From NCBI GenBank assembly GCA_963514005.1, contig OY740781.1, positions 32,736,001-32,800,000 on the forward strand: a DNA stretch of 64,000 nucleotides, read 5' to 3'. The stretch's first letter is position 1, and each line of letters opens with the position of its first letter. The DNA is from Raja brachyura (lineage: Eukaryota). Made by a program: the position numbers and the translations under genes. This document shows positions 1 to 64,000 of this stretch, piece after piece. The notes under the pieces were generated by a model. The model saw only the letters and a list, made by a program, of their open reading frames with translations, had not been told where the DNA came from and made no database searches.

Positions 1-2010
1 AAATACTCATTTTCTACCTTGTCCATCTCCTGTGGCTCCACACAGAGTTGACCGCTTTGATTCCTGAGAGGTCCCACTCGCTCTCTAGTTTCCGTTTTCC
101 CCCTTAAGTATTTATTAAATCTTTTGGGATTGAACCTTAATGCTGCCCATCAGAGCAATCTCCTGGCCCCTTTTGGCCCTTCTGATTTCCTTTTTTAGTT
201 TACTCCTTAGTTCCCAAAATTCCTCCAGGGATGCACTTGATCCCAGCTGCCTATACCTGTCCCAGGCATCCTTCTTGACTAATGTCTCAATTTCTCTCGT
301 CTGCCAAGCTTCCTTACGTTTGCCTGCTTTGCCTGCTCTAACGGGGACATAAACATCCTGAGCTTTCTTCAGTACACTTTTAAAAACATCCCACTTGGCT
401 GATGTTCCTTTCCCCTCAAATAACGGGCTCCAATCAACTTGAGCGAGACTTTCTCTCATACCCTCAGAGTTGGCATTATCCCATTTGAGCATTTTAACAC
501 GTCGACCCTCTCCGTCCCTATCCATAACTATCTTAAACTTAATCGAACTGTGGTCACTTGACCCAAAAGGCTCCTCCACACACACTTCATTAAATTGCTG
601 TTCCCAATTTCCCAATACTAGGTCCAACGTTGCCCTCTCACGTGTGGGGGCCGCCACATACTGCTTAAGAAAACTCTCCTGAACACTTTTGAGGAATTGC
701 ACCCCATCTAAACCCTTCATGCTATGATTTTCCCAGTCTATATTGGGAAAGTAAAAATTCCCTACTACACCAACCTTACTTGACCTGCAGCTGTCTGCAA
801 TCTCCCGATACATTTGTTTTTCTAATTCCCGTTGAAGGAAGTGATCATCCCTTTCTTGTTCCTCAGCTCCATGCATATAGCCTCACGAGATGAACCATCC
901 GTATTGTCACCTCTGAACACAGCTGGGACATCCTCCTTAACCAACAATACAACCCTCCCCCCCCCCCTTTTCCCTCACCCCTGTCTCGCCTGAAGCTCCT
1001 GTACCCCAGAACATTGAGCTGTCAGTCCAGCCCCTCCCTTAACTAAGTTTCAGTCATGGCTACAATGTCCCAGTCGCTCATACCTATCCATGCCCTACGT
1101 TCATCTGCCTTACCCATCAGGCCCCTTGCATTAAAATATGTGCAGTTTAAACCAACCCTTTTTTCTCGCTCTCCGCCTTTCACCTGCCTATTCTGTCCAC
1201 TAACCTTTCCCACACCACCCTCCATACCAACTTCTAGCCTCTCACGTGCCTCTGTCCTGCACGAGATCCCACCCCTCTGCCAATCAAGTTTAAACCCTCC
1301 CGTGTAGCATTGGCAAATCTTCTTGCAAGGATTTTGGTCCCCTCCAGTTTAGGTGCAACCCTTTTATACAGGTCACCCCATCCCAGAAGTGATTCCAATG
1401 ATCCAGAAATCTGAATCCCTGCCCCGTTCACCAACTCCTCAGCCACACATTCATTTCCTCTATCTTCCTATTCTTACCTTCACTAGCACGAGGTACTGGA
1501 AGCAATCCTGAGATCACTTCCCTGCAGGTCCTGCGTTTCAGTCTTCTACCCAATTCCATAAATTCTTGTTGCAGAATCTCCTTCCTCTTCCGACCTATAT
1601 CATTTGTGTCAACCTGCACGACAACCTCCAGCTGCTCCCCCTCACTCTTGAGGATGCCGTGCAGCCACTCCAAGACGTCCGGAACTCTGGCACCAGGGAG
1701 GCAATACACCATCCTGGAGTCTCGCCTGCTCTCCGCAGAATCTCCTATCCGCACCTCTAATGATGGGGTCTCCCACCACTATGGCTCTGCCTGATGTGAC
1801 TCTTCCCCGTTGAGCCTTGGCACCAGGGTTAGAATCACAGCCCTGGCTACCACTCAATCTTATTGTCTAATCCGTTCGCGAGAGGGTGTACCTGTTTTCA
1901 TTTGGTACAGACACCGGGGTCACCTGCACTAGACATTTACTCTTTCTCATAGTCGCCCACCTTGGTTTTTCCTGTATCCTTGGTGTGACAACCTCAATGT
2001 AGGTCCTGTC
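1..2010 (-). mobile_element. Degraded CR1-clade LINE: ORF1 SGNH esterase and ORF2 APE endonuclease
   Basis: ORF1 pieces 1642-1857 (AIVVGDPIIRG) and 1428-1754 (CLPGARV, VDTNDIG). ORF2 start 1043-1225 (YFNARGL, DIVAMTET) and 115-876 (LDLVLGN, GSSDH). Frameshifted and runs off the window start. Confidence 0.9.
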
Positions 2011-2017
2011 CAGGAAG

Positions 2018-2388
2018 CTTTTGTGTATAAAATCATGAGAGGAATAGATCGGGTAGATGCACAGAGTCTTTTGCCCAGCGTAGGTTAATCGAGGACCAGA
2101 GAACATACGTGTAAAGTGAAGGAGAAAAGATAGGAATCTGAGGGCTAACTTTTTCACAGAAAGGGTGGTGGGTGTATGGAACAAGCTGCCAGAGGAGGTC
2201 ATTGAGGTTGGCACTATCCCAACATTTAAGAAACAGTTAGACAAGTACATGGATAGGACAGGTTTGGAGGGATATGGACCAAACATGGGGGGATGGGACT
2301 AGTGTGGCTGGGACATTTTGGCCACTGTGGGCAAGTTGGGTGGAAGGGCCTGTTTCCATGCCATATCTTTCAATTACTCTATGACCAT
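2018..2388 (+). mobile_element. CR1 LINE 3' fragment
   Basis: YKIMRGIDRVD-type ORF2 C-terminus, tggaacaagctgccagaggagg, and a gaagggcctgtttcc 3' tail. Confidence 0.8.
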
Positions 2389-2638
2389 CACAAGAGTTGA
2401 AATGGGTTGAGGAGCTCTCAATGGAGCATTGGATAGAAGAAATATATTTAAGAGAATGACTGTCTTTTCGTGGGGCACGCCGAATCATTTCATCCTGTAA
2501 ATGACCACGTTATTGAGTAAATAGAGAAAGCCATGGAGCTCTGCAACCACGTGATAGAATGTTTTTTAAAATTTTTTATTTTGTACTGTGCGGACAGTTT
2601 AATATGGATAATGCTCTCAATGCTTTCCCCTTGGTTTC

Positions 2639-2671
2639 TTTAACGATCTGCTTCTCTTCTGGTTTTTACAG
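2639..2671 (+). promoter_or_regulatory. 3' splice site of the DCC exon (branch-point-like tttaac, polypyrimidine tract, CAG)
   Basis: tttaacgatctgcttctcttctggtttttacag directly precedes the exon. Confidence 0.8.
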
Positions 2672-2721
2672 TGCCCAGTGCCTCGCCTCAAAATGTCTCG
2701 CTGGAGGTAGCAAATTCACGA
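2672..2721 (+). CDS. DCC: Internal coding exon of netrin receptor DCC (start of FNIII domain 3; probably orthologous to human exon 12)
   Basis: Flanked by ttttacag| and |gtgagt. With a phase-1 start it reads (V)PSASPQNVSLEVANSR. Recalled human DCC is VPSAPPQNVSLEVVNSR and the paralogue NEO1 is VPSAAPQNLSLEVRNSK, so DCC fits better. The 50-nt length agrees with my recollection of human DCC exon 12. Confidence 0.85.
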
Positions 2722-3175
2722 GTGAGTATGGAACCGTATTTTGACACATTCTTTACAACATTAAGCCTCATGAAAAGTGCTCGATTTTGTTTAAAAGCGG
2801 AAATGTAGAAAATCAATCAATCTGTGTGTGTGGAGGGGCTGCAGTGGGAAGTAGAATTCTCCATGTCAATAAATATTTAATTAAATTGGTTAGTATTTTG
2901 ACCCGGAGGTCTTAAGAGTTGACCTTTATTGTAGTTGGAATTGATTACTTTCTTCCTTTTACTTGATTGGTACTTCTGAATAGATATTAATGTTTGTCAA
3001 AGGAGTTTGTGCATTTGGGATATCTTTTCATAAGCAAGTGAATAGCAATTGTGTTGGACAGTAACTGGCTCATAGCTGTAACATCCACATGGTAACATGT
3101 CAAATTTATATATGTTTGGTTAAGCTATTATTTTCCGAAGTACACCACCATACTTACCTTTAAGGACAGTTAGAG

Positions 3176-3475
3176 TCAGAACAGTGGAGCAGCGTTAGAG
3201 TTGCTGCCATTCAGCGCCAGAGCCCCTGATTCGATCCTGTCTATGGATGCTGTCTGTACGGAGTTTGTACGTTCTTCCATATGGATTTTCTCCAGGTTCC
3301 CCGGTTTCCTCCCACACTCCAAAGACGTGCAGGTTCGTAGGTTTGTTGGCTTCTGCACATTGTTCCTACTGTGTAGGATAGAACTAGTGTATGGGTGATC
3401 GTTGGTCAGCATCGAGTACATGAGGGCTGAACGAGCTGTTTCCATGCTGTATCTTTAAACTAAACTAAACTAAAC
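3176..3475 (+). mobile_element. HE1-like tRNA-derived V-SINE
   Basis: tRNA-like head with B-box-like ttcgatcc, central ccggtttcctcccacactccaaagacgt domain, CR1-type tail and (taaac)n end. Confidence 0.85.
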
Positions 3476-4135
3476 AGTAGAAAGGACTGACGTTGATACA
3501 AAACAAAGTAAATGTTCTTGATTACTGAATGTAGCTGGATTTTTAATCAACATTTCTGGCAGATGGCATATCATACTATAAAGAGATGTTGAATTTCTTT
3601 GACGTCCATGAGATTGTTTCAGGGCTGTATTCTGAATTTAATTTTAAATGCAACCTATAAAGCCACATTGGAAAGCAGTGATGCCATTAAATGGCCGCTG
3701 CTGGCTAAAAATACGTCAGCAATCATAAATTTCTGTAATTTGTCTTTCGTGATGCTGCACTAAAAGACAAGTTCCCCACACGAAGAGGATAGAAGTAGAA
3801 GGTAGTTCATTCTGTTATAGAAAATGTGTTCATTATGCAAGATCTGTAACACAGCTAACGTTCCTCTTTTCTCTGATATCTCACTCTCACGTCTCCAACT
3901 CTTCACAGAGAAGCTGTGGGTCGGTTCCCTTCCTTATCGGGACTGCATTTTCATGGTTCTATTGCCTTTTTCCCACTAGGAGTGAGAACTTTAGATCACC
4001 CCCTGATGAATATTTCCAAAAAATAATCCAAATATATTGGCACAATGAAAGGACAACAGATGGGATCCTACTATCATTATTCCGTTGTTATCAAATCTGA
4101 AAATATTTTGAGTTACTCCCAGACTTCATCGTTTA

Positions 4136-4342
4136 AGAAAGAATTGCAGATGCTGGAAAAGTGGAAGGAAGACAAAAATGCTGGAGGAACTCAGCGGGTG
4201 AGGCAGCATCTATGGTGATAAACAATAGGCGATGTTTCGGGTCCAGACTTGTCCGAGGAAGGGTCTTGACCCGAAACATTGCCTAATTTTTATCACCATA
4301 GGTGCTGCCTCACCCGCTGAGTTGCTCCAGCATTTTTATCAA
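4136..4342. mobile_element. Palindromic Penelope terminal-repeat cassette with degenerate hammerhead motif
   Basis: aaaaatgctggaggaactcagcgggtgaggcagcatctatgg is mirrored by ccataggtgctgcctcacccgctgagttgctccagcattttt. The centre has gaagggtcttgacccgaaac. Confidence 0.7.
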
Positions 4343-4502
4343 CTCTAGACTTCATTGCATGAGTTTCTGGCAATTTGTAGAATCCGATCCATGACTTTCT
4401 GGCTGTTCTCAGTCTGTTCTGTGGCGGCATCAGATGGAAATAACATTTCCATTTCTTAGCTTTGAAGCAAGGTTTAAAGAAGGAGAAGCAAGACGCAAGT
4501 GG

Positions 4503-4768
4503 GTGCCAGAGACCCGGGTTTGATCCTGACTACAGATGCTGTCTGTAGAAGTTTGTACGTTCTCCCTGTGACCATGTAGTTTATTACCTGATGCTCCGGT
4601 TTCCTCCCACTCTCGAAAGCCATGCAGGTTTTGTAGGTTAATTGGCTTCTGTAAATTTTCCTTAGTGTGCAGAATAGAACTAGTATAGGAGTGATTGCTG
4701 GTCATCGTGGATTTGGTGGGCTGAAGGGCTTATTTCCACATTGTCTACCTGAACTGATCTAAACTAAG
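4503..4768 (+). mobile_element. HE1-like V-SINE, 5'-truncated
   Basis: Same body and tail as 3176-3475. Confidence 0.8.
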
Positions 4769-5887
4769 CTCTTCTCTATAAAAAATAAAACTGCAGCCAT
4801 GGGGATTTGAAATCAAAATAATACAATGCTGGTCAGAAGGCACTGGGAAAGAGAGAGTTAATGTTTCAACTCAATAACCTTTCATCAGGACTTTCATCAG
4901 AAGCTTTATGCTGATTTTAAACTTCTTCAACTGCAATGCTTGAGGTTTAAGGCAAGCTATTATAATTGGTATGCCAGGAGACCTGAAAGCAAATTATACA
5001 TCCTTTACCTATACAAATTTCTGGATTAAATATACTAATCCTATTTTGATGTACCGTGCTGTATACATGAAGTATGACAGCTTCTTTTATTGGAGAATTT
5101 TTAAACATCAAGTGAGTAAGACCATTTACTTTTGAGATCAGAGAGGCCTGCAATTGGAATTTAATTATTTTAAATGCATTTCAGTTTTAATCTACTGAAG
5201 GCAAAAGATCTCGGAGGTAAAATTTATACTGGAGGGAAGATTAATGTAAAATGATTAATTGAGGCTCCCTTGGAAGAAGTACCCAAGTTCTCTTGCTTGA
5301 GGCTTAAGGCTACACTTGCATGACCATGTGGAGAAAAGGAGACATTGATTAAAATTCCATGGTGCTGGTAAAAAAAAATCAATATAAAGGAAAAACAATC
5401 TACAGTATTTCTCCAATTTATTAACAACACCACAATGAGTGTGAAATAATAAAGAGGGGCCAGCTGAAAGCAAAAATCAATTCGGCAATTCTCCTGGTAG
5501 GAGCAGTGAAACAATATCTTGAGGGAGAGTTGATATATACCGGAAAATAAATAGGAGGAATGCCGTTGTGATGTGTTAAATTCTCTACTAGTATTGAATG
5601 ATTTGGTTACTTGTTTCAGATTTTTTTTACCCTAAATTTCTGCAACTCTGTAGCATCAATTCTTTAATTTCAAGCTTGCCCTCACCTGATTACTTTCTTT
5701 GTGGGATCAAAGGGACCAGGGCCTCTGCACTGACAACAAATTGGTGCTATTGAAGCAATGCAAGTTGGGCATGTGTTGGAAGTCAATATTGAGCTGAAGT
5801 AGTGAAAGTAATACCAGCAGGTCATAAATCATTGGTGCAGCCACACAGGTGTTTAACAAACTTTTGGCACATTTCTGGCAAATGCCA

Positions 5888-6590
5888 GGGTTACTTAAAG
5901 TTAGATAAATCAATATTCATATCACTGAGCTGTAAGCTGCCCAAGCGAAATATGAGATGCTGTTCCTCCAATTTGCGTTTAGCCTCACTCTGACAATGGA
6001 GGAGACCTAGGACAGAAAGGGTTAGTGTGTGAGTGGAAAGGAGAACTAAAGTGTTTAGCAACCGGAAGATCAAGTAGGTTCAGGCGGACTGAGCGAAGGT
6101 GTTCAATGAAACGATCACCCAATCTACGTTTGGTCTCACCGATGCATGAGTCCACATCTTGAACAACGGATACAGTAAATGAGGTTGGAGGAGGTGCAAG
6201 TCAACCTCTGCCTAACCTGAAAGGATTTGGCGAGGGAGGAGGTATAGGGACAGGTGTTGCATCTTCTGCGGTTGCAGGGGAAGGTACCTGGGGAAGGGGT
6301 GGTTTTGGTGGGAAGGAATTAGTCAACCAGGGAGTTGCGGAGGGAACGGTCTCTGCAGAAGGTGGAAAAGGGTGGAGATGGGAAGTATTGGTATCCTGTT
6401 GGAGGGGCCAACATTTGGAGGATTATGTGTTGTATGCGACGGCTGATTGGGGTGAAAGGTAGGGACTAGGGGGACTCTGTCTCTGTCTCTGTTACGACTA
6501 GGAGGAGGGAGAGCAAGGGCAGGGCTGCGGGGTACTGAGGTGACACGAGTGAGGGCCTCATGTATGATGGAAGAGGGGAACCCCCGTTCA
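5888..6590 (-). mobile_element. Penelope-like element fragment (GIY-YIG endonuclease region)
   Basis: The minus strand reads IGETKRRLGDRF (~6110-6146) and LSVLGLLHCQSEAKRKLEEQHLIFRLGSLQ (ORF 5891-6073). Confidence 0.85.
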
Positions 6591-7683
6591 TATCAGGGAA
6601 TCTGATCGCAGAATTTGTGTCAGATCACAAGCCCCCATTCATTTGAAATCAGATAATAGTATGTAGCATTGCAGGTCCTTGACAGTTTGACACACGACAA
6701 AGTGGGAGGTGAAATTTCACCCTGTGTCAAGTACAGGTGTCAGAGGTTATGGGGAGAAGGCAGCAGAATGGGGTCAGGAGGGAGAGATAGATCAGCCAAG
6801 ATTGGCCTAAATCTACTCCTATCACTTATGACCTCACTGCTCAGTTTCATGGCCATCCTTGCCGGCAAGATCCAGGTGAGATATGTTGGGAGCCAGCGGG
6901 AACAATGAGAATCAATATAAACTTTGGAAAAAAAACAGACCATGCATTCTTCAAACAAATTATGCTTTTGTTGTCTTGTATCTGCACTTGACGTGGCGTG
7001 GAAGTGTGTATGTAGAAGTGTGCTTCTCAATTCTTGTTTATCTATTAATATTATAATTTCACTTCGAAAGTGTCATTGTTCACCAGGGTCCTCATTATAG
7101 CAACATCTTACAACAGATTTGTGCATAAACCATTTTTTAAGATGATCTCACAGATACAAATCTGACTGGGGAGATTCTTGTAGATTACTAAGTACATTTA
7201 AAAAAATGGTACTTCAATATGTCCCGTATTTTGTGTTTGTGTTGCGTTTATTTCAATGTTCATCCCTACTTTCACCATAAAATAGCTGGTAATGTGAACC
7301 GAAGCCTGCAAAACAGTTTGGCTGCGAGCAACGTAGCAGGAGATCCAATGTATATATAGATAATGCCACACAGTAGAAATTCTTAGATGAGACATGCTCG
7401 TTGTTTGTGTTTCCTGGAGCATTCTTTCATAAATATCCCAAACAAATGCGGAGCAGAAATAGTGAATGCTGGAAGCACTCAGCAGGTTATTTGACATCTG
7501 TCAAGAGAATAGTTGAGTCAATCTTTCATGTGTTAATTCATTGCAAACAGTGTAATGTGGCTTTTTAGTGGAGATCTCACAGTAGGTTTATTGTGAACAT
7601 TGCACAGGAAAGCAAACTATTTGCAGGCTGCAAGAAAATACAACTACAAATGCAATGAATAAAAGGCTCTGAAATAATCTGTA

Positions 7684-7845
7684 GGTAGATAAAAATGCTG
7701 GAGAAACTCAGTGGGTGAGGCAGCATCTATGGAGCGAAGGAATAGGTGACGTTTTGGGTCGAGACCCTTCTTCAGACTCAATATGGAGCGAAGGAATAGG
7801 TGACGTTTTGGGTCAAGACCCTTCTTCAGACTCAATCTTCAGACT
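7684..7845 (-). mobile_element. Penelope terminal repeat with a 54-bp tandem duplication carrying two hammerhead-like motifs
   Basis: 7728-7781 is repeated at 7782-7835. The minus strand reads ctgaagaagggtct(c/t)gacccaaaacgtc twice, with core GAAA changed to AAAA. Confidence 0.75.
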
Positions 7846-8715
7846 TAATTCTTCAGAAATAATCTGTGCTCAGTATGTGAAGAGTTGTTCCATCTCACGT
7901 TGACCAAATGCTTTTGCTGCTAATGATCTGGAGGAAGCTGTGTTATCAGAAAAATCACAAGCTTTCAAAAGATGCTCAGAGTCCATGACATCATGGTCCA
8001 CATTTTGTAGCTGGCATTGACATGATGCCATTTACCATTAACCTTGAAGAAAGCACATCACAAAGATTATTTTGTTCATTTTTGGGATATTACCATCAAG
8101 GCAATCATTTATCATCCATCCCTAAATTTCTTGAAGGCGGAGGGTCACATTCTCAAACCACTGCAGACTTCTTGTGAAAGTCCTTCACATGGGGTAAGAT
8201 TCAGGACCAGAACCTACAGAGGGCCACCAATACCCCTCCAGATCGAATGGTAAGCACCATGGAGAGTAAATGCAGAAGATCTGTGGGTATTTTGTATGCA
8301 TTGACCCCTATTAGCCTTCCAAATTACTCAAAGCAAAGGCATGGATCCAAACAACGTGGATTTTAGTGTTTACTGGGCTGTTAATTTGCAGCCAGCCTGT
8401 CAACTGGCACAAGTTTCAGTCTGGAGTCAGCTACACAGCATCTGCTGCATCCAGGAACAATTAAGTCCTCAACCCTACAAAGCAGCCAAATGAAGAATTC
8501 TTGCATGCAGCAACCCAAAAAAAAACCATTCAAATTTGCATTGAACCATCGTTGATTGACCTGTAGGGCCTTTTTGTAAAATTTCCCAATCCTTTGCAGC
8601 TGTGATAATGGAATCTTTCTTGCACTTTCAAGCCTCTCTGTTGGCCATGCATTAATATGGAAAAATAACATTGGGAAGCTGAAAATAGGAATATAATCAT
8701 GCCCCAAACCACTAT

Positions 8716-9024
8716 GGCGGCACGGTGGCGCAGCGGTAGAGTTGCTGCCTTACAGCGCTTACAGCGCCGGAGGCCCGGGTTTGACCCTGACTACGGGTGC
8801 TGTCTGTGTGGAGATTGTACGTTCTCCCCGTGACCTGCATGGGTTTCCTCCGAGATCTGCGGTTTCCTCCCACACTGCAAAGACGTACAGATTTGTAGGT
8901 AAATTTTCTTGGTGTATGTAAAAATTGTCCATAGTGTGTATCGAAGTGCTAATATGCGAGAATCGCTTGTCGGCGCGGACCTGTTTCTGCGCTGTATCAC
9001 TAAAACTAAAAACTAAAACTAAAC
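8716..9024 (+). mobile_element. HE1-like V-SINE, near full length
   Basis: ggcggcacggtggcgcagcggtagagttgctgcc head (A-box-like), gggtttgaccc B-box-like motif, V domain and (taaaac)n tail. Confidence 0.9.
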
Positions 9025-9600
9025 TGGCTGGTGTGCAAAGGTGTGGAGGGAGGGTGAGGATTGTTCATAATGCTATTGATATAGTTGGCTCCATGGTGTG
9101 TGGTTATTGGTTTGCTAATTTATCTTTGTTTTCAACTGATATCAGGGCAGGTGTTTGGAAGTGAATTCTTTGATGGTGATGAGACCTAGCACATTGCATT
9201 GATAGTTTCTTTTGTCATTATCCTTCTGACGGCGCAGCAGCACCAACTCATTGAATCTGTTGATTAAGGCTTATTGATTTCCTCCTGGATCCAAAAACTA
9301 TTTATCCTGCAAGAACAACAAAAAATGTTGTCGCTGGAAATTCTCAGCAGGTTAGGCAGCTTCTCCGCAGAGGGGGAATAAAGCTAATGTTCCAGGCTGG
9401 TGGCATTTTGTCAGAATTTTTGTCAGAATTTAATTTGGCGAAAGTTCGAAAGTATTTATTCCATGGTCATTTACACCAACTACAAGCAGCTCAGTGTGAT
9501 ATTGCAATTTGATGTGTCAACATTCTGATCATTGCCATACAAACTATTCAAGGCAATGGCAGGGATCCCATTACATGGATTTTATTGGTTGCTGTAATGT

Positions 9601-10633
9601 AGGTATGTTACAAAACGTACCTTTAGCGGCGTTGCAGTTCTGCCACTGCCCGTGTGCGCGACTTTGGCGCCTTTGAGAGGGGGGCGAGTTTAAAATGCAA
9701 TTTTTCTTCAGACTATTCAAATCAGTTTTGGACAGGCTTTTTAGTTGCTGAAGAAAAATCGTTTCGACTGCCGTTTTATTAAGTTTATTAAAATTAGCGC
9801 TGGAAAAATTAAAAGCAGGAGTAAATTAAAAATCATCTTCTAATGCTGTCAACGCCAACAACGGGACGGATCTTACGTAGGGGACAACAGAAGGTACACA
9901 GTTTATTTTTACATAAAAACGTGCTTCTTAGGAAGCCTTTAATCAAAATTGCATGTTGCAAAAAGGTGACTTAAAAAATATACAAACTGACAATATTTTT
10001 CCTGCCGATATGGGGGTTAAGTTCACCACAAACCGCAACGTTCCAATCCATCGCGTTCCACAAAATCCCACTGGCAAGTTGATTTAAATGGCCATTAATT
10101 TACGGGAATTAAACACTAAATTCCTTCAATTTGGCCTATAAATTCATGACAATGAGATATAAAAATCATGTTATTTTGTGAATTCCTGTGTGAATGTTAT
10201 TTGGACACTTAGGCTTTTTAAAAATGTTAACCTTTTCTTAAGAAATGGATAGATGTTTAGATCTAGTAATTGAATTTTGTAATTAGCTACAATTAGGTAA
10301 CTAACTAATTATATGCTTTAATTTCAGGTCATCCAAGTAAGATTGTTTCATATTTGTTTTAGAATGCTTCAATCTATAATAACTGAAAATTTCATTCAGT
10401 TCTCTTAATGTTTAAGAAAGCTATGGGCTTTTGACTGTACTTGATCACAGCTTTTGTGTTAAGTCAATGAAGAAACAAGATGCTAATTTCTGAGTATGAA
10501 AATGGCCACGACTTTTTTAATACTGAAGATATGAAAGTGAATTAGGCGTCAAATTAAACTTCCTTTTTCTGCTTTATCTGATGGGATAAATTGCAGACTT
10601 GATTTTTTAAATCTAAAAATTTGTAACATTGCT
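9601..10633. mobile_element. Non-autonomous TIR DNA transposon of unclear superfamily
   Basis: Termini aggtatgttacaaa and tttgtaacattgct form imperfect inverted repeats, flanked by ATGT at 9597-9600 and 10634-10637. No ORF. Confidence 0.6.
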
Positions 10634-11321
10634 ATGTGATGCTAATTTACAACTGGCATGGTCATGATGGGCTAAATGGCCTGCATTGTTGTACATTTCC
10701 CCTGAATTTCATGATTATATTTGCCATGCTGTGTGCCCATGTCACAGTGCCAGTAGTGCCAGTGGGCTACATGACCCACTACATGACCTTTGTTCCCCCT
10801 CCCCCCCATACCTTACCATAATAAGAGCTTTCCCTGTTCTTTTTCTTCTGCAATGTCAAACGAACCACATGTAAGCAGTAAAACATTTATGACTTACTGC
10901 AACTCCTCAAAACCGATTGTTCTCTCACAGCCCAGTGAGTCTCTGGAATTCATTGCCCCTGAGGACTGTGGAGGCCTAATGATTAGATATATTTAAGGAG
11001 TTAGATAGATAAATATTTGATAGATCAAAGAATTAAAGTTTATCGGGGACTGGGTCAGGAGTTGGGTACAGCATAATTCACCCATGATCATATAGAAAGG
11101 TGAGGCAGGTTTGAGGAGCTGAATAAGCTGTTCCTGCTCCAATTTACTTCTCTTCTTCTTTCCCTGAGTTATTTTCAGCAAAATTCACCATCCCCTCGCG
11201 AATCTAAATTGTTCATTTGGTCCATTTTCAGATCCATTTTTTTTTGGCATTAGTATTGTGGTTATTCATTTATTTAAATGTTTTAGTATATTATTACAAT
11301 GTAGTTCCCAGGGCTGCATGC

Positions 11322-12247
11322 GGAATGCTGGGAACTATAGGCCAGTGAGCTTAACATCTGTAGTTGGAAAGTTACTAGGGAGTATTCTGAGGGATAGGAT
11401 ATACAAGCATTAGATGGACAGGAGCTGATTAGGGATAGTCAGCATAGTTTTGTATGTGCGAGGTTATGCCTCACAAAACTGGTTGAGTTTTTTAAAGACC
11501 AAAAAGGTTGATAATGCCAAAGCTGTAGGTGTATATATGGACTACAGCAAAGCATTCAACAAGTTTCCGAATGGAAGGCTACTCTGGAAGGCTAAATCGC
11601 ATGGGTTCCAAGGATATGGGTAGAAAATTGGCTTCATGGAAAGAAGCCGAGGGTGATGGTGGAAGGTTGCTTCTCAGACTGGAGGCCTGTGACTAATGGT
11701 GTGCTTCAGGTTTCAGTGCTGGGCCCATTACAGTTTGCCATCTATATGAATGATTTGGATGAGAACATGCATGGCAAGATTGCAGATGATACAAAAGTGG
11801 ATGATTTTGCAGATAGTGAAAAAGGTCATGAAAAATTGCAGCAGGATCTTTGGCCAGGCAGGCTGAGGAATGGTTGATGGAATTTAATGCAGAGAACAGT
11901 GAGATGTTGCATTGTGATAAGTTTAACAAGGGCAGGAATGGTAGGATTCTGGGGAGTGTTGTGGTGTAGAGGGATCTAGGAGTGCAGTTGCATTGTTCCT
12001 TGAAGGTGGAGTCGCAGGTACAGTAGATAAGGTGGTCAACAAGATTTTTGACACATTGACCTTCATCATTCAGAGTATTGAGTATAGAAGTTGGGAGGTC
12101 ATATTGCATGTGTATTGGGAGGTCATGTTGCAGGAGGGATATTGATCAAACACGGGCAGGTGGGACAAGTGTAGCTGGAATATGTCGGCCAGTGTAGGCA
12201 AGTTGGGCCGACAGGCCTGTTTCCACACTGTATCACTCTATGACTAT
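11322..12247 (+). mobile_element. Old degraded CR1 RT and 3' fragment
   Basis: NYRPVSLTS-like start, ORF 11653-11877 (WRPVTNGVLQVSVLGP, IADDTK) and a CR1 tail. Confidence 0.85.
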
Positions 12248-12253
12248 GTTATA

Positions 12254-26150: not shown

Positions 26151-26389
26151 CAGCTTTACAGGAGCTGGAGCTTTTTGCATCAGTCAACTGCGTTGTGTGC
26201 ATAAAAATGTTGCTTCAATCTGCTGTTGTGGCTATTTTGCTGAGACCAGTGCACATGAACAGAAGCACTTAACAACAACAAAATAATTAGGGCATTGCTG
26301 CAGGATGCTTTTCTATTTTTCGCTGATCTCTTCTTTTGTAAATAGCTCATTCTAAGCTTCCCCCAGTCTAGTTTCAGGCACTAACCACT

Positions 26390-28660
26390 GATACCTTCAC
26401 TAATACTTTTACAATTATGAAGATGCACCCAGGCATTTCTTCCCTCTACTTTTACTGCCTCATTAGAAGAACTTGGTAAGGTCCTTCCCAATTCTACACT
26501 AAGACATAGTCTCCAGGTTTTATTTTAAAGGGAGTTACTAATGAAGGCATATCACCATAGGCTGCTATCATTCTACAATGAAAATCCCTCAAGGCTCTTG
26601 TCAAGGCTAAGATGTAGTCGGTCATCTCTGCAGTTATATGGTAGAAATTAACTATTTTCATCGCATTCTGGTTGCAAGGGTATTTTATGGACCTACCGTA
26701 AATAATTTCAGCTGGGCTTAATCTAGATTTCCCTGCAGGCATGACTCTCACCTCAAATAGGTCTATTAGAGTAATTTAATCCATCCAAGTCTAGTCTCCG
26801 GCTAATTTGGCTAATTTGGTTTTAAGTGTCTGGTTTGCCCTTTCTACAAGTCCAGCAGCCTGTGGTCAAATAAGCACAGTGTAATTGCTGCTAGATCCCC
26901 AGCTGTTCACAAAATTCTTTATTGATTTGTCCAATAAAGTGTGGACCATTATCTGTGCAAAGTCAAATGGGAATGCCGAATCTAGGGACAATTTCTCTCA
27001 TTAGCACCTTGGCAACAGTAGCTGCTTTATTGTCAAGGGTTAGGTATGCTTCGATCCACCGGTTGATTACATCGACTATGACAAGAACGTATTTGTATCC
27101 TTGGAATCTTTCTAGTTCAATATAGTCCATTTGCAATGTCTCAAAAGGACCCATAGGCAATGGTGCTTTCCCTCCTTCACATCCTATTCCTTTCCCTGGG
27201 TTGTATTTCTGGCAGACCAGACAATTACTGCTTACCTTCTGAGCAAAAGATTGTAATGTTGGATGCCACCAAGTAGCTAATAGAGTGTCCCCTACTGCCC
27301 TTGCACCAGAATGGGTTGCATAGTGCAAACACTATATAACCCATGCTGCTAATGAGTCTGTCATGCAAGTTTGCCCTGCTGGAGTGGTCCACAGCCCAGT
27401 CATATAATCCAGTACAAATCCCAGTTGTCTCCGCCTCTCCGTATCTCCTTCAGTAGCTTTTTCCTGTAATCGAACGTTTTCTTAGATGGTTGGCATCAGT
27501 TCTCCAAGGGGGACTTGTTAGTTACACTTTTAGTCTGCCTCACCATTTTAGGTACCACCACCTTGTGTTCCCATGATACTTTCTTAGCTACTAAGTCGGC
27601 ATTACAATTTCCAATGTCTACTGGGGTCTGTCCTTTGGTATGGGTGCTACATTTCATTACAGAGATTTGACTGGGTAGCATTAAGGCCTTCAACAAATCT
27701 GTCACCGATTGTTTGTTTGATATTTGGGTTCCTGCAGAAGTCAGGAATCCCCTATTTTTTCATAATTGTTCAAAATCATGCACCACCCCGAATGCATATC
27801 GGGAATCAGTGTAAATATTTACTTTTAGATTTTCCCCAATAATACAAGCCCAAATTAAAGTGAATCATTCAGCTTGCTGAATAGGGTGATTCAAATGCAG
27901 CTGCTTCTATAATCTCCATCTTTTGATCAACAATTGCATACCCAGACAATCTCTCACCCCACGGTCCAATGGATGCACGCCTGTTCACATATAATGTGAT
28001 GTCAGAGCCCTCCATGGGTGCATCCCTCAAGTCCTCTCTCACTGATGTTTCTTCCTCTATAACAAATAGACAGTCATGTCCTGCTTCTGATTGCACTTCT
28101 GGGGGTGAAATAAGAAAAGAGGCTGGGTTAATAAATGTACAATGTTTGAACTGCAATTTCAGATTGTTCAACAGATAGATCTCATACTTATATTGGTGGG
28201 TCATTGTTAAGTGCTGGGTTTGAAGCTGTACCAACAATGTCGATACCGAATGTGAACCGTACACTACAATTTCCTGCTGGAGTGTTAAATTAGCAGCTCA
28301 TTGTGAACAATTGTAGATTGCAGTTAAGATTTGGGTGCAAAGAGGATGTCCCCTAGCTTCTGGATCTAATTTAGAGGAGTAATATGCAACTGGTCTATGT
28401 CTATCCCCATGCTTTTGCGTTCATACCGAAGTGGCACAGTCAGATAGAATTGTACAATACAGCTGGAAATGATGATCGTATAATGGCCCTCCCTATGCTG
28501 GGGCTTGCAACAATGATCTTTTTAAGTTCTTAAAGGCCTCCTGTGCTTCCTTTGTTAATTTAAATTCACCCTCCTTGCTGGTATAGGGTGTTAGCTCCTT
28601 GGTTTCTAGAGCTATATTTGGAATCCAGTGTCTGCAATAATTCACCATGCCCAGCCATAA
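26390..28660 (-). mobile_element. Endogenous retrovirus pol remnant (class I, gamma/epsilon-like): RT thumb/connection, RNase H, integrase
   Basis: WLGMVNYCRHWIP...LLQAPA (28493-28660), INPASFL...HDC...EDLRDAP (27869-28264) and LLKALMLPSQISVMKC (27496-27705). Integrase HHCC and core H..TH..CLVC..PFETLQMDYI..LVIVD..WIEAY (26963-27328), LSPAEIIYGR and PGDYVLV, followed by WEGPYQVLL. Many stops and frameshifts. Confidence 0.9.
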
Positions 28661-29286
28661 TATATCAGAGCATCGAGTATAGAAGCTGGGATGTAATGTT
28701 AAAATTGTACAAGGCATTGGTGAGACCAAATCTGGAGTATGGTGTACAATTTTGGTCGCCCAATTATAGGAAGGATGTCAACAAAATAGAGAGGGTACAG
28801 AGGAGATTTACTAGAATGTTGCCTGGGTTTCAACAGCTAAGTTACAGAGATAGGTTGAATAAGTTAGGTCTTTATTCTCTGGAGTGCAGAAGGTTAAGGG
28901 GGGACTTGATAGAGGTCTTTAAAATGATGAGAGGGATAGACAGAGTTGATGTGGACAAGCTTTTCCCTTTGAGAATAGGGAAGATTCAAACAAGAGGACA
29001 TAACTTTAGAATTAAGGGACAGAGGTTTAGGGATAACATGAGGGGGAACTTCATTACTCAGAGAGTGGTAGCGGTGTGGAATGAGCTTCCAGTGGAAGTG
29101 GTGGCGGCAGGTTCGTTGGTATCATTTAAAAATAAATTGGATAGGCATATGGGTGAGAAGGGTATGGAGGGTTATGGTATGAGTGCAGGCAGGTGGGACT
29201 AAGGGAAAAAAGTTGTTCGGCACAGACTTGAAGGGCCGAGATGGCCTGTTTCCGTGCTGTAATTGTTATATGGTTATATGGTTATA
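28661..29286 (+). mobile_element. Young CR1 3' fragment inserted in the ERV
   Basis: Open ORF2 C-terminus to the stop at 29202 (...SAGRWD), near-identical to 52841-53400, with a (tatatggt)n tail. Confidence 0.92.
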
Positions 29287-30147
29287 GGTACTAATCAACA
29301 ATCGATCAGAGGGTTACTATTCACTGTTAATCAGCCGCTATTCAGAATCAATCTCAAACATGCACAAACTCCGAAGTTCTATCTACAGAGAATTCAAATT
29401 CTACCGTACGGGCAGAACTTCAATGTGAAATTCTGTATTTGGAAATTTGATCCTGCAAATCTAGACTCATTCTCAGACCAACTAGTTTTGGTGCATATCC
29501 CTCCACATACACGGGCTCTTGAATTCAAATTAAATTGCTCAATGAAATCTCGAATGGACTAGAGTATTCCCAGCCAATCTATACTCTAGCCACCGAGCCT
29601 GGTGCCTTTACGAGATTCCTCATCTATCACCTCAGGGAGGTGCTCAGATATCTTAACACAGGCACACCTCTCTGCTTGGTACGGGGGGTCAGCGCCTAGC
29701 CTCTTCGCGCTGGCAGTTGACGCCGATTTTCGGAACGCACCTTTCCAATTAGCGCTCCCAGCAATGACAAATCAAATGTTTCATCTCTTAGCACGTAACC
29801 CAGACTTGTATTTCAATACCCCACCAATTGGAGTCCTAAGCGTTCTCCCAGAAGATCGACACAGGACCTCGTGGGAGCAGCCTTTTATTGGTTCCCAAAC
29901 CTTGAGGGGCCAAACCACATGGGGGTGGTCTCTATACAGTCCAATAACAGATATCGATTAACACAGTTCATGATAGATATTTCCCTAACCCAATAATACA
30001 GTAACTAATACATTGTATTCAAACGGAGCTTCTAGAAGGAAGCAAACAAGAATAAACATTGAAACATGTGCCCTGAGATTCAAACAGTTTATCCAAGGCT
30101 CAACAGTTCGACCAATCATCAACCAACAGGATGACCATCTCGCAACA
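29287..30147 (-). mobile_element. Candidate ERV 5' LTR (29777-30147) and leader (29287-29776)
   Basis: The minus-strand segment starts TGTTGCGAG and ends GATGAAACA (TGTT...AACA termini) and contains ATTGG boxes and AATAAAAG. It lies upstream of pol in the right orientation. No clear PBS and no second LTR for confirmation. Confidence 0.45.
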
Positions 30148-30162
30148 TTATTTATACTATTA

Positions 30163-32312
30163 ATGGCCCTGTCTCATGGTGCGAGTCCACCCACGAGTTA
30201 TCCCTAGTTAAAGAAAAAATCAAACTCGTGGTTGTCTACGAGATTCCAAGTTTATGTTCACGAGTTTAAACAAGTTCCCACGTGTATGTCTAAGTTTTCA
30301 GTTTACTTCTCATTTCTGCGATGTACCAAGTTCCTCTCCCGAGTTACCAAGTTCCTCTCCCGAGTTACTCTTGAGCCAACAACGACTACCGACGTGTGGA
30401 AAAATCATCACATGTTAAAAATGATGTATTGCAGTTTTTTTTTACACTATAAAAAGACCCAGCCTGAAGAACGATCTGGACCCGAAACATCACCTATTTC
30501 TTTTCTCCAGAGATGCCGCCTGACCAGCTGAGTTAGTAAATCATTTTGTGTCTATCTTTGGTTTTTGAACTAGTATCTGCAATTCCTTCCTTCAAACTTT
30601 TAGAGCAGTTTGTTTCAAGAAACAATCCTTCCAAAATTGCATTCAAAAGTCCATTTGAACTTCATTTGTTCAAGGTCTGGCATCAATCATTGAAAGGCAT
30701 AGGCTGTTTTGTGTCGGGAGGAACTGCAGATGCTGGTTTACACCGAAGATAGACCCAAAATGCTGGAGTAACTCAGCGGGATATGCAGCATTTCTGGAGA
30801 GAAGGAATGGGTGACGTTTCTGGTCAAGTCCCTTCTTCAGACTGAAAAAATGTTTCGACCCTTCTCTCCAGAGATGCTGCCGGCTTGGCTGATTTACTCC
30901 AGCTTTTTGTATTTAGTAAGAATTTATTCCCTTAATTTATCTCTCATCAAAATGTTGGTAAACTTCTAACAAAAAGATTAGGTAAATTGAACATTAACGG
31001 TATTTTTTCCCCCGACAGCAAGGTCTGTAGACCAGAGGGATAGCAGTGTGTGTCTCTCAATTCACCCAGTATGTCCGTCAGAGCAATGATATAGTGAGAG
31101 AGAGCACGGGACCACAACAAATAGTCCTCCGTCAGTTTCGCCACCTCCACGGTGACCCCACCACTCGCCACATCTTGTTTGTTCGTGCTTTACCAGTCAG
31201 CAGTAAGACTATACATGATTAGAATCAGGCTGTCCACAGTGCACAGATACAAGATGTATAGTTTAGTTTAGTTTATTGTCACGGAATCAAGGGATATGTG
31301 GAGAAGGCAGGCACAGATTACTGATTGTGGATAATCAGCCATGATCACAATGAATGGCGGTACTGGCTTGAAGGGACAAATGGCCTGCTCCTGCACCTAT
31401 TTTCTATGTTTCTATGTAAATTAATTCTCGCAATGCGGCTTTCCCCATACTGCATGGTCCATTCTTTATGCCACTGTTTCTCAGATCCCCGGCGAGTGCA
31501 TTTTGCTCCTTCACTGAACATTTTCCATTAAAATCTGACTAATCTTCAACATTTCACTTCTGGCACTCAGGCCAAACCCACCAGTTGCTCACGAGTCACT
31601 ACGGTAAACTCACGGGCTACTACGGTATTACAACGAGTTTAAAGGTTTCAAATTTTTCCTTCAAGAGTAAAATTTGACTCGTGGAAATCTTTCATCATGA
31701 TAGAAACATAGAAACATAGAAAATAGGTCCAGGAGTAGGCCACTCGGCCCTTCGAGCCTACACCGCCATTCAATATGATCATGGCTGATCATTCAACTCA
31801 GTATCCTGCACCTGCCTTCAGTCCATACGCCTGATCCCTTTAGCCACAAGGGCCACATCGAACTCTTAAATATAGCCAATGAACTAGCCTCAACTATCTT
31901 CTGTGGCAGAGAATTCCAGAGACACACCACTCTCTGTGCAAAAAATGTTTTCCTCATCTCGGTCCTAAAGGAATTCCCCCTTATCCTTAAACTGTGACCC
32001 CTTGTTCTGGACCTCCCCAACATCAGGAGCAATCTTCCTGCATCTAGCCTGTCCAACGCCTTAAGAATTTTGTAAGTTTCTATAAGATCCCCCTCAATCT
32101 TCTAAATTCTAGCGAGATAATGAAAAATGTTCACGAGTTAACAAGTTTCCCGAGTACCTGCCGTTATCGTTACGAGTCGCTAAGTTACATCCACAAGTTC
32201 CGATGTTCCCGCTACGTTCATTCTATGTGATTACCACGAGTTTGATTTGCTTTTAACTCGGGATCACTCGTGGGTGGACTCGTGGGTGGACTCGCAACGT
32301 GAGACAGGGGTA
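30163..32312. mobile_element. Harbinger-like MITE termini (left ~30163-30440, right ~31580-32312) with nested CR1 (31701-32116) and Penelope repeats
   Basis: ccctgtctcatggtgcgagtccacccacgag is inverted at ctcgtgggtggactcgcaacgtgagacaggg. No matching TSD was seen, so these may be two separate copies. Confidence 0.55.
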
Positions 32313-33799
32313 TCCAATCGAAATGATGCATTTAGGGTTTGTTTGTAAAACTACTATCCATTTTAACAAATTTATGAGAAACAAGGAGAACACCTGGACC
32401 CCTCATAATCCTGCATACCAGTCTGAGCCTAGACTGGCTGATGCCATCCAAAGCCTGTACATTTCAGCTGACAAGGGTTAAGCAATTCTTACAAGTGCAG
32501 GGATCCTCCATTTTATGGTCTTTTATTTGGCCAATATTAACAATTTCACCGTCTGCCTCTCTTCAAGTACAAATGTGTCCGACCAATACCAAAGTGTCTG
32601 TCCTTGACAGTTCTTCTACCTCTGGGTCAGGCAGCATCTCTGGTGAAAAGGAATACCAGACGTCTTCAGACTTCTACCTCCTACATCGTCTACCTCCTAC
32701 CTCCTCCTCCAGCAGTATATGTCTACATGGACTAATTTCTATACAAAAAGGTGTACACCCAAGAAAATGCAGAGAAGAACAATCTACCCAGCATTGTGTG
32801 TTGATCTGCACTTTATCTTTCTGAACCTGCTTCCCCAACTGTTTGCACATGCTATATGAGGTAGAACAGGACTATAGCAGGCATACACAGTTCCAAGCAC
32901 AGAAAGATTTATTATTACAGCCTGTTCATCTGCCCATACAAGTCCTTTGTTATTTTTATTAGCCCTGATGACAAGAATCTTATTTTTATTCATCATTGAA
33001 GTATCTTCTCTTGTTTCGCACCTCTGCTCCGTATACTTTGTTAGGGCTTTCTTTGCACGTCTTATTTTCTTTTAGTGCTCTTTATCTTTAAATAAGAGCT
33101 CACTATTTATCTGAATCACAACTTCATTTTAATGGCCTAATTCCCATTATAATCGTAATTTCCCTTGCATCCTTTCACTCCACCACCCCCATCTCTCCGC
33201 AGCCCAATATTGGGTTTATTAAAGATAAGAATACAATTGTCTGAGCATAAAGAAGCCTTTTTATTTTAATATGAAAATACATTTTGGTCCCTTTTCACGT
33301 TTTTTATTATTATGAAGATATCCGACAATTTGCAGAGCAAAGAAAGCTGAACAGTGGTGCACACCACGCTGTGCCTGTTTGAAATTGCACATTCTCAGAA
33401 AGTCTGGCAAAGCACCTCTCATGAATAGAAAATCCCATTACATGTTCGGCACACAACACCAATTGCCAACCAATTTGTATTTACGACAAGGTCAGAAATT
33501 AGATGGGGGTGAATGCTGGTGCTTCCTGCTGTGAAAATTGCACTTGCCATCATAGGGCCGCAGAGTTGTACAGCATTGTGAAGAGGTCCTTCGGACCGAC
33601 CCGTCAATACCGACCAAGGTGATAATCTACGAATTTGCCTCAGTTTGGCCTATATCCCTTGAAATCTCCCCTAGTTAAATACGTGCCCCTGTGTCTTTTG
33701 TAATTGCACCTGCCTGTATCACTTCTGCTGTCAAGTCATTCCACATAACCACCACCCTCTGTGAGAAAAACATGCCACTTAAGACCCTTTTAAATCTTC

Positions 33800-34349
33800 A
33801 GCTCATATATTGCGGCTGTGGGAAGCATCTTGTCCGGAAACATTACAATCTGGTTTGGGAATTGTTCTGCCCAGGACAAGAAGGCTCTGCAGAGAGTAGT
33901 GCGTTTGGCTGAACGCACTATGCAAACTTCTCTCGCTCCTCTGCAGGAACTATACATCAGGAGGTGCAACTCCAGAGCCAATTAGGTAATGGGAGACCCC
34001 TTCCACCCCTGCAACAGACTGTTCCAGCTCTTACGGTCAGGCAAACGCCTCCGTTGCCACGCTGTGAGAACGGAGAGGATGAGAAGGCGTTTCTTCCCAG
34101 AGGCCATTCGGACTGTAAACTCCTATCTCACCAGGGACTAACTCTACAACAGTTACTGTACCACAATACCGCCCACAATATTTAATATGAAAAAGAACAT
34201 ATGATTCTGTTTGTAGTTTGTTGGTTGGTTGTTTGTTTGTTTTTGGCACAAAGTCTGCAGGCACTGCCAATTTTCATTTCACTGCACATCCCATATGTGT
34301 ATGTGACGAATAAACTTGACTTGACTTGACTTGACTTGACTTGACTTGA
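33800..34349 (+). mobile_element. Rex1/Babar-like LINE 3' end
   Basis: DPFHPCNRLFQLLRSGKRLR..FFPEAIRTVN-type C-terminus, aataaa and an (acttg)n tail. Confidence 0.8.
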
Positions 34350-34593
34350 TATTGTCAGAACATACTCCAGGTTAAGAAGCAGAGGCAAATGTTTGGCAAA
34401 ATGAACATAACAAAGTCTTCAGCATTTAATTGCTCTTAGGTATATATTCCTGCAGTAATTCTAGGTAACAAAATCTGCGTCAGATGAATGCAGAAACAAA
34501 TGAATGCTGAACTACAGATGCTGAAGAAGGGTCCCGACTTGAAACATCGCCTATCCATGTTCTCTAGAGATGCTGTCTGACCCACTGAGTTGG

Positions 34594-34883
34594 TTTAGTT
34601 TAGTTTAAAAATACAATGCGGAAACAGGTCGTTTGGCCCACCAGGTCCTCGCCGTCCAGTGATTCCCACACAATATCACTATCCTTCACATACTAGGGAC
34701 AATTTACAATTTTACCAAGCCAATTAGCCTACAAACCTGTACGTTTTTGGAGTGTGGGAGTGTCCCAGAGAAAACCCACGCAGGGAGAACGTACAAACTC
34801 CATACAGACAACACCTGTAATCAGGATCAAACCCGGGTCTCTGGCACTGTAAGGTAGCAACTCTACCATAGTGTTACCACGCC
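34594..34883 (-). mobile_element. HE1-like V-SINE
   Basis: Reverse complement of the 8716-9024 family. Confidence 0.85.
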
Positions 34884-34988
34884 ATAACTTGAAGCATTTT
34901 CCTTCGTTCATAAATGGGATGAAGAGTAGACACTAAGTGCTGGATTAACTCAGTGGTTCAGGCAGCATCTCTGCAGATTGTGGATAGG

Positions 34989-35305
34989 TGACACAATGGC
35001 ACAGCAATAGAGTTACTGCTTGACAGCGCCAGAGACCCGGGTTCGATCCTGACTGCAGGTTCTATCTGTGTGGAGTTTGTATGTTCTCCATATGACCACC
35101 TTGGTTTTCTCCGGGTGCTCTGGTTTCACCCCATACTCCAAAGATGTCCAGGTTTGTAGGTTAATTGGCGTTGGTAAAAAGTCATATATTGTCCCTATTG
35201 TGTTGAATAGTGCTAGCGTACGGGGTTATCACTGGTCAGCACAGACTCGGTATGTCTAAGGGCCTATTTCTGCACTGTATCTCCAAAGTTCAAAGACTAA
35301 AGTCG
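34989..35305 (+). mobile_element. HE1-like V-SINE inserted in a palindromic Penelope cassette (~34928-35460)
   Basis: SINE head, ggttcgatcc and tail. Penelope arms lie on both sides. Confidence 0.85.
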
Positions 35306-36361
35306 AAAGATGATGTTATGGGTTGGCAGCATCTCTTGAGTTTGTAGAAGGGTCCCGACCCGAAACATCGCTTAACCGTGTTCTCCATAGATGCTGTCTG
35401 CCTGTTGAGTTACTCCAGCACTTTGTGTCTTTTTGTGATACATCTGTAGTTCCTTGTTTCCACAGTTTACAGGGATGAAGAGAGTTTTCACCTGCACTCT
35501 AAGGAGGAAGTTTGACACCAGCTTAGCCTTACTTCATGAATCAGAATACACAAACCTCTCAACATTACACTGCGACGGAGACATTCAAAATTATTTTTTA
35601 AAAAGTATTAGAATTGTTAAGTTTTCAATTTTAAAAGATTCAAATACTTTGATGCACGTTTTGAAAAAAAGGTAACAAGTAGCTGGCTCTGTTCAATATT
35701 GCTCTAGCTTCAAAATTGAGAAATCCAATCGATGCCCTATTTCCCTCTGGTGTATCTTATCACAGCTTGTTTGGCTGTACATTTGTTCACAGAATCCATG
35801 TTCAGCTTCATTCCCAGGGCAGGCCATCCCTGTCCATTGGCACCATTTATAAAGGATTTTTAACTCCAATTCCACTTTCCCCTTCTAAATTATCTGTTTT
35901 ACTATGCACTAACAAATCTGGCTTATATCTGAGAATCAATCTTGCTAAACACCTTTTTTTAAATTTGTTAGGAACATGAGCTGCATTCTAAAAAACACCT
36001 AATGCTACCCAGATTGCTACAATTTCAATGTCTCTCATTAGTTCATGGTTATGGGCCTGTCCCACTTACGTGACTTTTTCAGCAACTGCCGGCACCCTTC
36101 ATAGATCGTTGCAGGTCGGCAAAATTTTTCAACATGTTAAAAATCCAGTGGTTGACCAGAAAGATGCTACGACTCTTTTCTAATGTCCCAGCGAATCTGT
36201 GCTGGGCCTCAGAGTAATCTCACTCCCCTTTACCTGCTTGCTCTCTGTAATCCCCTGTAATCCGCTCGCTGTCATTGCATGTTGTCACTTACGGACGGAG
36301 CACCAAGGCAAATTCCTTGTATGTGAATACTTGGCCAATAAACTTATTCATTCATTCATTC

Positions 36362-36570
36362 AAAAAGCTGGAGTTGCTCTGCGGGACAAGCAGTATCTCT
36401 GGAGAAAAGGAAAGGGTGATGATTCAGGTCGAGACCCATCTTCAGACAAAGGGTCTCAACCCGAAACGTCACCCGTTCCTTTCTCTCCAGAGATGCTGCC
36501 TGTCCCACTGAGTTACTCCAGCATTTTGTGTCTACGGTTTAAACCAGCATCTGCAGTTCCTTCCCACACA
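36362..36570. mobile_element. Palindromic Penelope terminal-repeat cassette with hammerhead remnants on both strands
   Basis: ggtcgagacccatcttcagac (minus-strand motif) is followed by agggtctcaacccgaaacgtcaccc (plus-strand motif) between mirrored arms. Confidence 0.75.
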
Positions 36571-38366
36571 TTTCTTTGGAGCTGTGGAGTTCTTGAGAAT
36601 GTTCCTGAGGGACCACAAGTTTGTAGAACATAGAACAGCGCAGGAACAGGCCCATATTTGATCATATCCATTCTGGGAAATGGGTTTTGACTGTTTACCA
36701 TATCTATAGCTCTCATAAATTTATATATGTCCATCAGGTCTCCCCTCATTTTCTGTCATTTCAGAGTGAAAACTTAATCTGTCTAACCTGCCCCTGTAGT
36801 TAACACCCCCTAATCCAGGCATCAGTGGTAAACCTCTTCAGCACCTTTTCCAAATCCTCCACATCCTATAAAGCTGTAACATGACTTCCTGACTCTTATG
36901 CCATTTCCATACCTGATCTACACTTTGACAGCTTCCTCACAGTGTACAACACTACCAATCTTGTTATCATCTGCAGACCTACCAACCAACCCATCTATGT
37001 TTACATCCAAGTCATTTATATTCAAAACGCCAAACAGTCCGAACAATAATACCAAAGACAGATATCTGTGATAAAGACTTAATCCTGCAATTAACTCCTT
37101 TAAGATTTAAGCGATAACCATACACTTTATAAACTTATAACCTTTGCTGATGGAAGTTGAAATCCTTCCAAAATACCATTAAAAAAAACCTTTGACTAGA
37201 CATTGAATGGAGGGGTGTGGATTATGTGCAGGCAGAAAAGATTTGGTGTTGCATCTTGTTTGGCACAGACATTGTGGGCCGAAGAGTATGTTCTTGCGTT
37301 GTACGGTTCTGTTATTTAACCTTGATTCCCTCAGAGACATCCTACAAAAATGTTTTGAACTAAAGAACGGGTGTTGTCAATACTAACAGGGGATGTTTCC
37401 TTGACTTGAAACTATGAAAAATACTGTTGAAGACTAAACGCTTCCATTGTATTCCATTGCATGTAGTAAATAATACTTAAGCATTTCATCAAATGACAGC
37501 CTCAATCTGAATTGATAAATCTGTTGCCAATGCCAATGCACTGAGTTATAATCGCATGGAATAGTAATAGTGAACAACATTGTATAATCAATTGAAATCC
37601 CCAGTCAATCATGGGTAACACTAATTGTTAATCAATGGACTGCTGAATTACAGCAACTCTAACCTGCATACCTTTGATTACCTGCAGAAGGGGTTACCTG
37701 TCTTCAAATCTTCAGGTAGCTCAGCAGTCCTTTAAATTCTGAGGGAAAGCTGCCAAATGGCTGATCTTTCATAGCAAAATTAGAGCATTTCTTGGTGCAT
37801 CCACAATTTTTATTGTTAAGTTGATGAATGAGGGTTGACTTAACATGTCTTCCAATCATATCTTGAATTTTAATTGGTTTATTAGCATGTTAACAGGCTG
37901 CTAGGTGCAGATGGCAGCTGCCCTCATCTGCGTGCAGCTGCCATGGTCCAAATGTTCCGCTGAACTAATGTGCCAGTCATTAGGCGGTGATAGGATCCGT
38001 TCATTGCAACGAGGCACTCGTCAGTATCAATGTCAAGTTGATGATTAGCCTTTACCAGGGTTAATCGGTCCACATTCTTGGATCTCCCTGAGAGTTCAGA
38101 ACTGATAGGGACTGAATATGTCCACATGCCAAGAACTATTTCACTGATCTTAATAAAGCAATTCTCACCAAACAAATGTCGATAGGTTTCCTCATTATAT
38201 CCATGGTTTTTTTTCTCTCTCTATGTTAATTTGGGCATTGCATTTTGATGACAATGGGGACCAGGACTAGTGGGCTTGGGTTATCGGGAGTGACTGAATC
38301 TATAAAATCTATAGACTTGCAATCTATAAAATCATGAGGGACCAGAGTATTGGATTCTAATCATTT

Positions 38367-38655
38367 AGAATTTAGACTTTAGATATACAGCGCGGAAACA
38401 GGCCCTTCAGCGCCGACCAGCGATCGCCCCATACACTAACATTATCCTATACTCTAGGAACAATTTTACAACTTTCCAAAGCCAATTAACCAACAAACCT
38501 GTGTGCCTTCGGAAGAATCCAGAGCACCCGGAGAAAACCCATGCAGTCACAGGGAGAACATAAAAACTCCGTACGGACAGCAACCATAGTCAGAATTGAA
38601 CCCGGTTATCTGGCGCTGTAAGGCAGTCATCCTACTGCTGATCCACTGTACTGCT
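38367..38655 (-). mobile_element. HE1-like V-SINE
   Basis: Reverse complement of the SINE family body and tail. Confidence 0.85.
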
Positions 38656-38720
38656 CTATACTAGAGGATGTAGGTGCATAGAGGACATAAGGCAACAATG
38701 ATCTTTGTTAAGGGGACTTA

Positions 38721-39016
38721 TGGGCCTGTCCCACTTACACGACTTTTTCGCGACTGCCGGCACCCGTCATAGGTCGTTGCAGGTCATCGTTGAAAATTCA
38801 GCGGCAACCAGAAAGACGCTACGACTCTTTGGGCGACTGAGGAGACTACTCACGACCATACAGGCGACACCCTGGCGACATGTCGCTCAATAGTCGTACC
38901 TTGTTCTCTCATCTTCCCACTGGATTTTCAACATGTTGAAAATTTTCGGCAACTTGCTGCGACTCTGATGCGTGCTGGCAAGTCGCCAAAAAAATCGCGT
39001 AAGTGGGACAGGCCCA
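38721..39016. mobile_element. PIF/Harbinger-type MITE (a truncated copy starts at 36052)
   Basis: Perfect 18-bp TIR TGGGCCTGTCCCACTTAC / GTAAGTGGGACAGGCCCA, with TTA TSD at 38718-38720 and 39017-39019. Confidence 0.85.
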
Positions 39017-39150
39017 TTATTCTTTCCTTAGCCACCCTTTTTAAGTGTGTTTCTAAACATACTCACCAAGGAATTCATTTGATCCTGACTGCCTAAGTCT
39101 GATGTATGACCCACCTTCTCTTCCCCGGCCAGAGCCACAACATCTCTCAT

Positions 39151-39508
39151 CAAGTAAGTAAGTAAGTAAGTTTATTGGCCAAATATTCACATACAAGGAA
39201 TTTGCCTTGGTGCTCCGCCCACAAGTAACAACATGACAGACAGTGACAGTTACGAATGACTCAGAAAACACTAAACATTAATAATAATAAGACATTAATG
39301 ATAAAACACCATTGATGAAGCATGTGAACCAACAAAATACCAGATCAAAGGGAGGCTACAGATTTTTGGCTGTTGAGTAGAGCAACTACTCGTGGATAAA
39401 AACTGTTTTTATGTCTGGCTGTGGCAGCTTTGACAATCCGGAGTCGCCTTCCAGAGGGAAGTGATTCAAAGAGTTTGTGGCCACGGTGAGAGGGGTCAGA
39501 GATGATCA
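39151..39508 (-). mobile_element. Rex1/Babar-like LINE 3' end
   Basis: IISDPSHRGHKLFESLPSGRRLR...HKNSFYPRVVALLN with a (ttac)n tail. Confidence 0.85.
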
Positions 39509-40869
39509 ACCAGGGTTTCACAAATTTGTCAGCCTTGCCCTTCACCCTAACAGCAACATGATGCCCCTGTACTCTTATAATCTCTCTTTCAAACAGCTCT
39601 CAATGGCTATCCATGTTCAGACATATGCACGTTCTTTAGAGATACTGCCTGAACTGTTGACTCACTCAGTATCTTTTTTTTTGTAAACCAGCACTGCAGT
39701 TCCTTGATTCAACATGCTTCTGGTTATATATGATCCAGGAATAATAAGCAATTCATTTCAACACGAGAGACAAACGTTTCAATTTATCTATATTTTTCTA
39801 AACAATTGAGTTTATTGTAATATTTTAAATGTTTCGAAGTAGTTGAAAATATCCTAGTTATTTTCTTTCAGATAGTTTTTTTTTGTTTTCTTGAGATAGT
39901 TTTGAATGCTTCTCGGTGCTCAGGGATCATTCACCGCCCTTGAGAGGTTTGCCAGCCAGCAGTATTTGGCGGCATTGCTTATTTGCAGAAAATAAGTACT
40001 TTTCATCTATTTAATGGGAAGAGCTTGCCCACGACTCCATCACGTCCGCTTCTCCTTCTCAGCCTCTTCTTCTGCCTCTCCTTGTCTCTGTGTCACAACT
40101 GTGCATATTCCAAGCCTGATTCTTAAAGATCAGGGCAGCTTCAGGCAGCAAATTAACACTGGCAAATCTTGAAAAGTTCACATTTACCATAAAGGTCTGT
40201 GCCAAGCAAGAGTGGCTTGGCATTGGCAACAAGCTCTCATTCTTCACTGATAGATCACTATATTCTGATGAACAATGATGTTTTTATCTATATTATGCTA
40301 TTCTGACCAAGTTATTTTGAAATCTTAAACCTTGCATAAATGAAGGCTGATGTTTGTGGGCTTGAATATTGCCTTGACTATATTTTACACAATACTCCTT
40401 GGAATAATTTCCACTTTCATTGCAACTGTTGAGAAAATGCTTTGCACTAACACATTCTGCAAAGCGGAACTAGCATGACTAATTTATAAATGGAGTATTG
40501 ATGAGGATGGCTTTTCCTTTTAATGTGAATAGCTCTTAAGCAAGCAACAAAAAGCAACCCTTTATTAATACTGACAAGCGATGAGTCTCACGAAGAAGCA
40601 TTTCAATTACTTTGCAGAGTCACAAGAGTCAAAATCTTCAAACATTTCAATCAAGGGGAAGATAGTTGTCATGTGGTGCAGTTGAAAGCAAATGAAGTAA
40701 CATGGGAGGATGAGGATAAATCTACAAAAAATGCACATTGAAAATCCATAGTAACTTGAGAGATTTATTTCCACAAGGCTTGAGATTTTTATATCTGTTT
40801 GGGTGAAGTGAGAGTAAAAAATAATGGTCATTTAATCAATTATTTAACCACGTATTTCCAATACGATCA

Positions 40870-41213
40870 CAGAGGCAGGAAACATGTTCGCGATGTTGGG
40901 GTGTCCAGAAACAGAGACCACAGTTAAGAATAAGGGGTAAGCCATTTAGAACGGAGATGAGGAAATACTTTTTCACACAGAGAGTTGTGAGTCTGTGGAA
41001 TTCTGCCTCAGAGGGAGGTGGAGGACAGTTCTCTGGATGCTTTCAAGAGAGAGTTAGATAGATCTCTTAAAGATAGCGGAGTCAAGGGAAATGGGGGGAA
41101 GGCAGGAACGGGGTACTGATTGTGGATGATCAGCCATGATCACAGTGAATGGCGGTGCTGGCTCGAAGGGCCGAAGGGCCTACTCCTGCACCTATTGTCT
41201 ATTGTGTATTGTC
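40870..41213 (+). mobile_element. CR1 3' fragment
   Basis: Same subfamily as 23957-24328, with a ctattgt tail. Confidence 0.85.
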
Positions 41214-41611
41214 TCTTTTCTTTCTTTAACTTTTATTGTATATATGGCAAAACATGGACAGAATGGATATCTCTCATTGTAAACACGGGCTTTCCCCCTA
41301 TATCAGCACCACACTACAATGTCAAGTTTAATCCAACACAATATAAAGTTTCCTCCAGTTCGAAAGAAGTACGATACTACCACAGTGTGACAACCGCTAT
41401 GTTGTCATATGAATCATTTATCTAATGCAAGTACAATTCCAAATTTGAGACACTTTTTACCATGAAACTGAATTGCTCCTTCGCACAGGTCCTTTATGTA
41501 AAAGTTCAGGATTAAATGACATAAAATTAATATTGGAAATATTCCCAAGTTAACCCATTTATCTGATTGCATTGGCCATTTTCTTACTAATACTTGGACA
41601 TACTTCCCTTT

Positions 41612-42095
41612 GAGTCTGAAGAAGGGTCTCAACCCGAAATGTCACATATTCCTGTTCTCCAGATGCTGCCTGACCTGTTGAATGACTCCAGCATTTTGTG
41701 TCTATCTTAGGTACTGCCCCATACTGGCTTACCTTCACTTACGTGTCAGTTAGAGATGTTAACCTCATCAATGCCTAAATGCTCCATTGCAAGAGTAAGA
41801 CCACACACAAACTAGAGGAACAGCACCTCACATTCCGCTTAGGTAGCTTACAATCCAATGGTATGAACACTGAACTCTCCAATTTTACATAACTACAAAC
41901 CCTTTCCCTTTCTTCCACCCCCTACTCCCTCCTCTGTCGTCCACCTGAACTCAGGTGACCTCTCCCCTTCCCTTCCACCTATATTCCTTGCTCTAGCTTC
42001 ACAATTTGCAACTCTTCAATCCCTTCTCTAGCTTTTGCCAACCACCTGGTTCTCAAACCCCTCACCTGTATCCATCTATTACTTGCCAGGCTTTG
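41612..42095 (+). mobile_element. Penelope-like fragments (terminal repeat with hammerhead motif; GIY-YIG C-terminus and 3' UTR)
   Basis: gtctgaagaagggtctcaacccgaaatgtc at ~41614 and KLEEQHLTFRLGSLQ at ~41810-41855. Confidence 0.7.
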
Positions 42096-45044
42096 AGGGT
42101 GGAATACATTGCCCGAGGGTGTGGTAGAGACAGGTAATCTCACACTAATCAAAAAGTATCTACACAAACACTTGAATCACCAAGTCATTGAATGGTATGC
42201 ATCAAGTGCTGGTGTGTTGGATTCATGTGGATGGGACTCAATGGTTGGCATGGACGTGACGGGGTTAAAGGCCTTGTTTCTATGCTGTATAATTCTATAG
42301 CCAAGGAAACGCATTAAATTCATCACACCATCCTGGTGAATTTTAATATGGTTTTGATTAGCTCCGGAAAATAAAACTTCCCTCCACTCCTTATCACGTA
42401 TAATTTAAGTTTTTCTTCTTTTGAATTGAACAAAAACCACACAATCATAATCTAATTATTATTCAGGAGCTTGCAAAAGTACTTACAGAAAGGGAAGGCT
42501 TAATTTGTCATTTAGCACTCAGCAAAAATTTATCCTAACAACTTTAATGCTCAAGGTGATAAATATTGAATTAATTTACATGTTGTGTTAAATTCTGCAA
42601 TTGGAAAAGTAAATTGATCATTTGTGCTTTCATTACACTCCATGAAATTTAGCAATTTTCTAATGTGCCTACTCTTTTAGCACACGTATTGTTGCGGAAA
42701 CTAAGTCATACATATTTCAGTGTGGAAATGGTGCCCACCGTTTCTTCTCTTAATTATCTCAGCTGTGGTACATTTACCTTTTATCTTCCCACTGACATAT
42801 CTTTGGTCCAATTCTTGACCAAAGAATATGTGAGTGGGAAGATGAGAGATAAAGCGCCACAACTGGGGAAAGTACATTCATAGAGCTGTACTGTATGAAT
42901 TCTCCTGCCTTCTCCCTTTAACCTCTGACACCCGTACCCATAGAGTTTTATGGCACAGTGCAGAAAGGAGGCCATCAGCCCAACTTGTCCATGCCAACCA
43001 AGGTGCATACCTGACCTAATACCATTTGCCTATGTTTAGCCTAATTCCCTCTAAACCTTTCCTATCCATGTATCCTATCTGCCCAAACGTCTTTGATATG
43101 TTGTAATTCTACCTGCATCCATCACCCCCGTTCCCTACATCAACATTGTCTACATGAAATACTTCCCCCTTCAGATCCCGTTAAAACCTTTCCTTTCTCA
43201 CCTCAAATCAATGGCCTCCAGCTTTGTGGATTGGAAGTGGAAATATCAAGTAAAGGAATATGTTTCAAGAATCATGGCTCATAGGAGAAATGTGGTGGAG
43301 AAAGAGTTGAGGGAGTTAGTGGGTTAAAGTGCGGTGACATAGTGGAAGTGGAATAAAGGCTGTGGGATTACTTTAAGGAGCTGGTCATGGCTACTGTGGC
43401 TCCCCACAATATAGTGTGCCAGACAAAATGCTTTACAGATAAAGAGGGATTATTGCCTTGTGGTATTGAGTAAATAGAAACTGACATAATACCTTGTTTC
43501 ATTTGCAATTTGCATTCATTTATTGTTTCCCAAATAAATCCCATAAGAGTGAATTTAATTACGTATCTCACATTTTATTGATTTGTGAATTCTGTAAGGG
43601 CATATTTCTCCACCCAAATATCTATAATGCAGTCCCCTGTATGTATGTTATTATAATGTTAAGTGTATTATAGATTTGGTGCTTTTTTAGGGAAAGCTAG
43701 ATTTGTATGAAATCTTAAGGATGAGAGAAAGCATATAATTTCTACTTTGACTGCACTTCTTGATAGTTTTAAGAGTGGATATTTGGAGCAGATTTACCAA
43801 CGCAATTAATTAAGGTTTATCATGAGAGAATAAAAAAAAACATCACGTGTATCCAGTTCAGTTCTGAGAGCAGAGTTTAAATGATTGAAATTATTTTTTT
43901 AAACTTCACAAATGTTTTGTGATAAACTAAAGAACGATTTAAAGGATGATTTTGGTATCTGCCCACTCAGGAAGTAGTTTAAATTTGATAACCACCACAA
44001 AGGCCCTCCTGGATTACAGTTTGTGGAATCTCTAATTCAGTCGGGTGTTGTTTAATTTTAGTGTGGATGAAGTTATTCCCCAGCACAGTAGTTCTTAAAC
44101 CACCATAACCATGGACAGCTTAAAAAACATTGAACAAACATTGTACAAACATTGTGCTTAAAATTTAGTTATCACTTGTTCTGTTTTAGCTGAATTTTGC
44201 CGAAATAAATAACTTGAAACCAGGAGAAACTCTTTATCATTTGGTAAATAATTACTCAAAAGATTCATTACACAATTGAAAATGGAAGAGGAAATAGATA
44301 CATTTATCATCCATTCAAATATTATCAATGTAGCTATTTCAACATCTGAGTCCAAATGAGACCGTAATAAGTCATTTTGTGGAAGATTAGAGGTTTTTCT
44401 ACTAATCGTTTTCTGTCAATTTTGTTACCAACTACTACATTACCACCAATTTGAGTTTTTAAATGGTTGTCATGGTTACAACATGGAACTTTATTACTAT
44501 AATCAATCAAATCGCCCTAAAGAATTGTGGGAGATTTTGGCTTCTTAATGTCAATGCATTCCTATTGTTGCTCATCTCAGGGCCCTCAAATGATAAGGTT
44601 TTATTTGGTTTTATTTATTACACATATTTAATCTGCCATTTTTTTTACTTTTCATCTTTCTTAATTTCCTTGACAATATTTATTTCAATGAAATATCAGC
44701 TTTTTATACAGTGCTTCCTATTCAGCTTGCTGATTTCACTAATCACTGCCAATTTTTTGATATGGTGCCTCTTCAACCTTTCATTATTATCTGGATTCGG
44801 CTTCTTTGTGACATCTGCTGAAGCTGGTTTTCTTTAGAATCCAAATACAGACTGGTTATTTATTAATCTTAGGTCTGAGAGCAATGCCAAAATGAATATT
44901 AAGTGAACATGAACAAATGTATTCTTCATGCAGAGTTTATTTCCATATTATGGTCCTGCCTCCCAACGCTACAAACCCCCTTCACTCCTTGTTGAAGCAA
45001 CAGCCCCTTAAAAATCCAAGTATTAAATCAACATACTTTATTTG

Positions 45045-45235
45045 TGTAGGTAGGAACTGCAGATGCTGGTTTAAATCAAAGATAGACACAAAATGCTGGA
45101 GTAACTCAGCGGGACAGGCAGCATCTCTGGAGAGAAGGAATGGGTGACGTTTTGGGTCTTGGACCTAAACATCACCTATCCCTTCTCTTCAATGATGCTG
45201 CCTGTCCCCCTGAATTATTCCAGCATTTTATGTCC
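45045..45235. mobile_element. Palindromic Penelope terminal-repeat cassette
   Basis: ggaactgcagatgctggtttaaatc...aatgggtgacgttttgggtc with a mirrored arm. Confidence 0.7.
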
Positions 45236-45442
45236 ATACTTTCTTTGTGTATCTCATATTCTTTCCTACTCCTTTCCATCTGTTCACCACAGACCTGGCT
45301 GCTCACAGAGTCATGGGGAATGAGGTGCACAGGACAAAAATAGGCTGAAGGACATAAAGTGCTGGAGTAACTCAGTGCTGTAACTCAGCGGGTCAGGCAG
45401 CATCTGTGGAGAACATGAATAGGTGACGTTTCAGGTCAAGAT

Positions 45443-46194
45443 TCAGATTCAGATTCAGATTCAGAAAACTTTATTGTCTGTCGTAACAGAAAAATCTTCT
45501 TTGACGTGGCTCAACATACAACAAGACAATATACAACAGTCATCATACAACACAGCCTTCTGCGGGAACACTCAGTGTGTATAGGTCTTAAAACAAGTAT
45601 AAAGATTAGAAACTGTAAAAATAGACAAGATAAAAGTTGAAAGTTGTGGATACGTGTAAAGTGACAGTGCGTCAGGGTTAATTTGTCCATTGATCATGTA
45701 TTATTTAAACTATTTATGGCAATGGGTATGAATGAGTTTTTGTGGATGTTTTTCTTGGATAGGGGGACTTTATATCGACGGCCTGATGGCAGAAGTTGGA
45801 AGGACTTGTGCAGGGGGTGGGTGGGATCCTGTGTAATGAGGTTGGCTTTCCTTTTAACTGCCTGGGTGTGAAGTACTGACAATTGAATTTGAGTTTTGCC
45901 AGTTATTTTGCTTGCTTGATTGATGATCCGGGAAAGCTTTGATTTGTCTTTGACAGAGGTAAGGGTGAACCAGGATGTGATGTTAAAGGTGAGTACAGAT
46001 TCTATAAGTGATTTATATACAGCTGTTAAAATGTCCTGTCTGACATCAAAGCTCCTGAGTTTCCTCATCAGGAACAGGCGTTGCTGTGCCTTCTTGTACA
46101 CAGAGTCTGTGTGCTGGGAGAAGGACAGGCGGGTGTCAATCTCTGTGCCCAGGTATCTAAAGGCCTCTACCTGCTCGACTGTCTGCCCATTCAG
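45443..46194 (-). mobile_element. Rex1/Babar-like LINE 3' fragment with TSD
   Basis: ORF 45694-46197 (FRYLG..AQQRLFLMRKL..IESVLTF..DPTHPLHKSFQLLPSGRRY), a (tgaatc)n tail, and TSD CAAGAT at 45437-45442 and 46195-46200. Confidence 0.9.
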
Positions 46195-49100
46195 CAAGAT
46201 CCTTCTTCAGACTGATTGTGGTGAAGGGGAGAAAGCTGGAAAAGGAGAAACCTGGCCAAAGGGTGGCAGGTTACAGGTGGGCATCGGCGAGATGCAGAAC
46301 ATAAGCAGAACAAAGGCCAGAGAGAAGAACAGAAGGTGTGCCACAGGTTCAAGGAAAACAATCTCAGACTATCCAGTCCCTCCTCTTAACACTGGCTCTC
46401 TAGCCCAAGCCACTTCCTGTAAATCTTTTCTGCATTCTCTCCAGCTTAATCACATCCTGGAGCACGGTGACAGGAACTGTGTGCAATGCTCCAAGTGTGG
46501 CCTATCTAATAATTAGTGCAATTGTAACATAATCCTGCAACTCATGGGCTCAATGCCTTGGATGAAGAAGAAATGCACTGTTACCATTCCTTCTGTCTGC
46601 CTGTGACAACACTTTGGGGGAACTCTGTACTTGTGCCACTGAGATGTCATACCAGAAGGCTTGCACCATCGGAAGAAGCCTAATGTGAGTCACAGAATAG
46701 ATGGAGATAGAATTAAAAATTGGTGGGAAAGATCCTGCAATCTCCCTCTCAGCTCAGTTCAGCTTAGTTTATTGGCACGTGTACCGAGGTACAGTGAAAA
46801 GCTTTTATTGTGTGCTAACTGGCCAGTGGAAATACAATACATGATTACACTTGAGCCATTTACAGTGTATAGATACTGTACATGATAAGGGAATAATGTT
46901 TAGTGCAAGGTAAAGCCATTAAAGTCCGATCAAAGATAGCCCAAGGGACACCAATGAGGTAGATAGTAGTTCAGGACTGCTCTCTAATTGCCCTCTTTTT
47001 TCCCCCACAAACCTCTAGGGTGCAACTGTGGAGGCTCCAGAGATTTACCCACCTTCATGCATGTTTAAGACTCCCAATACCTTCTTGATTGCAATATCAA
47101 TATGTTTCAGGATCTCATTGTTCTCTTCCCTGAACTCACTAGCTTGCATGTCTTTTCGTTATTGCTCTTCTACAGAAAAAGCCTGTTGTGGGTCACAGAA
47201 TAAATGGAGACAGACTTAAAATCTGGTCGTTAAGCTTTGATATAATGATGATCAGTAGTTCTTCAGACATGTTTAATACCTCACAAAGAAACAAGGAGGC
47301 TCTTTGAGTACTTCATGTAATAAGGAAATGTGCTGAAAGTTATCACCAGGTAATTCTCTTCAATCTCTTGCAAATACATGGAGACAGGAAGTGGAGGTCA
47401 ACAGAAAGAGAAGGGCAAGCCCTTAGAAGACATTCCGATTTATAAAAGGACTTTCACGTCTTTGCAAAGTGCCACACAGGCAATGAATGAAGTATATGCA
47501 TTGGTGTTAAGCAATGCAAATGTGGTAGCAGAAGTACACGGGCCAAAGCCTCATAAACCGGACATGATGTAAGTGACCATTCGAACTAATTTGCTCTTAT
47601 TTACAGAGTGATAAATGTTGGCTGAGATAACCCTTGTGCAGGGAGAAAAACAAGAAGTTATTCTGCCCACCTGAACAAACACATCCTTGGCTTATTGCCT
47701 CACTAGGGGTAACTCTGAAAATGCCACACTCCATCACTATATCACTCGTAATATAAAATCATATTCTAATGTTGAAATAGTGCTATTATGATTTTGAGGC
47801 TATTACCCCATTTTTCTGATAACATTTATGTGCAGCAACGTGGGGTGGAATTTGCCTTAAAGATGCTGTAGAAAGGCATGTTCTGCTGTTGGTGGCCTAC
47901 AGATGGTACACACAATTGTACTTGGCTCAGACGGTTCTTTACACCGTGTTTGAAAGCTTCCAGCACTCACTGCCAAGGTTCAGTATGAATAATGACCAGC
48001 TGGGCGAGTGGCTGAAGGGCAACTACTGCCTAGCAACTACACTTCAAAGAAGTGTTCATATCTTCAAGGAAGTATAGAGGAAGACCCGAATTAAAAGGAA
48101 AAATCTGCAGTTCTTGAAAGATTAATATCTAGTGGTCTGCGATCCATTACAGGGTTGATTTTGCTAATGGAAAACAGCTTATCTTTAATAAATTTGAAAT
48201 ATATGAACATTTTTATTTTTAATGCACCCTATCTCGGAGTAGGCACAGCTTCATAGCTTTCAATTTAGACAATATGAAAATGGAAATAAATTTGAGCTAC
48301 TTAACGGGTCAATTGTCAAATAATCCATCAACTATGATGGTGCTCAGTCAAATGGATCACAAAGATCTCAAGATAGATCCATGTTCTATGTCGTTGTTGT
48401 TGATCTCAGAAGGGCTAGCAAACTTCTGAGAGGAAAAGTTTGCCCATTCCTGGACACTTGCCCATAACTCTTGTGGAAAGTCAGAATATGGACTTGTCAT
48501 AAGAGCTGATTATAATGTCTGCTGCCACTTATTAACTGGGTGCCATAACAGAAGGCTTGCACCATCAGAAGAAGTTTACCATGAGTCATAGAATAGATGG
48601 ATATAGAATAATAAATTGGTGAGAACGAGTAAATGTTTTTCATAATCTGGGTTGTTATACGACCAGTCTGAATAAGGGTCCCAACCCAAAACATCACCCA
48701 TCCTTTTTCTCCAGAGATACTGCCTGACCCGGTGAGTTACTCCAGCAATCTGTGTCTATCAGTGAAATCAAGTGCTCTTATTGGGCCACCGAAAGACTGA
48801 TAGCATCAAATGCCAATTTCTTGCAGAAACACATAAATATATTAACTTATTTATATTCCACCCCCTGCATAATATGAAAGAGTTTAAGAAAATTCATCAT
48901 GATCTTCCAATTTAAAAGTTGTTTCTCCCTACTTTGTTCATGTGAAATCATGCCTCACAAATTGTATGCTTTTTGTTTTAAGAGATCAAGGTGGATGATC
49001 ACAGTAATTTTCTCAGAGTAGGGCTAGCAAAAACTAGGGCATCGGTTTAACCCAAGAGCAGAAAAATGTAAAGGGGACCTGAGGGGCATGTTTTTCACAT

Positions 49101-49996
49101 AGAGAAAAGTGGGTAAATGGAATGAGCTGCCAGAGGAAGTGGTAGAGATGGGTATAATTACAATGTTTAAAATACATTTGTATATGTTCATGGATAGGCA
49201 AAGTTTTGAGGGGTATGGGGCAATTACGGGCAAATGGGACCAGCTCATGAAGTGTTGTGGATGAGTTGTGCCTATGGGCCTGTTCCTGTGTTATTGATCT
49301 TCATGACACTTCAACCTGCTTCAATTGGTTCAGAATACCCATGGAAAGTGATTTTCTCAACAACCCACTCTCAATTAATGGCCAGATTGAAAATATTTAT
49401 TGCCATACCTCCAGTTATTTACTTCATAGATTATTTTATTGTCCTGGCGGTAATGTATATGTACTGTTGGAAAATATCATGCTTTTTCCATCATCTGTCG
49501 CCCTATATAAAGCACAGTGGATTCTCTTTTATCTTCTTGCTTCAAGAACCTTTAAATCTCACTTTTTAGTGGGTGAAGTGCAGCCATAATTATCAATACT
49601 GTGGCCTGAAATAATCCTGGAACAGTGAGGCTGAAGAATAAAACAGTTTGTGTGGGAAGGAACTGCAGATGCTGGTTTTCACTGACGATAGACTAAAAAT
49701 GTTGGAGCAGCTCAGCTCAGCATCTCTGGAGAAAAGGACTAGGTGACATTTCGGGTTTGAAGAATGGGTCTACAATCAAAAGGACCCATTTATTCTAACT
49801 CTATGTTTTCTATGTGAAAATCAGTTTTCCATCCGTGCTAATATACTTTCTCAAATACTATGGTCCCTGACTCCTCATTTACTCCCTTGCCTAATAAACT
49901 GGGAGTGCATTTACCAGAGGATCGCGGTGTTTTGCAAGTTGGCTTACAACCATATCCCCAGGGCAATAGGCGATGGGCAATAAATACTCATCTGTC

Positions 49997-50478
49997 AATG
50001 TGAAGCACTTCAACTCCCCCTCCCATTCCGTATCCGACCTCTCAGTCCTGGGCCTCCTCCACGGCCAGAGTGAGCAACACCGCAAGTTGGAGGAACAGCA
50101 CCTCATATTCCGCTTGGGGAGTCTGCATCCTCTGGGCTTAAACATTGAATTTTCTCAATCCTGTTAACCCTTGCTGTTTCCTCCCCTTCCCACCTCTCCC
50201 TCAGACCTCGGGCCCTGGCATTCCTTCTCTCTATCTCTCCCCCACCAAAGTCGCACTAGCTTCTCATTTTCACACTACAAACAGCTTACAATGGCCTGTT
50301 TCCTTTATCATCGATACTTTTTTGCATATCTTTCATTCATTGTTCTTTATCTCTCCACATCACCGTCTATATCTCTCGTTTCCCTGATCCCTAACCAATC
50401 TGAAGAAGGGTCTCGACCCGAAACGTCGCCTATCTCCTTTGCTCCTTAGATGCTGCTGCACTCGCTGAGTTTCTCCAT
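49997..50478 (+). mobile_element. Penelope-like element 3' end: GIY-YIG C-terminus, 3' UTR and terminal repeat
   Basis: KHFNSPSHSVSDLSVLGLLHGQSEQHRKLEEQHLIFRLGSLHPLGLNIEF, stop at 50167, then a pyrimidine-rich UTR and the terminal repeat. Confidence 0.85.
50400..50427 (+). ncRNA. Minimal type I hammerhead-ribozyme-like motif of the Penelope terminal repeat
   Basis: CUGAAGA (50400-06), A, stem II GGGU-CUCG-ACCC, GAAA (50420-23), palindromic ACGU stem III and GUC cleavage triplet (50425-27). Stem I pairing is poor in this copy. Confidence 0.65.
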
Positions 50479-51625
50479 CTGTCATTGATGTTCAGATCCC
50501 ACAAATAAACTAAAATAAAACTGTTGTGTTTCTTACAACAGTTTCAGGCATCTTCAGTGCCTGTGATATGCTTTAGGCATCCTGCAAGTATTCTTTCTAA
50601 TGTAAAAGCAGTAAAGGTCAGGCTTCAGCTGTGAGAAGAGAAACAGAAGGAATGTTTTAGGTCAAAGATCCTACAGCTAACCTTTTTCTGCTTTTGTCAA
50701 GACTTTTTCTGTCTTCCTTTATTAACAACCTAACAATATGCTTTACCATTGCTTCTCAAGTACAATCAGCATCAGTATTGTGGATCTTAGCTTTCCTTTG
50801 GCTTTGGTCTAGCATATTTGTGACCTTGTGCATGGTGTGCAGTGTGTGGCCTAGTTCTTTGAACTCGTAAGGCCTTTTGTTTTGCAAATGGATGCCTCTC
50901 CCAACACTAACTTTGTCAAACATCAAATAGGTAGAGCAAGAAGCACTAGGGGAAGTCAGTGGGTCAAGTAGCTTCTGAGGAGGGAATGAATGGATGATGT
51001 TTTGAGTTGGAACCCTTCTTCAGTCTGAAGATTCCAGCATCTGCAGTCTTGTGTGTCATCAAATGGGTGTAATTGCTCATCTACGGTGCAGTTATTAACA
51101 AAACAATAGCGTCTATTTATTTAATGTCTTTGAGACAGGAAGGGGAAACCCAAGAGTAACTGAAGAAAGGTCTTGACCCGAAATGTAATCTATCCATGTT
51201 CTCCAGCGATGCTGCCTGACCCGTTGAGTTACTCTAGTCACTTTGTATTATTTTGTGTAACTGGATTATGTTGGCTGAAGATCAGGAGCTAAAGTCTTCC
51301 TATGGTGTGGCATGCTGTGTTCCAATGCCATCCAATTACTTCCTATCACTATCCTTATTTTGCCAGGCCACTCTCACAAAACCGAAGCAGATTTTGTGCA
51401 TCATGTACAATGGCTTGCAAAAGTTTTCATACCCCTTGAACTTTTCCACATTTTGTCATGTTACAACCACAAACGTAAATGTATTTTATTGGGATTTTAT
51501 GTGATAGACCAACACAAAGTGGTGCATAATTTTGAAGTGGAAGGAAAATGATACATGGTTTCCAAATTGTATTACAAATAAAAAGCTGAAAAGTGTGGCG
51601 TGCAAAAGTATTCAGCCTCCCTGAG

Positions 51626-52644
51626 TCAATACTTTGTAGAACCACCTTTCGCTGCAATTACAGCTGCAAGTCTTTTGGGGTATGTCTCTACCAGCTTTGC
51701 ACATCTAGGGACTGACATTTTTGCCCATTTTTCTTTGCAAAATAGCTCAAGCTCAGTCAGATTGGAAGGAGACCGTCTGTGAACAGCAATTTTCAAGTCT
51801 TGCCAGAGATTCTCAATTAGATTTAGGTCTGGACTTTGACTGGGCCATTCTAACACATGAATATGCTTTGATCTAAACCATTCCATTGTAGCCCTGGCTG
51901 TATGTTTAGGGTCGTTGTCCTGCTGGAAGGTGAACCTCCACCCCAGTCTCAAGTCTTTTGCAGACTCTAACAGGTTTTCTTCCAAGATTGCCCTGTATTT
52001 GGCTCCATCCATCTTCCCATCAAATCTGACCAGCTTCCCTGTCCCTGCTGAAGAAAAGCATCCCCACAGCATGATGCTGACACCACCATGTTTCACAGCG
52101 GGGATGGTGCATTCAGGGTGATGTGCAGTGTTAGTTTTCCGCCACAGATAGCGTTTTGCATTTAGGCCAAAAACTTCAATTTTGGTCTCATCAGACCAGA
52201 GCACCTTCCTCCACATGTTTGCTGTGTCCCCCACATGACTTGTGGCAAACTGCAAACGGGGCTTCTTATGGCTTTATTTCAACAATGGCTTTCTTCTTGC
52301 CACTCTTCCATAAAGGCCCGATTTGTGGAGTGCACCACTAATAGTTGTCCTGTGGACAGATTCTCCCACCTGAGCTGTCGATCTCTGCAGCTCCTCCAGA
52401 GTTACCATGGGCCTCTTGGCTGCTTCTCTGGTCAATACTCTCCTTGCCCGGCCTATCAGTTTAGGTGGACGGCCAAGTCTTGGTAGGTTTGCAGTTGTGG
52501 CATACTCTTTCCATTTTCGGATGATGGATTGAACAGTGCTCCATGAGTTGTTCAAAGCTTGGGATATTTTTTATAACCCAACCCTGCTTTAAACTTCTCC
52601 GCAACTTTATCCCTGACCTGTCAGGTGTGTTCCTTGGGCTTCAT
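51626..52644 (-). pseudogene. Tc1 transposase pseudogene
   Basis: ATG at 52644 (MKPKEH), HTH with GRPPKL, WSDETK, QQDNDPKH, SPDLNLIE (34 residues between second D and E). One frameshift near the N-terminus and an in-frame stop at 52274-52276. Confidence 0.93.
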
Positions 52645-52753
52645 GATGCTGTTTGTTCACTAATGTTCTCTAACAAACCTCGGAGGCCTTCACAGAACAG
52701 CTGTATTTATACTGAAATTAGATTACACACAAGTGGACTCTATTTACTAATTA

Positions 52754-55497
52754 ACCATATAACATATAACCATATAACAATTACAGCACGGAAACAGGCC
52801 TTCTCGGCCCTTCCGGTCCGTGCCGACCATTTATTTTCCCCTAGTCCCATCTACCTGCACTCAGACCATACCCCTCTATTCCCTTCCCGTCCATATACCT
52901 CTCCACTTTACTTTTAAATGTTAAAAACGATCCTGCCTCCACCACTTCTGCAGGAAGATCATTCCACACAGCCACCACTCTCTGAGTAAAGAAGTTCCCC
53001 CTCATGTTACCCCTAAACTTCTGTCCCTTAATTCTCATGTCATGCCCTCTTGTTTGAATCTTTCCTACCCTCAATGGGAAAAGCTTATCCACATCAACTC
53101 TGTCTATCCCTTTCATCATTTTAAAGACCTCAATCAAGTCCCCCCTTAACCTTCTGCGCTCCAAAGAATAAAGACCTAACTTGTTCAACCTTTCTCTGTA
53201 ACATAGTTGCTGGAACCCAGGCAACATTCTAGTAAATCCCCTCTGTACTCTCTCTATTTTGTTGACATCCTTCCTATAATTAGGCAACCAAAATTGTACA
53301 CTATACTCCAGAATTGGTCTTACCAATGCCTTGTACAATTTTAACATTACTTCCCTACTCCTATATTCAATGCTCTGATTTATAAAGGCTAGCACACGAA
53401 AAGCTTTCTTTACCACCCTATCTACATGCGATTCCACCTTCAGGGAACTATGCACAGTTATTCCTAGATCCCTCTGTTCCACAGCATTTCTCAATTCCCT
53501 ACCATTTACCATGTACGTCCTATTTTGATTTGTCCTGCCAAGATGTAGCACCTCACACTTATCAGCATTAAACTCCATCTGCCATCTTTCAGCCCACTCT
53601 TCCAAATGGCCCAAATCTCTGTAGACTTCGAAAATCAACTTCATTATCCACAGCACCCCCTATCTTAGTATCATCTGCATACTTACTTATCCAATTTTCC
53701 ACCCCATCATCTAGATCATTGATGTACATGACAAACAACAGTGGACCCAACACAGATCCCTGAGGCACCCCACTGGTCACCGGCTTCCAACCTGAGAAAC
53801 AGCCATCCACCATTACTCTCTGGCATCTCCCATTCAGCCACTGTTGAATCCATCTTGCTACTCCGCCATTAACACCCAAAGATTGAACCTTCTTAACCAA
53901 CCTTCCATGGGGAACCTTGTCAAAGGCCTTACTGAAATCCATATAGACAACATCCACTGCTTTACCCTCATCAATTTCCCTAGTAACCTCTTCAAAAAAT
54001 TCAAGAAGGTTTGTCAAACATGACCTTCCAGGCACAAATCCATGTTGATTGTTCTTGATCAGACCCTGTTTATCCAGATGCTTATATATATTATCTCTAA
54101 GTATCCTTTCCATTAATTTGCCCACCACTGACGTCAAACTAATATGTCTATAATTGCTAGGTTTATTCTTTGAACCCTTTTTAAACAATGGAACAACATG
54201 CGCAGTACGCCAATCCTCCGGCACTATTTCCGTTTCTAATGACATTTGAAATATTTCTGTCATAGCCCCTGCTATTTCTACACTAATTTCCCTCAATGTT
54301 GTAGGGAATATCCTGTCTGGACCTGGAGACTTATCCACTTTTATATTTTTCAAAAGTGTCAGTACTTCCTCCTCTTTGAATCTCATAGTTTCCATAACTA
54401 CTCTACTTTTTTCCCTTACCTCACAGAGTTCAATATCCTTCTCCTTGATGAATACCGAAGAAAAGGAATTGTTCAATATCTCCCCCATTTCTTTTGGCTC
54501 TGCAGATAGCTGTCCATTCTGGCTCACTAATGGTCCAATTTTATCCCTCGTTAGCCTTTTGCTATTAATATAGCTGTAGAAATCCTTTGGATTTACTTTC
54601 ACCTTTCTTGCCAAAGCAACCTCATATCTTCTTTTAGCTTTTCTTATTTCTTTCTTAAGATTCTTTTTACATTCCTTATACTCATCTAGCACCTCATTTA
54701 CTCCATGCCTCCTATAAATATTGTAGATATCTCTCTTTTTTCGAACCAAGTGTCCAATTTCCCTTGAAAACCATGGCTCTTTCCGATTTTTACTATTTCC
54801 TTTCAACCGAACAGGGACATAAAGATTCTGTACTCTTACAATTTCCCCTTTTAATGTCCTCCATTTCTCTTCTACATCCTTCCCATAAAACAATATGTCC
54901 CAATTCACTCCTTTTAAATCATTACGCATTCCCTCAAAGTTAGCCTTTCTCCAATCAAAAATTTCTACCCTAGGTCCAGTTCTGACTCTCTCCATAATTA
55001 TATTGAAACTAATGGTATTGTGATCACTGGTCCCGAAGTGCTCACCAACGCATACCTCCATCACCTGACCTGCCTCATTTCCTAACAGGAGGTCCAGCAC
55101 TGCCCCTTCTCTGGTCGATACCTCTATGTATTGCTGCAAAAAACTATCCTGCACACATTTAACAAACTCCAAACCATCCAGCCCATTTACAGAATGTGTT
55201 TCCCAGTCTATTTTTGGAAAATTGAAATCTCCCACAATCACTACCTTGTGCTTACTACTAATATCTGCTATCTCCTTACATATTAGCTCTTCCAATTCTT
55301 GCTCCCCATTTGTTGGTCTATAATACACCCCTAAAAGTGTTGCTACACCGTTCCCACTTCTCAGTTCCACCCAAATAGCCTCCCTAGAGGAGCCCTCTAA
55401 TCTATCCTGCCAAAGCACTGCTGTAATATCTTCTCTGACAAGCAATGCAACCCCTCCACCTCTGGTCCCTCCAATTCTATCACACCTGAAGCAACAA
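52754..55497 (-). mobile_element. Young 5'-truncated CR1 LINE with nearly intact ORF2, nested in Tc1
   Basis: ORFs 53589-55445 (618 aa, VGDFN, TSDH, SKYADDTK) and 52841-53656 (271 aa) are joined by one frameshift. (tatatggt)n tail and TSD AATTA at 52749-52753 and 55498-55502. Confidence 0.95.
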
Positions 55498-55989
55498 AAT
55501 TAGGTGACTTCTGAAGGCAATTGGTTGCACCGGATTTTATTTAGGAGTATCAGAGTAAAGGGGGCTGAATACTTTTGCACGCCACACTTTTCAGTTTTTT
55601 ATTTGTAAAAAAATTTGAAAACTATATATCATTTTCCTTCCACTTCACAATTATGCGCTACTTTGTGTTGGTCTATCACATAAAATCCCAATAAAATACA
55701 TTTACGTTTGTGGTTGTAACGTGACAAAATGTGGAAAAGTTCAAGGGGTATGAAAACTTTTGCAAGCCACTGTACTTTGTTTGCAGATAATGGAAGTGAG
55801 GTTTGGACTTTTCTGGTGATTTATTTCATTTTATTTCGTGACTAAGAGCTAAAACGGTTTTGTTTTGAACACTATCAATCTGTATCATGACAACAACAAC
55901 CACAGAACAAGGGTCTGTTGAGAAGTTGCTGGCTAACCAAACAATCTGAAGTTATAGTCCCCACTACTCCTTACTCTAGTGATTCTTGA

Positions 55990-56762
55990 ACAATCACACT
56001 ATAATGCCTCCACAATCTCTAAAACTACATGGGGTGTAGTCCATCTGACCAGGTGACTTATCCATCTTCAGACCTTACAACATCCCAAGCATCCTCTCCT
56101 TAATTCCACTAACCTCTGCCCATATCTATATGCCAAAGGTTTATCCAGGAGTCTCTTGAATTCCATTATCATATCTGTTTCTTCCACTGCCTGTGGCAGC
56201 GCATTCTAGCCACTCACCACCTTCTGTGTATAAAACATGTCCCGCACATCTCCATTAAACTCCATTAAACTTCGCCCCTTTAACAAACCTATACCCCCTG
56301 GGGAAAGGGTTGTGACTGTCTAATCTATCTATGCTTTTTAATATTTTGCGGAGAAAACAATCGAATTCTGTCGAAGCTCACCCTGGAGCTAATACCCCCT
56401 AATCCATGTATTCCAAAGCACCCACATCCTTCTGTAATGGGATGACCAGAACTGCACGCAATACTTCAAATGCTGCATAACCAGCTGCACCATGACTTCC
56501 TGGTTCTTATATTCAATGCCCTGCACAAGCACACCATATGTGTTCTTTCCCACTCTATCTCCTTGTGTTGCCACTTTCAGGGAGCTATGGACATTTACCC
56601 CAAGATTTCTCTACATCAATGATGTTTAGTCATGCCGTTAGTTGTATGTTTTCCCCTTACACTTGACCCCCACAGTGCAACATCTCACACTTGCTCAGAT
56701 TAACCTCCAGCTGCCATTTCACCACCCATTTATTTCGCTGATCTATATCCCGTCATATCTTC
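55990..56762 (-). mobile_element. Old CR1 fragments
   Basis: ORF 56389-56574 (QGIEYKNQEVM..HLKYCVQFWS) and CR1 3' signature sequence. Confidence 0.75.
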
Positions 56763-56989
56763 TTGTCACTTGTCAGACTTTGTCCCATTCTCATCTCTCT
56801 TCCAGCTTTCTCTCCTTCCCACCACAATCAATCCTTCACTGTCCCTTCATTTTGATTAAAAGTTCTAACACCCTGACATCAGCCTAATGCTTTTGCATGT
56901 ACATATAAATACAGCAGTTCCTGCACATGCACCTTCAAGAGATCACTTCATTACTTTTATTTATCTTTCTCTTTTCTCAACTATATTTA

Positions 56990-57416
56990 CTGCTGAACTT
57001 TACATCGGCGGCGCTGAACTTTACATCGGGAGCTTCCATCCTAGTGGTGGAGCTCCATCCGGCGTGGCCTTGTTGGCTTCGGAAGCCACGGACTCCAGTA
57101 AGAGGCAGCCGTTCCAGGTGTCCCAAGCCACTGAGAGGGTGCTGCCGACGCCGGAGCACCATCACCCGACGAGAACGGCCTGGAACATCGGGCCCCGTAG
57201 CAGCGACTGCGGAGGCCTGAATAGGCCCGACTATGGGTGAACTGGGGATGGGACTGGACTTTGCTGCCCACAGTGGGAACCATTGTGGGGGGATGTTTTT
57301 ATGTCTACTGTTAAATCCTATGATGTTGTGTCTTATCTTTATCTATGTGCTGCATGGCAAGACAAATTTCACTACACCATTTGGTGTACGTGACAATAAA
57401 TGTCCTTTGTCCTTTG
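56990..57416 (+). repeat. GC-rich short retroposon with a Rex1-like 3' tail
   Basis: CpG-rich body ending aatttcactacaccatttggtgtacgtgacaataaatg(tcctttg)n. Confidence 0.5.
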
Positions 57417-59254
57417 TTGTCCTTTGCTTACACCTTTCCAGTTATAATATGGGATAAATATCTCCGGGTCTAAGAGTTTGCAGTTTCAAACTCATTCCAG
57501 CAACACGCTTCAATCTCGCAGGCAAGGCACTCAAGATTTTTTCATCTCTGGTGACTGTCCAACCATCTGCCTATCAACCCACCCACCCCTCATCTTTATC
57601 CACCTATCACTCTCCAGGCATTGTCAAGCCCCTCCTCTCTTACAGTTTTCTTCTCCCCCTCACAATTAGTCTGAAGAAGGGTCCCAACCTGAAATGTCAG
57701 CTAATACGTTCTCCAGTGATGCTGCCTGACTTGCTGAGTTACTCCAGCACTTTGTATCTTTTTTGCATGCCAGCATCTGCAGGTCTTGTTACTTGATGAA
57801 ATCTGTCCTGTCTGCACAGTAAGCTCCAATGCTAAAGCAGATCCTGACGCATGCAAACAAATACCTCTCTTTCAACTGCAATTTTACATGCTTTCTTGAT
57901 ATGGTCACTTGTATAGTGCAAGTTTGACAAAAGAATCCATCCACGGGATGTCTAGCATTAAATCCTATATCTTCAATTTCCTCCCAATTATCTGGGATCC
58001 CACATCTCCCAAAGGTCTGTCCGTCCTGCTTAACACCTGTGTGTGTGTGTGTACAAGACAACTTATTGTCCACTTCACCAAAATGGCAGGCAATCCACTT
58101 GCAGCAAATGAGCCTGCATGCTCTGCCTTCCAAATCGAATAAACAGAAAATGATGGAAAAACCCAGCCAGCCAGACCACAGAAACAGAGTTAATGTTTCA
58201 GATTTTAACTCCTTCATTTAACTCCGTTTCCCTTCCCACAGAACAGTCTGAAGAAGGGTCTCGACCTGAAACTTCACCCATTCCTTCTCTCCAGAGATGC
58301 TGCCTGTCCCGCTGATTTACTCCAGCATTGTGTGTCTATCCCTTCCTGCAGATGCAGCCTGACCTGCTACGTATTTCCAGAATTCTCTGTTTTATTTTTT
58401 GATTTCTAGCATCAGCGTTTTGATTTTGATTTTTTGAAGTGCCTGCAGTATGGTTGTTTTTCTAGTCTTCTTTGCAGAAATGTGTACTCCATTGTGGATG
58501 GGGCAATGATGAACGATCGGGAAAGCTATTGGTTGTCTTTCAATAGATTTTGTGCTCTACAACATTAATCAGACCATATTGTAATAACAACTTGTCTTGT
58601 CCAATAACAACTCCCCTTATCCAACCCGGAATGGTCCAGTACTGAAAGCCAAGAGTGTTCATTCAAAATGACTATCATTATTTGATCCTGCAAGCAGACT
58701 ATATTTAATAGCAAAAAGACAAAAGAAGGCTGGTTCATCAGCAATAGCTACCTGCAATCTGTGTAATTGTCTCTGATATCGTGAAGCTATGCTTCAGTGA
58801 CTATAATTACAGCTATTAGCTGTTGCATTTAGTTGCTGCTTTAGCTCAGGCTAGCTACTGGTGCTGAGACTCTACATTTGTACCAGTTTAAAGCGGCGCT
58901 CGGGAGAATATTTCAGTCTTTTTCAGGCAACAGAAATCATTGACAGTGTTATGAACTCCACAAATTGCAAATGGAGGCACAAGGAACCGCATATGCTGAG
59001 ATTAGTTTATTTAATTCCAGCATCCACAGACTGTTGTGCCTCCTTGATGGGGAACCAGTTGTTTTTCAATACATGTAGACCATTAATACTTCCTGCCATT
59101 GGAAATATTCCAATGTGCAGACACCTTTCATGTTTCAAACCTCAGAATTACATAAGAGTAATAAAAGATCAACTGTCACCCAAATATTCATTCACTTATG
59201 TTTCACGGCACCAACCTTTGTTGAGGGGTGAGTGGTGGGGATAATTCAGTTGTG

Positions 59255-59626
59255 CGACACAGTAGCGCAGTGGTAGAGTTGCTGCTTTGCAGCGTCAGGG
59301 ACCTGGGTTCAATCCTGACCATGGCTGCTTGTCTGTACAGAGTTTATATATTCTCCCGATGACCAGCGTGTGTTTTCCCTGTGATCTCCAATTTCCTCCC
59401 ACACTCCAAAGACGCACAGGTCTGCAAGTTAATTGGCCTGGTATAATTGTAAAGTACCCCTGGTGTGTGCACGGGTTGTGTTCAGCATGATGGTGGAGTT
59501 TAGATCATCTTGTACGTGTAAATACAATGATAATGTCAGTGTGCAGGAATTGAATTGCTGGTCGGCGTGGACTCGGTGGGCCGAAGGGCCTGTTTCCGTG
59601 CTGTATCTCTAAACTAAACTAAACTA
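59255..59626 (+). mobile_element. HE1-like V-SINE with an internal foreign insertion
   Basis: SINE head, ggttcaatcc and a (taaac)n tail. About 70 bp of non-SINE sequence sits at ~59468-59538. Confidence 0.85.
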
Positions 59627-60447
59627 ATGTTGCACAGCAGGAACCTTTGTTGAAGGGTGAGTGATGGAGATTATTCAGCACACAAGGACTGAAGAAATGG
59701 AAGCAGTATTAAGCCATTTGGGTCTTCACGCTTACACAACCACCCATCAAAATCATGGCTGATCCTCTATCTCAACATCATTTATTAGGTAGACTGGGCA
59801 GTAATTAACAAGGTGGCCCATTTACATGTACAGTGACTGATGTTTTGTTCCTTCATGGATAGGATTTTCAATGCACGGATTGTGTTCAGCATGATGGTGG
59901 AGTTTAGTGCGTACATTAATAGAGTCATATTGTACGTGCATATAGTATGATATCAGAAATTGTATCAGATAATTTTTAGGGTTAGGCTGATCTTCTGAAA
60001 AACAAAATTCAGTGAGGTTGAAAGCATCGCTCTGAGAGAGCTGGTGAAAACTCTTGACATTCACCAACTAATGATGAAATTATTAGCTTTCATCTTTAAT
60101 GATGATAGCTAATAATTTGGAGGCCCGTTAGTGCAGTTAGCTTGAGATGATTCAACATTAAAACCCTGCACAAATGCAAAAATATTACTTTGTAAATCAA
60201 CAACAAAGGCGTTTTGAACAAAACCTGAGCTCTGCCTTTCTTCCCACAGATGCAGCGTGACCTGCTGACTATCCCCAGCAGTTTCTGTTTTGAGTAGATG
60301 TTTTACCTCGTTGCTTTCAGTGTAGTTTGCTAAATCATTCCCCTCTCCCCTTCTTTTCCAATGGAACAGATTATATGAAGGGTTACAGGTTAGACCTTTT
60401 CTATGTATGACTCATGATAGTTTGCAAAACTAATGAAATGATGGAAC

Positions 60448-61840
60448 AAAATAGTAAGATTAAATGAGAACTTACCAGTTTGAAATTTGATCGTTATTTT
60501 ATGATTGAGGGATTACGTGAAGAAGGCCGTCCCCACGCATGCGCGTCAATCTTCAAAGCAGCGGTGTGAAGTCACAGAAAAATGTTGAACTAAAATAATA
60601 AGACTGTAGTTGACCAGAAGTTACAGAAAGATCGTTATATTACGAGGGTTGGGAGCGGAGGGGTCGTAATCCCTCAACGTAACTCTTCATAAAATAACAA
60701 TCAAACTTCAAACTGGTAAGTTCTCGTTTAATCTTACTATTTTACTTCAGAGTCACGTGAGTGACTACGTGAAGATTTTGAAGGTCTGTGATTTCATGCC
60801 GAGGAACGTGTTCATGCGTCACAGCTGCATCAATTGACCAGGACGAGTGAGAAATTAATGCATTCAAAACATGACATGTTTAACAATACTAATGCTTTAA
60901 TAACAAGAAAGAAAATAAACAGTGACCCCTCTCGCCTGGGAGAAACTGTGAAACAGAACTTAAAACAGAATCAGCAAAAATCCCGGGTCTGGCGAATGGC
61001 TTATTATAAAACTTCTAGGATTATTAGATGATTTGTTTAATTTACACCCAAATACAGAAAAATTAATAGCCCATATATATAACATAATCTTGGATAAGGA
61101 GAATCCAACAACTGAAACATATCGGCAAGCATGGGAAAAGGAAATTGGTTTATCCATAACAAAAGAAAATTGGGAAGAAAGTTTACAGCAAATACATCGG
61201 TGTTCGTTGAATGCCAGACATACATTGATACAATTCAAAGTATTATACAGATTACACTATTCAAAAACTAAATTAAATAGTATCTTTCACAATCTCTCTT
61301 CAATTTGTGATAAATGTAAGAACTTAGAAGCAAATTTAACACACAGTTTTGCTACATGTCCCAAACTGAATTACTACTGGACAGAAATTTTTAAGGTTTT
61401 TTCTGAGGTTCTAAAAATTAGATTGGATCCAGACCGAAAGTTAATAATACTTGGGATTTTGGATTCAAATTCGGTACTTACAGGAAATCAAAGAAATTTC
61501 TTTGATTACTGTTTGATAATAGGGAAAAAAATCATATTGAAATTTTGGAAGGGAACATTATCCCCCACAATTAAAATGTGGGCAGCAGAGATGTTGGAGA
61601 CGTTACAATTAGAAAGAATCAGATTTGTCCTATTGGACAAATATAATACCTTCGAACAAATATGGTCTCCATATATACAGTATCTAGAGAAGTAGCTGTT
61701 CTTGACGTCACAGCCTGACGGGCACCCAGCGGGATTTGATGAGAATAATTGATTCTTATACTAGGATTAATAGGCATGTCTTCATTGATATTATTATTTG
61801 TAATAGTTTTAGATACAATATATTTTGTTGATTTTCATTG

Positions 61841-61872
<32 letters not shown>

Positions 61873-63615
61873 TTTTCACTTGTTGTTAATCTATAATCTT
61901 TTTTCCTTGCTCTATTTTCTTCTTCTTTTCTATATAATCAAATTATTGTTTAATCACTTTCTTATTGATTTAAAACTATTCTATTCTTTTCTTTATTTCC
62001 AAAAAAATAGAAGATGATAACTGCCAATGGGTTATTTAAAAAATGTGTAATTAAGTTGAGGTGTGTAAAGCTGTTTACATTATTGTAAATAGATTACTTC
62101 TAATAAAATAAAGTTTTAAAAAAATAAATAAATAAAACTTCTGGTACGTCCTCTCATTTGACCATCCCACAGCCGCTAGAATGTGGTCAAGAGGGACGTC
62201 CATATCCTTTGCTGCTGACGTTGATGCAGCCCTGGTGGAATGAGGTTTAAAAATGTCAGTGTCCACTCCTGCACATGCCAGAACCTGTTTAATCCATCTA
62301 GAGATGGTCTGCACCATAACCTTTTTGTGAGGTTTGGTGTAGCTGACAAAGAAGGAGAGTTCCGAGCCTCTCAGGCTCTTAGTGACCTTTATGTATTGGA
62401 TTATGGATGACACTACACACACCGTGGATCTGAGGGGTATGCCATAAAACTCAATTTGAGCCCCTGTACCCCTGGCCTGGTCTGCTTGATGAGGTAACTG
62501 AGTCAGAGCCTCAGCTGGTAACTGCATGGGTCTATCGAAACGACGTCTCTGAAGCTTAAGTGCCTGTTCCTTTGCACGCTATAAGTTTTGGTAGTGCAAA
62601 GGCCCAAATTGAGCAGCTGGGAACGTTGCCACTAATTTCCCAATTATACAAGCCACATGTCTAATAGAATGGTGATTATCAATAATGAGTTTCCTGCAGG
62701 CTTCAATTAACTCTAATTGCTTGCCACGAGGCAGAGTCACTGACATGTGTACTGAGTTAATGGTGAATCCCAAATAGTCAATTATCGTAGATGGCATCAA
62801 TTTAGACTTAACTGGATGGATTAAGAAACCTAGCTTTTCAAAAACGAGTTTTGTAGCTGACACAGATATTTCAGCTAATTCGAAAGTCCTCCCAATGACC
62901 AAAATGTCTTCCAAATATGCCATGACAATATGATTCTGTGCCCTGAGTAACCCCAGGACTGGTTTTAGATATTTTGTGAATAGTCTGGGAGCTGAGGTCA
63001 ATCCATTAGGCAATGCTTTAAACCACCACAACTGATCCATCCAGTTAAACTTCAAAAATCTCCTGTGATTTTCATGAATGGCCACTGAATAGTAAGCATC
63101 TTTGATGCCAATGCTTGCCATATAACATCCTTTGAAAAGCAGTTGTTTAGCAGTGACAAAAGTTTCCATTTTAAAGTGTTTATACAGCACAAAGGTGTTA
63201 AGCTCCGTCAAATCAAGGATAACTCAACATCCTCCATCCTTCTTTTGCCTGGTGAATATGTTGGACACAAACGGATGAGACTCATGACTAGCCCTCTCAA
63301 TTACCCCTTTTTTGAACAAAGAGTCAAGTTCTCTTTGTGAATTCATACACTCCTGTTGTGAAAACACGAAAATACGGCCAGGCGTATGCTGAGTGGATGG
63401 AGGCAAGTCAGAAATAAACTCAATTTGGAAACCTTGAATACTATGCAGTATAAACAGGTTAGATGTTATCCACTGCCATTCAAGTAAGAAAAATTGCAAT
63501 CTCCCTCCAACTTGTAATGTATCAATCGCAGGCTCACTTACCTTAGAAGTTACCGGTGGTAAGGTCTCTGCTTCTACCCTATCAGGAAGCTGGCAATCCA
63601 CCGACAGAGGGGTTC
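60448..63615 (-). mobile_element. DIRS1-type tyrosine-recombinase retrotransposon remnant (RT, YR C-terminus, terminal repeat/ICR)
   Basis: RT pieces 63224-63601 (VGGRLQFF..SNIFTRQKKDG) and 62579-63211 (FKMET, IKDAYY, LPNGLTSAPRLFTK, AYLED). YR motifs KQTRPG, HSTRAASTS and GW..TYQKFY(NKP). Inverted repeat 60448-60517 / 60665-60743. Confidence 0.9.
61017..62131 (+). mobile_element. L1-clade LINE 3' fragment inserted in DIRS
   Basis: ORF 61033-61695 (IQFKVLYRLHY, CDKC...H...C knuckle), AT-rich UTR, aataaa and A-rich tail. TSD ATAAAACTTCT at 61006-61016 and 62132-62142. Confidence 0.9.
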
Positions 63616-63617
63616 AG

Positions 63618-63838
63618 GCACAGTCAACTGGGAGAGTTTGGAGTATAGTAGCTCTGGCACAATGGTGTTGAATGCCGAGCTAAAATCAACAAACAAAATC
63701 CTCGCATAGGTCCCCTGGTGGTCTCCGTGCTAGAGGATGAAGTGCAGGCCCAGGTTGCGTCATCCACAGATCTATTGGCCTGGTATGCAAACTGCAGAGG
63801 GTCCAGCAGGAGGTTTGTGATATTTTTCAGCTTGGCCA
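63618..63838 (-). mobile_element. Rex1/Babar-like RT fragment
   Basis: LDPLQFAYQANRSVDDA and, in another frame, GTYARILFVDFSSAFNTIVP. Confidence 0.8.
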
Positions 63839-64000
63839 GTTGTTGGTTGTTAAGGTAAATGGCCATTGTTTAGGAAGTGCAGTGAAAAGCTTTGTTTTGC
63901 ACGCTATCCAAACAGATTAGATATTTTTCTTGTGTGTGGCGTGCACAACCTAAAGTTGTAGGACAACTTGTTCTATTTGATCTTATTTGATTGTGCACGC

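What the first reader, a model, noticed from the sequence alone, without database searches (positions are those of the whole stretch)
50400..50427. High-copy hammerhead-ribozyme motif of a Penelope family dispersed through the DCC intron
Seen: an intact hammerhead core CUGAAGA-A-[GGGU CUCG ACCC]-GAAA-CGUC about 230 nt downstream of a GIY-YIG ORF stop. Variant or partial copies occur at ~4257, 7747 and 7801 (-), 17971, 19718, 21888, 30464, 30815 (-), 34522, 35347, 36450, 41614, 45147 (-), 48668, 51160, 57671 and 58248. Established: Penelope-like elements carry minimal type I hammerheads with a palindromic ACGU stem III that cleave as dimers. Inference: a very abundant chondrichthyan repeat is ribozyme-bearing, and sense copies inside a long neuronal pre-mRNA could self-cleave or be selected to lose activity. 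Most copies here do carry core substitutions (GAAA to AAAA, GUC to AUC/UUC). Stem I is weak in these copies, so activity is unproven.
Basis: partly seen in the sequence, partly recalled or inferred. Interest (0 to 1): 0.7.

Follow-up and report, generated by a model that had tools for sequence, protein, structure and literature searches.

The report
Penelope hammerhead debris in DCC intron
This is one of about 50,000 identical copies of a tiny ribozyme-shaped motif already known from Penelope-type jumping genes, and its copies inside DCC and five other long genes decay at the same rate on both strands, so they likely do not cut the host RNA to any degree that matters.

Summary
The motif is real. 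Window 50400-50427 is an exact minimal type I hammerhead core, 233 nt after the stop of a 475-bp, 5'-truncated, TSD-flanked Neptune-type Penelope-like element in a DCC intron, in sense orientation. All 17 of 17 listed copies exist. The 28-mer occurs 50,608 times in the genome (control 0). A distant Neptune relative carries the published Acropora motif, with compensatory changes in helices I and II, so the fold is constrained in source elements. Helix I is only 2 bp in the family and is broken in this copy. The host-selection idea fails. Core changes are CpG decay. A sense deficit of intact copies in DCC (1/46 vs 7/38) did not replicate in five other long genes (17/113 vs 25/126; all hits 200 vs 220). 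Side result: 105 of 163 copies start about 1-5 nt before the core and almost none at the cut site. This suggests the RNA starts there and is copied uncut. This scan noted the same family and the same start point before, in this genome and others. Verdict: new member of a known kind, low interest.

The parts
50400..50427 (+). Minimal type I hammerhead core: C3-A9, unpaired A, 4-bp stem II with 4-nt loop, GAAA, palindromic ACGU, C17 (predicted cut after 50427)
   Evidence: matches the descriptor of PMC4209133
50397..50399 (+). 5' strand of helix I; family AGT, here AAT (G2.2>A breaks the G-C pair). Also the inferred RNA start of the family (A at 50397)
50428..50429 (+). 3' strand of the 2-bp helix I (G1.1, C1.2)
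50001..50475 (+). 5'-truncated Neptune-type Penelope-like insertion (end of endonuclease ORF, pLTR, hammerhead, 3' hairpin part)
   Evidence: 97% identical to 39 other scored copies out of 3,445 candidates; bounded by a TSD
50003..50167 (+). Last 54 codons and stop of the RT-endonuclease ORF
   Evidence: no Pfam hit for this piece alone
50168..50396 (+). Pyrimidine-rich pLTR spacer, variable in length (about 100-260 nt) between subfamilies
49989..50000 (+). Left target-site duplication (12 bp, one mismatch to the right copy)
   Evidence: (9-bp exact core), extended by reading
50476..50487 (+). Right target-site duplication
2671..2721 (+). Short DCC exon (start of a fibronectin III domain); fixes + as the sense strand; ends approximate
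4165..60292 (.). Range holding the 32 family hits in the window (18 +, 14 -), including head-to-head pairs near 4250, 19712, 30840, 36445 and 45155

Best explanation
The motif is the minimal hammerhead in the terminal repeat (pLTR) of a very abundant Neptune-type Penelope-like retrotransposon, and the copies in the DCC intron are likely inert insertions that decay neutrally. Shown: the motif, the parent element (3,965-bp unit, one 1,192-aa RT-endonuclease ORF, tandem arrays, inverted 5' copies, tail), structural covariation with a distant relative, CpG-driven decay, and no strand bias in five replication genes. Inferred: in source elements the motif is kept because it can fold as a weak dimer or protein-assisted ribozyme, as reported for other PLEs. 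Reverse transcription starts internally, about 65 or about 101 nt past the cut site, and runs over the uncut motif. A lone intronic copy has at most 2 bp of helix I and no same-strand partner next to it, so it would rarely cut.
For: Full unit and five motifs in a head-to-tail array. Intact ORF in L109. RVT_1 and GIY-YIG hits in that order. 3' ends cluster at 62-68 and 101-102 nt past the cut site, like the two RT start sites and tail in PMC11167929. Compensatory pairs G-C>C-G in helix I and U-A>C-G in stem II against L255/L256; the L255 motif equals the published Acropora Neptune row. Core CpG decay equals other CpG decay. Replication set: hits 200 sense vs 220 antisense (p=0.35), core intact 47/113 vs 54/126, fully intact 17/113 vs 25/126 (p=0.40), flank divergence 0.081 vs 0.081. 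Only 5 of 523 hits start within columns 32-36 around the cut site, the lowest density. The predicted hammerhead dimer lies 8.5 to 18 kcal/mol above two free monomers for the array unit and 15 to 24 for the window copy.
Against: In DCC alone, fully intact copies are 1/46 sense vs 7/38 antisense (p=0.02), and sense copies are more diverged. Pooled over six genes the figure is 18/159 vs 32/164 (p=0.046; OR 0.53, CI 0.28-0.98). The replication CI (OR 0.36-1.41) does not exclude a two-fold deficit. Exact 28-mers are 10 sense vs 16 antisense (p=0.33). Nearest-neighbour folding ignores tertiary contacts and proteins. Pfam scores are below the curated cut-offs. No RT tree was built. Conservation covers the whole 90-nt block, not only the catalytic bases (core 1/11 vs flank 21/62 columns differing among subfamily consensuses, p=0.16).
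Confidence: 0.85

Rival explanations
1. Sense intronic copies cut host pre-mRNA often enough (as dimers between copies, or with protein help) that intact ones are weakly selected against.
For: DCC 1/46 vs 7/38. Pooled p=0.046. Antisense has more fully intact copies than sense in 4 of 6 genes by count, equal in 1, fewer in 1. Xenopus retrozymes are depleted from introns in bioRxiv 2026.07.22.740005.
Against: No replication in five genes. Core non-CpG substitution is 0.058 sense vs 0.056 antisense. The DCC effect tracks flank divergence, so it is not core-specific. The pooled test includes the discovery set.
Confidence: 0.1
2. The block is no longer a ribozyme in this lineage. It is kept as a promoter, protein-binding or RT-start signal, and the hammerhead shape is a relic.
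For: Helix I is 2 bp, one pair a wobble in the young subfamily. Stem II probability is at most 0.09 in monomer folds. Templates look uncut. In the Anolis PLE, cleavage was not needed for insertion in vitro (PMC11167929). Downstream non-hammerhead blocks are as conserved.
Against: Subfamily changes fall mostly on tolerated sites: N7, loop II, C17>U, and 1.1 A/G against U2.1. Compensatory pairs exist against the distant relative. D. virilis has a 2-bp helix I and cleaved when helix III was extended (PMC4209133).
Confidence: 0.3
3. An intron ending at the pyrimidine tract plus CAG just before the core is spliced out and supplies a longer helix I, as proposed for D. virilis Penelope.
For: Pyrimidine tract and CAG are kept in 42 of 55 copies with native upstream DNA, across subfamilies. 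Precedent in PMC4209133 and PMC2377424 (passages).
Against: By eye, no shared upstream exon in the 200 listed copies with non-native letters before the core or in 56 copies with unique flanks. I saw no donor site with a complementary exon end in the unit (by eye). The one GT..AG skip listed came only from run X19 (kind not on record; taken as DNA from its size), with the letters between not known.
Confidence: 0.07

Closest known systems
[quoted passage not shown]
   Same: Same core, unpaired base after A9, G10.1-C11.1 pair, 4-bp stem II with 4-nt loop, C-G palindrome, position in the pLTR, dispersed solo and opposite-strand copies. The relative L255 carries exactly the Acropora row.
   Different: Helix I is 2 bp here against 3 bp in Acropora. 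There are 50,608 exact copies here against about 4,000 (coelacanth) and 9,000 (Xenopus) min-HHRs in that paper. No shark or skate name was found in its supplement file 2; file 1 could not be searched.
Neptune-clade EN+ Penelope-like elements (Craig et al. 2021, PMC8557442, passages)
   Same: RT followed by a C-terminal GIY-YIG in one ORF, CX4CxxC linker, partial tandems, inverted 5' copies, a tail of about 35 bp, heavy 5' truncation.
   Different: Most copies are only about 90-130 bp and share a sharp 5' start at the motif's edge; the passages read do not describe this.
Poseidon element of Anolis (PAc), Frangieh et al. 2024 (PMC11167929)
   Same: Two internal RT start sites framing the tail; uncut RNA is the main template; the hammerhead cuts only with protein.
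   Different: Different clade. In PAc the ORF starts in stem II; here the ATG lies 163 nt past C3.
Non-LTR retrozymes (bioRxiv 2026.07.22.740005)
   Same: PLE-derived, type I hammerhead, reported in one chondrichthyan genome.
   Different: Retrozymes are short tandem repeats with a hammerhead in each unit; the window copies are solo, inverted pairs or ORF-bearing truncations.

Membership tests
PLE minimal hammerhead (min-HHR) | Core CUGANGA...GAAA...UH | tested here: met
PLE minimal hammerhead (min-HHR) | Unpaired base between 9 and 10.1, and G10.1-C11.1 pair | tested here: met
PLE minimal hammerhead (min-HHR) | Palindromic 15.2/16.2, no loop III | tested here: met
   CG in 44 of 63 descriptor hits; 17 of the other 19 are CpG-type changes (CA 13, TG 4)
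PLE minimal hammerhead (min-HHR) | Helix I, family level (2-6 bp in the published rows) | tested here: met
   2 bp in 44 of 63 hits; compensatory G-C>C-G and a third pair in the distant relative
PLE minimal hammerhead (min-HHR) | Helix I in the window copy at 50400 | tested here: not met
   G2.2>A leaves one U-G pair; this copy is a decayed member
PLE minimal hammerhead (min-HHR) | Lies in the pLTR of a PLE | tested here: met
PLE minimal hammerhead (min-HHR) | Self-cleavage as a dimer | not testable with these tools
   folding only; all runs laid were contigs, which cannot show RNA ends
Rfam hammerhead families | Covariance-model hit | tested here: not met
Neptune-clade PLE | One ORF with RT then C-terminal GIY-YIG | tested here: met
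   1,192-aa ORF in L109; Pfam RVT_1 E 5e-4 and GIY-YIG E 1.4e-3 on the array unit, both under the curated cut-off
Neptune-clade PLE | CX2-5CxxC linker between RT and EN | tested here: met
   C-X4-C-X2-C in the translations; criterion from PMC8557442, which names a Zn-finger-like linker for Nematis too
Neptune-clade PLE | Tandem pLTR layout, inverted 5' copy, 30-40 bp tail | tested here: met
Neptune-clade PLE | Placement in the RT phylogeny | not tested
   no reference PLE proteins were on hand; the EN is 54% identical to L255, whose motif equals the Acropora Neptune row
Non-LTR retrozyme | Short tandem units, each with a hammerhead | tested here: not met
   only 11 of 163 copies have a short direct duplication upstream; the array found has a coding 3,965-bp unit
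Host-selected intronic ribozyme | Strand bias or core-specific change in sense copies | tested here: not met
   a weak effect is not excluded

The most novel reading that the evidence does not exclude
The element's RNA starts at the A three bases before C3, in an initiator-like context, so the hammerhead is the first 31 nt of the transcript and cutting would remove the cap. Internal reverse transcription from the first copy of the start hairpin runs off this uncut 5' end and deposits 90-130-bp stubs, on the order of a million per genome. The genome would then be a base-resolution record of where a Neptune PLE starts transcription and reverse transcription. The tail can also pair back onto the core and would switch the ribozyme off.
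Probability: 0.45. Interest if true: 0.5.

Novelty: new member of a known kind. Interest (0 to 1): 0.25.

Why it matters
As it stands it extends a known motif to an abundant vertebrate family with an unusually high count (50,608 exact copies). It also gives a useful negative: long genes carry hundreds of such motifs per megabase on both strands with no sign of purging, which argues that minimal PLE hammerheads are nearly silent outside their own RNP. If the start-site reading holds, it bears on the open question of what PLE hammerheads are for (cap removal or a switch, not trimming of the template) and names the exact RNA to test.

Tried and rejected
Rfam search, whole window and local: no hammerhead hit; the weak miRNA hits come from head-to-head pairs. 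Selection on sense copies: seen in DCC, lost in replication. Splice-made helix I: no shared exon upstream. Template 5' ends made by cleavage: no peak at the cut site; alignment ends are fuzzy, so rare cutting is not excluded. Cap-derived G at the 5' junction: mixed. Before GT starts, 55 of 100 listed rows have G (counted by eye; expected 35.5%), but several are explained by internal microhomology. Before AGT starts, 19 of the first 50 of 100 listed rows have G (by eye; expected 35%; p=0.66). Only 12 of 265 copies gave an exact TSD candidate of 9 bp or more, some of them spurious. Sequencing runs: only assembled contigs were served, RNA status mostly guessed, so expression, ends and strand are not shown; the lack of listed variants in the core in four other organisms is biased by the word index. 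A crude exon scan missed the DCC exon; a composition scan found it. Lunse et al. 2017 was not held and is known here only through the review PMC6765202 (passages); it may list cartilaginous fish. The L256 row had wrong coordinates and was redone. Searches for a prior description in sharks or skates listed none beyond the bioRxiv retrozyme survey, whose supplements are closed.

Full report
1. Observation. The 28 bases at 50400-50427 are as described and fit the min-HHR consensus of Cervera and De la Pena 2014 (PMC4209133; I read parts 1-2 of 4 of the text and parts 1-2 of 3 of supplement file 2). An ORF remnant ends at 50165-50167, 233 nt upstream. The insertion spans 50001-50475 between two 12-bp direct repeats with one mismatch. 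All 17 of 17 listed copies are found on the stated strand. The profile finds 32 hits in the window; 17 cover the core, and 8 of those 17 keep all 11 core bases. Rfam has no hammerhead hit. A descriptor finds 63 hits in 1.464 Mb and none in three shuffles. The exact 28-mer occurs 25,374 + 25,234 times in the 2.70-Gb genome, with the control at 0. Scaling 569 profile hits in 1.464 Mb of long genes gives about one million copies; this is an extrapolation.

2. Host. A short exon at about 2671-2721 matches DCC best. Cytoplasmic-domain exons lie 115-160 kb downstream on + and match the DCC peptide. Ig- and fibronectin-type exons lie upstream on + (recognised by recalled motifs). So + is sense, and the 464 kb analysed lie inside DCC. 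That the animal is a cartilaginous fish is inferred, not tested.

3. Parent element. The copy is 97% identical to the best 39 other copies of 3,445 candidates. Walking upstream led to a head-to-tail array with a 3,965-bp unit and five motifs, and to a copy with one 1,192-aa ORF (L109). Pfam gives RT then GIY-YIG, both below the cut-off. A C-X4-C-X2-C linker, inverted 5' copies and a tail of about 35 bp (3' ends at 62-68 and 101-102 nt past the cut site) fit Neptune-type PLEs (PMC8557442, passages) and the two internal RT starts shown for the Anolis element (PMC11167929, parts 1-2 of 4). No tree was built.

4. Is the fold real? In the family, helix I is 2 bp: U2.1 with A or G, and G2.2-C1.2 (44 of 63 descriptor hits). 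The window copy has lost the G, so it is the wrong copy to assay. Subfamilies whose spacers run from about 100 to 260 nt keep the same block. A metagenome relative with a 54% identical endonuclease has the same core with C-G for G-C in helix I, a third pair, and C-G for U-A in stem II. This is one comparison of lineages, not many events. Its motif equals the published Acropora Neptune row. Against a purely catalytic reading, downstream blocks are as well kept (core 1/11 vs flank 21/62 variable columns, p=0.16). Folding puts the active dimer 8.5 to 18 kcal/mol above two free monomers for the array unit and 15 to 24 for the window copy, without tertiary or protein terms. Published min-HHRs cut weakly as dimers or only with the element's protein.

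5. Selection in introns. DCC gave a hint: 81 sense and 68 antisense hits, but fully intact copies 1/46 against 7/38 (p=0.02), with sense flanks more diverged. I then took 200 kb from each of five other long genes, three on - and two on +. Their bodies were inferred from same-strand clusters of laminin G or CUB exons. Result: 200 vs 220 hits, core intact 47/113 vs 54/126, fully intact 17/113 vs 25/126 (p=0.40), core non-CpG change 0.058 vs 0.056, flank change 0.081 vs 0.081. Hits that did not cover the core (246 of 569) were left out of the intactness counts. Pooled with DCC the fully intact test is p=0.046, driven by the discovery set; the replication interval (OR 0.36-1.41) leaves room for a modest deficit. 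No intergenic control was taken.

6. Mechanism. Most likely the source elements keep a weak, dimer- or protein-dependent hammerhead; reverse transcription starts inside the RNA and copies the motif uncut; and the resulting stubs are inert. Uncut templates are supported by only 5 of 523 hits starting around the cut site. Of 163 core-bearing copies, 105 have non-native DNA just upstream. Among the 56 with unique flanks, native letters hold at -1 (48), -2 (39) and -3 (39), and fall at -4 (21). Genome-wide, 10,909 and 15,065 copies match patterns with a non-native letter at -4 or -3 (these include some point mutants of native flanks). A transcription start at the A at -3 fits this best (initiator consensus recalled, not tested); an RT stop at a folded or protein-bound 5' domain is the alternative. 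Evidence for a cap-derived G is mixed (see Tried and rejected). A splice-made helix I found no support.

7. Relation to what is known. It works like, and at family level is, a PLE min-HHR; the window copy is a decayed member. It is not a retrozyme. bioRxiv 2026.07.22.740005 (parts 1-2 of 5 and passages) already reports PLE-derived hammerhead repeats in one chondrichthyan; its supplements are closed and may cover this family. Lunse et al. 2017 was not held. Earlier notes of this scan (59 fit in this genome) describe the same family and the same start point. I had written that reading before opening them. They led me to the TSD test, one named Acropora as the closest row, and one claims rare in vivo cutting, which my start histogram does not show but cannot exclude. 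They are not independent support.

8. Verdict. Real, known in kind, very abundant; the intronic-selection idea is not supported. Interest 0.25. The start-site reading has probability 0.45 and would deserve 0.5.

Noticed in passing
G000:C18, about 46,360,000-46,377,200 (L091-L093): Head-to-tail array of a 3,965-bp PLE unit, over 99% identical between units, with five hammerheads; the ORF is split over two frames in each full unit.
   Followed up: partly
464 kb of DCC; in the window near 4250, 19712, 30840, 36445, 45155: 52 of 149 copies sit in 26 head-to-head pairs that would fold into long hairpins and hide the motif; some are centred on the small palindrome just before C3.
   Followed up: partly
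L091:5249-5380: The stretch from the inferred RNA start to the end of the tail folds as one rod in which the tail pairs with the core strand (z -1.5, not significant).
   Followed up: partly
window 51405-55775: Tc1/mariner-like transposon with 223-bp inverted ends, interrupted by a CR1-type LINE (family names recalled).
   Followed up: no
window 62075-63613 (-): Broken RT and tyrosine-recombinase frames, DIRS-like by recalled motifs.
   Followed up: no
window 26963-28297 (-): Broken integrase- and RNase H-like frames of an LTR-type or retroviral-like remnant, by recalled motifs; observed only.
   Followed up: no
window 17292-17741: Perfect 225-bp tandem duplication; recent duplication or assembly artefact.
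   Followed up: no
window 5937-6465 (-) and 41782-41846 (+): Older, diverged Neptune endonuclease fragments.
   Followed up: partly
window 7683-7834 (-): Two motif copies 54 nt apart on one strand, both with G12>A; same-strand stutters like this are the only layout that could give a dimer in cis.
   Followed up: no
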